Part shown: piece after piece, positions 1 through 64,000 of the stretch | Layout: every line of letters begins with the position of its first letter | Position numbering within the stretch: the stretch's first letter is position 1 | DNA from: Minisyncoccia bacterium | GTDB taxonomy: Bacteria > Patescibacteriota > Minisyncoccia > Phycocordibacterales > Phycocordibacteraceae | Assembly (NCBI GenBank): GCA_049305795.1 | Contig: JBAQPM010000006.1 | Location: 38,902 to 102,901, forward strand | DNA length: 64,000 bases | Direction of reading: 5' to 3' | The notes under the pieces: model-generated | The model's database searches: none | What the model saw: only the letters and a program-made list of their open reading frames with translations | What the model was told of the DNA's origin: nothing | Made by a program: the position numbers and the translations under genes

Positions 1-696
1 GACGAAGCAGAAGAGCAAATTGATGACGCGAGCGAAGGGGAGGGTAAGGTGCAGGCAGAAGGCGATTTTGAAGATGCCACCGAAGACTTTATGGACGCGA
101 TTGGTTCATATTTCAGAAACAATTTTGCTGACGCGGTAACTTCGGCTGACAAAGCATATGACAACGCGGAAGATGCTTTGCAGGCTGCTGGTGGCGAATC
201 GGAAGAAGATGAAATAGAAAACTTCCTTGACGAAGTAGATGATAAGATCGACGCAGCGCAGGATAGTATTGATCAGGCTGATGATGATGGGGAAGATGTA
301 GACGAGGCCGAGAATTTACTCGAGAAAGCCGAAACAACTCTTGATAAAGCATGGGATGCGTTCGAGGACGATGATCTCGATGAAGCAGAAAATCTTGCTC
401 AAGATGCGGATGATTTTGCTGAGGACGCCGTGGACGCCATTGGTGAAAACAGTGAGAAAGATGACGCCAAAGATGCGATAGATGATGCCCGCGATGCTAT
501 CAGTGATGCACAGGGAGAAATAGACGAGGCAGATGATGATGGGGAAGATGTGAATGACGCGGAAGACCTGCTTGAGGAAGCCGAAGATACGCTCGATGAT
601 GCTGAAGAGGAATATGACGACGAGAATTACGACGAAGCGAAAGATTTGGCAGAAGATGCAGAAAATCTTGCAAACGACGCTATAGACGAGCTGTAG
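1..696 (+). CDS. 5'-truncated highly acidic (D/E-rich) tandem-repeat protein
   Basis: The frame is open from position 1 and the listed ORF is 49..696. The translation is over 40% Asp/Glu with two ~58-aa repeats (IDQADDDGEDVDEAENLLEKAE... and IDEADDDGEDVNDAEDLLEEAE...), mirrored by DNA repeats near 271-444 and 520-693. Confidence 0.55.
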   Translation, partial: DEAEEQIDDASEGEGKVQAEGDFEDATEDFMDAIGSYFRNNFADAVTSADKAYDNAEDALQAAGGESEEDEIENFLDEVDDKIDAAQDSIDQADDDGEDVDEAENLLEKAETTLDKAWDAFEDDDLDEAENLAQDADDFAEDAVDAIGENSEKDDAKDAIDDARDAISDAQGEIDEADDDGEDVNDAEDLLEEAEDTLDDAEEEYDDENYDEAKDLAEDAENLANDAIDEL

Positions 697-789
697 TAGC
701 GCTTTGTTCTAGAAAAGTGACTTTTGACCATCTTTCGATTACTGTCTGTAGCAGATGAGTTTTGAAACCGAATCAGGGGAGGGTATGGA

Positions 790-1089
790 ATGGCTGAGAT
801 ACATGATCTTGAAGAGGAAAAAATACGCAGGGAAGTCGCAGATCTTCTAAAATCAATAGGTACGTTTAAAAAAATTGATAAGGAAATTAATGCTTGTGGG
901 ATATCCATCGTCGTCACAGGCTTCCTTGTCGGGGCAGGAGAAATGAACAAGGACAAGCTTACCATTATGTTATATTCCTCTGGCGAAGTGATTGGTGTTA
1001 TTCGCCTAGAACGAGGGCAGTGGATGAATCTGAAGAGTTTTGCTGACGTTATGTTTGGTGAAACGTCCTCAGATATTCTTTCCAAATGA
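790..1089 (+). CDS. hypothetical protein (99 aa)
   Basis: An RBS-like aggggaggg lies about 10 nt upstream of the ATG at 790. The reading frame is coding-like, with no family recognised. Confidence 0.45.
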   Translation: MAEIHDLEEEKIRREVADLLKSIGTFKKIDKEINACGISIVVTGFLVGAGEMNKDKLTIMLYSSGEVIGVIRLERGQWMNLKSFADVMFGETSSDILSK

Positions 1090-1102
1090 AGGGAGAACTG
1101 CA

Positions 1103-1261
1103 ATGAGCGCACACGAACACTATGGACCGCCCTTGACTCAAAAAGAGATGATCGAGGAGCTCAATCGCCGGGCCAAGGCTATTGCCGACCAGCAAGGCCT
1201 CACGCTTAGCCAGCTCTATCGTCGGGCATTGGCCCAAACGCGAGAATCCCAGGACAAGTGA
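1103..1261 (+). CDS. small ribbon-helix-helix-like (CopG/ParD-like) protein
   Basis: The ATG at 1103 follows gggaga. The translation MSAHEHYGPPLTQKEMIEELNRRAKAIADQQGLTLSQLYRRALAQ resembles an RHH helix-turn-helix core. Confidence 0.4.
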   Translation: MSAHEHYGPPLTQKEMIEELNRRAKAIADQQGLTLSQLYRRALAQTRESQDK

Positions 1262-1338
1262 CCGTTCTGGTTTCCCTGAAGAAGACCCTGTCAGACCAAT
1301 CGTCCGGCAGGGTTTCTTTCTTGCTACAATTTCCCTCA

Positions 1339-1590
1339 ATGGTACACACTGTCTACATCCTCACATGCGCTGACGACACCTTATATGTCGGCTGCACCAA
1401 CAACCTTGAACGCAGGCTCAAGCAACACAATCACTCAAAACAAGGTGCTCACTACACTAAAATCAGGCGTCCCGTAACACTGGTTTATTCCGAGACGTTT
1501 CCAACACTCGCCGAAGCGCGCAAACGCGAAGCCGAGATAAAAACCTGGAAGAGAGAGCAAAAACTCTCTCTTTTAAAAAGAACAATTTAA
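1339..1590 (+). CDS. GIY-YIG nuclease domain protein (stand-alone URI domain)
   Basis: The translation VYILTCADDTLYVGCTNNLERRLKQHN...EAEIKTWKREQKL is a classic GIY-YIG core. Confidence 0.8.
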   Translation: MVHTVYILTCADDTLYVGCTNNLERRLKQHNHSKQGAHYTKIRRPVTLVYSETFPTLAEARKREAEIKTWKREQKLSLLKRTI

Positions 1591-1760
1591 CGTTTCTCCA
1601 TCCCCCATGCACGAGTATGAGAAATGAGGGTTACATCAGAAGTGTCGCGTGTACGCATAATCGTATCGAGAACCTGGTCTTCTTCAATTTCAAATGCCAT
1701 GTGACAAAGTGTATCACTCCTATCAAACATTGGTTGTAAATAATTTGCTATAGTCACTCT

Positions 1761-2180
1761 ATGGAATGTCGATTTTGCGATATAGATACCACCGGAAAAC
1801 AGCGCGTGTATGAAGTGCGAGAGCGTGTCGTAGTTATTTTCAGCAATCCTCGATTCATGCCAGGACATCTCTTAGTCATTCCAAAACGACACGTTACGCA
1901 TCTTTCAGAATTAAGCGGGGAAGAACGAAAGGAACTCTTTGACACGGCGATTGAACTTCAGAGTCGTATTTTGGAAAAAGCTGCATCTGGATGTGACCTT
2001 AAACAACACGATCGTTCGTTTCTTCCTGAAAGTGACCTTAAGGTTAATCACGTACATTTGCATCTTCAGCCACGCGAACCTGAAGATGAGCTTTATACCG
2101 AAGGTCAAATACATGAACGAAAATTATTTAAACCGCTACTTGATGAGGAAGTCGAGAAGTATAAGAAATTGTTGCTATAA
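1761..2180 (+). CDS. HIT (histidine triad) family hydrolase
   Basis: A histidine-triad motif VNHVHLHLQP is present. The protein is 139 aa. Confidence 0.8.
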   Translation: MECRFCDIDTTGKQRVYEVRERVVVIFSNPRFMPGHLLVIPKRHVTHLSELSGEERKELFDTAIELQSRILEKAASGCDLKQHDRSFLPESDLKVNHVHLHLQPREPEDELYTEGQIHERKLFKPLLDEEVEKYKKLLL

Positions 2181-2187
2181 TCTTTCC

Positions 2188-2601
2188 ATGACATGGATAC
2201 CACTCGCACTTTTGGGTGCCGTGTTTGCCGCCCTTGTGGCAATCTTGGGGAAAATTGGACTTCAAGGAGTTGACACGACTGTTGCCACGACCGTGCGCGC
2301 TGTCGTGATGGCCGTCTTTTTAGTCGGAATTTCTCTGGCACTCGGCAAAATTAATTTTGCAGCGCTTCCACACGGACGCACGCTGCTTTTCATTGTGCTT
2401 TCCGGCATTGCAGGCGCTCTTTCATGGCTTGCCATGTTCTCCGCGCTTAAAATCGGTCCTGCTCCCGGAGTTTCTGCTCTCGACAGGACAAGTGTGGTAT
2501 TCGTGCTGTTTTTCTCAATTCTCTTTTTGGGAACGCAATTTTCTTGGAAAGCGATACTTGGCGCGGCACTCATAACTGCCGGTGCAGTTTTGATGATTTA
2601 A
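2188..2601 (+). CDS. EamA/DMT-superfamily small membrane protein (4 TM)
   Basis: It is hydrophobic, with four predicted helices and an EamA-like half-transporter pattern. The internal ATG at 2188 is used. Confidence 0.55.
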   Translation: MTWIPLALLGAVFAALVAILGKIGLQGVDTTVATTVRAVVMAVFLVGISLALGKINFAALPHGRTLLFIVLSGIAGALSWLAMFSALKIGPAPGVSALDRTSVVFVLFFSILFLGTQFSWKAILGAALITAGAVLMI

Positions 2602-2751
2602 ATTTGTTAACTAAAAAGTAAATTATTTTTTTACGCGTAACAAAAAGTTACGTGGTTTATGTACTTCACATGAACGTAAGTGATACGTAGTACATTCGTC
2701 TTCTCATCTATGCCGCACATGCGGTACTTATCAGACTAATTACTTCTAACT

Positions 2752-4005
2752 ATGCACACTATTGCAGCAAAATTCGGAGCACTTGCCGTAACGCCGTTCT
2801 TGTTTTTCGGCGGACACGGACAGGTTGCTCAGAGTGCAAATGTAAACGGGCTTGAACATCGCTCGGAAGTTGCACAAGTAAAAGCAAAAGCTGAGCTCTC
2901 CTGTACTGACCTTACCAACGCACTCTATTACGGCCTTCGTGATGAGGGTACGGATGGGGAAGTAAGTAAGCTCCAAACATTCCTTCGCGCGCAAGGTTAT
3001 CTAAACAGCGCGCCGACCGGCACTTTTGGGGCATCGACGGTGCGTGCCGTGCAAGCGTTCCAGAGTGACCATGACATTCAGGCAACTGGATTCGTCGGCG
3101 CAAAAACGCGTGCAGAAATTAAGTCTATAAGTTGCGAGGAAGATCAGCATGAAGACTTCACCATTACCAGCATTGATGGGCCTACCGGACTTGCGGTCGG
3201 CAAGGAAGGCACGTGGACCGTGCATGTGGAGGGTGATGTTGATGGAAATCTCCGCTACGCGGTGAAGTGGGGCGATGAAGGTTTCCAGCCGCTTTCTCTT
3301 TTCCGCTCGAGCGCGGAGGCAACACAAGCTTCGGCAACATTCACCCACACCTACGACCGCACAGGAACCTACAAGCCAGAATTTACGGTTACCGATGAAA
3401 GCGGACAGCGTGCAACGAAGGTTGCTACATCCGTAGTTGTAGGAACTGAATCGATAGTACGTATTTCCTCGACCACACCTTCTTCTGGTCCTGTAGGGAC
3501 AATGGTGACTCTTGGGGGTTATGGATTCAAAGCAGACGGTACTACTGTTACAGTTGGTGGCAAAACCGCGGACAGCATTGAAATAAAGGATGATTCGAAG
3601 ATTACCTTCATGGTCCCTTCGATAGATCCGGGCAAGTATTATGTGCGAGTTACTAACAACGAGAGTGGCAGTAACCGAGTGTGGTTCACGGTGACTGCTC
3701 CCTCGGGCCGCCTATCTATTTCCGGCATTGATGCGCCTGCGAAACTTGCCGTTAATGAAAGCGGCACGTGGACCGTGCACGCCGACTCGAACATGTCGGG
3801 CAATCTCCACTACGCTGTAGTGTGGGGAGATGAGGCCACTTCCGCAGACCGCATGATGGCGGCTTCTCTGGAAACTACGCAATCTTCAGCGACATTCACG
3901 CACGCATATGCAAAAGCCGACACCTATACACCAACATTTACCGTTTCGGATGACTATGGTCATTCAGCTACGGTAAGTGCATCGGTTATCGTGACGGCCC
4001 CATAA
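2752..4005 (+). CDS. secreted protein with a peptidoglycan-binding domain, two PKD-like repeats and an IPT/TIG-like domain
   Basis: There is an N-terminal signal peptide. A PG_binding_1-like segment (LQTFLRAQGYL...VRAVQAFQSDHDIQATGFVG) is followed by two repeats: WTVHVEGDVDGNLRYAVKWGDE...TFTHTYDRTGTYKPEFTVTDESGQ and WTVHADSNMSGNLHYAVVWGDE...TFTHAYAKADTYTPTFTVSDDYGH. Confidence 0.7.
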   Translation: MHTIAAKFGALAVTPFLFFGGHGQVAQSANVNGLEHRSEVAQVKAKAELSCTDLTNALYYGLRDEGTDGEVSKLQTFLRAQGYLNSAPTGTFGASTVRAVQAFQSDHDIQATGFVGAKTRAEIKSISCEEDQHEDFTITSIDGPTGLAVGKEGTWTVHVEGDVDGNLRYAVKWGDEGFQPLSLFRSSAEATQASATFTHTYDRTGTYKPEFTVTDESGQRATKVATSVVVGTESIVRISSTTPSSGPVGTMVTLGGYGFKADGTTVTVGGKTADSIEIKDDSKITFMVPSIDPGKYYVRVTNNESGSNRVWFTVTAPSGRLSISGIDAPAKLAVNESGTWTVHADSNMSGNLHYAVVWGDEATSADRMMAASLETTQSSATFTHAYAKADTYTPTFTVSDDYGHSATVSASVIVTAP

Positions 4006-4035
4006 CGTTCGACGTATTGGAAGAATACGTACGAG

Positions 4036-4064
4036 AAAAATCACCCTCAAGGGGTGATTTTTCT
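4036..4064 (+). terminator. rho-independent terminator
   Basis: The hairpin aaaaatcaccc-tcaag-gggtgattttt is followed by a T-run. Confidence 0.6.
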
Positions 4065-4114
4065 CGTCTATCACACCGGCATGGTATACAATGGCCGAAA
4101 TATAATCTGGATAC

Positions 4115-5032
4115 ATGGCTGAAATTTTCCCACTACTCGTTGTTGTCGTAGGGCTCACTCTTTTTGAAATTATCAGCAGCATTGATAACGCCGTTATCAA
4201 TGCTGAAGTTCTTTCAACGGTGGGGCAGCGCGCGCGGCGCTGGTTTCTTACCTGGGGTATGTTTTTTGCCGTGTTCGTCGTGCGTGGCATCTTACCGTTT
4301 CTTATTGTTTTTCTTGCAACACCCTCGCTTGGCATTTGGGGTACCCTTACGGCAACGTTTTCAAGCGATCCGGCCGTCATTGCTGCAATAGAAAAAACGG
4401 CGCCCATTCTGCTTATGGGTGGTGGCACTTTCCTCGTTTTTCTGTTTTTGTATTGGCTTTTCATGGAAGAAAAGAAATATGGCTTTGTTGGTGAGCGTTT
4501 TATTCACCGACACTCTGTCTGGTTTTATGCAGCGACATCTATTTTTGTATCCGTGCTTGTATGGTTTGCACTTAAGGAAGATCCTATTCTCGCATTTGCA
4601 GCAGTTGTCGGATCAACTGGGTTTTTCATCATCCAGGGCTTTAAAGATAACGCCGCAAAACAAGAACAACAGCTTCTTTCTTCGAGTGCTTCAGACATAA
4701 GCAAGGTTCTGTATCTCGAAGCACTGGATTTGACGTTTTCGATTGATGGCGTTCTTGGCGCCTTTGCCTTTACGTTTGCCGTGCCACTCATCCTCCTTGG
4801 AAACGGCATTGGCGCCATTGTGCTTCGCCAGATCACCGTTTCAAACATTGAACGCATCAAACGCTATGCGTATCTTAAAAATGGCGCCATGTATTCAATC
4901 CTTGCGCTTGGTGCCATCATGGTTGCCGAAGGCTTTGGTGCTCACATACCATATTGGATTTCCCCGATAGTCACGATTGGATTTGTAGTGTTTTTCTTTT
5001 GGAAGTCTCTGCAAGATCAAAAAAGAGTCTGA
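4115..5032 (+). CDS. DUF475/TerC-like integral membrane protein
   Basis: It has several TM helices and an N-terminal LFEIISSIDNAVINA motif typical of the TerC/DUF475 family. Confidence 0.5.
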   Translation: MAEIFPLLVVVVGLTLFEIISSIDNAVINAEVLSTVGQRARRWFLTWGMFFAVFVVRGILPFLIVFLATPSLGIWGTLTATFSSDPAVIAAIEKTAPILLMGGGTFLVFLFLYWLFMEEKKYGFVGERFIHRHSVWFYAATSIFVSVLVWFALKEDPILAFAAVVGSTGFFIIQGFKDNAAKQEQQLLSSSASDISKVLYLEALDLTFSIDGVLGAFAFTFAVPLILLGNGIGAIVLRQITVSNIERIKRYAYLKNGAMYSILALGAIMVAEGFGAHIPYWISPIVTIGFVVFFFWKSLQDQKRV

Positions 5033-5107
5033 TGTAGTGCGTAAAAGAAAAGGGAATGCATTGCGGTGCGCGCCGGAAATATGTCCTGGTTTTGATATAC
5101 TGTCCTC

Positions 5108-5824
5108 ATGAACATACTTCTCCATAAAGCAGGAGAGCGGGGAGGTGGAAACCACGGCTGGCTCACGACGAAATACAGTTTTAGTTTTTCTGATTGGTAT
5201 GAACCCTCGCGTATGGGCTTTGGGGCACTTCGCGTACTGAATGATGATTCCATCGCACCTTCTTCTGGTTTTCCGCCACATAGCCACCGAGAGATGGAAA
5301 TTATTACCATTGTCACCAGTGGTGCAGTGACGCACGAAGACAGTATGGGAAACAAGGGCGAAGTGAAAAAAGGAGATGTGCAGGTAATGTCTGCGGGAAC
5401 GGGAGTAACCCACGCCGAACAAAATAATTCCACCACAGAGCCGCTCGCTCTTTTTCAACTATGGATTGAACCGAACGAAAAAGGCATCGTTCCGCGGTAT
5501 GACCAGCGTGCCTTTGGCTTTGAAAATCAGGGCCTCGGCATAACCACACTCGTATCGCCTTTTTCTGATACGGAGGGTCTTTCAATACACCAGGAGGCCT
5601 ATGTTTCCTATGCAAGTATTGATAAGAATAATCCTTTTACCTACACACTTCATGACGAGCATGCGGGAGTATATGTTTTTGTGATAGAGGGAAATGCGGA
5701 AATAGAAGGGCGCGAGCTTGGTGCGCGCGACGCTGTCGGTATTTCCGAAACGGACTCATTTGATATCTCCTCTCCCGATCAGGTAAAAGTTCTTCTCGTT
5801 GAAGTCCCTTTCGAGAGCGAATAA
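5108..5824 (+). CDS. pirin-family cupin protein
   Basis: A cupin HxH motif (FPPHSHREMEIITIV) and the pirin family architecture are present. Confidence 0.8.
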   Translation: MNILLHKAGERGGGNHGWLTTKYSFSFSDWYEPSRMGFGALRVLNDDSIAPSSGFPPHSHREMEIITIVTSGAVTHEDSMGNKGEVKKGDVQVMSAGTGVTHAEQNNSTTEPLALFQLWIEPNEKGIVPRYDQRAFGFENQGLGITTLVSPFSDTEGLSIHQEAYVSYASIDKNNPFTYTLHDEHAGVYVFVIEGNAEIEGRELGARDAVGISETDSFDISSPDQVKVLLVEVPFESE

Positions 5825-5842
5825 GGTAATTGCGGATATTCT

Positions 5843-6937
5843 ATGCAAAAGTTGTTTTTCTCTTTCTTTCTTTTGGTCGCGCTCTTCTTCCCGCAGGCGT
5901 CGTGGGCGCAAGAAACAGTAGCAACGGAAATTCTCGAAAAAGCACAGGTGCTCGAAGTTTCAAATGTTCGCACAGAAATTCCTGCGGGAACTACGGCGGC
6001 ATCAACCATTCAAACCTTGAAGGTAAGAGTGCTCGAGGGGGAAGAGCAGGGTTCAGTCTTTACATTTGAAAACGATTTTACCCAACTTTCAGTAGGGGAC
6101 GTGTTTTACCTGCGCCATACGTTCACTGAAACTGGCATTGAACTGTATGCGGTTGCAGATCCTTATCGTCTGCCAGTATTGCTTGGTCTTACAGGGATTT
6201 TTGTTGTCCTCGTTTTTTTGTTTGGGGGTTTGCAAGGTATACGCGGACTTGCGAGCCTTGCGGGAAGTTTTATTCTTATTTTCTATCTTCTCTTGCCCGG
6301 TATTGTGGCTGGATATTCTCCCGTTCTTGTTTCAATTGGCGTTGCATCGCTCATCATCATTGTGGGTTCGTATATAACGCACGGATATAACCGCACAACA
6401 ACTGCTGCGGTGTTTGGCATGATTGTTACGGTCGTTATTTCCGGTGTTGCTGCCTATATTGCAGTGCATGCCGCAGATCTTTCTGGATACAATTCGGAAA
6501 ACAGCACCTACCTGCATTTCAATAGTGGAGGAACGATCAATATCTTGGGTGTACTCATGGGAGGTATTTTGATTGGACTTTTGGGCGTGCTCTACGATGT
6601 TGCTATTGGTCAAGCCGTTTCCGTTGAAGAGCTTATGAGTGCAGGGAAACATCTTTCAAAAGGACAAATCTATCGCAAGGCTATTCGCATTGGACGCGAA
6701 CACATCGGAGCCCTCGTAAACACACTTGCGATAGCGTATGTGGGTGCCGCTCTTCCACTCCTTCTTTTGTTCCATATGTCGAGTGGTGTTTCTGTTGGGT
6801 ATATTATCAACGGTGAAATATTTGCTACCGAGATCATACGCATTTTGATTGGAAGCATCGGGCTTATTCTTGCAGTTCCCATCACCACGTTCATAGCAGT
6901 GACACTTCTTGGGAACGTGCGTGAAAAGGGTGTGTAG
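5843..6937 (+). CDS. YibE/F-like membrane protein
   Basis: A signal peptide and N-terminal soluble domain are followed by a polytopic TM region, which matches the YibE/F architecture. Confidence 0.6.
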   Translation: MQKLFFSFFLLVALFFPQASWAQETVATEILEKAQVLEVSNVRTEIPAGTTAASTIQTLKVRVLEGEEQGSVFTFENDFTQLSVGDVFYLRHTFTETGIELYAVADPYRLPVLLGLTGIFVVLVFLFGGLQGIRGLASLAGSFILIFYLLLPGIVAGYSPVLVSIGVASLIIIVGSYITHGYNRTTTAAVFGMIVTVVISGVAAYIAVHAADLSGYNSENSTYLHFNSGGTINILGVLMGGILIGLLGVLYDVAIGQAVSVEELMSAGKHLSKGQIYRKAIRIGREHIGALVNTLAIAYVGAALPLLLLFHMSSGVSVGYIINGEIFATEIIRILIGSIGLILAVPITTFIAVTLLGNVREKGV

Positions 6938-6961
6938 GATTACACAAATCAAAAATACAAA

Positions 6962-7315
6962 ATGGTATACTGGGATCCTATGAATATATTTCTTCATTGG
7001 ATTATCTCCGCAATTGCGATAGTTGTTGCAGCGTATCTGATTCCAGGTGCGAACGTTTCGTTTGTCGGGTCACTCGTTCTTGCTATTGTCCTTGGGCTCA
7101 TTAACCTTACGCTTCGACCACTTATCTTTGTGTTAACTCTTCCGATTAACATTCTGACGCTTGGACTTTTTTCTTTCGTTATAAACGCTCTTCTCATTAT
7201 GCTTGCAGCGGCGATTGTTCCTGGTTTTTCCATCGCTGGTTTTTGGACTGCACTTTTGTTCTCTATCGTTCTCTCCCTCATCAATATCCTTTTTGGAAAG
7301 GGTGCAAAGGCTTAA
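6962..7315 (+). CDS. phage-holin-family 4 (DUF360) membrane protein
   Basis: The 117-aa protein has 4 TM helices. Motifs AAYLIPG, RPLIFVLTLPINILTLGLF and INALLIMLAAAIVPGF are typical of DUF360/Phage_holin_4_2. Confidence 0.65.
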   Translation: MVYWDPMNIFLHWIISAIAIVVAAYLIPGANVSFVGSLVLAIVLGLINLTLRPLIFVLTLPINILTLGLFSFVINALLIMLAAAIVPGFSIAGFWTALLFSIVLSLINILFGKGAKA

Positions 7316-7411
7316 CTTTAGGGCTGCATAACTCCTCGCGCAAAATTTGCAGGGGTATAGGATGGTATCAGATGGGCCTAGAGTTCATCAGAAATAACGG
7401 GGGAGGAAACA

Positions 7412-7624
7412 ATGCGAGATCTGCCGAGATGCAAAAAGTGTGACACTCAATTCGAGCCCAGATTTTCGGATACCGATGCGACAGATTTCTGTTGCGATCG
7501 GTGTGAACTGCTCCACAAAATTTCGAAATGCGTGGAGCTTGAGGGACACTTAGTGTTTAGACGGCACTCAGACCCCTTTCACCTTGATCCCCTGGTTGAT
7601 CAAAGCATTTATTCACGCAAATAG
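7412..7624 (+). CDS. small Cys-rich zinc-ribbon-like protein
   Basis: Cysteine pairs CKKCD and CCDRCE are present in a 70-aa protein. An intrinsic terminator follows. Confidence 0.35.
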   Translation: MRDLPRCKKCDTQFEPRFSDTDATDFCCDRCELLHKISKCVELEGHLVFRRHSDPFHLDPLVDQSIYSRK

Positions 7625-7628
7625 ACAC

Positions 7629-7655
7629 GGCGCGCCAAAGGCGCGCCGGCTGTTT
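7629..7655 (+). terminator. rho-independent terminator
   Basis: A GC hairpin (cggcgcgcc-aaa-ggcgcgccg) is followed by tgtttta. Confidence 0.6.
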
Positions 7656-7705
7656 TATCCCACAACATCTGCGTATCTAGCAGCCAGATACCTTATACTG
7701 AAGAC

Positions 7706-10459
7706 ATGGAAGGACTTGAACGACCTCTTACAACTCCCGAAGAGGAGCTTGCCTATCTGCGCGCGCAGGTTGAAGCAAAAGAAAAGGAGCTTTTTGCACT
7801 TCGGGAAGTACAGCCACGCGAAGAAGTTGTTCGCGAGCGCATTGTGCATCACCGTAACATCGAAGGGGAGAAGGTCCTTGCATCCGAATACCGTCTTACC
7901 GAACCTGAGGTTCGTGTTCTCGCGCTTAACCTTGATCCGGATGATAACGACGAAACCATAGAGGAACTCCGAGGTATTTTAGAAGCGAAAGGTGTTAAGA
8001 ATGCACTTTCCGTTCTTGAGAAACTTAAAAATCCACACCTCGAAGACGACTTTCACCGCTTCCTTGTGCAATACATTGCAGGCGGCATGGAAGTTAAGGG
8101 TTGGTCGGAGAAAGAGCCAACGTGGAAAGCGCTTCACATGACGCTATATGAGGTTGCCCTTCCTGAACCGACCGGAAGTACGGGCGAAGATCGGGCAAAA
8201 ACCCTCAAAGAGCTTGTTTCTTCGATGGAACAATTTTATTCTGGCATGCTCTCGGTTAGTTCAGGGAGCGCGAGTGATGAACCCTCGTATTTTTCGATGG
8301 AACTCGCTGTTCCAGTGAACCGTCCCGAACTTCTTTTTTATGTTGCCGTGCCTAACCATAAGCGTGCCCTTTTTGAACAACAGCTTCTTGCGATATTTCC
8401 AGATGCGCATCTTGTTCCTCAGCCAAACGACTACAACGTTTTTGCAGAAGACGGTACTACGCAAGTTGCTGTTGCAACCCTTGCCACCAAAGCGGTCCTA
8501 CCGCTAAAAGATTATGCTGACTTTGATTACGACCCGCTAAACGCCTTACTAAATGCTTTCGGGAAAATTGAAGAAGCGGGTGAGGGTGCTGCACTGCAAA
8601 TCGTGATTGAGCCATCAGGAGAACGGTATATTTCGCACTATCGTAAAATCTTGCAAGCGCTGCGGCGTGGAGAAAATCAATCGAAAGCTTTTTCAACTCC
8701 GGAAGGACTCCTGGGCGAAGTCGCACGTGACTTTGGTTCAACATTGTTTGGCAAGTCACGGGATTATAAAGATGAACACGAAACCCGCACGCGCCAAACC
8801 GAAGCAAATAAGACAGATATTGAGCAAGTAGAGAAAAAGATTGCTGCACCCATTGTGCGTACCACCATCCGTCTTTTAGTTTCTTCGAGTAATCCATCTC
8901 GTGCTTCTCTCGGGCTTTCTGATCTTGAGGCTGCCTTTAATCAGTTTGGTAACACCCAGGGAAATCATTTAGTATTCGCGCATCCAACAGGGGAGCGGGC
9001 ACGTCAGGTTTTTAAAAGTTTCTCTTATCGCTTGCCTTCGCCAGACGTGCTTCCGCTTTCGCTTCGTGAACTCACCACGATGTATCATTTTCCTCCGCGG
9101 GGCATTGCATCCACGCCTCAACTCAAACAGTCCCGTTTTGCCGCAGCACCGGCACCAATGCATCTACCTAAGGCAGGACTCCAAATTGGTATAAACACCT
9201 ATCGCGGACAACAAACGGAGGTACGCATTGCGGACGAAGATCGTTTGCGACATCTGTATGTTATTGGTCAGACGGGTGCCGGAAAAACCGGACTCTTGAA
9301 GACAATGATTGCACAAGACATCGCTGAGGGACGCGGCGTTTGTTTTATTGACCCGCACGGCAACGACGTGCTTGATGTTCTTGCCATGGTTCCGCCTGAA
9401 CGTTACGAAGACGTTATTTATTTTGACCCTGCAGAAATTTCTCGGCCGTTCGGGCTTAACATGCTCGAATACGATGAAAACCGTCCCGAGCAAAAAACAT
9501 TTATCGTAAACGAGCTGTTGATGATTTTCCGTCGCTTATATGGCGATGTTCCGGAGTCCATGGGCCCAGCTTTTGAACAATATTTTAGAAACGCGACGCT
9601 TTTGGTGATGGAGTATCCTGAATCGGGTTCCACCATGCTCGATATCGCGCGCGTTCTCTCAAACGAGGAGTTTCGTCGTCTCAAATTGTCGAAAAGCAGA
9701 AATCCAATTGTGAATCAATTTTGGAATGAGATTGCCACAAAGGCGGGAGGAGATGCGGCCCTTGAAAATATCGTTCCCTATATCACCAACAAATTCGACG
9801 ATTTCACCGCAAACGATTTTATTCGTCCCATTGTTGGACAACAGCATTCTTCTTTTAATTTCCGTGAAGTCATTGATTCGAAAAAGATTCTCCTGGTGAA
9901 TCTTTCAAAGGGTCGGCTTGGTGAACGTAATGCAAACCTGCTCGGTCTTATTCTGGTCGGAAAACTTTTCATGGCCGCACTTTCGCGAGCGGATAATCCA
10001 CGCGCGGAATTTCCGCCCTTCTATTTGTATATTGATGAATTTCAGAACATCACGACTGACTCTATTCCAGGCATTCTCTCTGAAGCTCGAAAATACAAGC
10101 TGTCGCTCACCGTGGCACACCAATTTCTTGCCCAAATAGACGATAAAGTTCGCGAAGCGGTTTTTGGAAACGTGGGTTCCATGGCCGTGTTTCGTGTCGG
10201 AGAAGAAGATGCCGAATTTTTTGAGAAACAATTTGCTCCTGTCTTTTCTTCGCTCGATTTTGTGAATATTGAAAATAGAAATGCCTATGTCCGCATTCTT
10301 GCAAACGGAGTTCCGCAAAAGCCTTTCAACATCAAAACACTTGAGCTTCCCAAAGGAAATCAAAACCAAATAGATGATTTGCGTGAACTGTCATACCTCA
10401 CCTATGGTCGCGACCGTCAACAGGTAGAGGATTTCATCCGTGCGCGGTATCTGTCATAA
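7706..10459 (+). CDS. TraG/VirD4/TrwB-like coupling-type P-loop ATPase (FtsK-HerA superfamily) with a large novel N-terminal domain
   Basis: Motifs present: Walker A HLYVIGQTGAGKTGL, Walker B FYLYIDEFQN, and the TraG/VirD4 signature ARKYKLSLTVAHQFLAQI. The ~470-aa N-terminal region has no TM helix and matches no domain I recognise. Confidence 0.7.
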   Translation: MEGLERPLTTPEEELAYLRAQVEAKEKELFALREVQPREEVVRERIVHHRNIEGEKVLASEYRLTEPEVRVLALNLDPDDNDETIEELRGILEAKGVKNALSVLEKLKNPHLEDDFHRFLVQYIAGGMEVKGWSEKEPTWKALHMTLYEVALPEPTGSTGEDRAKTLKELVSSMEQFYSGMLSVSSGSASDEPSYFSMELAVPVNRPELLFYVAVPNHKRALFEQQLLAIFPDAHLVPQPNDYNVFAEDGTTQVAVATLATKAVLPLKDYADFDYDPLNALLNAFGKIEEAGEGAALQIVIEPSGERYISHYRKILQALRRGENQSKAFSTPEGLLGEVARDFGSTLFGKSRDYKDEHETRTRQTEANKTDIEQVEKKIAAPIVRTTIRLLVSSSNPSRASLGLSDLEAAFNQFGNTQGNHLVFAHPTGERARQVFKSFSYRLPSPDVLPLSLRELTTMYHFPPRGIASTPQLKQSRFAAAPAPMHLPKAGLQIGINTYRGQQTEVRIADEDRLRHLYVIGQTGAGKTGLLKTMIAQDIAEGRGVCFIDPHGNDVLDVLAMVPPERYEDVIYFDPAEISRPFGLNMLEYDENRPEQKTFIVNELLMIFRRLYGDVPESMGPAFEQYFRNATLLVMEYPESGSTMLDIARVLSNEEFRRLKLSKSRNPIVNQFWNEIATKAGGDAALENIVPYITNKFDDFTANDFIRPIVGQQHSSFNFREVIDSKKILLVNLSKGRLGERNANLLGLILVGKLFMAALSRADNPRAEFPPFYLYIDEFQNITTDSIPGILSEARKYKLSLTVAHQFLAQIDDKVREAVFGNVGSMAVFRVGEEDAEFFEKQFAPVFSSLDFVNIENRNAYVRILANGVPQKPFNIKTLELPKGNQNQIDDLRELSYLTYGRDRQQVEDFIRARYLS

Positions 10460-10482
10460 TACGGGTACATTCTCAATTTTAT

Positions 10483-13032
10483 ATGTCTGAAATTCCTCCG
10501 CGTATAGTTCCAAATCCCGAAAATGCGCTCGATCCAGGGCGTGCTGAAGCTTTTCAAAAAAGTGCAAAGACAAAAGAAAAAATAGTCTTGGATGCTTCAC
10601 CTGTTTCATCACAAGAGAGTGGGAATACCACGAAGGAGTATAAAGAACGCTTAAGTTGGCTTGTCTCACAATTTCAAAAACCAAAATTAAAGAAAGGCAA
10701 GGAAGCTCAGAGAAATCCAGAAAAAATAAAACCTCTTTCGCCCTTCGCCGAACAAGAATTTAAAAAGGCTCTTTTATCAACAAGCAACGCATCTGAGGTA
10801 ATTTTCTCTGAGCGAAAAAATGAAAATTTCTTAACGACCAAAAAGGGTAATAGTGAACGAATACTTTCAGACACGAAAGCATTTAGAGAAGCCCTTGCGG
10901 TTGCGCGAGCGGAAGATGCTGGGATTGAAATAAAAAAAGCCCGAGAAGATATGCTTGCTGCAGAGCAAGCATATCTTGAGGAGGAAAAGAAATTCCATAA
11001 AAAACATTCCCTATTGGGACGAAAAATGGCTTCACAGCTTGGAAAAATTGATCTTCAAAAGACTGAAGCAGAATATAACGAAAAAAGTCTCGCTTTTGAA
11101 AAGGTGCTTGAGGATCGTCTTAAGAATCGTTTGGCTATAAGAGATTATTCAAAAATCTCTATGTTTGCAGAGGAGCGTGATGAGGAGGGGAATGTGCTTC
11201 GTATTGCAACTAATCCCGAAGATTTTGCGAAGAAAGTGGCAGCACGGTATCGACGTATGATGATTTCGCGGGACATCATTGATCGAGGGGCGACGCAACT
11301 TGCGGAAACGAGAGCTGCAGCACTTGATGCAAAAGGAAAAAAGACATTTGATAAGGCTCTGGGATGGGTGGCGGGACTAAACAAAGGACTCGAAGATAAA
11401 CTTGGTAAAAGGGGTGCGCGTGCAGCTCGTATACTTACGGGCGCTGCCGTAGGTGCATTTGCAGGAAGTCTTACGGGAGGAGCTGGATTCCTTTGGGGAT
11501 TTGGGACACGCACGATGCGTGCAGTACTTGGAACGTCCTTTGGGGCGGCTGCTGGATATGGCGCAGGGAAAGCGTATATGGCTACGCTAGGTAAGGGTGC
11601 CGCAGAAAAGCTTGCTGCCGCGCGCGAAACTGCTGCTACCGATGCTAAGGGAATCAAGGCAAAACGTAAGGCATACGCGAGTGGTACAGAAGAAGCTATT
11701 GCAAGAAAACGGGCACTCGTTGAGTCGCTTACGGCAGTACTTACGGGTGCCGGAGTGTCCATGGAATCTGCCCGCCTGTTTGCAGAAAACGAAATTGTTA
11801 CACAGGCTCTTTCGGATGCTTCAGACTCTGTTAATCCGGTTTCTGCTCCTGAGGCTCTCGCGTCAGTACTGCCACCAAGCCCATTGTTGGCAGTAACGAG
11901 TGTTGAGGTGCGAACCGGGGAGGGTGCCATTGGTCTTTTCAAGCATCTCCAACAACAGCTTCAAGAAACGTATGCGAGTGTTGATCGGGCAACTCTTCCA
12001 CACTCCGTGCAGCATATGCTCACGCTTTCTCCTCAAGAACTCGCTAAAGAGTATGGTTTTTACAATCCATCGGCTGCTGCGGAAAGTGCCCTCATACCAA
12101 GAGGTGCAACCCTTGGCATTGATCCAGGAGGCAGTTTGGTTTACGAGGCGCCAACAGCTCACGGTTCACATCTTATGGTTCTTGAGCAGGGAAGCACGGC
12201 TTCGGTAACTCCTTTTCATGGGACCATGCAAGATACTGATGCGTCTTCGCGGCCAACCCAAGGACCGGTAACTCATTCTGAAACACGAGCTGAAGTTGAT
12301 GCACGAGAACGTGCTGAAACAGCGAGGCTCATGACTGAACAACATCTTCGAAATGTTGAAGCACAACGTGCGTTTGACGCACAGCGCACAGCGCCTCCTG
12401 TAGTTCCAGAAACAGCTCCTGTCCCCACAGCTCCTCCTACTATTGTCCCAGAGACTACTCGTGTTTCTCCCGTGGCTCCTGTTGAAGTTACTCAAGTTCC
12501 TCGTCCAGCTGCGTCTCTCAGTGATTCGGAGAAGTTCAGAATTTTGAGTGAGTGGTCGAAGCTACATAAGGGCGAGCCGTGGCCCCCTGGTGGCCTTGAT
12601 TACGACAAGGCTGCCGCTGAGCTTGCGAATCCGGAAGTATCCAGTTCTTCCGTTGAGTCTCAACCGCTCGCATCCCTCGGACAAGTTCCCGAGACTCCAG
12701 TGATTTCACAAGAGGGAATTGTTCAAGGTATTGATGGTCTTACGGTAAATACCGGAGAAGCCCATGTGTATCAAAACACAGACGATTCTTTCGTTGTTTT
12801 TGGAGGGACTGAGGAAACACGGTCTCGTCTTACATTTGAATTCTTACAAAAAAATCCAAGAGCAACTATCTTGGTGGAAAGCTATACGACGAATGACAAA
12901 GGTCTTACCATTCCATGGAAAATGGTAAATGGAGAGCCTGTACCAGGCGAGCCGATTCGAGATACGTTTCTAGGATTTGGAGGATTTGCAAGTGAGCCTG
13001 ATCCGACTACCTTTAAAAGCAAAATATTATAA
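10483..13032 (+). CDS. large hypothetical protein with a coiled-coil N-terminus, a Gly-zipper TM segment and a Pro/Thr-rich region
   Basis: The 849-aa protein has a Lys/Glu coiled-coil region. A glycine-zipper hydrophobic segment (ILTGAAVGAFAGSLTGGAGFLWGFG) and a PVVPETAPVPTAPPTIVPETT linker are present. Confidence 0.65.
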   Translation: MSEIPPRIVPNPENALDPGRAEAFQKSAKTKEKIVLDASPVSSQESGNTTKEYKERLSWLVSQFQKPKLKKGKEAQRNPEKIKPLSPFAEQEFKKALLSTSNASEVIFSERKNENFLTTKKGNSERILSDTKAFREALAVARAEDAGIEIKKAREDMLAAEQAYLEEEKKFHKKHSLLGRKMASQLGKIDLQKTEAEYNEKSLAFEKVLEDRLKNRLAIRDYSKISMFAEERDEEGNVLRIATNPEDFAKKVAARYRRMMISRDIIDRGATQLAETRAAALDAKGKKTFDKALGWVAGLNKGLEDKLGKRGARAARILTGAAVGAFAGSLTGGAGFLWGFGTRTMRAVLGTSFGAAAGYGAGKAYMATLGKGAAEKLAAARETAATDAKGIKAKRKAYASGTEEAIARKRALVESLTAVLTGAGVSMESARLFAENEIVTQALSDASDSVNPVSAPEALASVLPPSPLLAVTSVEVRTGEGAIGLFKHLQQQLQETYASVDRATLPHSVQHMLTLSPQELAKEYGFYNPSAAAESALIPRGATLGIDPGGSLVYEAPTAHGSHLMVLEQGSTASVTPFHGTMQDTDASSRPTQGPVTHSETRAEVDARERAETARLMTEQHLRNVEAQRAFDAQRTAPPVVPETAPVPTAPPTIVPETTRVSPVAPVEVTQVPRPAASLSDSEKFRILSEWSKLHKGEPWPPGGLDYDKAAAELANPEVSSSSVESQPLASLGQVPETPVISQEGIVQGIDGLTVNTGEAHVYQNTDDSFVVFGGTEETRSRLTFEFLQKNPRATILVESYTTNDKGLTIPWKMVNGEPVPGEPIRDTFLGFGGFASEPDPTTFKSKIL

Positions 13033-13038
13033 AGACGT

Positions 13039-13332
13039 ATGGATGTTTCTACCCAAAAAAATCTACTTCAAGCACTCAATCTAGAAGATTTTCCGCTGAA
13101 AGAACAAGAAGAAATGCTTCTTAGTGTTGGTGATCTTGTATTTAAAAATTCACTGGTAAAACTTTTGGAGCAGATGGATGATGCAATGAAAGATGCTTTC
13201 GCAGCACTACTTGAAAAAAATCCTTCAGAAGAGGAGGTGGTCGCTTTCCTCCAGAAAGTGCCGGGAGCAGATAAGGCAGTTGCTGAGACTGTACAGGAGC
13301 TTACGGATGATATACTAGCGGCAACCAAATAA
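13039..13332 (+). CDS. small acidic hypothetical protein
   Basis: The 97-aa protein is tightly packed 6 nt after the upstream gene. Confidence 0.5.
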   Translation: MDVSTQKNLLQALNLEDFPLKEQEEMLLSVGDLVFKNSLVKLLEQMDDAMKDAFAALLEKNPSEEEVVAFLQKVPGADKAVAETVQELTDDILAATK

Positions 13333-13343
13333 TTATCGAGCAT

Positions 13344-13865
13344 ATGAACATCACTGGTACCGGAGTTGCAGTCGCCCTTGCCGTTTCTGTGGCTCTCGCG
13401 TTCTTGTTTTTCGGGCCTGCTATATTTACTTCTTTTAATGCAGCTTCTAATTCCGCCGCAACAGCGGAGGCAACAACAGATATGACTCTTCCTGCAAATG
13501 ATGGTGCAATTGATTCAGTTCCTACACAAGATTCAGATACATTAAGAATTAATGACGCAAAAGTGGGAATGGGTGCCACTGCGGAGGCGGGTGACACGGT
13601 CACAGTGAATTATGTTGGCGCACTCACTGACGGTACTGTTTTTGATGCTTCACAAAATCATGGTCAGCCATTTACCTTCACGCTTGGTTCAGGCGAGGTG
13701 ATTTCTGGATGGGACCAAGGTCTTGTTGGTATGAAAGAGGGAGGACAGCGTTTGCTTGTTATTCCTGCCAACATGGCGTATGGAGATAAGGCTGTAGGTC
13801 CGATACCAGCGAATTCGACACTTGTTTTTCAGGTTGAGTTGGTAAAAGTAGAGAAAGGAAAATAG
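13344..13865 (+). CDS. FKBP-type peptidyl-prolyl cis-trans isomerase, membrane-anchored
   Basis: There is an N-terminal TM or signal segment. The FKBP core reads GDTVTVNYVGALTDGTVFDASQNHGQPFTFTLGSGEVISGWDQGLVGMKEGG. Confidence 0.85.
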   Translation: MNITGTGVAVALAVSVALAFLFFGPAIFTSFNAASNSAATAEATTDMTLPANDGAIDSVPTQDSDTLRINDAKVGMGATAEAGDTVTVNYVGALTDGTVFDASQNHGQPFTFTLGSGEVISGWDQGLVGMKEGGQRLLVIPANMAYGDKAVGPIPANSTLVFQVELVKVEKGK

Positions 13866-13882
13866 CAACCAATTTCAAAAGT

Positions 13883-13927
13883 AAAACCGCCGAGTTTTCG
13901 TGAGAAAACTCGGCGGTAGTGTTTGTT
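13883..13927. terminator. bidirectional terminator between convergent genes
   Basis: The hairpin is ccgccgagttttc-gtga-gaaaactcggcgg, with A-runs on one side and T-runs on the other. Confidence 0.6.
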
Positions 13928-14480
13928 AGTACGGGCTCTTAGTCAGAACCGAGATACTGTATTCTTCGTAGCCCGGTCGGGTCACGAGCTCTCGAAGACA
14001 ATTTTCAAAGGTATAGGTTTTACCTCCACCTTGGACAATGCCGTTCGCGATCCCACCCATGCCGTATACGGACCCGGTATACTGGGCATATTCGCCAATC
14101 ATGCCAGCAGTCCCCGCAAAAGCTTGGGAACCGAGCGCGCCGCCGGCAGCACCTGCGAGCGCATAGACCACGCCGTTGATGGCAATGGCTACGAATTCGT
14201 TGGGCCTGACCACGCTTGTATACTCCTGGCACGCAACTTCCGCGTCGGCGATGAACTTCTGGAGGCCAGGAGTCTTGTCGCCTGCCCGCACGATGTAGTT
14301 CATTTTGAGGCCGCTTGTCCGCAAGAGCCAGTCCGGAACGTCCTGGTTGTGTGCGACGATGACCGACGTAATGCCGTTGGGCGCCGTGAAGGGAATCTGC
14401 ACAGCCTCACCTTGAACACAGCCGGCAACGAGAGTTGCAGCCAAGGAGGCCGCAATAATGGGATTGGACTTGTTCCTCAT
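13926..14480 (-). CDS. lipoprotein with a Gly-zipper-like C-terminal domain
   Basis: A lipobox (LVAGC) follows the signal peptide. A glycine-rich region GAAGGALGSQAFAGTAGMIG is present, and the RBS ggagg lies upstream on the minus strand. Confidence 0.65.
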   Translation of the reverse strand: MRNKSNPIIAASLAATLVAGCVQGEAVQIPFTAPNGITSVIVAHNQDVPDWLLRTSGLKMNYIVRAGDKTPGLQKFIADAEVACQEYTSVVRPNEFVAIAINGVVYALAGAAGGALGSQAFAGTAGMIGEYAQYTGSVYGMGGIANGIVQGGGKTYTFENCLRELVTRPGYEEYSISVLTKSPY

Positions 14481-14632
14481 CGGAACCTCCTTGGTTGGAA
14501 TTGAAGGGAATCTCTCAAAAGAGACTCCGAACTTCTGAGGTTAATTATATACCTATACTACATACTTGTCAATAGCCCTAATAGGCCCGTGTTTACTTGC
14601 TCAAATGGCGCGCGGCGGATAGGGTAAGGGGA

Positions 14633-15853
14633 ATGGCGGCTATCTCTTTTTCGATAGAAAAGCGCGCGACCAAAGGTCGCGCGCGTTCTGGCATTTTGAA
14701 AACGCCTCATGGCGATATCCAAACCCCTGCCTTTGTCCCTGTTGGAACCAAGGCAAACGTAAAAGGCATTTTACCTACAGCGCTTGAATCGCTTGGTGCA
14801 CAGGTCGTTCTTGCAAACACCTATCATCTGTATCTACAGCCTGGTGAAAAAATAGTCGAACAGGCAGGAGGTTTGGGAAAATTTATGGGATGGCATGGTC
14901 CCACCATGACTGATTCCGGCGGATACCAAGTCTTTTCCCTCGGAGCTGCCTTTGGTCGAAACGTGACTAAGATTGCAAAGGGCGAAGAAAAACCACGAGA
15001 GCATAGTGTCGCAATGTATGACGACGAGGTGCGTAGCCAACACGGACAACTTGCCGTGATTGACGACGAGGGAGTTACCTTCACCTCGCACATCGATGGG
15101 TCACTCCATCGTTTTACTCCCGAACGTTCCATTGAAATTCAACACGCCCTCGGCGCTGATATGTTTTTTGCTTTTGACGAATGCACGGCACCCACCGAAA
15201 GCTATGAATACCAAAGGGAAGCCATGGAGCGTACCCATCGCTGGGCAGAACGTTCTCTTAAGGCCCATCGACAAAACATCGAGGCAAGTAAAAAACAAGC
15301 GATCTTCGGCATCGTACAGGGAGGTCGTCACGAGGATTTGCGAAAAGAATCAGCGCGTGAAATTGCCTCGATGGGTTTTGACGGCATCGGCATCGGAGGC
15401 TCTTTCAGTAAGGAAGACATGCGAGGCGCACTGCAAGCGGCAGTGGGCGAATTGCCCGAAGAACTTCCAAAACATTTCCTTGGCATTGGCGAGCCCGGAG
15501 ATGTGCTTGAGGGTATTGCACATGGTATGGATCTTTTCGACTGTGTGGCGGCGACCCGCATCGGACGGCACGGTTCGGTGTATACGAAACGCGGCATCAT
15601 TCACATCACTGGCGAAAAATATAAAGATGACTTCGGGCCGCTTGATCCGCGAATCATCATTCCTGGCACAGAGAGATTCACCCGTGCCTACATTGCCCAC
15701 CTCGTTCGCTCTGGTGAAATGCTCGGCTCTGTTATTTGTTCCATGCACAACGTCGGCTTTATTTTGAAACTTGTTGACGAGGCACGCGCGGCTATTACGA
15801 ATGGACAATTTGATGACTTCCGGCGAGACTTTATACGCGACTACTATGGCTAA
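14633..15853 (+). CDS. tgt: queuine tRNA-ribosyltransferase (tRNA-guanine transglycosylase)
   Basis: Tgt motifs DSGGYQVFSL, FAFDECT, LGIGEPGD...DLFDCV and RAYIAHL are present. The start at 14633 follows aagggga. Confidence 0.9.
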   Translation: MAAISFSIEKRATKGRARSGILKTPHGDIQTPAFVPVGTKANVKGILPTALESLGAQVVLANTYHLYLQPGEKIVEQAGGLGKFMGWHGPTMTDSGGYQVFSLGAAFGRNVTKIAKGEEKPREHSVAMYDDEVRSQHGQLAVIDDEGVTFTSHIDGSLHRFTPERSIEIQHALGADMFFAFDECTAPTESYEYQREAMERTHRWAERSLKAHRQNIEASKKQAIFGIVQGGRHEDLRKESAREIASMGFDGIGIGGSFSKEDMRGALQAAVGELPEELPKHFLGIGEPGDVLEGIAHGMDLFDCVAATRIGRHGSVYTKRGIIHITGEKYKDDFGPLDPRIIIPGTERFTRAYIAHLVRSGEMLGSVICSMHNVGFILKLVDEARAAITNGQFDDFRRDFIRDYYG

Positions 15854-17915
15854 TTTTAAACTTCACTCCCCGTTTCCTCCTGCGGGCGATCAGCCCAAGG
15901 CTATCGAAGCTCTTTCAAAGGGTCTTGATAAAGGTCTTGTCCACCAGACACTTCTTGGGGTGACCGGCTCAGGGAAAACATATACTGCCGCGAATGTCAT
16001 CGCGCACCTTGATAAACCAACGCTGGTGTTGGCACACAACAAAACCCTTGCCGCCCAGCTTGCCCAGGAGTATCGCGAATTTTTCCCTGAAAATGCGGTG
16101 CATTATTTTGTTTCTTACTACGACTATTATCAGCCGGAAGCATATATCGCACACTCAGACACCTATATTGAAAAAGAGGCTCAGATAAATGCGGAGATTG
16201 ATCGTTTGCGCCACGCAGCAACGCAGGCCCTCCTTACCCGCAAAGATGTGATCATTGTGGCTTCGGTTTCTGCCATTTACGGTCTTGGTTCACCAGAACA
16301 ATACGAAAAGGTGCATGTGAAGCTTGTTAATGGTGCAGAAGTTGAGGGCGGCAGAGCAGGTCTCATCCGTCAGCTCATTCGTATTTACTTTGAACGCACG
16401 AATGCTGACCTTGAGCCAGGAAACATTCGAGCGGTGGGGAACGCGGTTGAGTTTATGCCAGTAAACGAACGCTCTATTTATCGTGTGCGTTTTGACGGCG
16501 ATAGCATCGCAGCAATCGAAACGCTTGATCCGATTTCTCGTGCACGCACGGGGGAGGTTGATTCTGCGTTTATTTTTCCTGCAAAGCACTTCGTGACCGA
16601 TGAACACGAACGTCTGCGTGCCATTGAAGACATAAAGCTTGAACTTGATGAACAGCTTGCAAAATTAAAGCGAGAAGAAAAGCCGCTTGAGGCGGAACGT
16701 CTCAAGCGGCGTACCCTTCACGACCTCTCACTCATTCGCGAAATTGGCTACACCAACGGCATTGAAAACTACTCACGGCATTTTGATGGACGAAAACCAG
16801 GAGAGCCGCCCCACACACTCCTTTCGTATTTTCCACATAAAAAAGATGGCTCGGCAGATTTTCTTACGGTCATTGACGAGTCGCACGTGACCATTTCACA
16901 AATTGGTGGCATGTATGCAGGTGATCGTTCGCGAAAAGATGTGTTGGTGGAATATGGTTTTCGTTTGCCTTCTGCGCGCGACAATCGCCCGCTTATGTTT
17001 TCAGAGTTTGAAGAACGTGTCGGACAGCGAATTTACACCTCGGCAACGCCAGGTCCCTATGAACGTGAACACTCAATTGCCCCCGTGGGTCAAATTGTTG
17101 AACAAATTATTCGCCCTACGGGACTTATTGATCCAGAACTAGTCATTCGCCCGGTAACCGAAACGGGTGATTTTCGAGGACAAGTTGCAGACTTTATTGA
17201 TGAGGCGGCTACAGTCATTAAACGCGGTGGCCGCGTTCTTGCGACAACGCTCACCAAACAAATGGCAGAAGATCTCTCTTCTTTTCTTAGGGCACGCGAT
17301 ATCAAAGCAGAGTATCTTCACTCCGACATCAAAACCATTGACCGCATTACCATCCTTACTGAATTTCGAAAGGGAACATTTGATATTTTGGTTGGCGTGA
17401 ACCTTCTTCGTGAAGGGCTCGATCTTCCCGAGGTTGAGCTGGTCGGCATACTCGATGCAGATAAAGAAGGTTTTCTCCGTAGCGAGACATCACTCATTCA
17501 AACTATTGGACGTGCAGCGCGCAACATCCTCGGACGGGTTATTTTGTATGCTGACAACATGACCGGCTCCCTTGAACGAGCCATTTCAGAAACGAATCGT
17601 CGCCGAGCGGTTCAAGTTGCCTACAACACCAAGCACGGCATCACACCAATAACTATTAAAAAAGAAATTCGAGATATTGCAGAATCCATCCGCAGCGAAC
17701 ACGACAAAACGGTGGATTCACTTCTCTCCATTGATGCAAAACTATACCGGGAAGACCCAGCAACGTTTGTCGAAGACAAGCGCCGCCAGATGGACGAAGC
17801 AGTGGAGGCACTCGATTTTGAAACGGCGGCGCTCATTCGTGATGAACTCTATGCACTTACGGGCGAAGGTAAGGGAAAAAAGAAATCCAGACCCACAAAG
17901 CGCAGAGGCCGTTAG
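15846..17915 (+). CDS. uvrB: excinuclease ABC subunit B
   Basis: UvrB helicase motifs (GVTGSGKT, the beta-hairpin region YYDYYQPEAY) are present. The start overlaps the tgt stop (ATGGCTAA). Confidence 0.95.
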   Translation: MANFKLHSPFPPAGDQPKAIEALSKGLDKGLVHQTLLGVTGSGKTYTAANVIAHLDKPTLVLAHNKTLAAQLAQEYREFFPENAVHYFVSYYDYYQPEAYIAHSDTYIEKEAQINAEIDRLRHAATQALLTRKDVIIVASVSAIYGLGSPEQYEKVHVKLVNGAEVEGGRAGLIRQLIRIYFERTNADLEPGNIRAVGNAVEFMPVNERSIYRVRFDGDSIAAIETLDPISRARTGEVDSAFIFPAKHFVTDEHERLRAIEDIKLELDEQLAKLKREEKPLEAERLKRRTLHDLSLIREIGYTNGIENYSRHFDGRKPGEPPHTLLSYFPHKKDGSADFLTVIDESHVTISQIGGMYAGDRSRKDVLVEYGFRLPSARDNRPLMFSEFEERVGQRIYTSATPGPYEREHSIAPVGQIVEQIIRPTGLIDPELVIRPVTETGDFRGQVADFIDEAATVIKRGGRVLATTLTKQMAEDLSSFLRARDIKAEYLHSDIKTIDRITILTEFRKGTFDILVGVNLLREGLDLPEVELVGILDADKEGFLRSETSLIQTIGRAARNILGRVILYADNMTGSLERAISETNRRRAVQVAYNTKHGITPITIKKEIRDIAESIRSEHDKTVDSLLSIDAKLYREDPATFVEDKRRQMDEAVEALDFETAALIRDELYALTGEGKGKKKSRPTKRRGR

Positions 17916-17945
17916 CGGCTTGTTGCACCTGGTATCATATACGAC

Positions 17946-19001
17946 ATGACGCTTGGATTATTGTTTCTCATTTCCTTCCTCGTTCTCGTTGTGGTTTCTG
18001 GAGGATTATTTTGGCTTTTCGCACACATTCTCGCACCGCTTGTTCCAGCAATAAATTACATACACACGCTCGTGCAGCTGGAAATCATTATTGCTGTTGC
18101 GCTCGGAATCGTTGCGATTGTGTTTCTGGTGCTGCGTCGTGTTATCGGACGACCCATGCGTGAGCTCACCAGGGTGATGGCGTTATTTGTGGCGAAGGGT
18201 ACAAGGACCACTGCTGTCACCTCCTCTTTTTCCCCGCGCGAAATTATTGAGCTCAAGCAATCGCTCGAACAGTTCATGGAAAATGTCGAAAATGCTCACA
18301 AACGTGACGTTGAAGTCTCGAGAGTAAAGTCTGACTTTATTTCAACAGCGGCACACCAGCTGCGCACGCCCCTCACCGGCATTCGTTGGGCTCTTGAAGC
18401 ACTTGAAAAAGACAACATCACCGAAGAACAACACTCTCTCGTAAAAAGTGCGGCCGATAAAAGTCGCGAGCTTGTTTCCATCGTGGGAACACTGCTTGAT
18501 ATTTCAGCTATTGAGTCGGGTAAATACAAATATGTATTTGAATCAGTAAATCTTGACGCGCTGGCGCTTGAAATCGTGCAGGACTTTATGCCGCTTGCCA
18601 AAACAAAAAATGTTTCTTTGCAATACCTGGCTCCTGATGGCCTCGTTGCGCCTGTGCGAGCCGACCGTGAACGCATTAAATGGGTTCTTACCAACCTTGT
18701 GGAAAATGCCGTTCGGTACACGCCCGAGGGAGGAAGCGTCATTATCACCATGGGCTCTGGCGCGGGGCGTGTGTACGTTATGGTTCGAGACAACGGCATT
18801 GGCATACCCCTTGAGGATCGTGGAAACATTTTTGAGCGTTTTTATCGCGCAGGAAATGCTGTGGCAAAGGAAAATCAGGGCAATGGTCTGGGGCTTTATA
18901 TCGCACGCACCATTGCAAACGACCATGGTGGGGATCTGAATTTTAACGCAAACGAGGACGGGCCAGGTACCACCTTCGTCCTGTCTCTTCCGAGTCTGTG
19001 A
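17946..19001 (+). CDS. sensor histidine kinase (2 TM, HisKA + HATPase_c)
   Basis: The H-box is FISTAAHQLRTPLTGI. The N, G1 and G2 boxes (NLVENAVRYT, RDNGIGIP, GNGLGLYI) are present. Confidence 0.85.
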   Translation: MTLGLLFLISFLVLVVVSGGLFWLFAHILAPLVPAINYIHTLVQLEIIIAVALGIVAIVFLVLRRVIGRPMRELTRVMALFVAKGTRTTAVTSSFSPREIIELKQSLEQFMENVENAHKRDVEVSRVKSDFISTAAHQLRTPLTGIRWALEALEKDNITEEQHSLVKSAADKSRELVSIVGTLLDISAIESGKYKYVFESVNLDALALEIVQDFMPLAKTKNVSLQYLAPDGLVAPVRADRERIKWVLTNLVENAVRYTPEGGSVIITMGSGAGRVYVMVRDNGIGIPLEDRGNIFERFYRAGNAVAKENQGNGLGLYIARTIANDHGGDLNFNANEDGPGTTFVLSLPSL

Positions 19002-19014
19002 TATAGTTACGCGT

Positions 19015-19392
19015 ATGACGGACACCAAGTTTATTATGGTTGTCGAGGACGATCCGATTTTAAAAAACCTCCTCGGACACACCTTTGCAGGTAAATATCA
19101 AACTCTCTACGCCTCAGACGGAAATGAGGCCATTTCTCTTTTTGAGGAATACAAACCAGCCCTTGTGTTGCTCGACCTCATGCTTCCTACGCTCGATGGC
19201 TTTGCGGTGCTTGAACAAATCCGCAAACGCACGGACGTTCTTAAAAGCGTGCCCATCGTTGTCGTTTCAAATCTCGGACAGGACAAAGATAAAGAACGCG
19301 CGATAACCCTTGGAGCGACGGATTACCTCGTGAAAGCCGAAGTTTCAGTAGAGGAAATTGTTTCGAAGATAGAACAGATACTCAACAAGTGA
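19015..19392 (+). CDS. stand-alone response-regulator receiver domain (CheY-like)
   Basis: The residues DD...D (VVEDD, LLDLMLP) and the T/K region are present. There is no output domain (125 aa). Confidence 0.85.
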   Translation: MTDTKFIMVVEDDPILKNLLGHTFAGKYQTLYASDGNEAISLFEEYKPALVLLDLMLPTLDGFAVLEQIRKRTDVLKSVPIVVVSNLGQDKDKERAITLGATDYLVKAEVSVEEIVSKIEQILNK

Positions 19393-19446
19393 GTTGTGCT
19401 ATAGTGTCATCGACCCTGCGCCGCCACGCGCAGGAAGTCTCATATA

Positions 19447-22092
19447 ATGACTGCGAAATCTTCCAAAGAAAAACACGAACATGAACGGGGAGCCGATTGG
19501 CTCACTGTGAAAGGTGCGCGCACTCATAACCTCAAAAACATTTCCGTAGAAATGCCGCGTGGCGCTATGACGGTCATCACGGGTCTTTCCGGTTCCGGAA
19601 AATCATCTCTTGCCTTTGATACTATTTTTGCCGAAGGACAACGGCGCTATGTCGAATCGCTTTCCGCATACGCGCGCCAGTTTTTAAACCAAATGGGGAA
19701 GCCAGACGTAGATGAGATTACCGGCCTTTCTCCAGCCATTTCCATAGACCAAAAAAGTCGCTCGAACAATCCGCGCTCAACGGTGGCAACCATTACGGAA
19801 ATTTATGACTACCTGCGTGTTTTGTATGCGCGTGCAGGCCAGCCCTACTGTATCAACCACGATGTGCCCATTTCAAAACTCTCAAAAGAGGAAATGATTA
19901 AGCTAATCATGACTCGCATGGAAGCTCGTAATGAAGCCGAGACTGAATCGGTGATGAATGTGTTGGTCGACAAACGAGCCGTCACTATTTACGCGCCGAT
20001 TGTTGTTGGCAGAAAGGGTGAATACTATCAGCTTCTCTACGATTTACTTGGAAAAGGATATGAAAAAGTGTTGGTGGACGGCAAAACGCACTCCCTTCGT
20101 GAAAAAATAGAACTTGATAGGAATAAGCGACATGACATTGATGCCGTCGTTGATTCTATCTATCTTTCAGAATTTACAAAAAACGCTTCGTTCGCGCGTG
20201 AACGCCTGGGAGACGCTCTTGAGCTTGCCCTTAAGGAAGCTGATGGATTGGTGAAAATAAAACACACCGATGGGGAAGTAGAAACACTTTCCGCAAAATT
20301 TATTTGCCCAGACGATGGTGTTTCTTTCCCCGAGGTGGAACCTCGTCTCTTTTCTTTCAACAGCCCCTATGGCGCCTGTCCAAATTGTAATGGTCTTGGA
20401 ACCGAGTCTCTTTTTTCAGAAGAGCTTTGTCCTGTCTGTGGTGGGGCACGTCTTCGCCCCGAAGCTCTTCGCGTGTATTTGAAAGGCAAAGAAAAAGGTT
20501 TGGGAAAAAATATCGTTGAATTCACTTCGCTTTCCATACGCGAGGCGAAGACGTTTATTGACGGACTTGAACTTTCGGATTTGAAAAAAGAAATCGCTGC
20601 ACCCATTGTACGCGAGATAGACAATCGGCTTACCTTCATGCTCGATGTGGGGCTTGAATATCTTACCCTAAACCGCACGGCCCTCACCCTTTCAGGAGGC
20701 GAGAGCCAGCGCATCCGTCTTGCCTCCCAGCTTGGCACGGGGCTTGTGGGAGCACTCTACGTGCTTGATGAGCCTACTATCGGTCTTCACCAGCGCGATA
20801 ATGACCGGCTCATTAAAACCCTCTTGTCTCTTAAGGAGCTTGGAAACACTATCATTGTGGTTGAACACGACGAAGACACGATTTATTCGGCAGACTATCT
20901 TGTTGATATTGGTCCTGGTGCTGGTGTGCATGGCGGGGAGGTAGTGGTCTCTGGTTGGCTTGATGAGTTGCTGACGGCAAAAAAGAATGACAGCAATTCA
21001 GTAACGCTTGCGTATCTGCGCGAAGAAAAAGAAATAGAGGTTCCCGAGGAGCGTCGTACTTCGGAAAAAGGTTCCATCAAGGTTCGTGGCGCAACACTCC
21101 ATAATTTGAAGAATCAAAATATAGACATTCCACTTGGAAAACTGGTTTGTATCACGGGAGTGTCTGGTTCGGGTAAGTCAACCTTCCTTTACGACATTTT
21201 GCATAAAAACGTTGCCGCTCGTTTTTCAAGACGAGAAGTAAAGCCCGTGCATGTGTCTTCCATCACAGGCACGGAATATGTCGGGCGCGTGGTCATGATT
21301 GACCAGTCTCCCATTGGCCGCACGCCGCGTTCAAACCCTGCAACCTACACAGGAGCGTTTACGCACATTCGTGATCTTTTCTCCGCAACCTCCGAAGCGC
21401 GAGCGCGCGGGTGGAAACCAGGACGATTTTCTTTCAACGTGCCTGGCGGACGCTGCGAAGCGTGTCAGGGAAATGGCATGATCGCCGTTGAAATGCACTT
21501 TCTCCCGACGGTATATGTCACGTGTGACATCTGTAACGGAAAGCGATTTATGAAAGAGACGCTCGATGTGACCTTCCACGGAAAAAATATCTTTGAAGTA
21601 TTGCAAATGACTGTTGAAGAGGGTGTGTCATTTTTCCAAGATATTCCTGCCATTGCTGACCGGCTTGAAACCCTTCAGTCAACGGGTCTTGGGTATTTAA
21701 CTCTTGGTCAGTCTGCAACAACACTTTCAGGCGGGGAGGCGCAGCGCGTTAAAATCGCAAGTGAGTTTTACCGACCCATCACCATGAAGACTTTGTATCT
21801 TCTTGACGAGCCTACGGTCGGCCTTCATTACGAGGACGTCAGAAAACTGCTTGAAATACTTCAGGAACTCGTGCGGCGTGGAAATACCGTGGTGGTGATT
21901 GAGCACAATCTCGATGTTGTAAAGTCAGCCGACTATCTCATTGACTTTGGTCCAGAGGGTGGAGCGGGTGGCGGTAAAATTGTTGCAAAAGGCACGCCAG
22001 AAGAAGTTGCAGAGGTGGAAGGGTCACACACGGCAACCTATCTCGCAAAAGTATTGAAACGACGAGTCAAAAAAGTAAAAAAGGAAACATAA
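19447..22092 (+). CDS. uvrA: excinuclease ABC subunit A
   Basis: Two ABC ATPase modules ([19 protein letters not shown]) and zinc-finger cysteines are present in an 881-aa protein. Confidence 0.95.
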
Positions 22093-22127
22093 AGAGTAAT
22101 GAGCGGCATACCAGACGCCGCTCATTG

Positions 22128-22373
22128 CTACGTTCCTTTCTCTGTAAGGATCAGGCGAAGGATCGGAAATCCTTCTTTGAAAAGATCACCCCACCGCAGA
22201 TCCTGGTCGTTTTTCGGCTCGTCTGCGTAGACATGCACGAATATTTTTCTCCAGAAAACAGGGCTCGTGAAGATTCCGTACATGTCGTGTTCCACGAACA
22301 TGGGCACTTCCTCACGAAGCGCTTCTTCCATTGGTATTGGATATGTGGGAATAAGGAGCGGGAGTCCGGGCAC
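22128..22373 (-). CDS. small hypothetical protein (81 aa) wedged between uvrA and uvrC
   Basis: A near-perfect RBS aaggaggtca sits immediately upstream of the minus-strand ATG. The reading frame is protein-like. Confidence 0.45.
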   Translation of the reverse strand: MPGLPLLIPTYPIPMEEALREEVPMFVEHDMYGIFTSPVFWRKIFVHVYADEPKNDQDLRWGDLFKEGFPILRLILTEKGT

Positions 22374-22432
22374 AATTGACCTCCTTCTTGGTACGTTCTA
22401 GATATATATCGTACCATGGGTATACCGCCCTT

Positions 22433-23755
22433 ATGGAAAGAAGCGCACTAAAAGCATACGACCTTCCGGATGTTCCCGGAGTGTATTTGTTTTCCACGGG
22501 AAGGGGTCGTGGGAAAAAGGTCACCTATGTAGGCAAGGCAACCAGTCTTCGCGACCGGGTGCGCTCGTATTTTGATGACGACCTTATTGCCACTCGGGGG
22601 CCGCGTGTTGTGGACATGGTCACCAAGGCTGATGGGCTTTCATACGAAACTACTCCCACCGTGCTTGAAGCTTTGGTGCGCGAAGCGGCGCTCATTCGCA
22701 AATATCATCCCTATGCAAACGTAGAGGGAAAGGATGATAAAACATTTCTGTACGCCGTCATTACTGACGAAATCATTCCGCGTGTTCTTGCTATACGGGG
22801 CAAAGATTTGGAACAGCTTGCCAGTGGCAGCTGGCAGCTGGCAGAAGAATCCTCTGCTATACATCTGCCCACTGCAAGCCGCAAGCTGCACGCGGTCCAT
22901 GGTCCGTTTCCGTCGGGTTACCAACTTCGCGAGGGGCTCCGTCTCATTCGTCGTGTTTTTCCTTTTTATGATACCGATCAGCCCATTACCATTGATGCCT
23001 CCACGGGGCGTTTGATGCGCGGAGGAAACAAACACCATCAGGCAAAAGTAGAATTCAATCGTCAAATTGGACAGTATCCTCGGGAATTCAACCGAAAAGA
23101 ATATTTGCGCTCTATTCGAAACGTCTCTCTTTTTCTTGAGGGGGAAACCCGGGCGCTTCGGCAAATGCTTACGCGCGAAATGAAAAAGGCTGCGGAAGAC
23201 GAGCGATTTGAAGATGCTGCTGATATTCGCCGACAACTTTTCTCTCTTGACCACATACAGGATGTCTCGCTCATTAAGGAAGAACGAGATCATGATGCAA
23301 ACAGTCCTCGCATTGAGGCATATGACACTGCACACATCTCAGGCACGAATGCCATTGCAGTGATGACCGTTGTAGACGGAGGCGTGCCGGTAAAACGCGA
23401 TTATCGAACATTTCGTATACGAGGAGTCAGGGGCAAACAATTAAATGACGACATTGCTTCTTTAAAAGAAGTTCTTTCTCGAAGACTTCCACACACCGAA
23501 TGGCAATACCCCCGTGTCATTGTGGTGGATGGCGGAAAAACCCACAAAAAAGCAGCAGAGGATGTCTTAAAAGAAGCTGGTGTTGCCATTCCGGTTGTTG
23601 CCGTGGTGAAAGATGAAAGGCATCGTCCTCGAGAAGTCATTGGTGCTCGGGTCGCGGGTATTTCCGAAGCAGATGCAGTGCTCGCAAACAGCGAAGCGCA
23701 CCGTTTTGCTCTTCTACGCCACCGCAGAGCTCGACAAAAGAATTTGCGGGTATAG
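22433..23755 (+). CDS. uvrC: excinuclease ABC subunit C, short form lacking C-terminal HhH
   Basis: It has an N-terminal GIY-YIG (GVYLF...YVGKA), a UVR domain (FEDAADIRRQLFSL) and an RNase-H-like endonuclease domain. The protein ends without an HhH. Confidence 0.85.
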   Translation: MERSALKAYDLPDVPGVYLFSTGRGRGKKVTYVGKATSLRDRVRSYFDDDLIATRGPRVVDMVTKADGLSYETTPTVLEALVREAALIRKYHPYANVEGKDDKTFLYAVITDEIIPRVLAIRGKDLEQLASGSWQLAEESSAIHLPTASRKLHAVHGPFPSGYQLREGLRLIRRVFPFYDTDQPITIDASTGRLMRGGNKHHQAKVEFNRQIGQYPREFNRKEYLRSIRNVSLFLEGETRALRQMLTREMKKAAEDERFEDAADIRRQLFSLDHIQDVSLIKEERDHDANSPRIEAYDTAHISGTNAIAVMTVVDGGVPVKRDYRTFRIRGVRGKQLNDDIASLKEVLSRRLPHTEWQYPRVIVVDGGKTHKKAAEDVLKEAGVAIPVVAVVKDERHRPREVIGARVAGISEADAVLANSEAHRFALLRHRRARQKNLRV

Positions 23756-23773
23756 CTTTGCTATACTGTTCCC

Positions 23774-24745
23774 ATGCATGGCACCGTTGTAGGCGTTTTG
23801 CGGGGAGGTCCTTCACGCGAACATGATGTTTCGCTTAAAACGGGTGCGGCAATTGTCGCGAGCCTTCCAACAGATCGTTACACTACTCGTGATATCTATA
23901 TTGACCGACAGGGCACGTGGCATGACCATGGGCGGCCCGTTTCTCCCGTTCGGGCGCTTCAAGCTGTTGACGCGGTGCTTATTGGTTTGCATGGTGAGTA
24001 TGGAGAAGACGGAGGGGTACAGAAGCTCCTCGAACAACTCGGCATTCGCTATGCTGGCTCCGATTCTTTCGGTTCGTTTCTTGCGATGCATAAGTTTCTC
24101 GCAAAACAAAAAGCAAAAGAAGCAGGGCTTCTGGTTGCCCGTGATTACTTTGTTGAAAACATTGAAGACGCGGAGCGCGGAGCGCACGAAGCAACACGAA
24201 GTTTTTCGCAACCTGTTGTTATAAAGCCTGTTGCGTGGGGCTCGTCGGTCGGCGTTTCCGTCGTTTCTGGCTACCTTCCCATCTATGAGGCTATCCAAGC
24301 TTTGTTTGAGGGTGGCGCGCGCGGAGTTCTTATCGAAGAGCGAATTAAGGGCATCGAAGCAACGGCCGGTGTGGTTGAAGGTTTGCGGGATGAGACCCTC
24401 TATGCGCTTCCACCCATTGAAATCATTCCTCCAGAATTTGCAGGATATTTTGCTGCCCATGTGAAATATACTGGCGAAACAAAAGAAATATGCCCCGGTC
24501 GTTTTCCAAGATCTACACATGAAGAATTGATGCAGGCGGCAAAAACAATGCACGAGGCACTTGGACTTAAACACTACTCACGCTCGGACTTCATCGTTTC
24601 TCCAAAAGGCGTGTACTACCTTGAGACAAACACGCTTCCCGGAATGACCTCCGAATCTCTTCTGCCAAAATCCCTCGCAGCGGTCGGCGTGTCGTTTCCA
24701 GACTTTCTGTCACATCTTGTTGAGCTTGCTCTTCAGAAAAAATAA
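23774..24745 (+). CDS. ddl: D-alanine--D-alanine ligase
   Basis: An ATP-grasp fold with N-terminal VLRGGPSREHDVSL is present. Confidence 0.9.
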   Translation: MHGTVVGVLRGGPSREHDVSLKTGAAIVASLPTDRYTTRDIYIDRQGTWHDHGRPVSPVRALQAVDAVLIGLHGEYGEDGGVQKLLEQLGIRYAGSDSFGSFLAMHKFLAKQKAKEAGLLVARDYFVENIEDAERGAHEATRSFSQPVVIKPVAWGSSVGVSVVSGYLPIYEAIQALFEGGARGVLIEERIKGIEATAGVVEGLRDETLYALPPIEIIPPEFAGYFAAHVKYTGETKEICPGRFPRSTHEELMQAAKTMHEALGLKHYSRSDFIVSPKGVYYLETNTLPGMTSESLLPKSLAAVGVSFPDFLSHLVELALQKK

Positions 24746-24746
24746 T

Positions 24747-25079
24747 ATGAATCCACTTGTCTTAAAAAAATGTAAACCATGCGAGGGTAATGTGCAGCCT
24801 CTTACCGGAAGTGAGCTAGAAACCTACCTTGCCAGTGTTCCCGAATGGAACATAACTGATGACGGTAAATCAATTTCTCGAGAATTTGGATTTCCCGATT
24901 TTGCGAAAGCCATGGCTTTCGCAAACAAAGTCGCCACTATTGCCCAGGAAGAATGGCATCACCCTGACATGCGCGTCGGGTGGGGGCGGGTAAGCATCAC
25001 GCTCCAAACCCACGCCATCAAAGGCCTTTCCGAAAACGATTTCATTGTTGCGGCGAAAGTGGGGGAGTTGCCTCAATAA
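24747..25079 (+). CDS. pterin-4a-carbinolamine dehydratase (PCD/DCoH)
   Basis: The motif EEWHHPD and the family length (110 aa) match. Confidence 0.8.
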   Translation: MNPLVLKKCKPCEGNVQPLTGSELETYLASVPEWNITDDGKSISREFGFPDFAKAMAFANKVATIAQEEWHHPDMRVGWGRVSITLQTHAIKGLSENDFIVAAKVGELPQ

Positions 25080-25093
25080 AAGCGGCGGAAAAA

Positions 25094-25129
25094 TTGACGT
25101 ATTTTAATAGGTGTGTTAGTATAGTTTTA
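25094..25129 (+). promoter_or_regulatory. sigma-70-like promoter (TTGACG ... TAGTAT/TATAGT) preceding a ~200-nt leader
   Basis: TTGACG, a ~17-nt spacer and tagtatagt are present. The downstream ORF starts at 25330. Confidence 0.35.
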
Positions 25130-25329
25130 GATCAAAAACGACCATAAACTAAACCCGAAGTGTCATTTGGACACCTCCTCGCCTGTTTGGGTAATCAGGG
25201 CGCTAGAGGGAGGAAATGCAGGTCGGCTGCATGGTTCGAGGGTTCTTCTCACACCTTATCCCCTTCCGTAAGGAAGCAAGCGGTAGAGAAGCGTATTTGA
25301 GTAATTCGGCTCAGATATGGAGGGTATTC

Positions 25330-25659
25330 ATGACCGTCGTAAAGAAAATCGCGCTCCTTGATGTGGTTCAAAATGGATACGAACCTTATGACCGTAGGTT
25401 TATGTTGCAGATGACTTACGAATTCTGCCTCAAAAATCCTTCTATCATTCGGAACGTGTCATTGGTCAACTTGCTAAGGCAGGTTCGACTTGGAGGTCGG
25501 GTGATTAATGCACCCCACATTTCCTTTGAAATAGATGAAATAACGGAGGCAAAGTGGGAGTTTTTGCTGGATTCGATAGGAAGTTGGGCTGTAAAGCTTG
25601 AAGTCCTTCCCGATGATACTGAAACTACCATTCTGGTTCCGAGCGAGTTCAGGAAATAA
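25330..25659 (+). CDS. hypothetical protein (109 aa)
   Basis: The ATG follows ggaggg. No family is recognised. Confidence 0.5.
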   Translation: MTVVKKIALLDVVQNGYEPYDRRFMLQMTYEFCLKNPSIIRNVSLVNLLRQVRLGGRVINAPHISFEIDEITEAKWEFLLDSIGSWAVKLEVLPDDTETTILVPSEFRK

Positions 25660-25736
25660 CAGTGGCGCTGTCTTCGGACAGCGCCACTTCTTTTATAAGA
25701 TCTAGAGTGTCCTTGAGATAGATTAGAAAACCTCTA

Positions 25737-26243
25737 TTATTCTTTCGAAGGCAATCCAAGTTTATTTCGTACCTCTGAGAGACGTGTGGAATCTTCTCCC
25801 GCAGGTTGTAAATTTTCTGTTTGTTTCTCTTGCACTTGAGAAATGGCCGAAATTTTATTCTCTATTTCTCCAGATTCATTCCTTGCATGAATACCGACAA
25901 GATCGTTGACAGTCACTATTCGTGAACTTGCAATAGAAAAGGGAGCTTCAAGCACCACATGATCGGGTTGAACATTATGGAATTCACCATCCTTTCCACG
26001 TGTCCAATAGACTCTATCGCCATACTTTCGCACTCGTCCGACCCCAGCGCTTCCTGCGTTTCGTACTACTCCGCTAGTCATCAGATCATCAACTGCTCCA
26101 GCTTTAATTTGTCGGTACACATTCTCTGATGTCGTTGGGACATCAGTATTCTTTATCATCACACCCCACTCGAATACGGCATTGGGATTGGAGACAGGCT
26201 CTCTATTTTCAGGTTCTTTGTCAGCTGGAGGAGGTTTTTCCAT
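25737..26243 (-). CDS. hypothetical protein (168 aa)
   Basis: It is a full ORF convergent with the upstream gene. No family is recognised. Confidence 0.5.
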   Translation of the reverse strand: MEKPPPADKEPENREPVSNPNAVFEWGVMIKNTDVPTTSENVYRQIKAGAVDDLMTSGVVRNAGSAGVGRVRKYGDRVYWTRGKDGEFHNVQPDHVVLEAPFSIASSRIVTVNDLVGIHARNESGEIENKISAISQVQEKQTENLQPAGEDSTRLSEVRNKLGLPSKE

Positions 26244-26291
26244 ATGTTTTCAGTATAAGATAATTTGCGAAGATTAAAATCTATACTTTTG

Positions 26292-27514
26292 GTGGACACG
26301 TACAGGACCGCGAGTACGCTAGAGCCTGGAGACGTTCGGAGGTTAGAACCCCTTTTGGGGCTTTAAACTTTTCATATGTGGTCATTGGTACATCATATTA
26401 GAACCTTTCTCGTCCAATCCAGACCAATACATTTCCTTAGGCTGGTGGATTCGTGGGGTAGTCTGGAGGGTCAAAATGGCCTTCGGAGCCTAGAACGGAT
26501 CGGAGATTAGAACCCCTATTACTCCATAGGAAGATATAAGTGGCCGCCTGTTGTTTCTAGCCATCGTTTAATATTCTGCAACATGAGATATGTCCACATT
26601 GCCATTGTCCCAGAAGCTTCTGGCTTAAGAGTGTACACATTCAAAAGTTTATCTACATCACTAGGTGCAAAATCTCCAAAGTCTTCCACCACATGCTCAC
26701 CTTTTCCTTTATTCCTCAATAGGATGAACCTGTTCGGATAGCGTGTATTCTCTGAGTTTATGTCTGTACCTTTAGCTACACTGAAGTTAGCAATCTTCTG
26801 CGAACCAAGGGTGAAATTCTCACGCGTTTCAAAAGAACGCTTGATACTTGCTAACGTATTGCGCATTTCGAGCACTATTAGAATTTGCTCATCATTGAGC
26901 CTTGTAAGTACAAAGTTGTTCTCAAGTATTCTCGAAAAGTATTCGTATATCTCATCCCATGATTTAAACAGCTCAAACCCAGCAAACTTCCGATGCTGAA
27001 TGAGAGTTTCCAACTCCGATGGGGACATTTTTAGAAGGAGTGACGTTTGCGACCATACTCGCCCCCGCCCGAAGCCATAAAGGAACTTTGAGAGCGTGTG
27101 GAGTATGGAGTAAATATCTCTATCAACAATCCTCTTGGCATATTCAAAGACTTCTTTATTTAGTTCTTTCTGTGATCGGGCTTTTATGAGTTCGTAGAGA
27201 AAGAAAGCAAAGAATATTGAAGCAATGTTTGATGATATGGAAAGAAACCAATTATTCCAGAGTTGATTTGAAATGAAGTAAGAAAGATAAAAGAAAACCC
27301 CAGCTGTGATTGCTAAGGAGATATAAGGAATTGTTCTCCAGAAAGTCTTCCCAAATATTGTTCGCATTACTTAATGATACCTCGCAAGTGGGTTCTAGGT
27401 ATCATAGGGGTTTCTGGGATATTAGAACCTACGACGAGTAGGAAATAAAAGACGAAAACTCCCTTTCAGGAGTTTCGTGAACAAATGTGGACCGTACAGG
27501 ACCGCGATTACGCT
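26292..27514. mobile_element. putative integrated-element remnant bounded by 28-29-bp direct repeats that share 15 bp with the tRNA-Ala 3' end
   Basis: The direct repeats are GTGGACACGTACAGGACCGCGAGTACGCT (26292-26320) and GTGGACCGTACAGGACCGCGATTACGCT (27487-27514). The interior is lower in GC than its flanks. Internal repeats GAGCCTGGAGACGTTCGGAGGTTAGAACCCCT (26322-26354) and GAGCCTAGAACGGATCGGAGATTAGAACCCCT (26485-26516) are present, with an inverted partial copy at 27405-27430. Confidence 0.4.
26519..27367 (-). CDS. hypothetical membrane-anchored protein (2 N-terminal TM + cytosolic domain), island cargo
   Basis: The 282-aa ORF is AT-rich, with the RBS gaggt upstream on the minus strand. 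TTAGAACC repeat motifs flank it in both orientations. Confidence 0.5.
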   Translation of the reverse strand: MRTIFGKTFWRTIPYISLAITAGVFFYLSYFISNQLWNNWFLSISSNIASIFFAFFLYELIKARSQKELNKEVFEYAKRIVDRDIYSILHTLSKFLYGFGRGRVWSQTSLLLKMSPSELETLIQHRKFAGFELFKSWDEIYEYFSRILENNFVLTRLNDEQILIVLEMRNTLASIKRSFETRENFTLGSQKIANFSVAKGTDINSENTRYPNRFILLRNKGKGEHVVEDFGDFAPSDVDKLLNVYTLKPEASGTMAMWTYLMLQNIKRWLETTGGHLYLPME

Positions 27515-27739
27515 TTTTGACCTCGAGTCCAACACTCTAATATTTAAATCCGTACAGGCACGGCTTCGCCTTTTGGTCACGACTCACTAAGTTCGAGGAC
27601 TCGCTAAGTGGTCTCGACCCCGACTCGACAACAGGTTTCGCGGACTCAACCTGGCTTCGCGTCTCCGTCTTTCAAATCCTGTACGGTCCTACAAAAACAA
27701 TAGTCGCCCAATGCTTTCGCATCAGGCTCCTTTGTTTTG

Positions 27740-27812
27740 TGGACCGTACAGGATTTGAACCTGCGACCCCCTCATTGCAAATGAGGTGCTCTACCAACTG
27801 AGCTAACGGCCC
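27740..27812 (-). tRNA. tRNA-Ala (anticodon TGC)
   Basis: The cloverleaf folds by hand: acceptor GGGCCGT/ACGGTCC with G3:U70, anticodon loop TTTGCAA, T-loop TTCAAAT. No CCA is encoded. Confidence 0.85.
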
Positions 27813-27880
27813 TCTGAATTTCACAAGCCTACTTGGCCCGTGGGCTCCTTTATACCATAACGAAGGTATACTGTGTATAT

Positions 27881-28780
27881 ATGCGCCTGTTCACGCTTCT
27901 GGCTTTGCTTGGTCTTTCGGGCTTTGTCTATATTCAATCGGCCCGAATTGAGCAATTGCAAGGGACGCTCGCGGTCCTGGAAACTCAAGTGGGAGGGGTC
28001 GGAGATACAGCTCTTCAGCTTTCAGGGCAGCTGCAAGATGTGGCCTCTATTGCAAGTTCTACGGCTGCTAGCACAGCCGAGTTTGCGAAAAAGGGGACTC
28101 AAGATGAAATTCTTCAAAGGGCGGTGGCAAAAGTAACTCCTGCCGTCGTTTCCATTGTTGAAACCAAGCAAACACAATTTGTCGTTTCTTATACCGATGC
28201 TTTTGGAAAAACTGCAGAAATACCTGCAAACACTTCTCCTAAAAAAGTTGCTTCTGGAACAGGATTTTTGGTGCGATCGAATGGATACATCGTTACGAAC
28301 CGCCACGTAGTGGCGGATACGGATGTGGGCGTTGTATATACCGTGACTCTTTCTGATGGAAGTGAAAAAATTGCAACGGTCGTGTGGCGTGATCCGACAG
28401 AAGACATCGCCATCCTTAAAATCTCCGGCACAGAATTTCCTACCGTTCCTCTTGGAGACTCTTCAATGCTCCATCTTGGCGAAACAGTGTTTGCCGTGGG
28501 CAATGTGCTCGGAAAATATAGTAACTCTGTTTCCACGGGAATCATTTCGGGACTAAATCGAAGTTTGAAAGCACGTGGAAGTGATGGCGCAATTGAATCT
28601 CTATCCGGAGTTATCCAGACTGACGCAGCTGTAAACTTTGGAAACTCCGGTGGGCCCTTGGTGGACTTGGAAGGAAATGCGGTCGGAGTGAATGTCGCGA
28701 CTGTTTCAGATTCTGAAAATATCAGCTTCTCAATTCCTATTTCAGAAGTTAAAAGTATATTGATAAGATTGGGCATTTAA
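27881..28780 (+). CDS. S1C trypsin-like serine protease (HtrA-like protease domain, no PDZ), membrane-anchored
   Basis: The catalytic triad context is TNRHVV, DIAILK, GNSGGPL. There is an N-terminal TM segment. TTG at 27833 is an alternative start. Confidence 0.8.
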   Translation: MRLFTLLALLGLSGFVYIQSARIEQLQGTLAVLETQVGGVGDTALQLSGQLQDVASIASSTAASTAEFAKKGTQDEILQRAVAKVTPAVVSIVETKQTQFVVSYTDAFGKTAEIPANTSPKKVASGTGFLVRSNGYIVTNRHVVADTDVGVVYTVTLSDGSEKIATVVWRDPTEDIAILKISGTEFPTVPLGDSSMLHLGETVFAVGNVLGKYSNSVSTGIISGLNRSLKARGSDGAIESLSGVIQTDAAVNFGNSGGPLVDLEGNAVGVNVATVSDSENISFSIPISEVKSILIRLGI

Positions 28781-28791
28781 AAATAAACACC

Positions 28792-29250
28792 ATGGAAAGA
28801 AAACTTCTCACGCTCTGCATACTTCAGCACGAGGGGCGGTTCTTACTTGGAATGAAAAAGAAAGGAATGGGAACGGGGAACTGGAATGGTTTTGGGGGAA
28901 AGGTTGAAGAAGGGGAGGCTATTGAAGTTGCGGCAAAAAGGGAAATGCAAGAAGAGTCTGGAGTAATCGTTTTAGACTTAGAAGAAGTGGGCGTGCTTAT
29001 GTTTACGGCACCAACGCGGCCACCTCTTGAAATGCATATTTTCAAATCAACAAAATATACGGGGACGCCAATTGAAAGCGATGAAATGAAACCGGAATGG
29101 TTTTACAAAGACGAGTTACCTTTTGGCGGAATGTGGTCTTCCGACCTTTACTGGTGGCCGTTATTTTTGCGGGGCAAACGTTTTACTGGCGACTTTGTCT
29201 TTGATGAAAACGATAAGGTGATTTCTCACGAACTTACGGAAGTTATTTAG
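28792..29250 (+). CDS. NUDIX hydrolase (MutT-like)
   Basis: The Nudix box is GGKVEEGEAIEVAAKREMQEESGV. Confidence 0.85.
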   Translation: MERKLLTLCILQHEGRFLLGMKKKGMGTGNWNGFGGKVEEGEAIEVAAKREMQEESGVIVLDLEEVGVLMFTAPTRPPLEMHIFKSTKYTGTPIESDEMKPEWFYKDELPFGGMWSSDLYWWPLFLRGKRFTGDFVFDENDKVISHELTEVI

Positions 29251-29352
29251 TAGTCTGGATATGTTATTCTCGACTTCGTCGCGGGCTGTAAGCGAAGCTT
29301 TCAGCTCCTCGTTTCGTTCAAGGATACCTGCGTGGTATCCTCTCTCTCAACT

Positions 29353-29423
29353 CGGGCTGTAGTATACCGGTAGTACGCGTCCATGGGGTGGATGTAGACC
29401 GGGTTCGATTCCCGGCAGCCCGA
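29353..29423 (+). tRNA. tRNA-Pro (anticodon GGG)
   Basis: The cloverleaf folds by hand: acceptor CGGGCTG/CAGCCCG, anticodon stem CGTCC/GGATG with loop ATGGGGT, T-arm CCGGG-TTCGATT-CCCGG. Confidence 0.75.
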
Positions 29424-29436
29424 CATAAATAGTGAT

Positions 29437-29464
29437 GAGGAGCCTTTGGAAAAGCTCCTCATGT
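29437..29464. terminator. bidirectional hairpin terminator
   Basis: A perfect palindrome atgaggagc-ctttggaaaa-gctcctcat lies between tRNA-Pro and the convergent minus-strand ORF. Confidence 0.55.
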
Positions 29465-29644
29465 GTTCGTGTCCGTTTCCTCAAGCATCAAAAACCTGCT
29501 CCAGATCCGGTGCTCTTCAATGGCAAGCTCAAGAATCGCCACCGCCAATATTTTCTCTTCAAAGAGAAACGCAACCTCCTCCTCCGTTTTCAGAAAAGCT
29601 TTGACTACGGCGGGAACTTTGTCGTCGTTTGACTCGTCTGACAT
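29459..29644 (-). CDS. small acidic hypothetical protein (61 aa)
   Basis: The minus-strand ATG at 29642-29644 is preceded by gaggagggg. Confidence 0.45.
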   Translation of the reverse strand: MSDESNDDKVPAVVKAFLKTEEEVAFLFEEKILAVAILELAIEEHRIWSRFLMLEETDTNT

Positions 29645-29745
29645 AGGTAGCCCCTCCTCACAGCAAAAGTTTTGTCCACCTCCACCAATTATAACCACAA
29701 AACTTTCTTCAGGTTTCGGTCTAGGGTACTGCTACAATTATCCCA

Positions 29746-30786
29746 ATGAGGAGGCTTTTTATCCTTCTTTTTCTGGCGGTTGGAGTCGCCCTCTTTTTTC
29801 TTGCGGTAGTTCCATCAAACACCGAGGTTTCTCGGCTGGCTTTGGTGCCAGAGGCTGCAGATGCGCGCAGTGTTGATACGAAACCCATTCAAATACTTTT
29901 CACGGGAGACGTGATGCTTGACCGGGGTGTTGCGGCACATGCCATACAAAAAGGTGACGATTCTATCATCCTCGGAGTTCAAGAGTTGTTTTCGAGTGTG
30001 GATGCCGTCGTAATCAACATTGAGGGAACTATCACCACAAACCCCTCAGTCGCAATGCCAAACCATGACGATTTACGCTTCACCTTTGATCCGCGTTTTG
30101 CAGCTTGGCTCAAAGACATCGGTGTTACGGTCGTAAGTCTTTCAAATAACCATACTGACGATTTTGGAATGGCAGGCCTTGAAGAAACAAAAATACTGCT
30201 TCGTTCGGTGGGTATCGCCTATTTTGGTTCGCCCTTTAATGATTCTGATCTTTCCACAAAAATAACGGTTCAAAATAAAACGCTCTGTTTTGTCGGCTAC
30301 GAAGGTTTCATTAGCACTGACCCGGCTCCCATTGCTGCGGAAATTGCTCGGCTGCGTCCCGAGTGTGCTTTTCTTGCTGCTACCATGCACGCCGGAGAAG
30401 AATATCAGCCAACGTATACCACGCTTCAGCAGACTGCAGCGCATGCCTTTATCGATGCGGGAGCCGATGTGGTGATTGGGACGCATCCGCATGTGGTTGA
30501 ACCACTCGAAATATACAAAGACAAAGCCATTTTTTACTCGCTTGGCAATTTCATATTTGACCAAGATTTTTCTTTTGCAACCGAACACGGTATTGCGGTT
30601 CGAGCCACGTGGGAGGATGAAAAAACACAGTACGTGCTTATCCCTATTACCATACAGGGAAGCGAGGTGAAGGTAACGCATGACGAAGAGACTGCAAAAA
30701 GAACTCTCACGTCGCTTATTAATGAGCAGGTGCCACCCGACATCGCGACGGCTATTCTTTCCACGCATTCCTTTATGCTCCCGTAG
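29746..30786 (+). CDS. CapA/PGA_cap-family metallophosphoesterase-like protein
   Basis: Motifs GDVMLDRG, NIEGTIT and SLSNNHTDDFG are present, with an N-terminal TM anchor. Confidence 0.75.
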   Translation: MRRLFILLFLAVGVALFFLAVVPSNTEVSRLALVPEAADARSVDTKPIQILFTGDVMLDRGVAAHAIQKGDDSIILGVQELFSSVDAVVINIEGTITTNPSVAMPNHDDLRFTFDPRFAAWLKDIGVTVVSLSNNHTDDFGMAGLEETKILLRSVGIAYFGSPFNDSDLSTKITVQNKTLCFVGYEGFISTDPAPIAAEIARLRPECAFLAATMHAGEEYQPTYTTLQQTAAHAFIDAGADVVIGTHPHVVEPLEIYKDKAIFYSLGNFIFDQDFSFATEHGIAVRATWEDEKTQYVLIPITIQGSEVKVTHDEETAKRTLTSLINEQVPPDIATAILSTHSFMLP

Positions 30787-30817
30787 TTTCTATGCTTGTT
30801 TGTGGTAAGGTGCAATT

Positions 30818-31303
30818 ATGAATCGAACGAAAGAGTACAAACCGACCATTGTGGAGAAAATCACCACCAATGTAGGCTCGGTCCCGTCGCTCGTGATGCA
30901 CACGCTCGTATTTGCGAGTTTTTTCGGGCTTTCAATTGAAGGTGTCGTTTCCTGGGATTTGATGTTTTTAATTTTGACCACGATTGTTTCGCTCGAAGCC
31001 ATCTATCTTGCCATTTTCATTCAAATGTCGGTAAACCGACAGGCGCAAAGCTTGCGCGAAGTTGAGGAAAACGTCGACGAAATTCAAGAAGACATTGAGG
31101 AAATTAGTGAAGACGTCGACGAGATTCAAAAGGACGTTGATGAAATTCAAGAAGATGTGGACGAAATCCAGGAGGATGTGGAAGAAATCACCGAGGAGGG
31201 TGCAGGAGAAGCGCAAACAATCTCACCCGTTACACTTGAACAACTCACAGCAGACATTCGTCGTGTCCTTGCCGACATTGAAACCCTAAAGACAAAACAG
31301 TAA
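30818..31303 (+). CDS. DUF1003-like membrane protein with C-terminal acidic octapeptide tandem repeats
   Basis: The TM core has the MSVNRQAQ motif. It is followed by (D/E)(V/I)(D/E)EIQ(E/K)D repeated 4 times, encoded by 24-bp DNA repeats at 31081-31190. Confidence 0.65.
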   Translation: MNRTKEYKPTIVEKITTNVGSVPSLVMHTLVFASFFGLSIEGVVSWDLMFLILTTIVSLEAIYLAIFIQMSVNRQAQSLREVEENVDEIQEDIEEISEDVDEIQKDVDEIQEDVDEIQEDVEEITEEGAGEAQTISPVTLEQLTADIRRVLADIETLKTKQ

Positions 31304-31323
31304 AGTAGGCTTTGTTATCTAAA

Positions 31324-31396
31324 GGGCCCGTAGCTCACTTGGTAGAGCGCTGCCATGGCATGGCAGAGGTAAGGGGTTCGATCCCCCTCGGGTCCA
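31324..31396 (+). tRNA. tRNA-Ala (anticodon GGC)
   Basis: The acceptor GGGCCCG/CGGGTCC has G3:U70. The anticodon stem is CTGCC/GGCAG with loop ATGGCAT, and the T-loop is TTCGATC. Confidence 0.85.
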
Positions 31397-31529
31397 CTAA
31401 AACAACGAGTCGAAGACGACTATGTTTTAGTAGGATGTCGCCGTCCTCGGCGACGCCACAAAACAACGCTTTTTATACTTCCTACTTTAATGCTAAATTC
31501 AAACCAGTCGTTCTTAAAGGGAGGTCCGT

Positions 31530-31937
31530 ATGACCCAGTACGTAATCGAGGAAACTCTTCTTGAAAAAGCTTTGGGGGAGTTGATACAGCATCTCCGGCA
31601 CGATTTTCCGGATATTTCAGATGATGTGATTCAGGAAAAAGCTAGAGAAAGGTTTTCCCGAGCACTAAGTCTGGCTATAGAATATTACGAACGGTATGCG
31701 GCACCATACCCCAAAAACGTTGAGTCTCTTGCAGAAGCAAGGCAATTTAATGAGCTTTGCAAAAAATTGAAGTTGCCGAATCGGGAGGTGATAGGGATTC
31801 TTCGTGAATTCATCATAAAACGAATAGCGGCAGATCACCGAGCAGCACTCGTACAAATACTTGTAGTTAATGGGGGCCAAACTCGCACCACAGCAGACAA
31901 AATTATTAGAAAACATGTTCTTGCTGATAAGACATGA
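31530..31937 (+). CDS. hypothetical protein (135 aa)
   Basis: The RBS gggagg is 5 nt upstream. A strong terminator follows. Confidence 0.55.
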   Translation: MTQYVIEETLLEKALGELIQHLRHDFPDISDDVIQEKARERFSRALSLAIEYYERYAAPYPKNVESLAEARQFNELCKKLKLPNREVIGILREFIIKRIAADHRAALVQILVVNGGQTRTTADKIIRKHVLADKT

Positions 31938-31970
31938 AAGGGCGTCCTGGGAAGGACGCCCTTTCTCTTT
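31937..31970 (+). terminator. rho-independent terminator
   Basis: The hairpin is aagggcgtcc-tggg-aaggacgccctt followed by tctctttt. Confidence 0.7.
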
Positions 31971-32017
31971 TACCCACCAATCGCTTGACGCCCGCCAAAA
32001 TATGCTATGCTTTCCCA

Positions 32018-32185
32018 ATGACCGACGAAAACAAAGTAATTGGGTATTGTGTGAAGTGCAAAGAAAAGCGTGAAATGAAGGACGTAGAAAAGGTAGAAAT
32101 TAAACCAGGTCGCCCAGCAGCAAAAGGTAAGTGCACCGTTTGTGGCACCGGTATGTACAAGATCCTTCCTAAGGACCAAGCGTAA
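32018..32185 (+). CDS. small zinc-ribbon protein (55 aa)
   Basis: Cysteine pairs CVKC...CTVC are present. A TTGACG promoter-like hexamer lies at 31985. A terminator follows at 32198-32232. Confidence 0.45.
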   Translation: MTDENKVIGYCVKCKEKREMKDVEKVEIKPGRPAAKGKCTVCGTGMYKILPKDQA

Positions 32186-32197
32186 ATTCTTACTAGC

Positions 32198-32232
32198 TCG
32201 TAAAAACAAAACACCGCCTAAAGCGGTGTTTT
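32198..32232 (+). terminator. rho-independent terminator
   Basis: The hairpin is aaaacaccgc-ctaa-agcggtgtttt followed by gtcgtt. Confidence 0.65.
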
Positions 32233-32322
32233 GTCGTTATGGGGACATCTGGTATCATTTGTCCATGGACAGGGCCCAGCATATGTCCCGCGCGGCTGCG
32301 CGGTCGTTCGTCTCGTAACCGT

Positions 32323-33069
32323 ATGCATTCGGGAGTTGAAGTGGTGCTTAAAGCAGAGGAACTCGGACACTTTTTCGGGCTACCCATCACCAACAGTCTC
32401 GTGATGTCATGGCTCGTCGTCGTCATACTCATTATTGCGGGAATAATGATTGGAAGAAGTGTAAAGCTAAAACCGGGGAAATTTGTGGCAGGACTCGAGT
32501 GGGCTTTTGAAGGTGCTTTTAACTACATTGCCAACACCCTTGGAAGCGAAGCGCTTGCGCGGAAATTCTTTCCGCTTCTCGCGACGGTTTTCCTTTTCAT
32601 TCTTGTTGGAAATGAACTTGCCTTCATTCCAGGCGTGGGATCAATCGGCATCATGGAAGGAAATATTTTCGTTCCAGCGCTTCGGGCACCTGCGGCAGAC
32701 CTCAATTTCACGCTCGCCCTTGCCATTATTGCGTTCTTTACGATTGAGGTTACGGGCATACTCACCATCGGCTTCTTGAAGTACGCCGGAAAATTCGTTA
32801 ACCTGAAGTCACCCATCGGTTTTGTGGTGGGTATCATTGAATTGGTTTCAAACCTGGGCCGTCTCATTTCCTTCTCATTCCGTCTCTTTGGGAACATTTT
32901 TGCCGGGGAAGTGATGATTCTGGTGGCAGGCTATTTCCTACCGTATTTCCTTCCGGTGCCGCTCATTGCTTTTGAGGTATTCGTGGGAATGATCCAGGCG
33001 CTCGTGTTTTCGATGCTCATTCTGTTTTTCATCAAGCTTGCTATCCTTGAGCCACACGAGAGCCACTAA
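32323..33069 (+). CDS. atpB: F0F1 ATP synthase subunit a
   Basis: The motif FRLFGNIFAGEV is present and the N-terminus is LKAEELGHFFGLPITNSL. The start is uncertain (ATG 32323 or GTG 32340). Confidence 0.85.
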   Translation: MHSGVEVVLKAEELGHFFGLPITNSLVMSWLVVVILIIAGIMIGRSVKLKPGKFVAGLEWAFEGAFNYIANTLGSEALARKFFPLLATVFLFILVGNELAFIPGVGSIGIMEGNIFVPALRAPAADLNFTLALAIIAFFTIEVTGILTIGFLKYAGKFVNLKSPIGFVVGIIELVSNLGRLISFSFRLFGNIFAGEVMILVAGYFLPYFLPVPLIAFEVFVGMIQALVFSMLILFFIKLAILEPHESH

Positions 33070-33097
33070 GTAGAGGCTTTGTTGTGGCTTCGGCTGA

Positions 33098-33370
<273 letters not shown>

Positions 33371-33414
33371 GGCTTTGACGTCACCCTCAGGCTTTACTTG
33401 GTAACTACGCAAGA

Positions 33415-33861
33415 ATGGAACAACTTTTCGAGGCATTCGGTATTAATTGGAAATTGCTTCTCGCACAAGCGGTGAACTTTGGTGTACTTCTTGTTGCACT
33501 TCGCTATTTCCTCTACCGGCCAGTCATGGATGTTCTTGAAAAGCGCAGAATACTGGTTGCAAAGGGTGTTGAAGACGCGCAGGCAGCAACAGAAAAATTA
33601 GCGCAAGCTGACACGGAAGCGTCAGCACGTCTTTCGGTTGCAGAAACACAGGCGTCTGAAATTGTTGAAACTGCTCGACATTCTGCAACTGACGAAAAGA
33701 CCCGCATTGTAAAAGACGCCGAGCTTCGTGCAGCGCGTGTGGCGGAAGACGCTGAGCTTCGTGCAAAAGAGGTGGCAGCAAAGACGCTTCGTGAAAGCGA
33801 ACAAGAAATTTCCCGACTCGCCATTTTGGCAGCAGGGAAGGTGCTTGCTGAAAAGTCATGA
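33415..33861 (+). CDS. atpF: F0F1 ATP synthase subunit b
   Basis: A single N-terminal TM is followed by a long charged helix. Confidence 0.85.
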   Translation: MEQLFEAFGINWKLLLAQAVNFGVLLVALRYFLYRPVMDVLEKRRILVAKGVEDAQAATEKLAQADTEASARLSVAETQASEIVETARHSATDEKTRIVKDAELRAARVAEDAELRAKEVAAKTLRESEQEISRLAILAAGKVLAEKS

Positions 33862-34232
33862 TTAGCGCGCGCGTCTACGCCAAAGCACTCGCGCGTCTCT
33901 CTTTAAAAGACGCTGCGAACAAAAACGCTGTTCAGAATCTTGTAACGCACCTCAGAGGTGCTGGACGGATTAAACTTTTACCCGCCATTCTTTCTGAGCT
34001 TAAAAGTATCGAAGCGCGTGCTGCAAAACTTTCTCCTCGTGTTGAGGTAGCGCGCGAAGCCGATGTTGCTCTAAGTCTTGCGGCTGCTCGTAAAGAGGGT
34101 ATCGAAACCACAGAGGCTAGGGTAAACCCGAATCTCGTAAGGGGGTGGCGTGCGATGAATAAGGGAATGCTTGTCGACCGTTCGGCAAAACATTCACTCG
34201 TAGAACTTTATAGGAATATTACAACCCGATAG
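33858..34232 (+). CDS. atpH: F0F1 ATP synthase subunit delta (short, 124 aa)
   Basis: The operon position and an OSCP-like helical pattern support the call. The start overlaps the atpF stop. Confidence 0.65.
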
Positions 34233-34234
34233 GT

Positions 34235-35782
34235 ATGGAGAGCATTATCAAACGAATCGAAGAAGAAATCACGGCATTTGCGCCGACATTTGCCACAGAA
34301 GAAGTGGGTACCGTCCGCACGGCGGGTGACGGTATTACGGAAATTGACGGTCTCACGAATGCCGTCATGACCGAAATGGTGCTTTTCGATCCGACATTTG
34401 ATCGAACGCTTGAAGAAGCATTGAAAGATCCGCAGCCGCTTTACGGTCTTGTGCTCAACCTTGAAGAAGATGGTGTGCGTGCCGTGGTCCTTGGAGATGC
34501 GTCCAAGGTTTACGAAGGCATGCTCGTTCGTCGTCTCGGTCGTTTGCTCTCCATTCCTGTGGGTGAAGGTTTCATTGGGCGTGTGGTAAACCCGCTTGGT
34601 GAACCCGTTGATGGGAAAGGTCCTATCGTTTCCAAAGAAGTACGACCAATCGAACGCGAAGCATACGGCGTTATTGATCGCGCTCCAGTGAATGTGCCGC
34701 TTCACACGGGCATCAAAGCAATCGATGCCATGATTCCGATTGGTCGCGGACAGCGAGAGCTCATCATTGGAGACCGCGGAACAGGAAAAACAGCCGTTGC
34801 TATCGATACTATTTTAAACCAGCAGAACGAGCCGGAAGATAAGCGTCCCATTTGTATTTACGTTGCCATAGGCCAAAAGGAATCTAAGACCGCAAAACTG
34901 GTCGCCGAACTTGCCGAAAAGGGAGCCATGGAATATTCCATCGTTGTCACTGCCCCTGCCTCAAGCCCTGCCGCGCTTCAATACCTCGCACCTTTTGCGG
35001 GTGCAACCCTTGGTGAATATTTCATGGAACAGGGCAAGGACGCGCTGGTGGTATACGACGATCTTTCAAAACAAGCAGTCGCCTATCGCCAAATGTCTTT
35101 GCTCCTTCGCCGTCCTCCTGGTCGCGAAGCATATCCGGGCGACGTGTTTTATCTGCACTCTCGCCTTCTTGAGCGTGCTGCAAAACTCTCGAAAGAAAAG
35201 GGAGGGGGTTCACTCACAGCTCTTCCCATTATCGAAACGCAAGATAATGACGTATCAGCGTACATTCCAACCAACGTGATTTCAATCACGGACGGTCAAA
35301 TCTTCCTTGAGTCGAATCTTTTTAACCAGGGCCAGCGTCCGGCTATCAACGTCGGTATTTCGGTTTCGCGTGTGGGCTCTTCCGCGCAAACGAAGGCTAT
35401 GAAAAAAGTGTCAGGCAAAATCAAGCTTGAGCTCGCACAGTTCCGCGAACTTGAAGCCTTCATGCAATTTTCTTCTGATCTTGATGCCGACACCAAGGCG
35501 CGCATTGATTCTGGACGTCGTATGACGGAAGTTCTCAAGCAAAACCGCGGTGAGCCTTTGGCATTTGAAATTGAATCCACGATTATCTTTGCAGCAACCA
35601 ATGGTTACTTTGACCGATTCTCTCCAGAGGAAATTGGTGGTGTTGAAAAGAAACTTCGCGACTTTCTTGCTCGTGAAGGAAAAGCAGAGCTTGAAGCAAT
35701 CAAAACATCTCGTGAGATAAGCGAGGAAACCGAAAAGACACTTCGTCCAAAACTTGAGCGTTTTGCCGAGCACGCCGCATAA
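34235..35782 (+). CDS. atpA: F0F1 ATP synthase subunit alpha
   Basis: A Walker A motif GDRGTGKT and full-length alpha hallmarks are present. Confidence 0.95.
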
Positions 35783-35787
35783 ACATC

Positions 35788-36318
35788 ATGCACATCAAGG
35801 TCGGTACAAAAAACAAAGCAAAGGTCGGAGCCGTAGAAGAAATTCTCGCTGACTACCCGCACCTCAAAGATGCGGTGGTTGAAGGCGTTGAAGTCTCTTC
35901 CGGTGTTGCCGACCAGCCTAAGTCGCTTGAAGAAACTATTGCTGGCGCTGAAAATCGCGCGAAGGCAGCTTTTGTTGATTGTGCCTATGCTATTGGTATT
36001 GAGTCAGGCCTTATGGCAGTGCCTCGAACGAAAAGTGGTTTTATGGATGTGTGTGTTTGTGCCATTTATGACGGTTCAGAACTTCACCTAGGACTTTCTT
36101 CTGGTTGGGAATTTCCCGATCCAACCATCATAACGAAACATATGATTGCCGAAGGCTTGAATCTTACAGAGGCAGCTAACAAAGCGGGTCTCACAAATAA
36201 TCCTTCTATTGGTTCTGGTGAAGGAATCATCAACACTCTTACAAAAGGTCGTATGGATCGAAAAGAGTATACGAAACAAGCACTTCTCACAGCTCTCATT
36301 CATATCGATCCTCTGTAA
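35788..36318 (+). CDS. inosine/xanthosine triphosphatase, YjjX/DUF84 (Maf-Ham1 superfamily), embedded in the atp operon
   Basis: The translation MHIKVGTKNKAKVGAVEEIL...VSSGVADQPKSLEETIAGAENRA...AIGIESGL aligns with the E. coli YjjX motifs (SGVPEQP, EET..GA.NR, IEAG). Confidence 0.7.
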   Translation: MHIKVGTKNKAKVGAVEEILADYPHLKDAVVEGVEVSSGVADQPKSLEETIAGAENRAKAAFVDCAYAIGIESGLMAVPRTKSGFMDVCVCAIYDGSELHLGLSSGWEFPDPTIITKHMIAEGLNLTEAANKAGLTNNPSIGSGEGIINTLTKGRMDRKEYTKQALLTALIHIDPL

Positions 36319-36323
36319 ACGCT

Positions 36324-37231
36324 ATGGCACTCAAAGATGTAAAAGCAAAGATTCAGGCAACGCTTCGCACGCACAAAGTAACGCGGGCGATGGAAGCGGT
36401 CTCTGCCGTAAAAATGCGCAAGACCCAAGTGAGTGCACTTGGCGGCCGTGCATATGCGCGTGCCGCGCTTTCCATCCTTGCCCGCCTTTCGGGAACGGCG
36501 GATTTCAAAAGCCATTCGCTTGCAAGTATTCGTCCGGTTAAAAATATTGCCGTGGTGCTTATCACCAGTGATAAAGGTCTTGCAGGATCCCTAAACAGTA
36601 GTGTGATAAAGGCAGCGGTCGAAATAATTGCAGACCGGCCAAAGGATTCTGTGCGTATATACGCATATGGCCGAAAGGGTGAAGAATATTTCGCTCGTCG
36701 TGGGTACACCATTGAAAAATCCTTCGAAAATAAATTAGACGACATACCAACTGCGGCAGTGGAAGCACTTTCCGCAGAACTGTCCGCTGGATTTTCGGAA
36801 GGTCTTTTCGATGAAGCAGTTGCCGTGTATAGCAATTTCAAATCCACCTTTGAACAATTGCCAACAGCACGAACCTTTTTGCCGGTTTCAGTTTCGAGTA
36901 TCGAACAGCTCGTTGCAGATATTGTTCCCATTCGCGGTAAATGGAGTGATGAAATTTCCACGAAAGCCCCGACGAGCTACACTATCGAACCTTCGCCGGA
37001 AGTGGTGCTTGATACGCTCGTGCCACGCCTCGTTTCCGTGTCGCTCTACCATATGCTTCTTGAATCAAAAGCCTCGGAGCATTCGGCACGCATGGTGGCG
37101 ATGAAAAATGCAAGCGACAAATCGAAAGAACTGGCGCAAGATCTTACCCGAACATTCAACAAGATTCGTCAGGCCGCAATCACTCGCGAAGTGTCGGAAA
37201 TTGTGAGTGGCCGGGAAGCATTATCAGCTTA

Positions 37232-37232
<1 letters not shown>
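36324..37232 (+). CDS. atpG: F0F1 ATP synthase subunit gamma
   Basis: The N-terminus is MALKDVKAKIQATLRTHKVTRAMEAVSAVKMRK and the C-terminal helix is conserved. Confidence 0.9.
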
Positions 37233-38707
<1,475 letters not shown>

Positions 38708-38710
38708 CGC

Positions 38711-38956
38711 ATGGCAAAGACCTTCCACGCGACCATTGCAAAAGTAGGTGAGAATCTCTTTAACGGGGAAGTCATTTCGCTCACCCTTCCGGGCGCTAGC
38801 GGCGTGCTTACGGTGCTTGCCAATCACGCGCCGCTCGTTTGCGAACTCAAAGCCGGACAGATAGAAATAAAGGCTACAGACGGAACTGCGCAAAGCGTTC
38901 TTGTTGAGCGGGGAGTTTTGGAAGTGTCGAGCAATCAGGCGACGGTGCTCTTATAA
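38711..38956 (+). CDS. atpC: F0F1 ATP synthase subunit epsilon, N-terminal beta-sandwich only (81 aa)
   Basis: The operon position and epsilon N-domain pattern support the call. The C-terminal helical hairpin is absent. Confidence 0.75.
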   Translation: MAKTFHATIAKVGENLFNGEVISLTLPGASGVLTVLANHAPLVCELKAGQIEIKATDGTAQSVLVERGVLEVSSNQATVLL

Positions 38957-38983
38957 GTTTTCTCGACGTGATATTCTATAGGT

Positions 38984-39214
38984 ATGTCGATAAAAAGTTT
39001 TCTCACCTCACAGGTACTCAAATATAAAATGAAGGATGTTCCGGAAGAAAAACGGAACCAAATCATCGGTTTTGTCGAAAAAGATCCTGAACTTTTCAAA
39101 AAAATAGGTGCAGAAATCGAGCGCAGGAAAAAAGGAGGCGAGAGCGAAATGAAGGCAACGATGGACGTGATGAAAAAATATCGTGCCGAACTTGCGGCAC
39201 TCACGCAAAAATAA
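38984..39214 (+). CDS. hypothetical protein (76 aa)
   Basis: The frame is coding-like, with no family recognised. Confidence 0.45.
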   Translation: MSIKSFLTSQVLKYKMKDVPEEKRNQIIGFVEKDPELFKKIGAEIERRKKGGESEMKATMDVMKKYRAELAALTQK

Positions 39215-39217
39215 CCT

Positions 39218-39781
39218 ATGCTTACGTCGCTCGCGACGGTTTTGGTGATGCTTCACGCCTTTGGCAGCGCCCTTGGCGCCGGCGGCGTAACGTTTGCCGA
39301 AATTTTCTACACTAAGGCAACAGCAGATGGTGTCGTTGATACGCGCGAACGTGAGTGGTTTTCAACAACCTTTTGGGCTCTTCGCTGGGGCATGACGATG
39401 GTGCTTTTCTCCGGACTCGCGCTCGCGGTTTTGCAGGTTGCGATGATGCAATCATCAGAAATACTCGCGTACGAATCTCTGTGGAAGCAAAATACACTCG
39501 CCCTTATCATTGCCGTGTCAGCATGGCTGCTTGTCATAAAGAGACTCTCTTTTAAAACGACGTCGGCAATAATTTTCACCGCGTGGTGGATGATGTTTTT
39601 TCTTGATGTGTGGAAAGGAATTTCTTTTAGTTATTTCTCTTTTATTTTCTCGTATGTGATTGCGGTGTTCTTTTCACTTTTTGTGTGGGAATACGCACGT
39701 GCACTGGCGCATCGAAAAGCACTGAAAAGAATTATTCACAGAAAAGAACACGAATTTAAAGCGCATTCTGGGCATTCATAG
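39218..39781 (+). CDS. hypothetical polytopic membrane protein (187 aa)
   Basis: It has 4-5 hydrophobic helices. Confidence 0.5.
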   Translation: MLTSLATVLVMLHAFGSALGAGGVTFAEIFYTKATADGVVDTREREWFSTTFWALRWGMTMVLFSGLALAVLQVAMMQSSEILAYESLWKQNTLALIIAVSAWLLVIKRLSFKTTSAIIFTAWWMMFFLDVWKGISFSYFSFIFSYVIAVFFSLFVWEYARALAHRKALKRIIHRKEHEFKAHSGHS

Positions 39782-39795
39782 GCTACACTTCACCT

Positions 39796-40371
39796 ATGCG
39801 TATTTTTCTTTTGCTCGGGCATCCTGATTCAAGTCCCGAACCACTTTCACGTCATGTTGCTGATGCGTATGAACGTGCGGCAAAACAAGCGGGACACGAG
39901 GTTCGTCGCATGAACATAAGCGACATGGCATTTGATCCAGTGTTACATCATGGATACCGAGAGCGCATGAATCTCGAACCAGACCTTCTTAAAGTTCAGG
40001 AAAACATCACCTGGTGCGAACATTTCGTATTGGCCTATCCAAACTGGTGGGGAGGTATGCCCGCACTCCTCAAAGGCATGTGGGACCGCATGTTCTTGCC
40101 ACGCTTCGCTTTTTCCATGCACAAAAATAGACTCGGATGGGACCGTCTCCTTAAAGGCCGCACAGCCCGAGTGTTTATCATGTGTGGAAATCCGCCCATT
40201 CTTGATTACATTGCCTTTGGTAATTTTGCCGCTTCCATCGGCTGGTCCATTTTGCGTTTTGCCGGATTCAAAACACGCATTACCTCTTTTGGTCCCTCCG
40301 AAAATCCTTCAGAGTCAAGACACGCCCGCTTCATTAGAAAAGTAGAATGTTTTGCTCAAAAAGGAAAATAG
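39796..40371 (+). CDS. flavodoxin-like-fold NAD(P)H-dependent oxidoreductase (Flavodoxin_2/NQO-like)
   Basis: The N-terminus MRIFLLLGHPD...SRH and the WGGMPALLKGMWDR pattern match the family. Confidence 0.7.
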   Translation: MRIFLLLGHPDSSPEPLSRHVADAYERAAKQAGHEVRRMNISDMAFDPVLHHGYRERMNLEPDLLKVQENITWCEHFVLAYPNWWGGMPALLKGMWDRMFLPRFAFSMHKNRLGWDRLLKGRTARVFIMCGNPPILDYIAFGNFAASIGWSILRFAGFKTRITSFGPSENPSESRHARFIRKVECFAQKGK

Positions 40372-40476
40372 CTGCTCTGTCTCGGTACATACATTTGAAT
40401 ATTTTATATTGAATATGTTACTCTAGAAAAAGTAGTAAAAGCTCTGTTAATCAATCAACTTGGGCGTATTGCCTAG

Positions 40477-40992
40477 ATGGAGGCTCCAATGAGTTCGTTT
40501 TATATCCAGAAGACAATCAAGCTCGGTCTCTACAAAACCCCCGACAAATACTACGAAGCCTTAAATGAAATGGGCGCGTTCTACGATGACCGCATCATTG
40601 GCGACAAGGAAGTTAGAAAGGAAATCAGGTGTTCACAAATTGAGACCGAAGTCGATCTCGTTTTGCGCTCGAGTGCAGATCTCGGCTTCAAAATAAGATA
40701 TCCGGTAAAAGAGGTGAAATATCGCGATGTTTGTGCCAGAGCCGTCGAATCAGGATTTCAACTTTGTCCTGCAGAAATGGGTCCCGCCCTACGACTTCAG
40801 TACAAGGATCAGTCTCGTGGCCGGGCGGTATATATTGGAATGGATCCGATTATTGACCGGGAGGGTGTCAATCGCATATTCGTCGTGGGGCGTGGGTATG
40901 ATAACGGCCTTTTCTGGTTGATTGGTGACCACATTGCTGATCGTTATGGAATCACTGTTGAAACCCCGCTTGTCTTTATTTGTCCTCGGTAG
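40477..40992 (+). CDS. hypothetical protein (171 aa)
   Basis: A strong terminator follows. Confidence 0.45.
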   Translation: MEAPMSSFYIQKTIKLGLYKTPDKYYEALNEMGAFYDDRIIGDKEVRKEIRCSQIETEVDLVLRSSADLGFKIRYPVKEVKYRDVCARAVESGFQLCPAEMGPALRLQYKDQSRGRAVYIGMDPIIDREGVNRIFVVGRGYDNGLFWLIGDHIADRYGITVETPLVFICPR

Positions 40993-41006
40993 AATTCCTG
41001 TCTCCC

Positions 41007-41050
41007 CCGTCAGAAGCACGATGCTTCTGACGGGGGTTTCTTTTTTATAT
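41007..41050 (+). terminator. rho-independent terminator
   Basis: The hairpin is cccccgtcagaagc-acgat-gcttctgacggggg followed by tttctttttt. Confidence 0.75.
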
Positions 41051-41071
41051 ACAAAGCCGTAGAGTCTATAC

Positions 41072-42169
41072 ATGCTTCGAATCGGAATCGTTGGACTCCC
41101 AAACGTCGGTAAATCGACGCTTTTTAATGCACTCACCAAACAAAGCGTGCCAGCGGAGAATTATCCTTTTTGCACCATCGAACCCTCAGTGGGCATTGTT
41201 GGGGTTCCTGACGAGCGCCTCAACGCCCTTGCTGATCTCTCAAAGAGCGAAAAGGTCATTCCCGCAGCTGTCGAGTTTGTCGATATTGCAGGACTCGTAA
41301 AAGGAGCTTCGGAAGGCGAGGGACTTGGAAACCAGTTTCTCACACACATCCGTGAAGTGGACGCCATCCTTGAAATGGTCCGCTTTTTTGACGATCCTGA
41401 TATCACGCACGTGCATGGTGATGTTGACCCGGTGCGTGATATTGAAATTATCAATCTTGAGCTTGTGCTTGCCGACCGCGAACAAGTGACCAAGCGTCTT
41501 GAAAAAATAACTCGCGATGTACGCGCAGGAAACAAAGATGCCATCGCAGAAGAGATAGCACTTAAGAAACTTGAACAAACCCTTTCGGAAGGAAAGATGG
41601 CAAATCGAGCTGGTCTCACAAAAGAAGAACTTGCACTTGTGCGATCACAAAACCTCCTCACTCTAAAACCAATTCTGTATTCTTTTAACGGAAAATCAGG
41701 CGGACACAACCTTTCAGAACTCCAAGATGGTCGCGCCGAGAAAGCCTATGATTTCGTCACGTCACTTGGCTCAAAATATGTACATGTGGATGCGGCAACC
41801 GAGCGCGAGTTGAATGATGTGGCAGCCGGGGATCAGGAAATGTTTCGCCAAGAGCTTGGTGTGCAGGTAAACGGCCTTACCGAGCTTATCCGTGGCGCAT
41901 ACGAAACACTTGGTCTCATTACTTTTTTTACTACGGGTCCCAAAGAAACGCGTGCGTGGACGGTTCTTCAGGATGCCACCGCGCCCGAAGCGGGCGCGGC
42001 CATCCACACGGATTTCAAAGACAAATTTATTCGCGCCGAAGTAGTTGCGGTAGCGGACCTCTTAAGTGCTGGTTCCTATGCTGCTGCACGCGAACAGGCA
42101 AAAGTCAGGACAGAAGGAAAAGAATACAGCGTGAAAGACGGCGACGTCATGGTTTTCCTACATAGTTGA
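41072..42169 (+). CDS. ychF: redox-regulated ribosome-binding ATPase YchF (Obg-like)
   Basis: The G1 motif is GIVGLPNVGKST. The C-terminal TGS domain (KVRTEGKEYSVKDGDVMVF) is present. Confidence 0.9.
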   Translation: MLRIGIVGLPNVGKSTLFNALTKQSVPAENYPFCTIEPSVGIVGVPDERLNALADLSKSEKVIPAAVEFVDIAGLVKGASEGEGLGNQFLTHIREVDAILEMVRFFDDPDITHVHGDVDPVRDIEIINLELVLADREQVTKRLEKITRDVRAGNKDAIAEEIALKKLEQTLSEGKMANRAGLTKEELALVRSQNLLTLKPILYSFNGKSGGHNLSELQDGRAEKAYDFVTSLGSKYVHVDAATERELNDVAAGDQEMFRQELGVQVNGLTELIRGAYETLGLITFFTTGPKETRAWTVLQDATAPEAGAAIHTDFKDKFIRAEVVAVADLLSAGSYAAAREQAKVRTEGKEYSVKDGDVMVFLHS

Positions 42170-42175
42170 TTCAGT

Positions 42176-42290
42176 GGTCGAAATAGATATGTTACTGCGG
42201 GAGTACGCGTAATTTTTCTGCTGAAAAATTCGCTCACTCTCACGCCGTCGCGTTCCGAGAGCCTCTCCTCGTAACATATCTATTTCGACC
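42176..42290. repeat. 20-bp perfect inverted repeat (imperfectly extended to about 27 bp) with a ~75-nt loop
   Basis: GGTCGAAATAGATATGTTAC (42176-42195) pairs with GTAACATATCTATTTCGACC (42271-42290). The loop contains a nested hairpin aattttt-ctgctg-aaaaatt. Confidence 0.7.
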
Positions 42291-42335
42291 CCGGCTTGTA
42301 TGTAGTGATTTTATGGTGTGGTATAATTTGTCATT

Positions 42336-43292
42336 ATGGAAAACACACCCGTTGCAAAAGCAGAACCGAAAGATTTTTTTCTCTGGGCCGGTGCGCTTAT
42401 AGCACTCTATGCCGCTATCACATCATTCATCACTCTCCTTTTTGAATACATAAATTATTCGTTTCCAGATTCTCTTGCCGGATGGAGCGACCCGTATAGC
42501 GGCAGCATCCGCTTTTCAATGGCAGCACTTATTGTGCTCGCGCCAACTGTGCTCATCCTCATGCGTCTCATTCGAAACAGCATCGCCGCACATCCAGAAA
42601 AGGCAACTGTGTGGGTGCGAAGGTGGGCACTCATGCTCACGCTTTTTGCCGCCGGAGCAACCATTGTTATTGATCTCATTACGCTCCTTTACACATTTCT
42701 CGGGGGAGAAATATCGACCCGATTTTCCCTTAAGGTTGCCGTCATCTTGCTTGTTGCTGTGCTCGTATTCCTTCATTTTCTTGCCGACATAAAAGGCTAT
42801 TGGATACGGGAACGAGCCAAGGCAAACCTGGTTGGAATTGCAGTGTTTGTACTCGCACTTCTTTCGGTGGTTGCTGGTTTCTTTATCGTTGGTAGTCCAA
42901 ACGATATTCGCATGGTTCGTTACGATGAACGCAAGGTTTCTGATCTTCAGGCGATTCAATGGGAGCTCGTTAATTTTTGGCAACAAAAGCAGACTCTTCC
43001 AAAAACTCTCGATGAACTAAAAGATCCACTCAGCTCGTTCATGGTCCCTATGGATATCCAGACAGACGCGCCGTATGTATATGAAGTTGTTGATGCGCGT
43101 TCGTTCAAGCTCTGCGCCACGTTCAATCGCGAAACGCAGGATACCAAAGGACGCGGCGAGTATCCGGCCTATTACGATACATCCCTTGGTTCGGGAGGTA
43201 CCTTTGAAAATTGGAAACATGGGGAAGGGGTAACGTGCTTCACGCGCACCATTGATCCGCAGCGTTATCCTCCTCTTACCAAGGGCATATAA
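42336..43292 (+). CDS. DUF5671-like membrane protein
   Basis: A 6-TM N-terminal half is followed by a soluble C-terminal domain. The architecture is common in Patescibacteria. Confidence 0.5.
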   Translation: MENTPVAKAEPKDFFLWAGALIALYAAITSFITLLFEYINYSFPDSLAGWSDPYSGSIRFSMAALIVLAPTVLILMRLIRNSIAAHPEKATVWVRRWALMLTLFAAGATIVIDLITLLYTFLGGEISTRFSLKVAVILLVAVLVFLHFLADIKGYWIRERAKANLVGIAVFVLALLSVVAGFFIVGSPNDIRMVRYDERKVSDLQAIQWELVNFWQQKQTLPKTLDELKDPLSSFMVPMDIQTDAPYVYEVVDARSFKLCATFNRETQDTKGRGEYPAYYDTSLGSGGTFENWKHGEGVTCFTRTIDPQRYPPLTKGI

Positions 43293-43305
43293 GGGGCCAG
43301 GTTCC

Positions 43306-46203
43306 ATGCGGGGATACGACCATCGGGAGATAGAAAAACGTACCCAGGAAAAATGGGCGGCTTCGGAGCTGTACGTTACCGATCTCTCAGATAAAGAAAA
43401 AGAACCGTACTATCTTTTAACGGAATTTCCGTATCCATCAGGCGACCTTCACATTGGTCACTGGTATGCCTTTGCTATACCTGATATCTTTGCACGCTAT
43501 CTGCGCATGAAAGGGAAAAATGTACTTTTCCCTGTTGGTTTTGATGCCTTCGGTCTTCCTGCTGAAAACGCTGCTTTCAAAAATGGTGCGGATCCGAAAG
43601 AGTGGACGTATGCAAACATGGACCGCATGCGCACCCAGCTTAAAAGCATGGGAACCTCTTTTGATTGGTCTAAAGAAGTTGTTACTGCAGAACCCTCTTA
43701 CTACAAATGGACCCAGTGGCTTTTTGCGAAGCTCTTTGAGCATGGTCTTGCGACGCGAAAAGAAGCTCCAGTGAAATGGTGTCCGAAAGACCAGACGGTG
43801 CTTGCAAACGAACAGGTGATTGATGGGAAGTGTGAACGTTGTGGCACTGAGGTTGAAGAAAAAAGACTTACGCAGTGGTTTATGAAAATCACCGAGTATG
43901 CTGATCGGCTGCTCTCTGATTTAGACGCACTTCCGTGGCGCGAAGACATTAAGGACGCGCAGCGTACGTGGATAGGAAAGTCCGAAGGGGCCAAAATCAA
44001 GTTTAGAGTCAAGGGTCAAGAGTTACCGGAAGCTCATGACTCGCAACTTTCAACTCATGACTTCATTGAAGTGTTTACGACGCGTCCTGAAACTATTTTT
44101 GGTGCAACTTATCTCGTAATTGCACCGGAACACCCACTCGTGGCCCAGCTTGCAGGGAGCGACTTGCCGGGAGCAGTGAAAAATGTAGAAGAGGTACAGA
44201 AATATATTGAAGCAACAAAGAAAAAGACCGAGCGTGAACGATCAGAAAATAAGGAAAAAACAGGAATCAAACTTGAAGGTATGGTTGCGATTAATCCCGC
44301 AACGAAAGAAGAAATCCCAGTGTATGTTGGAGAGTATGTACTCGGTTCATACGGCACGGGCGCTCTCATGGCCGTGCCGGCGCACGATGAGCGAGATTTC
44401 GAATTTGCAAAGAAACATACCATTCCTGTGCGTCATGTAGTTATTCCTCGATTCATTGACGAGAGAAACCCACATGTTCCGGGTAAGGAATTGGTCCCTC
44501 GAAACATCATCATTGGCATTGTGTACGATCCAAAGACGGGAAAATATTTGGGCCTCAAATGGAAGAAACAATCGTGGACGACATTTATTACAGGCGGCAT
44601 CGATGGCGATGAGGATCCCGTGGACGCGGCGCGCCGAGAGATACACGAAGAGACAGGATACAAAAATTTGAAATATATCCGCACACTTGGTGGACCGACA
44701 CAATCGGAATTTTTTGCCGCGCATAAAGACGTAAATCGCATTACCCGAGCGACAAGCATTCTTTTTGAACTTGAAGACGAAGAACGAGACGAGGTGGGGA
44801 TTGAAGAGTTAGAACAACATGAAGTTGCTTGGCTCGACGAGTCTGATGTTACACGAGAAAAAATGCAGCATGCAGAACTCGACATTATTCGATTCCGACT
44901 CTTAAACGAGGAAGCCGATTACTATACGGAACCCGGGATACTCACCGATTCAGGGATTTTTTCAGGTCGTGAAAGCGAGGAGGCAAAATGGGACATTGTC
45001 GAGGCGGTCGGTGGGGAACGCACCACGCAATACCGCATGCGAGACTGGCTTGTGTCGAGACAGCGTTACTGGGGGTGTCCTATTCCAGTTGTCTACGACC
45101 CAGAAGGCAGGGCACATTTGGTGCCTGCAGAGCATCTTCCCTGGCTTCTTCCGACGGACGTGGATTTCACGCCGACAGGAAAATCCCCACTCGCTTCTTC
45201 AAAAGAACTTCACGAGCGCGTTACGAAAATTTTTGGTGAAGGATGGACACCAGAGTATGACACACTCGATACCTTCGTAGATTCCTCCTGGTATTTCTTG
45301 CGTTATCTCGACGCGAAAGACTCGCATGATTTTTCTGATCAGGGGTTGATGAAACAGTGGCTTCCCATAAACCGCTACTCAGGTGGAAGTGAACACACCA
45401 CGATGCATCTTTTGTATGCACGCTTCTTCCACAAAGCACTGTACGATTTGGCACTTGTCCCAACTCCAGAGCCTTTCAATGAACGATTCAATCGTGGACT
45501 CATTATGGGAACTGACGGACAAAAAATGAGCAAGCGATGGGGAAATGTGGTAAATCCCGACGAAATGGTGGAGCGTTATGGCGCGGATGCGGTGCGGGTC
45601 TACCTTGCTTTCATTGGGCCTTATAACGAACCAGGCCACTACCCTTGGAATCTTGAAGGGGTTTCTTCCATGCGGAAGTTTTTGGAGCGTATTGCAGCAC
45701 TTTCTGAAAACCTTTCGGACGACAGTGCTACGGAAAATATATTACGCGCCTTTGCAAAAACCCAAACGAAGTTGGATGCGGATATCGAACGATTCAAACT
45801 CAACACTGCCGTTTCTGCGCTTATGGTGCTCGTGCGCGACCTTGAAGCTCTTTCTAATGTGCCTAAAAGCGCATGCCAAGACCTTCTTCGTTTTGTTGCT
45901 CCTTTCGCACCACATCTTGCAGAACATCTATGGGAACAGACAGGAGGAGGGGGGAGTGTCCACATGGCACCTTGGCCAACGTTTGACCCTTCACTTTTGA
46001 TTGAAGATACTGTTTCGGTGGTTGTGCAGGTAAATGGAAAACGACGTGCAAATATTTCTGTTTCTCCAGATGCTGACGAAGCAGTGGTTGTAAAAGAGGC
46101 TCGTGTGCTCCCTTCTGTGGAGACGGCACTCTCTGGAAAAGAGCCAATTCGGGTGATCTATGTGCCCGGGAAAATACTTAACCTGGTGACAAAGCAGGCT
46201 TAA
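43306..46203 (+). CDS. leuS: leucyl-tRNA synthetase carrying an inserted NUDIX hydrolase domain
   Basis: Class I motifs HIGH (HIGHWY) and KMSKR are present. The CP1 editing region runs TTRPETIFGATYLVIAPEH...GTGALMAVPAHDERDFEF. Before RMRDWLVSRQRYWG lies a ~125-aa insert (nt ~44485-44870) with a perfect Nudix box GGIDGDEDPVDAARREIHEETGY. Confidence 0.9.
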   Translation: MRGYDHREIEKRTQEKWAASELYVTDLSDKEKEPYYLLTEFPYPSGDLHIGHWYAFAIPDIFARYLRMKGKNVLFPVGFDAFGLPAENAAFKNGADPKEWTYANMDRMRTQLKSMGTSFDWSKEVVTAEPSYYKWTQWLFAKLFEHGLATRKEAPVKWCPKDQTVLANEQVIDGKCERCGTEVEEKRLTQWFMKITEYADRLLSDLDALPWREDIKDAQRTWIGKSEGAKIKFRVKGQELPEAHDSQLSTHDFIEVFTTRPETIFGATYLVIAPEHPLVAQLAGSDLPGAVKNVEEVQKYIEATKKKTERERSENKEKTGIKLEGMVAINPATKEEIPVYVGEYVLGSYGTGALMAVPAHDERDFEFAKKHTIPVRHVVIPRFIDERNPHVPGKELVPRNIIIGIVYDPKTGKYLGLKWKKQSWTTFITGGIDGDEDPVDAARREIHEETGYKNLKYIRTLGGPTQSEFFAAHKDVNRITRATSILFELEDEERDEVGIEELEQHEVAWLDESDVTREKMQHAELDIIRFRLLNEEADYYTEPGILTDSGIFSGRESEEAKWDIVEAVGGERTTQYRMRDWLVSRQRYWGCPIPVVYDPEGRAHLVPAEHLPWLLPTDVDFTPTGKSPLASSKELHERVTKIFGEGWTPEYDTLDTFVDSSWYFLRYLDAKDSHDFSDQGLMKQWLPINRYSGGSEHTTMHLLYARFFHKALYDLALVPTPEPFNERFNRGLIMGTDGQKMSKRWGNVVNPDEMVERYGADAVRVYLAFIGPYNEPGHYPWNLEGVSSMRKFLERIAALSENLSDDSATENILRAFAKTQTKLDADIERFKLNTAVSALMVLVRDLEALSNVPKSACQDLLRFVAPFAPHLAEHLWEQTGGGGSVHMAPWPTFDPSLLIEDTVSVVVQVNGKRRANISVSPDADEAVVVKEARVLPSVETALSGKEPIRVIYVPGKILNLVTKQA

Positions 46204-46299
46204 AAACTGCTTTTTAAGGGCCCCTTGACTCTATTTCACCATTTTGGTATAAATAATACCACATTTGACTTATATTAAACGAACGTAGACCCGACCCGT

Positions 46300-47370
46300 A
46301 TGGTAAAAAAATCCAAGACCGCCCCAAAACGAGCAACAAGCACTGCTCCGCTTTCCCTTGATACGGTTACGTCTGTAAAGCGTCTCCTTGCCGAGGTTCC
46401 TGAGCGTGCCCGCGAAGTGCTTATGTATCGTTTTGGTCTTGGAACAAGCGCCGAGCGTCAGACCCTCGAAGAGATTGGGGAACGCTGGGATATTACGCGC
46501 GAGCGCGTTCGTCAAATTGAAAGTGCTGGCCTTGAGGCAGTTCGTGGAAGTAAAACATTTCGCGAACTCGAGCCTATTTTTGAAAACCTTCGCGCGCACA
46601 TTGCAAACCTTGGAGGCATTGTTCCGGAAGATGAACTTCTTGAAAATCTTGCGAAAGATGAAAAAACCCGCAATCGGTATCGATTTCTTTTAGTTGTTGG
46701 AAGCGCTTTTTTCCGTGAACGCGAAACTGATGATTTCTATGCGCGTTGGCACGTAGATCACAAAACTGCAGAAGCAGTGCATGATGCTCTTTCTCGTCTG
46801 TACACATCACTGCCCGACAGCGACGTGCTTCCCGAAGGTGAGCTCATGGACCATTTCCTTGATGAGCTCAAAAGCGTCAACGACGCCTATAAAAATGAGG
46901 AAGTATTGAAGCGTTGGCTTTCTCTTTCAAAAACCATTGCAGCCAACCCGCTTGCCGAGTGGGGACGGGCAAGCTCTCCTACGGTTCGTACAAAAGGTGT
47001 TCGTGATTATGCGTATCTCGTTATAAAACAGCACGGCAAGCCGATGCACTTTTCTGATGTGGCAAAGACCATTAGCGGCATGTTTGCGAAAAAAGCGCAT
47101 GTTGCGACAACGCACAACGAACTCATTAAAGACTCTCGCTTTGTTTTGGTTGGTCGTGGACTCTACGCGCTTGCAGAATGGGGATATCAGCCAGGCGTTG
47201 TGCGCGACGTGATTCGTGATGTTCTTAAGAAAAAAGGTTCGCTCACCAAAGAACAGGTCATGGATGAAGTAAAAAAGGTCCGTTACGTAAAAGACAATAC
47301 TATTCTTGTAAACCTCAACGACGCACGCAACTTCAAGCGCGCAAAAGACGGTACCTACGCTGCAGTGTAA
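46300..47370 (+). CDS. sigma-70 region-4 HTH plus HARE-HTH-like domain protein
   Basis: N-terminal region 4 reads RQTLEEIGERWDITRERVRQIESAGLEAVR. The C-terminal segment KPMHFSDVAKTISGMF...DSRFVLVGRGLYALAEWGY resembles HARE-HTH. Confidence 0.55.
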   Translation: MVKKSKTAPKRATSTAPLSLDTVTSVKRLLAEVPERAREVLMYRFGLGTSAERQTLEEIGERWDITRERVRQIESAGLEAVRGSKTFRELEPIFENLRAHIANLGGIVPEDELLENLAKDEKTRNRYRFLLVVGSAFFRERETDDFYARWHVDHKTAEAVHDALSRLYTSLPDSDVLPEGELMDHFLDELKSVNDAYKNEEVLKRWLSLSKTIAANPLAEWGRASSPTVRTKGVRDYAYLVIKQHGKPMHFSDVAKTISGMFAKKAHVATTHNELIKDSRFVLVGRGLYALAEWGYQPGVVRDVIRDVLKKKGSLTKEQVMDEVKKVRYVKDNTILVNLNDARNFKRAKDGTYAAV

Positions 47371-47390
47371 GTTCATACTAGTATATCGAA

Positions 47391-47426
47391 AAAAGAAATC
47401 ACCCGAGAGGGTGATTTCTTTTTTCT
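47391..47426 (+). terminator. rho-independent terminator
   Basis: The hairpin gaaatcaccc-gagag-ggtgatttc is followed by tttttt. Its core is the same as the terminator at 4036. Confidence 0.65.
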
Positions 47427-47456
47427 CAAGTCCCGTTACGGGTTATACTGCTTGAT

Positions 47457-48854
47457 ATGTCTTCAGGAGGTGGTCACGGGGGAGGCGGTTTGCCATTTTT
47501 GGGTTCAATTACGGGCTTCACTCACGCACTGCACGCTAAGCACGGTGTGCATTTGCCGATGTGGCCCTTTCCCACATTGTTTGTCGTTCAAAATTTTCTC
47601 TTTCTCCTCTTTGCTCCTACGCAAACATTTCAAAATTACGAATTTCTCCTTTTTCTTTCTCCCCTATGGCTCCCGATCCTGCTTATCCGTTTTATGTGGG
47701 AGAGGCGGAAGGACGTAATGCAATATGCCTATAGTTTTTCTCAAGACAAGGTGCTTCTTGAAATCCGTATTCCACGGGAAGTACGCAAAACACCTCTTGC
47801 CATGCAGTCCTTTTTCACAAGCATACATTTGAGCCCCGGCGAAGGTACCTGGTACAAAAAACATATTCTGGGCCGCACCCGCCCCACGTGGTCTTTTGAA
47901 TTGGTTTCAATTGAAGGACAAGTGCATTTTTGCGTGTGGACTCGCGAATCTTTTCGTCGAGCTATAGAAACCTATTTGTATGCTGAATATCCGGGCATAG
48001 AGGTTATTGAAGTACCTGATTTTTTACGGACCTTTGAATTCGATCAGCACGAAAAACATCGCGCCTGGTCGTGTGAATATGCCCTTAATCAACCCGACCC
48101 GGTTCCTATTAAATCATTTGTTGATTTTGGTATTGATAAACCAGGGCTTAAACCTGAGGAGGTTGCTGACCCGTTGTCCCACGTTATTGAATTTCTCGGC
48201 TCTCTTGGTAAGGGTGAGCGTGCGTGGATTCAAATCATTCTTCAAACTCACAAAGGAGGAAAATATAACCGCAAAAATGCAAAAGGAGGGGTATATACCT
48301 GGAAGGATGAAGCAGACGAGATGATTAAAGAAATAAAAGACTCCACGGTTTCTGAAACCCAGTATGTCGACGCTGTCACGGGGAAGCTTGTAAAAAGCAA
48401 AGGATTTCCAAACCCAACCAAAGGCCAGGTTGAATATATGGGTGAAATCGGACGAAATGCGTATATGCCAGGTTTTGATGTCGGTATCCGCTCGCTCTAT
48501 ATTGCAGAGAAAGATCGGTATTTCGGAACTATCGGCGCGCATCTTTCACAAATATTCAGAGTTTTTGCGGGAAGCAATGTGCTTGGACCGCATCCATCGG
48601 TAGGTTCTGAAAAATTTAGCGAGTTCCCCTGGGAGGATCCAAGTGGTCATCACTACCAACACGAAATGCAAAAGATGTTTGATTTTGCAAAGCGTCGCGT
48701 TTATTTCCACTACCCATATAAGGGTCCAAACATGGTCATGAGCACAGAATCGCTCGCAACTCTCTACCACATACCTTCTTCGACAACCACGACGCCGGGT
48801 CTTCCACGCATCCAATCAACAACATCAGAAGCTCCACCTAACCTACCGATATGA
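47457..48854 (+). CDS. hypothetical membrane-associated protein (465 aa)
   Basis: A Gly-rich N-terminus and two hydrophobic segments are followed by a large soluble domain. No family is recognised. Confidence 0.5.
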   Translation: MSSGGGHGGGGLPFLGSITGFTHALHAKHGVHLPMWPFPTLFVVQNFLFLLFAPTQTFQNYEFLLFLSPLWLPILLIRFMWERRKDVMQYAYSFSQDKVLLEIRIPREVRKTPLAMQSFFTSIHLSPGEGTWYKKHILGRTRPTWSFELVSIEGQVHFCVWTRESFRRAIETYLYAEYPGIEVIEVPDFLRTFEFDQHEKHRAWSCEYALNQPDPVPIKSFVDFGIDKPGLKPEEVADPLSHVIEFLGSLGKGERAWIQIILQTHKGGKYNRKNAKGGVYTWKDEADEMIKEIKDSTVSETQYVDAVTGKLVKSKGFPNPTKGQVEYMGEIGRNAYMPGFDVGIRSLYIAEKDRYFGTIGAHLSQIFRVFAGSNVLGPHPSVGSEKFSEFPWEDPSGHHYQHEMQKMFDFAKRRVYFHYPYKGPNMVMSTESLATLYHIPSSTTTTPGLPRIQSTTSEAPPNLPI

Positions 48855-49867
48855 GGTTACTGTTGCTAACGAAAGACGCGCTTCTCGCTGCGTGGGTAGC
48901 GATAACATTTAATGTTGCTCGTCTGCGTGTGTTGTATGCTTCGGGATTTCTTGCCGGTCTTCTTTTGCTCGGCATTGTTGGATATATCGTGTATGTTCCT
49001 GTCGCTGGTTTTCGATTGGGAACACGTATCACGATTGAAGAGGGAGCATCTATTTCAGATATTGCCCAGAAACTTGCGGACGAACAGGTCATCCGTTCTC
49101 CTTTTTTATTTGAAGCTGGTATCCGAATCCTTTCTGCAGCAAAAACACCGCAGGCCGGTACCTATGTATTTGCAGAGCCGGCAGGTCTCGCATCAGTTAC
49201 CCATCGTGTTCTGTTTGGTATCTATGGCATCACGCCGACGCGGGTTGTATTTCCCGAAGGTTCAACGGTGCGTGAAATGGGAGAAATTCTTTCCGAGCGC
49301 ATTCCTGGATTTGACGTTGTAGCGTTTACTAAGGAAGCGGCGCCTTTTGAAGGATATGTATATCCGGACACGTATTTCGTATATCCAGATGTAACGCCGC
49401 ATGAAATTCTAACCATGTCCTATGAAAATTTCATGACACATCTTTCGTCTGTTGATGAAAAGATACAGGCGTTTGGTCGTCCCACTTCGGAAGTGTTGGT
49501 GATGGCGTCTCTTCTTGAAAAGGAAGCCCGGACGCTTGAAGAGAGACGTATGATTGCTGGCATTTTATGGAATCGTATTGAAGAGGATATGCCGCTTCAA
49601 GTTGATGCAGTGTTTGGATATATCAATAATCGTGATACATACAGCCCGCTCCTTTCGGATCTTGCCATAGATTCTCCGTACAACACGTATAAAAACAAGG
49701 GACTTCCTCCGGGGCCCATCACGAATCCAAGTATTGAATCCATCCTTGCAGCTATAACTCCCGCAACCACCACTGATTTGTATTACCTCACCGGGAATGA
49801 TGGGAATATGCACTATGCGCAAACATTTGCACAGCATAAGAAAAATCGTTCACTCTATCTAGATTAG
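48851..49867 (+). CDS. mltG: endolytic murein transglycosylase MltG (YceG-like)
   Basis: An N-terminal TM is followed by a YceG core with GILWNRI and LQVDAVFGY. Confidence 0.85.
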   Translation: MRLLLLTKDALLAAWVAITFNVARLRVLYASGFLAGLLLLGIVGYIVYVPVAGFRLGTRITIEEGASISDIAQKLADEQVIRSPFLFEAGIRILSAAKTPQAGTYVFAEPAGLASVTHRVLFGIYGITPTRVVFPEGSTVREMGEILSERIPGFDVVAFTKEAAPFEGYVYPDTYFVYPDVTPHEILTMSYENFMTHLSSVDEKIQAFGRPTSEVLVMASLLEKEARTLEERRMIAGILWNRIEEDMPLQVDAVFGYINNRDTYSPLLSDLAIDSPYNTYKNKGLPPGPITNPSIESILAAITPATTTDLYYLTGNDGNMHYAQTFAQHKKNRSLYLD

Positions 49868-49921
49868 GTAAGCGGTCGTATCTTTGAGAAGAATACGACC
49901 GCTCGTTTGGTTTCTTGTCTT

Positions 49922-50269
49922 TCATGGGTGTCTCTCCATGTTGATGTTGAGGCGGGTGTCTCGATGTTCTCGTTCTCGCCAGAACGACACACTTTGGCCA
50001 ATCCAAAGCTCTTTTTGCGTGGGATCTCGTATCAGCAACCATTCCTCCTCATTAGTAGAGGAAACTTGAAGGATTGCCTCATGAGTTCCTGGCTCAAGTT
50101 TGGTTGGACGTCGTATGTCCGGATCATCTGGATCTCGCAGCACGATGATCAGTGTTTTCGTGACCACCAGCAGTGCTCGTCCCTGCACTTCATGAAAAAC
50201 TTCTTTATTCAAAGAACTCACCTCCTTTCGGTGATTTTGGAAGTCTCCTCTATTGAGATAGAATCGCAT
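49922..50269 (-). CDS. possible small hypothetical protein divergent from mnmA
   Basis: The reading frame is protein-like from the internal Met. There is no clear RBS. A competing + strand ORF at 49907-50290 is less protein-like. Confidence 0.3.
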   Translation of the reverse strand: MRFYLNRGDFQNHRKEVSSLNKEVFHEVQGRALLVVTKTLIIVLRDPDDPDIRRPTKLEPGTHEAILQVSSTNEEEWLLIRDPTQKELWIGQSVSFWREREHRDTRLNINMERHP

Positions 50270-51332
50270 GATGAAAGAGTTTGTCAATAAACGGGTGTTT
50301 GTAGGACTCTCTGGGGGAGTTGATTCTGCCGTTTCTGCCGCGCTTCTCAAAGAGGCAGGCGCAAAGGTAACCGGCGTGTTTATAAAAGGCTGGTATCCGC
50401 CCCAATTGCCCTGCACCTGGAGGGCAGACAGGCGAGACGCCATGCGTGTTGCAGCGCACCTTCAGATACCGTTTCTCACGCTTGATGCAAGCAAAGAATA
50501 CAAAACGGCAGTCATCGACTATCTCATTCGTGAATATGCTCTTGGTCGCACGCCAAACCCGGACATCATGTGTAATCGTGAGGTTAAATTTGGCGCTTTT
50601 TACAGGTATGCGCGGGTGCAGAGTGCTGATTTTATCGCAACTGGTCACTATGCGCGGGTGGAAAGGGGAGTTGCGGGAGAGACAAATCTTTTACGCGGTA
50701 CCGATCCTTCAAAAGACCAGAGCTATTTTTTGTGGGCTATTTCCAAAGAAGTGTTGCCACACCTTATTTTTCCTGTAGGAAATCTTTTGAAAGAAGAGGT
50801 ACGCAAATATGCAAAACGATTCACGCTTCCTGTCGCTACGAAAAAAGATAGTCAAGGTATTTGTTTTCTTGGAGACATATCCATTGAAGATTTTCTTAAA
50901 AGCGAAATTGGTCTTACTTCTGGAATTGCGTATGACGAGTCGGGAAACCAGATAGGAACGCATGGTGGTGTAGTCGCGTATACACTCGGAGAACGGGTTT
51001 CACTTATCGATGCTCCTGCCGGACCCTGGTATGTTCTTGCAAAACGCATTCGGGAAAATGAACTTGTGGTATCACACCTGCCGTATGCCACCTCACAAGG
51101 AGTTGGGCGTGATATCAAGCTTGCCGCTACCAATTGGTTTGTACGTCCAGTGCCGCAAGAAATATATCAAGCTCAATATCGCTATCATGGACTAGAGATA
51201 GCGGGAACGTATGATACTGAGAATTCAGTTTTCAAACCTAGCGAGTCTCCGAAAGACACCCTTTCGCCTGGTCAGTCCCTGGTGCTGTATAGGGGGAACT
51301 GCGTCGTCGGAGGTGGTAGTATAGAGGCATAA
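50268..51332 (+). CDS. mnmA: tRNA-specific 2-thiouridylase
   Basis: The PP-loop is GLSGGVDSAV, with catalytic Cys context PCTW and CFLG. Confidence 0.9.
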   Translation: MMKEFVNKRVFVGLSGGVDSAVSAALLKEAGAKVTGVFIKGWYPPQLPCTWRADRRDAMRVAAHLQIPFLTLDASKEYKTAVIDYLIREYALGRTPNPDIMCNREVKFGAFYRYARVQSADFIATGHYARVERGVAGETNLLRGTDPSKDQSYFLWAISKEVLPHLIFPVGNLLKEEVRKYAKRFTLPVATKKDSQGICFLGDISIEDFLKSEIGLTSGIAYDESGNQIGTHGGVVAYTLGERVSLIDAPAGPWYVLAKRIRENELVVSHLPYATSQGVGRDIKLAATNWFVRPVPQEIYQAQYRYHGLEIAGTYDTENSVFKPSESPKDTLSPGQSLVLYRGNCVVGGGSIEA

Positions 51333-51733
51333 TGAGGGTTTGGATTGCAGCCGGAGTCTTTATAGTGGTGGGTATTGGAGCTTTTTTCGTTTTTGTATTT
51401 CGCACGGGCGAAGATGTTCCCTTAGAGAAAGATACTGAAATTTCAGCGCCCGTCATGACCGACCTTACGTTCACCCATACCTATAAAACAGGGACGCATA
51501 CCATACGGGGTGCTGTTACCGTGCCTACGCGCTGTATCACGGTCGCTGCAAAAGCCATTGTGGACGCCTCTTCCACTCCGGAAAATATACGTCTGGATCT
51601 TACGGCACCTTCTGAAACTGGTGTGTGCCTTCGGTTGCCCACGAATGCATCATTTTCAGTGACGGCCCAGGCGAACGAGGATGCAACACTCAGTATTTTT
51701 GAAAATGGTGTTCTTGCCACGAGCACTCCGTAG
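51332..51733 (+). CDS. hypothetical membrane-anchored protein (133 aa)
   Basis: It has an N-terminal TM helix. The start overlaps the mnmA stop. Confidence 0.45.
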   Translation: MRVWIAAGVFIVVGIGAFFVFVFRTGEDVPLEKDTEISAPVMTDLTFTHTYKTGTHTIRGAVTVPTRCITVAAKAIVDASSTPENIRLDLTAPSETGVCLRLPTNASFSVTAQANEDATLSIFENGVLATSTP

Positions 51734-51735
51734 AT

Positions 51736-52605
51736 ATGGAAACCACCGTTGTATCTCCAGCTAAAAATATTTCAATAATTAAAGCCGATGGGGCAGTAGA
51801 GCGTTTTGAGCCTGAGAAACTTGCGGCCTCGCTCCGCAGGGCCGGGGCAGGAATGCACACCGCAGCTCGTATTGCCGGTACCATCACGGCGACGGCTCCG
51901 AAAGAAGTAAATTCCCACGAAGTATATCGAAAAGCGTTTGCCATGTTGCGCCGAGAGGCGCGGCCTGCGGCCGCACGCTATGCGCTTCGACGCGCGCTTC
52001 TTGAATTCGGTCCCTCGGGACATCCTTTCGAAGATTTTGTTGCGCAACTCTTTAGTTCAGAAGGTTGGAAGGTCGAGTGGCGCAAAATCATTAAAGGAAG
52101 GTGTGTTTCTCACGAAGTCGATGTGTACGCGACGCGAGGAAATGAAACCATGGCTGCCGAACTTAAATATCATAATGACGCTTTTTACAAAACCGATGTA
52201 AAAGTTGCCCTCTATGTGAAGGCGCGTTTTGACGATATCTGGAACTGCGATCCTCGTGTAAAAACATGCCCTATGGATCGCGGATTTCTTATCACCAATA
52301 CGAAATTCACGAGCCAGGCCATCGACTATGGAACCTGCGCGGGCATTGAACTTGTTGGCTGGAACTATCCTGAACAAGGAAATCTGTATGACCGCATCAT
52401 TGCCTCCGGACTCTATCCCATCACAACGCTGACGATGCTTAAAAAAGCCGAAAAAAAACTGCTCATCAACAATGGCATTGTTACCTCCTCAATGCTTCGC
52501 GACAACCGGGAAGCACTCCGCTCTATCGGTGTTCCCTCAGAGCGAATTGGAGGTATACTCGGAGAGATTGAATCACTGCGCTCACCCATGTCCTATGCCA
52601 CCTAA
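51736..52605 (+). CDS. ATP-cone domain fused to Mrr-cat restriction-endonuclease-like domain
   Basis: An N-terminal ATP-cone-like segment IIKADGAVERFEPEKLAASLRRAG is followed by an Mrr_cat-like segment FEDFVAQLFSSEGWKVEWRK...HEVDVYATRGNE...KYH. Confidence 0.65.
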   Translation: METTVVSPAKNISIIKADGAVERFEPEKLAASLRRAGAGMHTAARIAGTITATAPKEVNSHEVYRKAFAMLRREARPAAARYALRRALLEFGPSGHPFEDFVAQLFSSEGWKVEWRKIIKGRCVSHEVDVYATRGNETMAAELKYHNDAFYKTDVKVALYVKARFDDIWNCDPRVKTCPMDRGFLITNTKFTSQAIDYGTCAGIELVGWNYPEQGNLYDRIIASGLYPITTLTMLKKAEKKLLINNGIVTSSMLRDNREALRSIGVPSERIGGILGEIESLRSPMSYAT

Positions 52606-53086
52606 CATTGTCCAACAACACACCCAAACAAAAAAAGTTCTCATTGGTTTTGCCCTGAGCCTCATTCTCCTTATGGGCGCGGTGGTGTGGCTCGTGCTTT
52701 CTCAGTCAAAACCAGAAGGAAACATACCTTCGACCGAGCAGCGTGAAGCGGCACAGCAATACATTGTTTCGGTTCAAGACCAAAAGGCCGGCACTACGGT
52801 GGAGGTCGAATCAATCAGCATAGCTGCGACTGCCAACCTATGGGTTGCCGTAGCGGAAACAGACAGTGAAGAAATCACTCGTGTCCTTGGTGCTGCACGA
52901 GTAGTTAGCGGAGCAGGCAAGATTGAAATAAATCTTCTTCGCGCGACAATACCAAACACTTCGTATGCCGTTGTGCTGTACCGAGACGACGGCGACCAGA
53001 TCTTTGACCTATATAAAGACAGTGTCTATATAGATTTTGAAAGTGGCAAACGAGTAGTAGTGCCTTTCAAAACACTTGCCGAATAA
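52595..53086 (+). CDS. hypothetical membrane-anchored protein
   Basis: An internal start at 52595 overlaps the upstream stop. There is one N-terminal TM helix. Confidence 0.45.
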   Translation: MPPNIVQQHTQTKKVLIGFALSLILLMGAVVWLVLSQSKPEGNIPSTEQREAAQQYIVSVQDQKAGTTVEVESISIAATANLWVAVAETDSEEITRVLGAARVVSGAGKIEINLLRATIPNTSYAVVLYRDDGDQIFDLYKDSVYIDFESGKRVVVPFKTLAE

Positions 53087-53091
53087 CCAGC

Positions 53092-53874
53092 ATGGCTTTC
53101 GGCGGATATAAATTAAAGTGGGAGAAAGGGCGTTTTGACCCTTCTTCTAAAGAGCCCTACACACTGAGCCGTTCAAAAGTAGAACGATACTTGGAATGTC
53201 CGCGCTGTTTTTGGCTTGAAGCCCGCTATGGCATTGGAAGGCCTGATACGCCACCTTTTACGCTTAACAACGCCGTTGATGAGTTGTTCAAAAAGGAATT
53301 TGATATACATCGCGCAAAAGGCGAACCGCATCCACTCATGAAAACGTACGGCATAGATGCTGTGCCTTTCAAACACGAGAAAATGGAAGAATGGCGTGAC
53401 GCGTTCAAACGCGGTATTAAGTATCACCACACACCAACGAATCTTATTTTTCGTGGCGGGATTGATGACGTGTGGCAGGGAAAGAATGGGGAGCTATATA
53501 TTGTTGATTACAAAGCCACTGCCGGAAAAGACGAAGTAACGCTCGACGATGAGTGGAAAGATGCCTATAAGCGTCAAATTGAAATGTATCAGTGGCTCTT
53601 TCGCCATAATGATTTTACGGTTTCTCCTACCGCCTATTTCGTATACGCCAATGGCGACAATGATAAAAAAGCTTTCGATGGGAAACTCGAATTTGATATC
53701 ATTATCCTGCCCTATGAAGGAGATGATTCCTGGGTGGAAGGTACCCTTACGGATCTCAAGACATGTTTGATGGATGATGAAATTCCAAAACCTGGATCTC
53801 GTTGTGAATACTGCCCCTATCGTGAGCACGCCGGCAAAACGTTGCTTTCACTCGTAAAAGCAAAGAAAAAATAA
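53092..53874 (+). CDS. PD-(D/E)XK nuclease, Cas4/RecB-like with four Cys
   Basis: An N-terminal CPRC is followed by the core GGIDDVW...YIVDYKAT and a C-terminal CEYCP. This is a Cas4-like Fe-S architecture. Confidence 0.7.
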   Translation: MAFGGYKLKWEKGRFDPSSKEPYTLSRSKVERYLECPRCFWLEARYGIGRPDTPPFTLNNAVDELFKKEFDIHRAKGEPHPLMKTYGIDAVPFKHEKMEEWRDAFKRGIKYHHTPTNLIFRGGIDDVWQGKNGELYIVDYKATAGKDEVTLDDEWKDAYKRQIEMYQWLFRHNDFTVSPTAYFVYANGDNDKKAFDGKLEFDIIILPYEGDDSWVEGTLTDLKTCLMDDEIPKPGSRCEYCPYREHAGKTLLSLVKAKKK

Positions 53875-53875
53875 C

Positions 53876-54544
53876 ATGAACGTCGTGATAGACGACTCTT
53901 GGAGAGAGAAGTTGCAAGAAGAGTTTGAGAAGCCATATTTTGCAGACCTTACTTCTTTTGTGAAAAAGGAATATCTCAGTGAAAAAATTTATCCGGCACC
54001 TAAACATATTTTTCGCGCCTTTGATTTGTGTCCTTTCGAGAAAGTGAAAGTGGTCATTTTGGGCCAAGACCCCTATCACGGAGCGGGCCAAGCAAATGGT
54101 CTTTCTTTTGCAGTGGACAACGGAGTCACAACACCTCCTTCTCTGCAAAATATTTTCAAGGAGATAGAAAGTGATTTTGGGAAACCGCTTGTGCACAAAA
54201 CCGGAGATCTCTCGAGGTGGGCAACACAGGGTGTGCTGTTATTAAATGCCACGCTCACGGTGAAAGCGCATGCAGCCGGCTCGCATCAGGGCCGTGGGTG
54301 GGAATTGTTTACAGACGCCGCTGTGCGCGCCCTTTCAGAAGGGCGCGAGCACCTGGTCTTTATGCTGTGGGGTAATTATGCAAAGGCAAAAGGTGCGCAT
54401 ATTGACCGCCTAAAACATCTCGTGCTTGAAGCTCCGCACCCCTCACCATTTTCAGCGGCAAACGGTTTTTTCGGCTGCAAGCATTTCAGCAAAGCAAACG
54501 ACTACTTAGTTGCACACAATCAAACTCCAATTGATTGGCTCTAA
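53876..54544 (+). CDS. ung: uracil-DNA glycosylase (family 1)
   Basis: Motifs GQDPYH and HPSPFS are present. Confidence 0.9.
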   Translation: MNVVIDDSWREKLQEEFEKPYFADLTSFVKKEYLSEKIYPAPKHIFRAFDLCPFEKVKVVILGQDPYHGAGQANGLSFAVDNGVTTPPSLQNIFKEIESDFGKPLVHKTGDLSRWATQGVLLLNATLTVKAHAAGSHQGRGWELFTDAAVRALSEGREHLVFMLWGNYAKAKGAHIDRLKHLVLEAPHPSPFSAANGFFGCKHFSKANDYLVAHNQTPIDWL

Positions 54545-54545
54545 A

Positions 54546-56513
54546 TTACCAAATTTTTGCACGTGCGGTGGAAGTTCGGTACAACTTGTCACCCGTAGTA
54601 ACACCAAACGTTTCGTAAAACTCGTCTACGTTTGAGGCGGGACCATTGATGCGGAATGTGCCGGGCGAGTGGGGGTCGTTCAAAGCATGCATTTTTTCAA
54701 ATTCTGGACGACAGATCTCACGTTCGAAAACAGCAAAGGCAACAAAGAATCGTTCGAGGGGAGAAAACCCGTCAATGGTCACACTCGGATGTTTTACAAG
54801 GTGATTTTTATAGGCATCAAGGGCAATGACAAGACCGCCAAGATCAGCAACATTTTCTCCAAGAGTGAGTTTTCCATTTACCGGCACTCCGTCTGCAACT
54901 TTGTATTGATTAAATTGCATAACGAGCTGTTTCGTTTTTGCTTCGAAACGTTTTTTATCTTCCGATGTCCACCATGTTTTTACGTTGCCCTTGGCATCAT
55001 ATTTTGCCCCCTGATCATCAAACCCATGAGTCATTTCGTGTCCAATAACCGTACCTATACAGCCATAGTTGTGCGCATCGTCAGCAGAAAGGTCAAAGAA
55101 TGGTAGCTGCAAGATGGCAGCAGGGAAGACGATTTCATTCAAGCTTGCTGAAAAATAAGCGTTTACCGTTTGTGGATACATAAACCACTCCTTTCGATCG
55201 ACGGGTTTTTCAAGCTTTTTCATTTCACGACGATGTTCGTAAAGGGCAGTACGCATAACATTGCCAACATACTCGTCTGCTTTGATGACAAGACCCTTAT
55301 ACGATTTCCAACGATCGGGATAGCCGATCTTGTGATTCATGGTGTGCAATTTTGCAATAGCTTTTTTCTTTGTCGGAGCACTCATCCAGTCAAGGTTTTT
55401 AATACGCTGTTCGTACGCAACAAACAAATCTTCTACGAGAGCGTTCATGCGTTTTTTTGCTTCAGGACCAAAATGTTTTTCAACGTAGAGCTTGCCAAGC
55501 ATTTCGCCCAGGTTTCCATTCACGGTGCTCAGGGTGCGTCGCCACAAGGGTTTTAGTGCTTTTGCGCCTGAAAGCACAGTTCCATAAAATGCAAAACTCT
55601 GTTTTACAAAGGCAGGGGAGAGAAATCCTGCAAAATCATTCACCAAATGCCATTCTAGATAAGTTTTCCAGTCAGAAAGCGAAATAGCATCAACCATGAT
55701 GGCAATTTCTTTGAAAAAGTCTGGCTGCATGACAATAAGGTCGCCGGCCTTTTTTGCGTCAATGTTTAGAAGATAGGTTGCCCAGTCAATCTGTGGCGCG
55801 ATCTTCTTTAATTTCGCACTGTTCATTTTGTGATAGGTCTTATCAATGTCACGCCGATCTTCTTTATTCATCCATGCTTTTGCAATGCGTGTTTCAACAC
55901 CTACGATAATTTTCACTTTTTGTTTTGTTTCTTGTGTGGCATATCCTGTAAGGCGAAACATCGCCTCGACGTGTTTTACATAGGCATCGTAAACGCGTTT
56001 CGATTCAGCATCATTTTTTAAATAGTAGTCACGATCAGGCATGCCGAGGCCATCTTGGAAAAGATGTAGGGCATACCGGTCGCTGTTTTTTGCGTCTTGA
56101 TCTATGCCTGCTCCCCAGAGCACACCGACACCGAGGCGGTGTAGGGTAGTAATCGTTGCGAGAAGATCTTTTTTCGATTCAATTTTTTCTATCTCCTGCC
56201 GTAACGTTTGTAGAGGTTTTATGCCAAGAGCGCGGCGGCGTTTTTCATCCATGCCGGAACGAAAGAAATCTCCAATCAATTGTTTAGGACTTCCTGCGGT
56301 ATATTTTTTCGTACTAAGCAGGCCTTTCACGATAGTGTGGAGTTGTTTTTCGGTCTTAACCCGAAGCATGACAAAACTTCCCCACCAAGATTCTGTCTTT
56401 GGAATGCTATTTCTTTGCATCCAGCCCCCATTTGCATATTGGTAGAAATCGTCCTGCGGACGTACTTTTGTATTGAGGTCTTTAGTCTTAAATCCAAGGA
56501 CTTTTTGTTTCAT
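54546..56513 (-). CDS. M13-family zinc metalloendopeptidase (PepO/neprilysin-like)
   Basis: Motifs HEMTHGFD and ENVADLGG are present in a 655-aa protein. Confidence 0.9.
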   Translation of the reverse strand: MKQKVLGFKTKDLNTKVRPQDDFYQYANGGWMQRNSIPKTESWWGSFVMLRVKTEKQLHTIVKGLLSTKKYTAGSPKQLIGDFFRSGMDEKRRRALGIKPLQTLRQEIEKIESKKDLLATITTLHRLGVGVLWGAGIDQDAKNSDRYALHLFQDGLGMPDRDYYLKNDAESKRVYDAYVKHVEAMFRLTGYATQETKQKVKIIVGVETRIAKAWMNKEDRRDIDKTYHKMNSAKLKKIAPQIDWATYLLNIDAKKAGDLIVMQPDFFKEIAIMVDAISLSDWKTYLEWHLVNDFAGFLSPAFVKQSFAFYGTVLSGAKALKPLWRRTLSTVNGNLGEMLGKLYVEKHFGPEAKKRMNALVEDLFVAYEQRIKNLDWMSAPTKKKAIAKLHTMNHKIGYPDRWKSYKGLVIKADEYVGNVMRTALYEHRREMKKLEKPVDRKEWFMYPQTVNAYFSASLNEIVFPAAILQLPFFDLSADDAHNYGCIGTVIGHEMTHGFDDQGAKYDAKGNVKTWWTSEDKKRFEAKTKQLVMQFNQYKVADGVPVNGKLTLGENVADLGGLVIALDAYKNHLVKHPSVTIDGFSPLERFFVAFAVFEREICRPEFEKMHALNDPHSPGTFRINGPASNVDEFYETFGVTTGDKLYRTSTARAKIW

Positions 56514-56558
56514 GCTGGGATTATAGTACCCGCGTAGTGTTCATGCTATCTTTTTCGT

Positions 56559-58481
56559 ATGACGGTAAACGAGGTACGCAGCCGCTATCTGGCCTTTTTT
56601 GAAAAACGGGAACACGCCATTATCCCCTCGGCTCCCATCGTTCCTGAAAACGACCCTACAACGCTTTTTACCTCAAGCGGCATGCAGCCCTTGGTGCCGT
56701 ATCTTCTGGGTGCACCACATCCCAAGGGAACCCGTCTGGCGGACTCACAAATTTCATTTCGAGCGGGGGATATTGAAGAAGTGGGAGATAATCGGCACAC
56801 TACTTTTTTTGAAATGCTCGGTAACTGGTCGCTTGGAGATTACTTCAAGAAAGAACAGCTTCCATGGATTTTTGAATTCCTCACCAGCAAAGAAGAAGGT
56901 CTTGGTTTTGATCCTGTAAAACTCTATGTAACCGTTTTTGATGGAGACGTTGAGGCAGGTATGGATCTTGATACCGAGGCAGTCGAAATATGGAAAGAAC
57001 TTTTTGCACAAAAAGGAATGGACGCTGCGCTAGTGCGCATTGGTACCGAAGAAGAGGGATATGAAAAGGGAATGCAGGGAGGACGCATCTTTTCCTACGG
57101 TTCAAAGAAAAACTGGTGGAGTCGTGCGGGTGTTCCCAAAAACATGCCACCCGGCGAGCCAGGAGGTCCCGACTCTGAAATTTTTTATGATTTTGAAACA
57201 CCCCATGACCTGAAATGGGGCAAGGAATGCCACGTGAACTGCGACTGCGGACGTTTTGTTGAGATTTCTAACTCAGTGTTCATGCAGTTCGTGAAAAACG
57301 CAGACGGTTCCTTCAGCGAGCTTCCAAATAAAAACGTGGATTTTGGAGGTGGGCTTGAGCGACTCGCCGCAGCAACTCTTGACAGTTCAGATGTTTTTAC
57401 CATCGATGTGTTTGCTGCACCGAGAGTAATTCTTGAAACTCGTTCTGGAAAAACATATGGAGAGAATGAACAAATAACACGTTCGTTTCGTATCATTCTT
57501 GACCACATCCGGGCGGCCACCTTTATGCTGGCTTCTGGTATTCGGCCGCAAAACAGTGAGCAGGGGTACGTGCTTCGTCGCCTTGTTCGTCGCGCCATAC
57601 GCGAAGCAGATCGTCTTGCTATTACAGATGCCATTCTTCCAGAAATTGCAGCGGCGTATGGGGAATCGTATGCCGGTGCCTATCCTTTTATACGAGAATC
57701 AGCAGAAAATATCCGCACCGAACTTTCCCAAGAAGAAGAGCGTTTTCGAAAAACCCTCACCCAAGGACTTCGTGAGTTTGAAAAATTTGCTGCTACCAAC
57801 GAAATTTCAGCAGATGCGGCGTTCACTCTTTTCACTACCTACGGCTTTCCTATTGAAATGACCGAAGAATTAGCAAAAGAACGTAACATTTCGATAGATC
57901 AAGCTTCTGTTGAAACTCGCCTGAAAGAACACCAAGCACAGTCACGTGCCGGAGCGGAACAAAAGTTTACCGGCGGCCTTGCCGACCACGCAGAACAGAC
58001 GGTCCGTTATCATACGGCTCATCATATTCTTCTCAAGGCATTGCAAATGGTATTGGGTCCTGAAGTGCACCAGCGGGGAAGTAACATCACGAGCGAGCGT
58101 TTGCGTATTGATTTTTCTTACGGACAGAAAATGACACCGGAACAAATTGCTGCAGTGGAAAAAATAGTAAATGAGAAAATCATTGAAGAGCTTCCCGTGT
58201 CTCGCACAGTTATGCCAAAAGAAGAAGCGGAGAAGTTTGGCGCGGAGCACGAATTTGGGGTGAAATACCCCGACATGGTTTCGGTATATTCCGTTGGTCC
58301 AAAAAATGCCACTCCCGAAAATCCAAATATAGACCAGGCTTTTTCAATCGAATTTTGTGGCGGCCCGCATGTTTCTAACACGCGCGAACTTGGCGAGGGA
58401 GGAAAGAAATTCAAGATTCTAAAAGAAGAAGCTTCCTCTGCCGGGGTGCGTCGTATCAAAGCAGTCTTGGTAGTTTCTTAA
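56559..58481 (+). CDS. alaS: alanyl-tRNA synthetase, short form lacking the C-Ala domain
   Basis: It has the AlaRS catalytic N-terminus and an editing domain with HTAHH and CGGPH. The protein ends at 640 aa. Confidence 0.9.
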   Translation: MTVNEVRSRYLAFFEKREHAIIPSAPIVPENDPTTLFTSSGMQPLVPYLLGAPHPKGTRLADSQISFRAGDIEEVGDNRHTTFFEMLGNWSLGDYFKKEQLPWIFEFLTSKEEGLGFDPVKLYVTVFDGDVEAGMDLDTEAVEIWKELFAQKGMDAALVRIGTEEEGYEKGMQGGRIFSYGSKKNWWSRAGVPKNMPPGEPGGPDSEIFYDFETPHDLKWGKECHVNCDCGRFVEISNSVFMQFVKNADGSFSELPNKNVDFGGGLERLAAATLDSSDVFTIDVFAAPRVILETRSGKTYGENEQITRSFRIILDHIRAATFMLASGIRPQNSEQGYVLRRLVRRAIREADRLAITDAILPEIAAAYGESYAGAYPFIRESAENIRTELSQEEERFRKTLTQGLREFEKFAATNEISADAAFTLFTTYGFPIEMTEELAKERNISIDQASVETRLKEHQAQSRAGAEQKFTGGLADHAEQTVRYHTAHHILLKALQMVLGPEVHQRGSNITSERLRIDFSYGQKMTPEQIAAVEKIVNEKIIEELPVSRTVMPKEEAEKFGAEHEFGVKYPDMVSVYSVGPKNATPENPNIDQAFSIEFCGGPHVSNTRELGEGGKKFKILKEEASSAGVRRIKAVLVVS

Positions 58482-58547
58482 ATTCTTATAGGTATTTATT
58501 CGTTCTCACCTCAACGTTTTAGCTAAAGATGTTTTATACTTGAAGAC

Positions 58548-59708
58548 ATGTCGTTCTTCAGGCGTCTATTTGGAAATTCCCATGCAGAGTCGGTGGTACT
58601 CATTGATATCGGCTCCGGTTCCATCGGCGGCGCGTATGCCGTTTTGAAAGAAAAAAACTATCCGACCATTTGTTACACCTGCCGGATACCCATCCGTACA
58701 AGCGAACCAATTCCAACGATTGATGATCTTTCAATAACCCTTCGCGAAGTGACACGCTTGCTGGTGACGCATGGCGCAAGCGAATTACGGCGTATGACTG
58801 GCAGTGGAAGCGTGGGACGCGCCGTTGTTTCGGTCGCATCTCCTTGGCAAGAAACGACGGTTCGTATTGCCCGCACCGAACGAGACAAACCCTTTGTTTT
58901 TACGCGTTCACTCTTAAATGAACTCGTTGCAAAGGAGGCGCATCTGCCTTCCGGACGCACATCGACCGGCGAGTCGGTGATCGCAACCCTATTGAATGGG
59001 TATGAAATACAAGAACCCTTCAATAAAAGAGTTCGCCACGCAGAAGTTGTTATTCTTTCTGAAAATATCGTTACTGAAGCGGTAACCATTATTGAGACGC
59101 GAGTGCGGGAAGCCTTTCACCTACATGAAGTAACGCTCACCGCATTTGCGCCGCTTGCGTATACGGTGTTTCGCGATGTATATCCCCATGAAAATGATTA
59201 CCTCATGCTCGACATTGCAGGAGCCGCTACCGATGTGGCCCTTGTAAAACGACACCTTCTTACGTCAATGGCCTCAATACCCAGAGGAGTAGGGAATCTC
59301 ATGCAGGGATTTAAAAAGAGTATGGGAGAAGCACCTCCAAGAGAATCCTCCGCAGCAAACAACATTCGTCTTGTTCTTGACGTCAAACCAAATGCAAAGT
59401 TTGAAGCAGTGCGCTCCGAATGGATTACCGGTTTACGAGATGCGTTGCGAAAAATGTCGAACGAACAAGCATTACCGCGAACTCTTTTCCTCCTCTCGGA
59501 TGATTCTGAGCGTGAATATTTACATCACACGCTTGATGATTCTGCACTCCGGTCACTCTGGCTCTCTGAAACACCATTGTCGATTATTCCAGTTCTTCCA
59601 TCCCATTTTGCACCCTATGTTAAAACATCGGGGTCTGCCCATGCTGATGTATTTCTCATGCTGTTGGCGCTATTTTTGCGTAAACGCATCGAAACCCTGC
59701 ACGCATAG
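58548..59708 (+). CDS. actin-like (ASKHA) ATPase-fold protein, PilM/FtsA-like
   Basis: The phosphate-1 motif is VLIDIGSGSIGGAY and the phosphate-2-like motif is MLDIAGAATDVALV. Confidence 0.4.
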   Translation: MSFFRRLFGNSHAESVVLIDIGSGSIGGAYAVLKEKNYPTICYTCRIPIRTSEPIPTIDDLSITLREVTRLLVTHGASELRRMTGSGSVGRAVVSVASPWQETTVRIARTERDKPFVFTRSLLNELVAKEAHLPSGRTSTGESVIATLLNGYEIQEPFNKRVRHAEVVILSENIVTEAVTIIETRVREAFHLHEVTLTAFAPLAYTVFRDVYPHENDYLMLDIAGAATDVALVKRHLLTSMASIPRGVGNLMQGFKKSMGEAPPRESSAANNIRLVLDVKPNAKFEAVRSEWITGLRDALRKMSNEQALPRTLFLLSDDSEREYLHHTLDDSALRSLWLSETPLSIIPVLPSHFAPYVKTSGSAHADVFLMLLALFLRKRIETLHA

Positions 59709-59768
59709 CAGCCATTAGGGTGTTATGAACACTCCTTCATTCCCCTAGACTGTGGTGCGGGGTATACT

Positions 59769-61022
59769 TTGCCTACTATGCCGCGAACCATAAACGATAT
59801 TATTCCACCTTCTCGCAGAAAGCCTCAGGTTACTGTGGAAGCGCCATCTTCCTTTGAAGCTCCGCCACGTGAAGATCCTATGCCGCCGACATTCGGGCGC
59901 CCACGATCGCGTTTCCCGTGGGGAACTGCACTTGTTGCGCTTGTGGTAGTTTCGGTTAGCGTGGGCGCGTTGTTTATTTTTGCGGGAGCAAAGATCCAAA
60001 TTGATCCCCAAACAGCACAAGGAACCGTGACCGGGACCTTTACCGCAACAGCACAGTCAGGAGAACTTCCGTATATGCTTGTTTCAGTGCAGAAAATTGC
60101 AAGTCAGAGTGTTCCTGCAGAAAGCACCGTGACGGCAAACGATGCCGCGTCGGGAACCATCACCATTTACAACGAACAGGCAAAAGCACAACCGCTCATA
60201 AAAAATACGCGCTTTGAGACCGCAAATGGCCTTATCTATCGTATCCATAACTCAGTCACGGTACCAGCAGCTTCCGCCGGGAAACCAGGAACCCTGACGG
60301 CAACTGTGTATGCTGATTCCCCAGGTGATTCTTACAACGTAGGAGCATCAAACTTTACTCTTCCCGGCCTTGCTGGAACTCCACAGGCTTCGCAAGTATA
60401 TGCAAAATCAGTTTCTCCAATGACGGGTGGTTTTTCAGGGACTCGCCCTTCAGTAAGCCAGGCGACTGATGATGCCCAGCACGCAGCTCTTCAAACAGCA
60501 CTTGCCTCCGAAATTCAGGCCGCAGTAGCGGCACAGGTTCCGGAAGGGTATGTGCTTATTCCTGGGGCGGTAACTACAACCTACACACCTCTTACTGATA
60601 TGGGAGATGCAAACGGGGGAGTGCTTGTTCGCATGCAAGCAGATGCGACCGCTGTTGTGTTCCCGAAAGAGGCGCTTGCAAGAGCAGTCGCTATGGAGAT
60701 AGCTCCTAGCCTTTATAAGGGCGAGCCAGTCGACTTTCTCGACGTAAAAGGATTAACCCTCAGACCCGCAGAGGGAGCCGCGTCCGATGCGTCCTTTAGC
60801 TTCTCTTTGAATGGCAGCACGACCATCGTGTGGCAGGTAAACATCGAAAAGATTCAAGCTGCGGTTGCAGGGAAGTCAAAAGCGGCTGCAGGCGTGGTTA
60901 TTTCGGGACTTCCGGAAATTGCAAAAGGTTCCGTCGTTGTTCGGCCGTTTTGGAAGGGTACATTGCCCCAAGATCCGACAAAAATAACGGTGGAAGTCAA
61001 TAAACCTGAGGCCTCCAATTGA
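59769..61022 (+). CDS. bitopic membrane protein with PilN-like N-terminus and Ala/Thr/Ser-rich extracytoplasmic domain
   Basis: The N-terminus INDIIPPSRR resembles the PilN INLLPxR motif. It has a single TM (ALVALVVVSVSVGALFIF). Confidence 0.4.
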   Translation: MPTMPRTINDIIPPSRRKPQVTVEAPSSFEAPPREDPMPPTFGRPRSRFPWGTALVALVVVSVSVGALFIFAGAKIQIDPQTAQGTVTGTFTATAQSGELPYMLVSVQKIASQSVPAESTVTANDAASGTITIYNEQAKAQPLIKNTRFETANGLIYRIHNSVTVPAASAGKPGTLTATVYADSPGDSYNVGASNFTLPGLAGTPQASQVYAKSVSPMTGGFSGTRPSVSQATDDAQHAALQTALASEIQAAVAAQVPEGYVLIPGAVTTTYTPLTDMGDANGGVLVRMQADATAVVFPKEALARAVAMEIAPSLYKGEPVDFLDVKGLTLRPAEGAASDASFSFSLNGSTTIVWQVNIEKIQAAVAGKSKAAAGVVISGLPEIAKGSVVVRPFWKGTLPQDPTKITVEVNKPEASN

Positions 61023-61061
61023 CGAGGATACGATGTACTGCTAAGATAATGAGCGCTTCAC

Positions 61062-61283
61062 ATGGAGGAAAATAGCGAGAAAAAAGAGGCACCGACAGGA
61101 GTCGTCGAAGAGGTGCTTCCGAACTCGTTATTCCGGGTACGGATGCCTTCGGACGAGCTTCTTTTAGCCTATCTTGCAGGGAAAATGCGTCTTCATAGAA
61201 TTCGCGTTCTCGTTGGAGATCAGGTTGAACTGGTGCTTGATCCATACGGCGGAAAGGCCCGTATTGTGAGGCGACTTAGCTAA
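61062..61283 (+). CDS. infA: translation initiation factor IF-1
   Basis: It has an S1-like fold and is 73 aa. Confidence 0.9.
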   Translation: MEENSEKKEAPTGVVEEVLPNSLFRVRMPSDELLLAYLAGKMRLHRIRVLVGDQVELVLDPYGGKARIVRRLS

Positions 61284-61306
61284 GTTAAACGTTTTTAAAA
61301 CTCAAT

Positions 61307-61423
61307 ATGAAGGTGCGTGCTTCTATTAAAAAACAACAGCCGGGAGATATCCTTGTCCGCCGCCGCGGACGCTTGTACCGTATCAATAAGCGCAATCCCC
61401 GTCGCAAGGCACGCCAGGGCTAG
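61307..61423 (+). CDS. rpmJ: 50S ribosomal protein L36, cysteine-free (zinc-less) variant
   Basis: The translation is [38 protein letters not shown]. The ORF is below the 60-aa cutoff of the supplied track. Confidence 0.8.
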
Positions 61424-61449
61424 ATTTACATCATTATTTAACCGTATCC

Positions 61450-61830
61450 ATGCGTATCTCCGGAGTTACCATTTCTGACGAAAAACAGCTTGCGTATTCA
61501 CTACCGCAGATTTTTGGTATTGGTCCAACACGCGCAAAAAATATTTTGAATGAAGCGGGAGTAGCACTTACTGCAAAAGGCAAAGATTTGAATTCAGAGC
61601 AGGAACAAAAAATCCGCGCGCTTGCAGAAGCTTTTGTCATAGAAGGAGAGCTTCGTCGGGAAATCGGCCAAAATATCAAACGACTCAAAGATATTCGTTC
61701 TATTCGCGGAAGTCGTCATGAACGACACCTTCCAGTTCGTGGCGGTCGCACGAAAACCAATTCACGCACTGTTCGTGGAAACGTGCGTAGAACCATGGGT
61801 TCAGGTCGCCGTACGCTCGAGAAGACATAA
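61450..61830 (+). CDS. rpsM: 30S ribosomal protein S13
   Basis: The translation contains MRISGV...IFGIG. Confidence 0.95.
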   Translation: MRISGVTISDEKQLAYSLPQIFGIGPTRAKNILNEAGVALTAKGKDLNSEQEQKIRALAEAFVIEGELRREIGQNIKRLKDIRSIRGSRHERHLPVRGGRTKTNSRTVRGNVRRTMGSGRRTLEKT

Positions 61831-61859
61831 TTCTCAGCATATTTTCGTAACAACATCCT

Positions 61860-62294
61860 ATGGGTAAAAAACGTATCATCAAAAAATCAGGAAGAGGTCT
61901 TGATCAAGGACGCAAAGAGCGCGCCCTTTCAAAGATTGCAAAAAAGCGTGTCGAGCGTGGCATTTTACACATTGAAGCAACCTTTAATAACACGAAGGCA
62001 GTGCTCACCGATGAAAAAGGTAATGCCATTATGTCTTCCTCGGCAGGCGCCCTTGGTTTTTCTGGAGCTCGAAAATCAACTCCTTATGCCGCAGCAAAGG
62101 TTGGTGAACTCCTTGGTGAAAAGGGAGGCCTTGTAGGCCTCAAAGAGGCTTCAGTCATCATTCGTGGTGTTGGAGCAGGTCGCGAGTCAGCACTTCGTGG
62201 TTTTGCGGGAAAGGGTATTCAAATCCGCTCTATCAAGGATGCGACCCCCGTTCCTCACAACGGCCCTCGTCCTCCTAAGCCTCGCCGCATCTAA
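61860..62294 (+). CDS. rpsK: 30S ribosomal protein S11
   Basis: The S11 core GILHIEATFNNT is present. Confidence 0.95.
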   Translation: MGKKRIIKKSGRGLDQGRKERALSKIAKKRVERGILHIEATFNNTKAVLTDEKGNAIMSSSAGALGFSGARKSTPYAAAKVGELLGEKGGLVGLKEASVIIRGVGAGRESALRGFAGKGIQIRSIKDATPVPHNGPRPPKPRRI

Positions 62295-62303
62295 TCTTTT
62301 TCT

Positions 62304-62912
62304 ATGAAAATCGGACCAAAATACAAAATAGCAAAACGACTCGGACCCTCAGTCTTCGAGAAGACGCAAACCCAAAAGTTTGCGCTTTCACAAGAACGAA
62401 AGGCAAAAGCAAAAGGTCGTCCGCGCAATGCTTCTGAATACGGCAAACAGCTTCTTGAGAAACAGAAGGTGCGCATTACCTACGGCCTTTCAGAGAAACA
62501 GTTTGGTAACTACGTTGCAAAGGCAATGGAAGAACACGGCGCAAATCCTGCTGAAATTTTGCATCGATACCTTGAGCTTCGTCTCGACAGCGTTATTTAT
62601 CGCCTCGGACTTGCAAAAACCCGGCGCGCTGCGCGCCAGATGGTTTCTCACGGCCACATCACCGTAAACGGTAAAAAGACCACCATCCCTTCCCAGTACA
62701 TTAAGATTGGAGACCGCATTGCGATTCGCGGAGGCAGCAAAGCAAGCGTCATGTTCGAAGGATTCGCTGAGCGATTTATGGAACGTCCGCTTGCCTCATG
62801 GCTCTCATGGAATCCCAAAGACATGGAGGGAGGTATTTCTGATCTTCCTTCAGTTGCATCTGCGGATCCTGCGGGAGATTTGGGTGCCGTGCTTTCGTTT
62901 TATAGTCGTTAA
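62304..62912 (+). CDS. rpsD: 30S ribosomal protein S4
   Basis: The S4 N-terminus and an S4 RNA-binding domain are present. Confidence 0.95.
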   Translation: MKIGPKYKIAKRLGPSVFEKTQTQKFALSQERKAKAKGRPRNASEYGKQLLEKQKVRITYGLSEKQFGNYVAKAMEEHGANPAEILHRYLELRLDSVIYRLGLAKTRRAARQMVSHGHITVNGKKTTIPSQYIKIGDRIAIRGGSKASVMFEGFAERFMERPLASWLSWNPKDMEGGISDLPSVASADPAGDLGAVLSFYSR

Positions 62913-62938
62913 TTTACTACCAGGTAATCGATTGAGTT

Positions 62939-63895
62939 ATGGAATACCACATTACACTTCCGTCAAAGCCCCGTGTTGTTTCTGAAGATGAACTTTCAGG
63001 AACGTACGAAATAGATTCTTTGTACCCAGGGTACGGTCACACGCTTGGCAACAGCCTTCGTCGCATTATTCTTTCTTCACTTCCTGGTGCGGCAGTCACG
63101 TCGGTGAAAATCGAAGGCGTTCCCCATGAATTCGCTACTATCGAAGGCGTGCGTGAGACTATGCTTGAGCTTATTTTGAACCTCAAGCGTGTTCACTTTG
63201 TGCTCCATGGTGACGAGGCACAGACCATTCGTCTTTCAGTCAAAGGCCCTAAAAAGGTTACGGCCGCAGATTTCGAACTCCCATCGCAGGTTGAAATAAA
63301 AAATCCTGAACAATACGTTGCCGATGTTTCTGGAAAAATTCCTTTTGAATTTGAGGCAACGATTGAACGCGGACTCGGCTATGTTCCTCGCGAACTTCTC
63401 ACCAAAGAAAAGGTTGATATCGGCACAATTGCGCTTGATGCAACCTTCACACCGATTCGTCGCGTGAACTACGAAGTTGAAAATATGCGTGTCGGTGACC
63501 GAACTGACTTCAACCGTCTTCGCATTCTCATCGAAACCAACGGCACTATCATGCCGCGCGAAGCGCTTGAACGTTCTGTTGAAGTCATGATTCATCAGTT
63601 GAAGGCAGTCGTTGGTTTCCAGGAGGAAGCTTCTTCGGAGACTCATGAGGATGCTTCTCATTCCTCAGCTGTTGTTGAGAGTACTGACAAAGATGCCACA
63701 AAAGTGAAAGTTGCTGACCTTGGTCTTTCAGCTCGCATCACAGCTGCCCTTGAAGAAGCTGGCATCAAATCGGCGGCAGGACTTGCGCGCAAGTCAGCAA
63801 GCACTCTTAAGGAGCTTGACGGCATTGGAGACAAGGCCATTGATGAAATCGAGTCTGCACTTACCGATATTGGACTATCGCTCAAAGGAGAATAA
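62939..63895 (+). CDS. rpoA: DNA-directed RNA polymerase subunit alpha
   Basis: The N-terminal dimerisation domain YGHTLGNSLRR and a C-terminal domain are present. Confidence 0.95.
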   Translation: MEYHITLPSKPRVVSEDELSGTYEIDSLYPGYGHTLGNSLRRIILSSLPGAAVTSVKIEGVPHEFATIEGVRETMLELILNLKRVHFVLHGDEAQTIRLSVKGPKKVTAADFELPSQVEIKNPEQYVADVSGKIPFEFEATIERGLGYVPRELLTKEKVDIGTIALDATFTPIRRVNYEVENMRVGDRTDFNRLRILIETNGTIMPREALERSVEVMIHQLKAVVGFQEEASSETHEDASHSSAVVESTDKDATKVKVADLGLSARITAALEEAGIKSAAGLARKSASTLKELDGIGDKAIDEIESALTDIGLSLKGE

Positions 63896-63922
63896 CGATA
63901 GACACGTTTACTGATTACTACC

Positions 63923-64000
63923 ATGCGTCACCACCACAAAGGCCGTTCACTCTCTCGACCAAAGAACCAGCGACAAGCGCTGTTGCGCTCTCTTGCGCGC
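63923..64000 (+). CDS. rplQ: 50S ribosomal protein L17 (3'-truncated by window end)
   Basis: The translation begins MRHHHKGRSLSRPKNQRQALLRSLA. Confidence 0.75.
   Translation, partial: MRHHHKGRSLSRPKNQRQALLRSLAR

Follow-up and report, generated by a model that had tools for sequence, protein, structure and literature searches.

Here, we describe a four-gene locus on the + strand of a Minisyncoccia genome, centered on a 917-aa ATPase without a membrane anchor. It lies in the window, i.e., the whole 64-kb stretch of DNA that was analyzed, and comprises the following features (window coordinates):

7628..7648, + strand: G+C hairpin of 9 bp with a T-run behind it; it likely terminates the upstream unit and delimits the operon on the 5' side (hairpin scan and sequence)
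7706..10459, + strand: gene for the 917-aa soluble VirB4/VirD4-superfamily ATPase, with DUF8128 and a coupling-protein-type motor
7706..8095, + strand: helical N-terminal extension of the ATPase, residues 1-130
8123..9115, + strand: DUF8128 core, residues ~140-470, with a predicted VirB4 N-terminal-domain fold, ending in the conserved linker E455..H461-F-P463..P471
9266..9292, + strand: Walker A motif GQTGAGKTG, residues 521-529
10022..10048, + strand: Walker B motif YLYIDEFQN, residues 773-781
10085..10138, + strand: ARKYKLSLTVAHQFLAQI, residues 794-811, within the TraG-D_C match
10483..13032, + strand: gene for the 849-aa hyper-variable protein, read as an envelope protein, with a charged N-terminal region, a Gly-zipper segment, a linker rich in Pro and a module of ~100 aa at the C-terminus
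11413..11607, + strand: Gly/Ala-rich Gly-zipper segment in two blocks, residues 311-375, a putative membrane segment or hairpin
12313..12702, + strand: Pro-rich linker (15% P), residues 611-740
13039..13332, + strand: gene for the 97-aa acidic helical protein, DUF5663 family by positional orthologues
13344..13865, + strand: gene for the 173-aa FKBP-type peptidyl-prolyl isomerase with one N-terminal transmembrane anchor
13886..13917, no strand assigned: bidirectional hairpin of 14 bp where convergent genes meet; it delimits the operon on the 3' side (hairpin scan)

The four ORFs and the ATPase motifs named in the original prediction were confirmed in coordinates and residue positions, and the genes for the 849-aa protein, the acidic protein and the membrane FKBP follow the ATPase gene as tightly as it had described, with successive gaps of 23, 6 and 11 nt. 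The two listed hairpins are the only strong ones that the scan found around this unit. A TATACT box, similar to a -10 element, lies ~7 nt 5' of the ATG at 7706; in a sigma-70 promoter scan, + strand matches were rarer than in shuffled sequence, which leaves the scan uninformative for this strand, and the locus has no tandem repeats of note. The four genes look like one hairpin-bounded operon in the present genome (7706-13865). The window otherwise holds genes such as those for UvrABC, TGT, Ddl, ATP synthase, LeuRS, AlaRS and RpoA. The scan covered 53 window ORFs, with all non-nested ORFs of ≥150 aa among them and shorter ones from the locus only, and gave no match to relaxase, VirB4, VirB6 or pilin families; the earlier statement that relaxase, VirB4 and pilin genes are missing therefore holds for these ORFs.

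Several lines of evidence place the ATPase among the coupling proteins of type IV secretion systems (T4SS) and their relatives. First, the catalytic residues G521, T523, G524, G526, K527, D777, E778, R795, K796, Y797 and Q806 do not vary across 80 aligned sequences (~35-75% identity). Second, the ATPase matches TraG-D_C (24.7 bits; Pfam cut-off 22), and the CD1115 VirD4-like model covers residues 507-837 (E = 6.8e-11). A member of the subfamily (P0248) matches both coupling-protein families that had been suggested for a search, TrwB_AAD_bind with 41.6 bits (9.6e-11, profile positions 10-312 of 387) and T4SS-DNA_transf with 31.2 bits (1.4e-7). Searched against PDB sequences, the family profile retrieved TrwB (3.4e-8) and DotL (1.4e-5), and neither VirB4 (TrwK, TpsVirB4; E ≤ 0.1) nor FtsK. 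NCBIfam equivalog scores are all far under their cut-offs, and the ATPase is thus a distant member of the coupling proteins rather than an equivalog. Third, in the full-length AlphaFold model (pLDDT 85.4), an all-alpha insertion is predicted between Walker A and Walker B (residues 596-724), and in Foldseek comparisons the model aligns to TrwB with a TM-score of 0.63-0.68 (target-normalized) and to full-length TrwK/VirB4 over ~900-930 aligned columns (E = 7e-13). The models of other pumping ATPases stay below threshold and touch the P-loop only, i.e., FtsK_SpoIIIE with 15.9 bits (cut-off 24; residues 505-536) and DUF87/HerA with 22.6 bits (cut-off 23.2). No transmembrane helix is predicted, the highest 19-residue Kyte-Doolittle mean being 1.53 at residues 742-760 within the ATPase core. 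The original assignment as a TraG/VirD4-type ATPase that lacks transmembrane helices and is neither FtsK nor HerA is therefore upheld. The protein is probably cytoplasmic and catalytically intact.

The N-terminal half, which had seemed novel, has two parts. DUF8128 (PF26449) is on record as a precomputed match for P0001, which is 100% identical to the ATPase, and for almost all homologues, while a local Pfam scan of the ATPase did not report it. In the structural model, this domain is predicted to adopt the fold of the VirB4 N-terminal domain, with an identity to VirB4 of 9-11% in the comparison of the predicted structure. The sequence profile of the domain found nothing among PDB sequences, and the likeness to VirB4 is therefore visible at the level of structure only. 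With a RecA-like C-terminal domain behind this predicted fold, the ATPase has the two-domain order of VirB4. The N-terminal extension, with helices at residues 11-125 in the model, is confined to a subfamily of ~910-930 aa and is missing in a subfamily of ~800-850 aa; distant members begin to align at residue ~140 of the ATPase. No similarity between the extension and DUF5663 was found. We consider it very likely that the ATPase belongs to the VirB4/VirD4 branch of the FtsK-HerA superfamily and consists of three parts, namely the extension, DUF8128 and a coupling-protein motor with an all-alpha insertion (~490-880).

This architecture differs from each of the systems that it resembles. Like VirB4/TrwK of the R388 T4SS (PDB 7o42, 8rtd), the ATPase lacks transmembrane helices and has its RecA-type ATPase domain behind an N-terminal domain of ~350 aa. 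However, the CagE_TrbE_VirB, AAA_10 and TraC_F_IV models do not match it, NCBIfam VirB4_plasma covers only 34 P-loop residues (518-551, E = 0.0018), the 130-aa helical extension is additional, and linkage to virB3, virB6 or virB8 is lacking. With coupling proteins (VirD4/TrwB/TraG/DotL), the ATPase family shares the matches to TraG-D_C, TrwB_AAD_bind and T4SS-DNA_transf and, as modeled, the all-alpha insertion. Unlike coupling proteins, which have an N-terminal transmembrane domain, it carries the VirB4-like domain in this position, and it is chromosomal, vertically inherited and without relaxase or T4SS genes in its neighborhood. HerA and FtsK-SpoIIIE pumping ATPases belong to the same P-loop superfamily, and HerA is among the structural matches; however, the ATPase has neither the HerA barrel and a NurA partner nor the transmembrane and gamma domains of FtsK.

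Homologous proteins are also encoded on mobile or viral replicons. The phage family phrog_5156 matches residues 167-911 (4.5e-66), and Bacillus phage G gp156, SP-10 gp203 and a protein of the B. subtilis plasmid CP120602.1 are colinear with the ATPase in a region that includes the motor and, ahead of it, the 'EL..FP' linker and the latter half of DUF8128. The plasmid protein, a DUF87 protein of 913 aa, aligns to residues 237-903 (2e-22). No transmembrane helix is predicted in it or in SP-10 gp203, and the N-terminal region of phage G gp156 contains one segment of strong hydrophobicity. Identity to these proteins is only 21-23%, and none has a characterized function. CP120602.1 carries Tcp-type genes, and its copy is located 5' of conjugation genes of the TcpD/TcpE family; we rejected it as the pLS20 coupling protein, p48, which has 786 aa and two transmembrane helices. 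In phage G, gp156 adjoins gp155, which has a VirB4/TraG-like P-loop.

The ATPase had been described as an orphan. Instead, it is a vertically inherited, near-universal core gene of Paceibacteria that lies off mobile elements. The search yielded >1,600 full-length homologues, all in Patescibacteria (Paceibacteria/Minisyncoccia), and the gene is present in at least 559 GTDB species representatives. Of the best 120 homologues, which are 67-100% identical, nearly all cover the full length. Pairwise identity has a median of 65% for the ATPase, 70% for TGT and 75% for UvrB; by sequence, the ATPase thus appears to be conserved to about the same degree as these two proteins. Its neighbors are housekeeping genes; one clade has FKBP-TGT-UvrB, the other SecY-Adk-Map-X-Ndk, and the short subfamily (~800-850 aa) has different neighbors in the three loci examined. 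No T4SS gene is linked to the ATPase in any of the ~90 loci examined, and neither relaxase nor T4SS genes were found among the scanned ORFs of the 64-kb window or in the flanks of those related loci with annotated or clustered neighbors; virB3, virB6, virB8 and trsD were found neither in the window nor in related loci, and no integrase, transposase or defense-island neighbors were seen in the latter.

The 849-aa protein behaves differently. The glycine zipper noted originally and a Pro-rich linker are present. Residues 311-375 are 25% Gly and 26% Ala, and seven of the 12 GxxxG motifs in the protein fall within them. The hydrophobicity of this segment is marginal (maximum 1.24), whereas most orthologues reach 1.5-2.2 there; the net charge is +10 in the N-terminal and -20 in the C-terminal part. 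A search of 5.8 billion proteins returned only the protein itself, none of 24 orthologues has a Pfam match, and no homologue was found among PDB sequences; a weak tape-measure-like match (E = 0.29) was dismissed as compositional. Orthologues were recovered by a local iterative HMM on ATPase loci. In the closest clade (clade A), the partner lies directly 3' of the ATPase in 38 of 48 loci and is cleanly missing in five, where the FKBP gene directly follows that of the ATPase. It was found in none of the 35 loci of the next clade (clade B), in none of the three short-subfamily loci and never elsewhere within ±10 kb of the ATPase. The proposed pairing hence holds for most close relatives and fails beyond them; the original prediction had itself named absence of the pair from related genomes as evidence against it, which is in part what we observe. 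The ATPase is full length and 50-75% identical across loci with and without the partner, while the median identity of the partner is 21%, and 22% even where the ATPase is 84% identical. By this measure, the partner evolves at roughly the pace of a surface antigen, and such fast divergence does not suit an obligatory core subunit. We read it as a bitopic Gly-zipper envelope protein and a clade-specific accessory.

The 97-aa protein (20 D+E vs. 9 K+R) scores 15.2 bits against DUF5663 (gathering threshold 23.7), whereas positional orthologues score 26.2 and 23.8 and have precomputed DUF5663 matches on record. In the 173-aa protein, FKBP_C covers residues 79-167 (E = 6e-34), and a single strong transmembrane segment lies at residues 10-28 (score 2.42).

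Most Patescibacteria encode a monoderm-type chromosomal T4SS. According to PMC12102498, 5,713 VirD4-type homologues occur in 2,918 of 3,035 Patescibacteria genomes (96%, about two per genome), only 148 of the 5,713 lie near virB4, and virB4 of Paceibacteria is located near dnaA/dnaN. The same survey reports that the coupling-protein homologue is nonessential and the T4SS genes are essential in one genetically tractable Patescibacterium; in reviews, the T4SS is essential in the genetically tractable Saccharibacterium, yet no coupling protein or relaxase is recognized there. The abundance of coupling-protein homologues unlinked to virB4 is therefore already known from PMC12102498, in which Quinonero-Coronel et al. 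2025 also suggested their possible exaptation. Very probably, the family of the 917-aa ATPase is the same protein set that is catalogued there; the parts of that paper that were consulted describe neither its domain architecture, nor the VirB4-like N-terminal domain, nor the clade-specific operon. Because VirB4 is counted there in fewer genomes (2,417) than are coupling-protein homologues (2,918), some organisms may have the ATPase without a T4SS.

In canonical T4SS, as in the R388 structures, the N-terminal domain of VirB4 docks onto cytoplasmic tails of membrane proteins. We tentatively suggest, as one possible functional model, that the ATPase docks on membrane proteins and powers assembly or the delivery of substrates at the envelope. 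The anchor-less ATPase would use its VirB4-like domain to bind the cytoplasmic tails of membrane proteins, most likely at the chromosomal monoderm-type T4SS encoded elsewhere in the genome, and ATP hydrolysis would energize assembly or delivery. The 849-aa protein could be a membrane adaptor or cargo, the DUF5663 protein an adaptor or chaperone and the FKBP an extracytoplasmic foldase, all of them clade-specific accessories rather than obligatory partners. A class of coupling proteins without a transmembrane domain that works with separate membrane proteins (PMC7434980) is in line with this model. As none of the ~90 loci has a linked T4SS gene, we infer the connection to a T4SS. The excess of genomes with coupling-protein homologues over those with VirB4, the nonessential homologue cited above and the 9-11% identity behind the predicted VirB4-like fold also speak against the favored reading. 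Moreover, adjacency by itself is a weak sign of functional coupling at such phylogenetic depth, since FKBP, TGT and UvrB are also syntenic. Taken as a whole, a core gene with the above architecture that encodes a T4SS-linked docking motor with clade-specific accessories is the explanation that we favor by a modest degree.

The original interpretation, in which the ATPase, the 849-aa protein, the DUF5663 protein and the FKBP together make up a minimal translocation module for DNA or protein, self-contained and independent of a T4SS, appears unlikely. It is in line with the tight, hairpin-bounded operon, with a partner that is always directly 3' of the ATPase when present and that combines a charged, presumably cytoplasmic, N-terminal region with a Gly-zipper segment, and with the excess of genomes with coupling-protein homologues over those with VirB4 in the counts cited above. 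A precedent also exists in the recognized class of 'T4CP lacking TMD', which uses a separately encoded membrane protein, e.g., TraJ of pIP501 with TraI (PMC7434980). However, the operon encodes no polytopic channel-forming protein, the ATPase persists where the partner is missing (five clade A loci, 35 of 35 in clade B and three of three in the short subfamily), and the partner diverges to 21% median identity in the same loci in which the ATPase remains full length and 50-75% identical.

A second alternative is a housekeeping cytoplasmic nucleic-acid motor, functionally of FtsK/HerA type, for chromosome handling, DNA uptake or repair, with downstream genes that are merely syntenic; we regard this, too, as improbable. 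The core-gene behavior, the contexts near UvrB/UvrA/UvrC or SecY-Adk-Map-Ndk, the weak P-loop matches to DUF87/HerA and FtsK_SpoIIIE, the appearance of HerA among structural matches and the location of the large Bacillus phage homologues amid replication genes are compatible with it. By contrast, those P-loop matches are sub-threshold, the family profile finds coupling proteins and not FtsK, and neither NurA, a Mre11/Rad50 partner nor an FtsK gamma domain was seen. In addition, the only solved context of the VirB4-type N-terminal domain is the membrane-bound inner-membrane complex of the R388 T4SS (TrwK/VirB4), not a DNA-binding module. Finally, a mobile-element remnant or an anti-phage defense ATPase (mad8/HerA-like or phage-derived) is very improbable, because the PADLOC mad8 match (residues 512-842, 1.4e-13), the weak HerA matches, the phrog_5156 match and the homologues in phages G and SP-10 and on plasmids are outweighed by vertical conservation in housekeeping contexts with stable synteny and 65-75% identity over hundreds of species, which led us to reject a defense role, by the lack of any other mad gene in the window, and by an IMG/VR scan with only 13 distant matches, most to the ATPase domain alone, on which we rejected a viral origin.

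A bolder reading, which we advance as speculation with a low chance of being correct, is that DUF8128 ATPases represent a distinct, ancient third lineage beside VirB4 and VirD4, a living intermediate in T4SS ATPase evolution that has kept a docking domain of VirB4 type next to a VirD4-type motor. In Paceibacteria, this motor would work independently of a T4SS in exporting or installing hyper-variable surface proteins for host attachment, such as the 849-aa protein, with the DUF5663 protein as adaptor or chaperone and the FKBP as foldase on the outside.

For their life on host cells, Patescibacteria rely on envelope machines, and surveys count about two unlinked "T4CP" genes per genome without an assigned role. 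The ATPase, apparently well conserved, without a membrane anchor and with a VirB4-like docking domain, offers testable hypotheses on which membrane tails are bound and on whether the motor works for the T4SS or for an export route of its own. The ATPase is also a candidate intermediate form for the split between VirB4 and VirD4, and the hyper-variable 849-aa envelope protein is a candidate determinant of host interaction.

The best description of the 917-aa ATPase of the window is a coupling-type ATPase that lacks transmembrane segments and has VirB4 architecture; our confidence in this assignment of family and architecture is high. The window itself belongs to a MAG from Minisyncoccia, of the Paceibacteria type within Patescibacteria. 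Short gaps between successive genes (23, 6 and 11 nt) and flanking hairpins suggest that the ATPase, partner, DUF5663 and FKBP genes form one transcription unit with the ATPase first, an arrangement that is probable in the window's clade; a hairpin scan confined strong hairpins at this locus to the two listed here:

7628-7648, hairpin upstream of the ATPase gene, followed by a T-run
7706-10459, forward strand, ORF of the ATPase, 917 aa
10483-13032, forward strand, ORF of the partner, 849 aa
13039-13332, forward strand, DUF5663-family ORF, 97 aa
13344-13865, forward strand, FKBP ORF, 173 aa
13886-13917, bidirectional hairpin with a 14-bp stem, between convergent genes

ORF coordinates, motif positions and hydrophobicity confirmed the original prediction's description of four ORFs, catalytic motifs and an ATPase without a transmembrane segment. 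Walker A (GQTGAGKTG), Walker B (YLYIDEFQN) and ARKYKLSLTVAHQFLAQI start at residues 521, 773 and 794, respectively; the key residues of these motifs do not vary across 80 aligned sequences (about 35-75% identity), and a hydrophobicity scan detected no segment of transmembrane grade. The ATPase is soluble and strongly constrained, with intact catalytic motifs. The acidic 97-aa protein scores below the DUF5663 cut-off while its orthologues exceed it, and by sequence it is probably a member of this family; the FKBP has a single strong, N-terminal transmembrane helix. One DUF5663 orthologue (L010, a fetched relative locus, 16514-16810) has a weak, sub-threshold IcmW match (E = 0.0078), which we consider no more than a lead. 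Within the Dot/Icm coupling-protein complex, IcmW serves as a small adaptor. Also as predicted, relaxase, VirB4 and pilin models, and VirB6 models as well, had no match in a scan of 53 window ORFs that covered all non-nested ORFs of 150 aa or more; the scanned ORFs encode housekeeping proteins (among them UvrA/B/C, TGT, Ddl, F-ATPase subunits, LeuRS, AlaRS, MnmA, S4 and RpoA) or have no match.

Sequence comparisons identify the C-terminal half of the ATPase as a type IV coupling-protein motor. First, its TraG-D_C match exceeds the threshold, and a VirD4-like NCBIfam model matches over residues 507-837. Second, the family profile reaches TrwB (3.4e-8) and DotL (1.4e-5) among PDB sequences, and neither VirB4 nor FtsK. 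The AlphaFold model of the full-length protein (pLDDT 85.4), which has a helical insertion at 596-724 between the Walker motifs, aligns with TrwB in Foldseek at a TM-score of 0.63-0.68. In HMM searches, P0248, a member of the short subfamily of these ATPases, matches T4SS-DNA_transf as well as TrwB_AAD_bind (9.6e-11, over positions 10-312 of the 387 in the profile); matches of the ATPase to DUF87/HerA, and likewise to FtsK_SpoIIIE, are under threshold and cover the P-loop only. A role as a housekeeping DNA motor is improbable alongside these matches, even with the conservation of the gene described below.

The evidence contradicts the original view of the N-terminal half as a novel domain; it corresponds to DUF8128, a family already defined in Pfam. 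The best Foldseek matches of the ATPase model are full-length TrwK/VirB4 (~900-930 aligned columns), and we therefore read this half as a predicted VirB4-type N-terminal domain with a helical extension of 130 residues in front of it. The ATPase belongs strictly to neither of the two families: it resembles VirD4 in one half but lacks the transmembrane domain and linkage, and it resembles VirB4 in one half but has no sequence-model match and no linkage.

The evidence likewise contradicts orphan status; the ATPase gene is a core gene. Among 5.8 billion proteins searched, it has >1,600 matches; the best 120 of these are 67-100% identical, come from Patescibacteria/Paceibacteria sources, and are nearly all full length (897-956 aa; 3 shorter); a precomputed Pfam annotation, PF26449 (DUF8128), is attached to almost all. 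A relative is encoded in at least 559 GTDB species-representative genomes. Database labels of the homologues read 'TraM recognition domain-containing', 'type IV secretory system conjugative DNA transfer family' or 'DUF87'. A search restricted to the N-terminal 490 residues retrieved 927 representative clusters, with full-length members of 800-1,120 aa; the first ~140 residues are missing from the more distant members. A second subfamily of ~800-850 aa (Portnoybacteria and others) shares the DUF8128-plus-motor design.

The chromosomal context of the ATPase gene is stable across 84 fetched loci. In clade A (63-75% identity to the window ATPase), the order is Phage_holin_4_2, then, after a variable interval, ATPase, large protein, DUF5663, FKBP, TGT and UvrB; in clade B (49-56%; L051-L084, e.g., L054 10001-12724), SecY, Adk and Map lie 5' of the ATPase gene and Ndk 3', as identified by eye from N-terminal sequences. 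The clade-B gene is inserted where the spc ribosomal-protein operon ends. Pairwise comparison within clade A gave a median identity of 65% for the ATPase, against 70% for TGT and 75% for UvrB, and the constraint on the ATPase gene is of housekeeping grade. In about 30 clade-A loci, the gene for the 117-aa, 4-transmembrane Phage_holin_4_2-family protein precedes that of the ATPase by 1-4 genes. In the window, a terminator-like hairpin and a 70-aa ORF with six Cys residues, for which a search gave no homologues, separate the two genes:

6962-7315, Phage_holin_4_2 protein
7412-7624, 70-aa Cys-rich ORF

In all three short-subfamily loci examined, a Pfam-less ORF of 140-163 aa, which may be a conserved partner of the ATPase there, lies directly 5' of the ATPase gene with gaps of 7-36 nt:

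L085, 7473-7964, small ORF upstream of the ATPase
L086, 7523-7993, small ORF upstream of the ATPase
L087, 7563-7985, small ORF upstream of the ATPase

The 849-aa partner evolves extremely fast, as judged from sequence comparison. Its Gly/Ala-rich residues 311-375 hold 7 of its 12 GxxxG motifs, with a Gly-zipper hydrophobicity that is marginal (1.24) compared with most orthologues (1.5-2.2); net charge is +10 in the N-terminal and −20 in the C-terminal region, and the linker (611-740) is 15% proline. In the 5.8-billion-protein collection, no homologue was detected beyond the protein itself. Positional orthologues (492-1,267 aa), recovered by iterative HMM on the fetched loci, have a median global identity of 21% (maximum 35%), and none of 24 has a Pfam domain; in one genome pair, the partner is 22% identical versus 84% for the ATPase and 93% for UvrB. 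Co-occurrence of the two genes held in 38 of 48 clade-A loci but in none of 35 clade-B loci, and the ATPase has other, differing neighbors in the three short-subfamily loci. In 37 of the 38 loci, the partner starts about −110 to +60 nt from the ATPase stop, with a 100-aa ORF between them in the other; it was found at no other position within ±10 kb. Five clade-A loci are complete and lack it, with FKBP directly 3' of the ATPase; the other five are truncated or ambiguous. This pattern indicates an asymmetric dependency: the partner always occurs with the ATPase, while the ATPase can do without the partner. An obligate pair making up the originally proposed minimal translocation module is unsupported, and a self-contained translocon of the two proteins is, accordingly, unlikely despite their frequent adjacency in clade A.

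Distant relatives are colinear with the ATPase, sharing part of DUF8128, a conserved 'EL..FP' linker and the motor. A B. subtilis plasmid encodes a 913-aa transmembrane-less relative upstream of TcpD/TcpE-family conjugation genes, and others occur on haloarchaeal and actinomycete plasmids and in large Bacillus phages (phrog_5156 match, 4.5e-66). In phage G, gp156 (DUF8128-type) directly follows gp155, a 549-aa VirB4/TraG-P-loop-like protein (L089 2943-7085), placing two T4SS-type ATPases side by side in a phage; SP-10 gp203 is a DUF8128-type homologue (phrog_5156; L088 5254-7785). Because IMG/VR yielded just 13 matches, all distant, the family is not primarily viral. A defence or mobile-element remnant is very unlikely.

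Several other features of the window deserve mention. The 193-aa ORF after the FKBP gene (13923-14504, forward strand) is probably spurious; the opposite strand has a 184-aa ORF (13926-14480) with a lipoprotein-like N-terminus (...LVAGC) and orthologues in L021, L028 and L012, and a perfect TTGACA-17-TATAAT promoter consensus at 14572-14544 (reverse strand). The longest UvrB ORF (15771-17915), which begins with TTG at 15771, shares 83 nt with the end of TGT (14597-15853); UvrB family models align from residue 28 onward, and the true start is therefore probably near 15852. A short UvrC-like ORF (22376-23755, 459 aa) has just two matches, to the UVR motif and to the RNase H endonuclease domain of UvrC; the GIY-YIG N-terminal nuclease domain is not among its domain matches. 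Leucyl-tRNA synthetase (43252-46203, 983 aa) has an internal NUDIX domain match (residues 438-542, E = 5.7e-12) just past the editing domain, an unusual insertion for this enzyme; a stand-alone NUDIX protein is encoded at 28792-29250.

The literature searched contained no mention of DUF8128 or DUF5663. Quinonero-Coronel et al. (PMC12102498) report 5,713 VirD4-type homologues, spread over 2,918 of 3,035 Patescibacteria genomes and near virB4 in only 148 cases, versus 2,417 genomes with VirB4; a chromosomal monoderm-type T4SS in ~80% of Patescibacteria; and a coupling-protein homologue that is non-essential in the sole genetically tractable species. They raise exaptation as possible. What appears to be new here is the predicted structural likeness of DUF8128 to the VirB4 N-domain, giving a VirB4/VirD4 hybrid architecture, the housekeeping-grade conservation of the gene, and an operon, specific to one clade, that includes a hyper-variable envelope protein.

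In R388 T4SS structures, the tails of VirB3 and VirB8 bind at the membrane to a platform formed by the VirB4 N-domain. Coupling proteins without a transmembrane domain are a recognised class that depends on separately encoded membrane proteins (PMC7434980). On these grounds, we propose that DUF8128 would bring the ATPase to the membrane, where it would power envelope assembly or substrate delivery. As a whole, this model is tentative: no T4SS gene is linked to the ATPase at any examined locus, the published counts give more genomes with coupling-protein homologues than with VirB4, the homologue of the tractable species was reported as non-essential, and unrelated genes are also syntenic with the ATPase at this phylogenetic depth. 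In this model, the variable Gly-zipper protein would be a clade-specific membrane adaptor or cargo, the small, acidic DUF5663 protein an adaptor or chaperone, and the membrane-anchored FKBP a foldase on the outside, and we infer that the chromosomal monoderm-type T4SS would be the most likely site of ATPase action in these bacteria.

What the first reader, a model, noticed from the sequence alone, without database searches (positions are those of the whole stretch)
26292..27812. tRNA-Ala(TGC)-associated integration islet bounded by direct repeats that copy the tRNA 3' end
A 28-29-bp direct repeat (GTGGAC[A]CGTACAGGACCGCGA[G/T]TACGCT, at 26292-26320 and 27487-27514) brackets about 1.2 kb. Its first 15 bp equal the 3' end of the adjacent tRNA-Ala (GTGGACCGTACAGGA). 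A second ~32-bp direct repeat pair (26322-26354 and 26485-26516) and an inverted partial copy (27405-27430) carry TTAGAACCCCT motifs. They sit at both ends of the single cargo ORF (26519-27367, minus strand), in the manner of terminal inverted repeats. The interior is clearly lower in GC than the flanks. tRNA 3'-end duplication is the signature of site-specific integration, yet no integrase is present. This suggests a decayed or non-autonomous element whose cargo is a 2-TM protein of unknown function.
Basis: seen in the sequence. Interest (0 to 1): 0.68.

Follow-up and report, generated by a model that had tools for sequence, protein, structure and literature searches.

The report
tRNA-Ala-anchored gene cassette array
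Downstream of a tRNA-Ala gene in an uncultivated Patescibacteria (Minisyncoccia) genome lies a short array of swappable single-gene cassettes separated by conserved repeat modules that imitate the tRNA's end, so this is a recombinase-less integration hot spot, and one cassette carries a probable membrane-acting anti-phage effector.

Summary

**What bounds the cassette.** The 282-aa gene is not simply bracketed by copies A and B. It is one cassette of a tRNA-Ala(TGC)-anchored array. Each cassette has three parts:
- a leader (P', 60-118 nt) with a hairpin and a GGTTCTAAT box;
- the cargo ORF;
- a ~145-nt R module that starts at the stop codon and ends in a degenerate copy of the tRNA tail (AGGTTCTAAT...CCAC).

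**Relatives.** The same modules flank other cargo in related genomes: L108, L087 and L115. In L115 they flank a homolog of the window's 168-aa gene.

**E2 and copy A.** A separate 252-bp ORF-less insert (E2, 27487-27738) lies between the tRNA and the array. It is bounded by a 16-nt repeat of the tRNA end, holds a previously unnoticed inverted copy, and is cleanly absent in L087 and L108. Copy A is a remnant of this second type.

**Recombinase.** None is encoded in the 64 kb. A large serine recombinase abuts the same tRNA in the syntenic relative L094.

**Cargo.** The cargo family sits next to bSEFIR and PDC-S06 defence genes elsewhere.

**Verdict.** A new variant of tRNA-linked, non-autonomous integrative elements with integron-like organisation.

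The parts
27739..27812 (-). tRNA-Ala(TGC), intact. It is the anchor (attB-like site) of the array, and its last 16 nt is core copy C.
   Evidence: ARAGORN. Rfam tRNA model, 72.6 bits. An identical or near-identical tRNA lies next to Ddl/Pterin4a in syntenic relatives.
27487..27738 (-). E2, a 252-bp ORF-less insert between the tRNA and the cassette array, bounded by a 16-nt direct repeat of the tRNA end.
   Evidence: It is a clean indel against L087 and L108, where the P' leader follows the tRNA directly. Its interior has no homolog in any held locus and no significant fold (z = -0.2 and -0.7). Rfam and ARAGORN find nothing.
27706..27727 (-). Terminator-like hairpin directly after the tRNA, inside E2.
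   Evidence: Terminator scan. It is flanked by A-rich and T-rich runs, so it could act in both directions (sequence).
27671..27689 (+). Copy D, a perfect 19-nt inverted copy of the tRNA T-loop to acceptor end; its trailer also resembles the tRNA's trailer.
   Evidence: Inverted repeats I2 and I6. Exact 13-mer match on the opposite strand. Self-match of the E2 head.
27487..27514 (-). Copy B, made of the tRNA-tail core (27487-27501) plus the 13-nt E2 tail arm (27502-27514).
27368..27486 (-). P' leader of cassette 1. It contains TTTGTTCAC, a hairpin at 27455-27476, a GGTTCTAAT box at 27421-27429 and an inverted half-box at 27391-27397.
   Evidence: nhmmer E = 1.5e-26. The homologous module follows the tRNA in L087 (86% identity over the first 100 nt) and in L108. 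The hairpin stem differs between the window and L108 while pairing is kept.
26519..27367 (-). Cargo 1, a 282-aa protein with two N-terminal transmembrane helices and a conserved ~210-aa C-terminal domain.
   Evidence: ORF. It is full length against 9 homologs. AlphaFold2 model with mean pLDDT 81. Homologs lie next to bSEFIR and PDC-S06 defence genes.
26378..26521 (-). R module. Box1 is at 26506-26514, just after the stop codon. Box2 is at 26397-26405. The module ends in a degenerate tRNA-tail mimic (26378-26405, ...GACCAC).
   Evidence: nhmmer E = 2.6e-47. Other copies lie in L108 (two), L087, L115 (two) and L085 (weak), and none in 74 unrelated loci. The tail mimic is significant against shuffles. 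No conserved RNA structure.
26321..26377 (-). Short leader of cassette 2, with ATATG, a hairpin and a GGTTCTAAC box at 26342-26350.
   Evidence: partial R/box match, 26356-26321; equivalent leader before the 168-aa homolog in L115.
26292..26320 (-). Copy A, made of the E2-type tail arm, a core with a 1-nt insertion, and an A-rich trailer. It is a remnant or joined junction of a second E2-type unit.
25737..26243 (-). Cargo 2, a 168-aa protein of unknown function.
   Evidence: Its 77%-identical homolog in L115 is flanked by R modules on both sides. No family match reaches a curated cutoff.
25700..25736 (-). Degenerate box1 (R remnant) directly after the stop codon of cargo 2. This is the decayed distal end of the array.
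   Evidence: Repeat D5 (25720-25733). The sequence TAATAGAGGTTTTCTAATCT resembles TAATAGGGGTTCTAATCT after cargo 1.
25661..25688 (.). Perfect 12-bp hairpin that could terminate transcription in both directions, lying between cargo 2 and the convergent 109-aa ORF.
   Evidence: (I7).
25330..25659 (+). 109-aa ORF of unknown function inside the low-G+C variable block. Whether it belongs to the array is undecided.
   Evidence: No family hit. No homolog in any syntenic locus.

Best explanation
**What it is.** The 2.7 kb between the pterin-dehydratase gene and tRNA-Ala(TGC) is an integration hot spot. It holds a tandem array of small, non-autonomous gene cassettes.

**Inferred integration model.**
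- Each cassette would circularise as R, core, then P'. This junction is an attP-like site of roughly 210-270 bp.
- Its centre (AGGTTCTAAT...CCAC) imitates the T-loop-to-3'-end of the tRNA gene.
- It carries three direct GGTTCTAAT boxes, themselves T-loop look-alikes, which probably bind the recombinase or accessory proteins.
- A site-specific recombinase encoded elsewhere would cross over at or next to CCAC. The new cassette then lies directly after the tRNA, its own hairpin terminating the tRNA transcript, and older cassettes are pushed outward.

**In this window.**
- Two cassettes remain: the 282-aa and the 168-aa genes.
- There is a decayed distal end.
- Two products of a second, ORF-less unit type are present: E2, which is complete and the most recent insertion, and copy A, a remnant.

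**Cargo.** The 282-aa cargo is most likely a signal-activated, membrane-disrupting effector of anti-phage conflict systems, here without its usual partner.

**Shown versus inferred.**
- Shown: the repeats, the module homology across genomes, the different cargo, the E2 indel and the lack of a recombinase in the window.
- Inferred: circular intermediates, the crossover point, the type of recombinase and the cargo function.
For: **Repeats are non-random.**

**E2 is a clean 252-bp indel.** It is flanked by the 16-nt tRNA-end repeat and is absent from L087 and L108.

**The modules recur only in related genomes, in clusters, flanking different cargo**.
- L108: a CAAX-protease-like gene plus a 223-aa ORF in one cassette, and a 128-aa LRV/HEAT-repeat ORF in the next.
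- L087: about 400 nt without an ORF.
- L115: the homolog of the 168-aa gene.
- 74 unrelated loci (about 0.7 Mb): no hit.

**Junction logic fits attL / attP-like / attR**.
- tRNA|P' in L087 and L108.
- R|P' between cassettes.
- R|unrelated flank at the end of the L108 array.
- Homology always breaks right after CCAC.

**The R end resembles the tRNA tail.** It scores better than shuffles in 5 of 6 copies (0-13 of 2000).

**R looks like a DNA element, not an RNA.** It is conserved in sequence but not in structure.

**Module conservation exceeds that of neighbouring genes**.
- P' is 86% identical over 100 nt between the window and L087, whose neighbouring proteases are 54% identical at the protein level.
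- R is 78-80% identical between the window and L108, whose Ddl genes are 66-67% identical at the nucleotide level.

**The region is variable and compositionally distinct.**
- Seven syntenic relatives have other sequence after the tRNA.
- G+C is 0.395-0.43 against 0.475 for the window.

**A recombinase targets this tRNA elsewhere.** A large serine recombinase gene abuts and overlaps the same tRNA-Ala in the syntenic relative L094.

**Cargo evidence.**
- Homologs lie 0-12 nt downstream of, or overlapping, bSEFIR (E = 7.8e-97), PDC-S06 (E = 1e-136) and DUF5677 genes, and 46 nt downstream of a RelA/SpoT-like gene.
- In other family members the two transmembrane helices are replaced by a weak CAP12/Pycsar-TIR-like N-terminus (4 of 8 proteins).
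Against: - No recombinase is encoded in the 64 kb, and none has been linked to the R/P' modules.
- No circular junction or excision polymorphism of an R-type cassette was seen. Only E2 shows presence versus absence.
- Module conservation is only moderately higher than that of the neighbouring genes, so vertical inheritance plus homologous exchange is not excluded.
- Only five genomes with R modules were available, because the metagenome and genome scans were exhausted.
- The three boxes are direct repeats, which fits arm-type sites of a tyrosine integrase better than the simple att sites of the serine recombinase found in L094.
- The inverted copy D and the recurring ~200-nt ORF-less units remain unexplained.
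- The TIR-like matches of the cargo relatives fall below Pfam's curated cutoffs.
Confidence: 0.58

Rival explanations
1. R and P' are conserved chromosomal intergenic modules (terminator, promoter or regulator-binding sites) of this lineage, not recombination sites. Cargo turnover would come from homologous recombination between these portable homologies after DNA uptake, as in the 'minimal mobile elements' of Neisseria (my own knowledge). Their resemblance to the tRNA tail would be a fossil of old events.
For: - Module identity is only 60-86% between genomes, which is compatible with vertical descent under constraint.
- P' contains a hairpin with compensatory changes that would terminate the upstream transcript.
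- Boxes sit just after stop codons and before start codons, as regulatory sites might.
- No recombinase is nearby.
Against: - The modules occur only in clusters next to, or a few cassettes from, tRNA-Ala. They never occur elsewhere in 64 kb.
- Homology between junction types breaks at one precise point, right after CCAC.
- The R end mimics the tRNA tail significantly.
- P' directly abuts the tRNA in two genomes.
Confidence: 0.22
2. One reading: one decayed element carrying the 282-aa gene, whose two ends are the 28-29-bp repeats A and B.
For: A and B are 27/29 identical, include the tRNA tail and lie 1194 bp apart around the ORF.
Against: - Both copies carry the same side arm (tail arm plus core), as two tandem units would. 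They do not carry the opposite arms expected of the two ends of one element.
- Between B and A lie a complete P'-ORF-R cassette, a further degenerate core (26378-26405) and the leader of the next cassette. All of these have homologs with other cargo elsewhere.
- A's trailer resembles the E2 head, so A looks like a joined or scarred E2-type junction.
Confidence: 0.1
3. The segment from copy B to copy D (27487-27693, plus strand) is a gene for a ~200-nt structured RNA whose paired ends imitate the acceptor/T minihelix of tRNA-Ala, convergent with the tRNA.
For: - A 13-bp perfect terminal stem gives fold z-scores of -3.7 and -3.5.
- Analogous units with an inverted tRNA-like end lie after tRNA-Ala in L099, L103/L106 and L109.
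- L099 and L109 keep a hairpin at the same place with different sequence.
Against: - Without the terminal stem the interior folds no better than shuffles (z = -0.2 and -0.7).
- Interiors of the units are unrelated in sequence.
- The two arms are each copies of the tRNA gene and its genomic trailer, not of a CCA end. In L099 they differ so as to break a pair.
- No Rfam, tRNA or tmRNA hit even with permissive settings.
Confidence: 0.06

Closest known systems
Tandem genomic islands at ssrA in Dehalococcoides, including islands without an integration module (PMC3146451)
   Same: - Several islands lie in tandem downstream of a small RNA gene, each bounded by a direct repeat of its 3' end.
- A conserved motif sits next to the repeats.
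- Some islands lack any integration genes.
- In the integrase-bearing islands a large serine recombinase gene on the reverse strand abuts attL and holds the repeat. L094 shows the same arrangement here.
   Different: - The units here are single genes of 0.25-1.4 kb, not islands of many kilobases.
- The inter-unit module is long (roughly 210-270 bp) with three boxes.
- The repeat is a degenerate mimic rather than an exact 20-mer.
- The anchor is tRNA-Ala and the host is a Patescibacteria (CPR) bacterium.
Cis-mobilizable elements (CIMEs) and site-specific accretion, as reviewed for ICEs and IMEs (PMC5704250)
   Same: Elements that keep att sites but have no integration or transfer genes. They sit in tandem at the 3' end of a tRNA gene and are presumed to move with a helper's recombinase.
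   Different: CIMEs are defined as decay products of ICEs or IMEs. Here nothing indicates descent from a conjugative element, and the same compact module architecture recurs with different single-gene cargo. That looks designed rather than decayed.
Tycheposons of Prochlorococcus (bioRxiv 10.1101/2020.12.28.424599)
   Same: - tRNA-proximal islands in a streamlined genome.
- Successive integrations push older elements outward.
- Neighbouring elements are separated only by partial tRNA copies.
- Remnants and partial tRNAs are scattered through the island.
- The cargo is adaptive or defence-related.
   Different: Tycheposons carry a tyrosine recombinase and replication genes and are several kilobases long. 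The units here have neither.
Integron cassette arrays (my own knowledge of the system)
   Same: - Co-oriented, mostly single-ORF cassettes.
- Each cassette is followed closely after its stop codon by a repeated recombination-site-like module.
- New cassettes enter next to a fixed primary site.
- Cassettes lack their own recombinase.
   Different: - No intI gene and no attI site; the primary site is a tRNA gene end.
- The R module is not an imperfect palindrome and shows no conserved hairpin.
- It lacks the R''/R' core motifs.
2TM and TIR effectors of cyclic-nucleotide defence systems such as Pycsar and CBASS (comparison for the cargo only; my own knowledge)
   Same: - An N-terminal two-helix membrane module is joined to a conserved soluble C-terminal domain.
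- In relatives the membrane module is swapped for a TIR-like domain.
- The genes lie directly after defence or signal-generating genes.
   Different: - No match to any PADLOC, Pfam or PDB family reaches a curated cutoff or significance.
- The C-terminal domain is not a recognised nucleotide-binding fold.
- In the window the gene has no partner.

Membership tests
tRNA-targeting site-specific integrative element / genomic island | Located immediately 3' of a tRNA gene. | tested here: met
   The array starts at the last base of tRNA-Ala(TGC). P' abuts the tRNA in L087 and L108.
tRNA-targeting site-specific integrative element / genomic island | A direct repeat of the tRNA 3' end lies at the distal boundary. 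| tested here: met
   There is an exact 16-nt copy (B), a 15-nt copy with a 1-nt insertion (A) and a degenerate copy at the end of R.
tRNA-targeting site-specific integrative element / genomic island | Presence/absence polymorphism with a precise empty site in relatives. | tested here: met
   E2 is precisely absent in L087 and L108. Cassettes differ in cargo between genomes. No precise empty site was seen for an R-type cassette.
tRNA-targeting site-specific integrative element / genomic island | The element encodes its own integrase. | tested here: not met
   The cassettes hold one ORF each and none is a recombinase. No recombinase domain appeared in the 26 window ORFs scanned or by tblastn.
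Cis-mobilizable element (CIME) | Keeps attL and attR but lacks integration and transfer genes. | tested here: met
   Junctions are of tRNA|P' and R|flank type, and no mobility genes are present.
Cis-mobilizable element (CIME) | Derived by decay from an ICE or IME and mobilised by a related helper. | not testable with these tools
   No helper element or ancestor was found. Viral-contig scans for R and P' returned nothing.
Integron | An intI tyrosine recombinase gene with an adjacent attI site. | tested here: not met
   No recombinase was found in the window. The primary site is a tRNA gene.
Integron | attC sites, meaning imperfect palindromes that fold as single-stranded hairpins with R''/L''/L'/R' boxes. 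| tested here: not met
   R carries direct, not inverted, boxes. The consensus fold energy is only -4.6 to -8.9 kcal/mol with no supporting covariation.
Integron | An array of co-oriented, mostly single-ORF cassettes, each followed by a repeated site. | tested here: met
   Seen in the window (two cassettes), L108 (two) and L115 (at least three).
MITE / IS-derived repeat | Terminal inverted repeats, target-site duplication and dispersed copies. | tested here: not met
   R and P' have direct boxes and occur only at this locus in 64 kb. The inverted repeat of E2 (B and D) does not span the indel defined by L087 and L108.
tRNA-like RNA or tmRNA gene (for E2) | Matches a tRNA or tmRNA model, or has a conserved structure. 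| tested here: not met
   Rfam at E <= 1. ARAGORN run with intron, tmRNA and low-threshold options. Interior fold z = -0.2 and -0.7.
Known anti-phage defence system (for the 282-aa cargo) | A significant match to a PADLOC model or a defined system architecture in the locus. | tested here: not met
   The only hit is a weak 'gop' match over the membrane helices (E = 0.0037). There is no partner gene in the window. Association with bSEFIR and PDC-S06 holds only for homologs in other genomes.

The most novel reading that the evidence does not exclude
Minisyncoccia and related Patescibacteria (CPR) bacteria possess a dedicated, integron-like gene-capture system that has not been described.
- The 3' end of tRNA-Ala serves as the primary insertion site.
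- Single-gene cassettes carry a recombination module of roughly 210-270 bp (R-core-P') built from T-loop look-alike boxes.
- A host- or helper-encoded recombinase, possibly the large serine recombinase type seen at this tRNA in L094, shuffles the cassettes. It would also generate the ORF-less ~200-nt units with mirror-image tRNA ends.
Probability: 0.3. Interest if true: 0.75.

Novelty: new variant of a known kind. Interest (0 to 1): 0.55.

Why it matters
Patescibacteria (CPR) have tiny genomes, and very little is known about how they gain genes.

**Gene flow.** A compact cassette array anchored on a tRNA gene, with no recombinase of its own, would be a simple route for accessory and defence genes to move in these organisms. 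The module HMMs built here could be used to screen for further arrays across the phylum.

**The module itself.** It imitates the tRNA end and repeats a T-loop-like box three times. That makes it a concrete, testable recombination substrate.

**The cargo.** The 282-aa family has 297 representative clusters and no annotation. It sits next to bSEFIR and PDC-S06 genes, and in some members the membrane helices are swapped for a TIR-like domain. It is therefore a candidate new effector module of anti-phage systems.

**If the rival holds.** If the modules turn out to be ordinary conserved intergenic sequence, the finding reduces to a routine variable region beside a tRNA.

Tried and rejected
- **Close homologs of the protease.** The nearest are 54-57% identical. 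Downstream synteny is kept, but ARAGORN called no tRNA-Ala in those loci. Later sequence search showed that the L087 and L088 contigs start inside the tRNA.
- **Viral-contig scans.**
  - The tRNA tail 19-mer gave nothing.
  - The B-type 18-mer gave one hit inside a high-G+C coding region, judged to be chance.
  - R and P' gave nothing.
- **Phage and plasmid collections.** No match for the cargo protein or the R region.
- **E2 as a tRNA, an intron-containing tRNA, a tmRNA or a known RNA family.** Rejected.
- **E2 inverted copy as a retroelement primer-binding site.** Rejected, because the inverted copies mirror the genomic trailer (ACA...) and not a CCA end.
- **R as a structured RNA or an attC-like hairpin.** Rejected.
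- **The ~400-nt ORF-less cassette of L087 as a known RNA.** No Rfam hit, and fold z-scores of only -2.2 and -0.9.
- **Remnants of the 282-aa gene in L087.** None found.
- **Literature.** Searches for Patescibacteria with integrase, tRNA and genomic island, and for Candidate Phyla Radiation with integron and gene cassette, found no description of such arrays in the searchable library.
Full report
**1. Observation**

The window carries an intact tRNA-Ala(TGC) at 27739-27812 on the minus strand (Rfam 72.6 bits).
- Copy A (26292-26320) and copy B (27487-27514) match at 27 of 29 aligned columns.
- The non-tRNA part of the repeat, CAGGACCGCGAKTACGCT, occurs only at these two places, with 0.05 matches expected by chance.
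- TGTGGACCGTACAGGA is identical at 27486-27501 and at the tRNA end, 27738-27753.
- The second pair, 26322-26356 and 26486-26520, is 35 nt at 80% identity.
- TTAGAACC occurs four times in 64 kb, always on the plus strand and always between 26343 and 27429.
- G+C is 0.395 in the 282-aa ORF and 0.432 for 25080-27738, against 0.475 for the window.

Two things were missed.
- A perfect 19-nt inverted copy of the tRNA T-loop-to-acceptor segment lies at 27671-27689 (copy D).
- A degenerate tail copy lies at 26378-26405.

The supposed terminal inverted repeat at 27405-27430 is mostly a direct copy of the box.

**2. Organism and neighbourhood**

The flanking protease is 100% identical to a protein of a 'Minisyncoccia bacterium' MAG on a 156-kb contig. 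This is a Patescibacteria (CPR) genome. Almost every gene in the window is a core gene on the plus strand: UvrABC, Ddl, ATP synthase, aminoacyl-tRNA synthetases and ribosomal proteins. The tRNA-Ala and the two ORFs downstream of it are among the few features on the minus strand.

**3. Related loci**

One metagenome scan with the 19-nt tRNA tail returned 25 loci.
- By tblastx and blastn, L091, L094, L096, L105, L107, L110 and L111 share Ddl, mostly with UvrC and/or Pterin4a, with the same tRNA-Ala directly adjacent and codirectional. What follows the tRNA differs in each.
- L108 has the window's arrangement, with the tRNA convergent with Pterin4a and 2.3 kb between them.
- The L087 and L088 contigs, found through protease homologs, begin inside the tRNA-Ala. 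They show the order tRNA, variable DNA, then protease.
- The ancestral order therefore seems to be Ddl-Pterin4a-tRNA-[variable]-protease. In the window the tRNA plus its variable DNA is inverted as a block.

**4. The cassette architecture**

Aligning the window with L108, L087 and L115 shows two conserved non-coding modules.

*The R module (~145 nt; window 26521-26378).*
- It begins at or just after the stop codon of the cargo ORF with box1, GGTTCTAATCTC.
- It has an invariant middle, ...CCACGAATCCACCAG.CTAAGGAAATGTAT.GG...
- It ends with box2, AGGTTCTAATAT, about 20 further nucleotides, and then (G/A)ACCAC.
- This end resembles the tRNA tail AGGTTCAAATCCTGTACGGTCCAC better than shuffles in 5 of 6 copies (0-13 of 2000 shuffles).

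*The P' module (60-118 nt).*
- It starts (A/C)TTTGTTCAC.
- It has a hairpin whose stem sequence differs between the window and L108 while pairing is kept.
- It then has box3, GGAGGTTCTAAT, followed by the next ORF.

*Where the modules occur.*
- nhmmer finds R in the window, in L108 (two copies), L087, L115 (two copies) and weakly in L085.
- It finds nothing in 74 unrelated loci, about 0.7 Mb.
- P' follows the tRNA directly in L087 and L108.

*Cargo between the modules differs.*
- Window: the 282-aa protein.
- L108: a CAAX-protease-like ORF plus a 223-aa ORF in the first cassette, and a 128-aa LRV/HEAT-repeat ORF in the second.
- L087: about 400 nt without an ORF.
- L115: a 77%-identical homolog of the window's 168-aa protein, with R on both sides.

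The window's 168-aa gene is thus a second cassette. It has a short leader with a box (26321-26377) and a degenerate box1 right after its stop codon (25720-25733).

**5. Junction logic**

All junction types share ...CCAC, and homology breaks immediately after it.
- tRNA|P' in L087 and L108, and copy B|P' in the window.
- R|P' between cassettes, at L108 R1 and L115.
- R|unrelated flank at the end of the L108 array.

This is the pattern expected for attL, attP-like and attR junctions of tandemly integrated elements that recombine at one defined point.

R is conserved in sequence but has no conserved secondary structure on either strand. The consensus energy is -4.6 to -8.9 kcal/mol with no supporting covariation. 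Rfam has no match. It therefore behaves as a DNA site. The three direct boxes, each one mismatch from the T-loop segment GGTTCAAAT, are good candidates for protein-binding sites.

Conservation is somewhat above that of the neighbouring genes.
- P' is 86% identical over its first 100 nt between the window and L087, whose proteases are 54% identical at the protein level.
- R is 78-80% identical between the window and L108, whose Ddl genes are 66-67% identical at the nucleotide level.

**6. The 252-bp unit E2 and copy A**

Between the tRNA and copy B the window has 252 bp that L087 and L108 lack precisely. Reading in tRNA sense, the segment holds the following.
- A terminator-like hairpin (27727-27706).
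- The inverted tail copy D.
- About 150 nt with no ORF and no significant fold. Folds of the 175-nt interior 27502-27676, which includes the 13-nt tail arm, give z = -0.2 and -0.7. No homolog exists in any held locus.
- The 13-nt arm AGCGTAATCGCGG.
- Core copy B.

The strong fold z-scores of the whole unit (-3.7 and -3.5) come only from the 13-bp pairing of B with D. ARAGORN with permissive settings and Rfam find no tRNA, tmRNA or other family.

Copy A repeats the tail arm, the core and an A-rich trailer like the head of E2. It sits inside the leader of the 168-aa cassette, so it looks like a scar or joined junction of a second unit of this type.

Similar ORF-less units of 190-252 nt lie after tRNA-Ala genes in other loci.
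- Each is bounded by a direct copy of the tRNA end.
- They occur in L099, L100 and L106, with a partial one in L109.
- Most have a mirror-image copy just past the terminator.
- Their interiors are unrelated.
- L099 and L109 share a hairpin at the same place within the mirror copy, with different sequences.

I cannot explain the mirror copies. They reflect the genomic trailer rather than a CCA end, which argues against a primer-binding site. The two arms do not co-vary, which argues against an RNA stem.

**7. Recombinase**

None was found in the window.
- All 26 window ORFs scanned against Pfam gave non-recombinase families or nothing. The remaining ORFs were judged only by reading their N-terminal sequences.
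- tblastn with a serine recombinase hits only the tRNA antisense.

In the syntenic relative L094, a 509-aa ORF on the reverse strand runs into the 3' end of the same tRNA-Ala. It matches the Pfam Resolvase (6.1e-34) and Recombinase (1.4e-9) domains. This is the arrangement described for the ssrA islands of Dehalococcoides (PMC3146451). It shows that site-specific recombinases target this tRNA in the lineage. It does not show which enzyme acts on R/P'.

**8. Cargo**

*Architecture and family size.*
- The 282-aa protein has two N-terminal hydrophobic helices and a conserved C-terminal domain with invariant VVEDFGDF and PNR motifs.
- Its AlphaFold2 model has mean pLDDT 81.
- It has no match in Pfam, PHROGs or PADLOC beyond a weak hit over the membrane helices.
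- It has no informative fold match.
- A word-indexed search found 9 homologs. A full profile search found 297 representative clusters.

*Genomic context of homologs.*
- Homologs lie directly after, overlapping or within 12 nt of, a bSEFIR gene (PADLOC 7.8e-97), a PDC-S06 ATPase (1.1e-136) and a DUF5677 protein.
- One lies 46 nt after a 1048-aa RelA/SpoT-like protein.
- Some stand alone, without an adjacent partner gene, including one inside a mobile element carrying TrwB and a serine recombinase.

*Domain swap.* In some relatives the membrane helices are replaced by about 160 residues that weakly match the CAP12/Pycsar TIR domain. This holds for 4 of 8 proteins, with E = 0.0009-0.005, below the curated cutoff. 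Swapping a membrane module for a TIR module on a common C-terminal domain is the pattern of signal-activated abortive-infection effectors (my own knowledge of Pycsar and CBASS).

I therefore infer a membrane-acting effector with a sensor domain, present here without a partner.

*Other ORFs.* The 168-aa and 109-aa proteins remain without a functional lead.

**9. Comparison with known systems**

- Closest are tandem tRNA- or tmRNA-anchored islands that include integrase-less members. These are the Dehalococcoides ssrA islands (PMC3146451), CIMEs and accretion (PMC5704250), and tycheposons, in which neighbouring elements are separated only by partial tRNAs (10.1101/2020.12.28.424599).
- The organisation is integron-like: co-oriented single-gene cassettes, each followed by a repeated site, entering next to a fixed primary site. 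The defining integron features are absent, namely intI, attI and palindromic attC.
- The locus is not a MITE and not an RNA gene.
- I found no description of such arrays in Patescibacteria in the searchable literature. That covers only this library.

**10. Verdict**

This is a tRNA-linked integration site with non-autonomous cargo, but it is an array built from two unit types, and A and B are not the ends of the cargo element.
- The best explanation is site-specific cassette integration by a recombinase acting in trans, with confidence about 0.58.
- The main rival is conserved intergenic modules with homologous exchange, at about 0.22.
- Novelty: a new variant of a known kind.
- Interest: 0.55.

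Noticed in passing
window 25737-27812, compared with L087, L094, L096, L105, L107, L110 and L111: Nearly all genes in the window are on the plus strand, but the tRNA-Ala and its cassettes are on the minus strand. In seven relatives the tRNA is codirectional with Ddl/Pterin4a or with the protease. The tRNA-plus-array block therefore appears inverted in the window and in L108.
   Followed up: partly
L094 770-2299 (minus strand): A 509-aa large serine recombinase ORF (Pfam Resolvase plus Recombinase domains) has a C-terminal reading frame that runs into the antisense of tRNA-Ala(TGC). L094 is a syntenic relative carrying Ddl-Pterin4a-tRNA.
   Followed up: partly
L099 3064-3327; L100 7016-7285; L106 139-421; L103 around 4731; L109 1-173: ORF-less units of 190-252 nt lie after tRNA-Ala genes. 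Each is bounded by a direct copy of the tRNA end, and most have a mirror-image copy of the tRNA tail just past a terminator. L106 has an extra ~230-nt stretch, with a second, ~80%-similar copy of the unit head, relative to its close relative L103. L099 and L109 keep a hairpin of different sequence at the same place in the mirror copy.
   Followed up: partly
L092 2801-2927; L097 1982-2109; L112 222-347: A different tRNA-Ala(GGC), about 79% identical, is followed about 25 nt later by a perfect 30-nt fragment of the 3' part of the window-type tRNA-Ala. This is another displaced tRNA tail in an unrelated genome.
   Followed up: no
L110 228-258 and 334-354: Perfect 31-nt and 21-nt fragments of the 5' half of the tRNA-Ala lie upstream of the intact gene, between it and Pterin4a.
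   Followed up: no
L090-L114 (contig ends): Eleven of the 25 metagenome loci end within 750 nt downstream of the tRNA-Ala, and the L087 and L088 contigs end inside it. Assemblies often break here, as expected for a repeated or population-variable region. The evidence is weak because contigs are short in general.
   Followed up: no
L087 125-535: The 'cassette' between P' and R holds about 400 nt of G+C-rich sequence with no ORF over 50 aa and no Rfam match. Fold z-scores are -2.2 and -0.9. It could be a decayed cargo or an unknown RNA.
   Followed up: partly
window 51736-52605; 53092-53874; 1258-1590: An ATP-cone domain fused to an Mrr-type restriction endonuclease domain, a PD-(D/E)XK nuclease, and a small GIY-YIG protein are scattered among the core genes.
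   Followed up: no
P0228, P0252, P0253, P0284 (relatives of the 282-aa protein): In these members the C-terminal domain of the cargo family is fused to an N-terminal region that weakly matches the CAP12/Pycsar TIR domain, in place of the two membrane helices. P0278 and P0284 are about 600 aa and carry further unassigned sequence.
   Followed up: partly

Follow-up and report, generated by a model that had tools for sequence, protein, structure and literature searches.

The DNA analysed here, referred to as the window, is a stretch of 64,000 nucleotides from a Minisyncoccia (Patescibacteria/CPR) MAG, and it carries on its + strand an F-type ATP synthase operon of the order atpB-E-F-H-A-[x]-G-D-C, in which x is an open reading frame (ORF) of 176 amino acids (35788-36318, ATG to TAA), hereafter yjjX. 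The structural genes, all on the + strand, are atpB for F0 subunit a (32239-33069; PF00119, 127.6 bits), atpE for the 75-aa F0 subunit c (33143-33370; PF00137, 61 bits), atpF for the 148-aa F0 subunit b (33415-33861; PF00430, 58.6 bits), atpH for a delta subunit of 124 aa (33858-34232), whose start overlaps the atpF stop by 4 nt, atpA for the 515-aa F1 alpha subunit (34235-35782; PF00006, 274 bits, with PF00306 and PF02874), atpG for the 302-aa F1 gamma subunit, opening with the ATG at 36324 (36324-37232; PF00231, 267.5 bits), atpD for the 457-aa F1 beta subunit (37334-38707; PF00006, 250 bits) and atpC for an epsilon subunit of 81 aa (38711-38956; PF02823, 63.7 bits). On direct reading, yjjX is set apart from the atpA stop by the 5-nt spacer ACATC (35783-35787) and from the atpG start by the 5-nt spacer ACGCT (36319-36323), so that the position of a YjjX-like gene between atpA and atpG and the two 5-nt gaps, as described in an earlier note on this DNA, are exact.

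Pfam assignment of every flanking gene places all eight structural genes, bar the extra ORF, in the same order as in the canonical atp(I)BEFHAGDC operon of E. coli, from which the window differs by the non-subunit gene between atpA and atpG, by truncated delta and epsilon subunits, by the lack of an atpI gene, none being seen in the operon, and by the lack of Shine-Dalgarno motifs. The description of the operon in the earlier note as canonical and tightly packed therefore holds for gene order and has to be qualified for the two shortened subunits and for the gap of 101 nt between atpG and atpD. The delta protein reaches only 19.8 bits against the OSCP profile, under the cutoff of 22.3, and aligns with profile positions 62-171 only; it is the positional equivalent of the delta subunit of a related operon (L033) that matches OSCP at E=8.6e-14. 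The epsilon protein comprises the N-terminal beta-sandwich only, and the C-terminal inhibitory helical hairpin does not fit in the ORF. Relatives likewise have a shortened delta and epsilon, irrespective of whether they carry yjjX, the epsilon being about 81-82 aa long in those without it. As regards atpB, the ATG at 32239 adds 28 residues that are missing in relatives, whose AtpB starts at the motif 'M..G.EVVLKAE', equivalent to Met29 of the window ORF, and translation probably starts at the ATG at 32323 instead.

Directly upstream of atpB lies a DUF5679 gene of 83 aa (31934-32185, +), at the 5' end of which a strong bidirectional terminator-like hairpin with a 13-bp stem (31936-31965) forms the join to a preceding 135-aa ORF, and about 3 kb upstream of the operon there is a free-standing MutT-like Nudix gene (28792-29250, +; PF00293, 49.9 bits) of the type that frequently adjoins yjjX in other Patescibacteria. 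Downstream of atpC, a 76-aa ORF, a 187-aa ORF and a flavodoxin-like/FMN-reductase gene follow at 38984-40371 (+) with gaps of 27, 3 and 14 nt; the first two are without a Pfam match, and homologs of the 76-aa ORF trail atpC in most relatives of the clade, followed by ychF. These three genes may belong to the atp transcription unit, a possible end of which is marked by a strong hairpin resembling an intrinsic terminator, the first to be met past the operon, with a 15-bp stem including 10 GC pairs and a subsequent T-run (41004-41036, +).

With respect to expression, a consensus scan revealed no promoter-like or terminator-like site at either yjjX junction, promoter-like sites overall numbered 8 as compared to 10.1 by shuffle expectation, and the strong hairpins nearest to yjjX are those at 31936-31965 and 41004-41036; a promoter or terminator proper to yjjX was rejected on these grounds. 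GC content and skew show nothing unusual across the gene, which also led to the rejection of a recent horizontal insertion, and a whole-window Rfam scan at gathering thresholds returned three tRNAs only. Because the gaps are of 5 nt, no promoter or terminator signal is present and no GC anomaly is seen, there is a strong case that yjjX is co-transcribed with the F1 genes, in agreement with the earlier note, and for gaps of this size this appears to be the only reasonable reading. A Shine-Dalgarno-like motif precedes none of the 15 genes inspected between 32000 and 42200 (+), which suggests that initiation in the source genome may be SD-independent. Most gaps in the atp operon range from -4 to 5 nt, and the tight spacing of yjjX is kept in most relatives, with 3-8 nt upstream and 3-5 nt downstream. 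Translational coupling, which the earlier note had taken as given, is better described as plausible: with such gaps and no Shine-Dalgarno motif, yjjX could be coupled to atpA by termination-reinitiation.

The ORF belongs to a large and well-defined protein family. A protein database search returned 1519 homologs at E<=1e-5, and the profile search for PF01931 (NTPase_I-T/DUF84) that the earlier note had proposed yielded a match of 129.7 bits against a cutoff of 25 (E=1.2e-37), spanning profile positions 1-160 of 162, so that a chance ORF is excluded. An assembly artefact is likewise excluded, because two Logan assemblies made independently (L001 and L002) both encode this very protein in unchanged surroundings, and it is also listed from an NCBI MAG record titled 'Minisyncoccia bacterium'. 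The TIGR00258 inosine/xanthosine triphosphatase equivalog model was narrowly passed (119.6 bits, cutoff 117.1), while the narrower equivalogs PRK03941 (144.5 versus 199) and PRK05074 (68.8 versus 175) were missed; of these models, the enterobacterial PRK05074 is more distant from the protein than are PRK03941 and TIGR00258, both of archaeal type. Among PDB sequences, only E. coli YjjX and V. cholerae VC0702 were matched, at E about 1e-6. An AlphaFold2 model built with 20 homologs (pLDDT 94.6, pTM 0.89) was found by Foldseek to resemble E. coli YjjX most closely (1u14/1u5w, TM 0.82-0.87), with individual TM scores of 0.84/0.87 for 1u14 and 0.79-0.86 for 1u5w, followed by VC0702 (1zwy/1zno, TM 0.74-0.80), the E values of these matches reaching down to 4e-14.

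The window protein shares with E. coli YjjX (1U5W, 1U14) and V. cholerae VC0702 (1ZNO, 1ZWY) the PF01931 family, the fold and the motifs T/S-x-N-x-x-K, [D/E]-Q-P, N-R and E-x-G, and is only 24-26% identical to them. Residue conservation was taken as identity in at least 95% of 81 Patescibacteria orthologs or invariance in the 20-sequence alignment, and in the former alignment 48 residues reach this level; N9, K12, Q43-P44, E49, N56-R57 and E72-G74 are retained and align with YjjX/VC0702, as is the C-terminal cluster G146/T152/G154/R158 that is common to both. A paper on E. coli evolution describes Glu38 of E. coli YjjX as a metal-binding site, and the corresponding column holds Ser37 in the window protein, is variable within the clade and is Pro, likewise non-acidic, in VC0702; this difference is a caveat to the match in metal-site residues and is not read as a sign of inactivity. 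No match to PF01725, the RdgB/Ham1 family, was obtained at E<=0.01, and Ham1/Maf proteins show a remote fold likeness only, with TM about 0.4 (0.41 for 1b78 and 0.36 for 2j4e by Foldseek); KomBC-type (Ham1-like, dITP-binding) helical complexes were considered and rejected, the fold match being weak (TM about 0.4) and without other support. Judged by family, fold and retained family motifs, the gene product is a genuine DUF84/YjjX-type protein and a putative ITP/XTP phosphatase, with a substrate specificity predicted from family membership. The functional name is already known, as NCBI/JGI pipelines call this protein and its relatives 'inosine/xanthosine triphosphatase'.

In order to place the arrangement in a comparative context, the genomic surroundings of YjjX were surveyed with one genome per GTDB species, which gave 80 loci of about 10 kb each, nearly all of them from Patescibacteria-type MAGs by record title, in which atp genes were located by tblastn with the atp proteins of the window. 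The order atpA-yjjX-atpG is found in eight of the 80 (L017, L021, L022, L028, L029, L047, L053 and L076), and there are two variants, atpG-yjjX-Nudix-atpD in L025 and atpF-yjjX-atpH-atpA in L033; in the remaining 70 loci no atp gene occurs within 6 kb of yjjX. The synteny comparison that the earlier note had suggested consequently reveals an insert that is shared by this minority of species loci, and with the same annotated role rather than a different one. One of the eight, L053, has an extra 118-aa ORF without a significant Pfam match between atpA and yjjX (5559-5915; atpA-x-yjjX-atpG), and in L033 atpG seems to be split into two ORFs (4341-4727 and 4943-5410), which could reflect a frameshift, a pseudogene or an assembly error. 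The commonest neighbour of yjjX is secA, which lies within 3.5 kb in 38 of the 80 loci, and Nudix genes are found near yjjX in 13 and 7 loci. The secA-linked proteins of Patescibacteria are orthologous to the window protein, with 57-70% identity and the same invariant residues, and differ in location, being placed near secA, often with Nudix or secDF-like neighbours, and outside atp operons.

Neighbour-joining of the YjjX proteins groups the copies embedded in atp operons, that of L025 among them, in a single clade and places L033 far off among secA-linked copies, a topology that points to one ancestral capture and one independent capture. The arrangement is old, because it is common to operons whose AtpG is only about 50% identical to that of the window (L047 and L025). 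When the ten atp-embedded copies were compared with the 70 others, no distinguishing residue was found at a threshold of at least 80% in embedded and at most 20% in other copies, and mean YjjX identity amounts to 0.63 inside either group, compared with 0.59 across the two.

A reverse survey was also performed, in which an alignment of AtpG from eight operons was used to collect 80 metagenomic Patescibacteria atp loci (L083-L162) without regard to yjjX. The gene was present in none of these 80 loci and in none of the 65 evaluable atpA/atpG junctions. The five nearest relatives (L083-L087) are as close to the window as are the yjjX-bearing operons, with atpA 70-81% and atpG 64-70% identical to those of the window, and in all five atpA abuts atpG. 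In the AtpG tree, also obtained by neighbour-joining only, seven operons with yjjX interleave with five without it, so that five of the 12 closest operons lack the gene, and the flanks (DUF1003, orf76, orf187 or the flavodoxin-like gene, and ychF) are collinear whether or not yjjX is present. With a monophyletic YjjX clade and an interleaved AtpG tree, the simplest history is that yjjX was gained once and then lost or relocated four times or more. As far as these genes can tell, the placement of yjjX in the atp operon is dispensable and has been repeatedly lost. The earlier note had also proposed that the insertion directly links purine-pool sanitation to ATP synthase expression; what stands of this proposal is a probable co-expression in this lineage, and it is a dispensable link, since the closest collinear operons are without the insert and the orthologs are placed most often near secA.

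It was further observed that yjjX is one of several kinds of genes inserted into these operons. In the yjjX-blind set, inserts of at least 250 nt occur at 11 of 65 atpA/atpG, 13 of 61 atpG/atpD and two of 33 atpD/atpC junctions, and insertions inside the operon seem to be unusually frequent in this phylum. Ham1/RdgB ITPases (PF01725, 176-195 bits) are located inside the operons of L097, L100 and L130, and both of those scanned against NCBIfam (L097 and L130) passed TIGR00042; MutT-like Nudix hydrolases are found in the operons of L097 (two copies), L100, L103 and also L025, and a YfbR-like HD 5'-deoxynucleotidase in that of L103. Other inserts at these junctions encode a PemK/MazF toxin, an ORF6N protein, 23S-rRNA-IVP proteins (in three operons), coiled-coil ORFs and ORFs without a Pfam match, examples of such unrelated ORFs being L123 4499-4885 and 6019-6378, L131 5956-6318 and 7789-8181, and L134 1072-1674. 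The comparison of L025 with L097 is particularly informative: the two operons share 74-78% DNA identity (about 77%) over atpH-atpA, atpG and Nudix-atpD-atpC, and the slot after atpG has nothing in common, being filled by YjjX in L025 and by Nudix plus Ham1 in L097. The slot thus shows an in-place, non-orthologous exchange between two ITPase families. Ham1/RdgB/ITPA proteins (PF01725, TIGR00042) have the same role as YjjX in the removal of ITP, XTP and dITP, share with it a distant ITPase-like fold and, in L097, L100 and L130, the same atp operon slot, and differ from it in belonging to another family, with no detectable sequence match. Ham1 enzymes release pyrophosphate and leave a monophosphate, whereas YjjX releases phosphate and leaves a diphosphate.

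Taken together, the reading that we favour, and regard as probable, is that yjjX encodes a passenger enzyme whose co-expression within the atp operon is modestly favoured. According to this proposal, the gene product would be an ordinary DUF84/YjjX phosphatase, predicted to be catalytically competent and not to be a part of ATP synthase, which would rid the nucleotide pool of non-canonical purine NTPs, namely ITP, XTP and probably dITP. Its gene would correspond, as an orthologue, to one that is present as a single copy at other sites in most Patescibacteria, with secA as the commonest neighbour, and would have entered the atpA/atpG junction when an ancestor of a single Paceibacteria/Minisyncoccia group captured it there. 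Having no promoter of its own, yjjX would be carried on the atp mRNA and probably translated by termination-reinitiation after atpA, and by borrowing a constitutive housekeeping promoter in this manner its level would track that of ATP synthase, while the enzyme would act on the soluble nucleotide pool and not on the synthase itself. The placement is probably non-random, as sister lineages put a Ham1/RdgB ITPase, a MutT-like Nudix hydrolase or a YfbR-like HD protein in the same operon.

The explanation that comes next, possible yet on balance unlikely, is that the insertion is neutral, with atpA/atpG and atpG/atpD junctions that tolerate any small gene and an ITPase that arrived there by chance and without adaptive meaning. 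The frequency of inserts at these two junctions in the yjjX-blind sample is in keeping with it, as is the selfish or uncharacterised nature of many of them, namely the PemK, ORF6N, 23S_rRNA_IVP and coiled-coil ORFs, and close relatives lost yjjX itself on four or more occasions while nothing else changed. On the other hand, when house-cleaning ORFs were searched for with HMMs built from these sequences, eight were found inside operons, where the four families amount to about a quarter of the inserted ORFs, versus one among about 265 flanking ORFs. This enrichment gives a Fisher p=1.3e-7 at the ORF level and p=8.6e-5 when counted as about 4 events in 20, the operons being related and the independent events few; besides the YjjX clades, just four related operons enter the statistic, and two of the four in-operon Nudix ORFs were added from insert identification after a greedy ORF filter had dropped them. 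The replacement between YjjX and Ham1 in the same slot of operons that are about 77% DNA-identical, and the second entry of YjjX into the atp operon at another junction (L033), also speak against chance alone. Because four house-cleaning families recur, because YjjX and Ham1 were swapped and because a second capture took place, the association does not appear to be purely accidental, and because losses are frequent and selfish genes occupy the same junctions, the advantage is likely to be small and the junctions intrinsically permissive. The absence of yjjX from all 65 evaluable junctions and its at least four losses similarly indicate that any benefit of the placement must be small, and count against the favoured reading, as do the PemK, ORF6N, 23S-rRNA-IVP and uncharacterised ORFs at the same junctions, which suggest that the junctions are simply permissive.

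More ambitious functional links between the enzyme and ATP synthase are less easily reconciled with this distribution. It may be envisaged, as an improbable extension of the pattern, that the ATP synthase of purine-salvage-dependent Patescibacteria is functionally tied to the removal of non-canonical purine NTPs: the rotary enzyme, its F1 poorly selective between purine bases, would either make ITP/XTP or be perturbed by them, and selection would time and again bring an ITPase at hand, of the DUF84 or the Ham1 family and often accompanied by a MutT-like Nudix hydrolase, into the atp operon, where it would be expressed in stoichiometric proportion and might associate with F1. The purine specificity of F1 is broad, as established biochemistry has it, and YjjX-type enzymes (EC 3.6.1.73) yield IDP, which F1Fo could re-phosphorylate. 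A direct coupling, whereby a poorly base-selective F1Fo either converts IDP/XDP into ITP/XTP or is disturbed by these nucleotides and the hydrolase is co-expressed for this reason and possibly F1-associated, may draw on the recurrence of two ITPase families (DUF84 and Ham1) in the operon with in-situ replacement, and on captures at three junctions counted as independent. It is nonetheless rather improbable, considering that the insert is missing in most related operons, that the embedded copies are without specialised residues or extra domains, that the production of IDP, which F1Fo could turn back into ITP, would be a poor design for sanitation, and that Nudix and HD partners suit a general cleaning of the pool rather than an F1-specific role. 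Also on the side of direct coupling is an evolution study of E. coli, in which yjjX mutations arose in each of the four lineages that had evolved with an electron-transport chain of 4 H+/e-, an independent hint that YjjX activity matters for energy metabolism. Finally, a moonlighting role of the DUF84 protein as an accessory or inhibitory part that would offset the truncated epsilon (81 aa) and delta (124 aa), to which the subunit-like spacing of the gene between F1 subunit genes might point, is highly improbable, given that relatives without the insert also have short epsilon and delta subunits, so that truncation is uncorrelated with the insert, that catalytic-family residues are fully conserved with no clade-specific changes and that orthologues of the same type lie at secA in genomes sampled elsewhere, and a genuine ATP synthase subunit was rejected in view of the patchy distribution (0 of 65 junctions, and five of the 12 closest operons without the gene) and the absence of sequence specialisation.

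Returning to the favoured reading of a passenger enzyme with modestly favoured co-expression, it is the comparative pattern more than the single gene that is of interest. E. coli YjjX and V. cholerae VC0702 are encoded in a different genomic context, and yjjX of E. coli is not known to lie in the atp operon. In the open-access literature searched, no description was found of a DUF84, YjjX, XTPase, Ham1 or Nudix gene within an atp operon, in CPR or elsewhere, and the ProAD paper makes no mention of inserted atp-operon genes. The novelty put forward in the earlier note is accordingly upheld in so far as the arrangement is absent from model bacteria and undescribed in the literature searched, and is reduced by the presence of the insert in relatives. 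What is new here is an F-type atp operon with embedded nucleotide house-cleaning genes: taken singly, yjjX is an unusually placed gene for a routine house-cleaning enzyme, while the value of the observation resides in the pattern by which, in ultra-small, salvage-dependent bacteria, the most conserved energy operon repeatedly gains enzymes that purge damaged or non-canonical nucleotides. If this pattern is selected, it would disclose an unrecognised dependency between nucleotide-pool quality and the expression or function of ATP synthase in minimal cells; if it is neutral, the atp junctions of this phylum would be unusually permissive, which bears on operon-based annotation and on promoter sharing in tiny genomes.

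Two further features of the window deserve mention. The leucyl-tRNA synthetase (LeuRS) gene at 43252-46203 (+), a 983-aa ORF for which the database protein P0121 has 965 aa, carries a NUDIX domain after its editing domain (residues 438-542; PF00293, 46.2 bits). In the literature searched, no description of a NUDIX-bearing LeuRS was found; PF00293 is present in all 120 of the best LeuRS homologs (63-68% identity, Paceibacterota/Parcubacteria), a few of which have additional alpha/beta-hydrolase or HAD domains. By its domain match, this is another candidate house-cleaning-type module embedded in an essential gene. The second feature is a pair of genes at 7706-13032 (+), the first for a protein of 917 aa that weakly matches TraG/VirD4- and HerA-like ATPases and the next for one of 849 aa without a Pfam match; together they may represent a secretion- or conjugation-like module.
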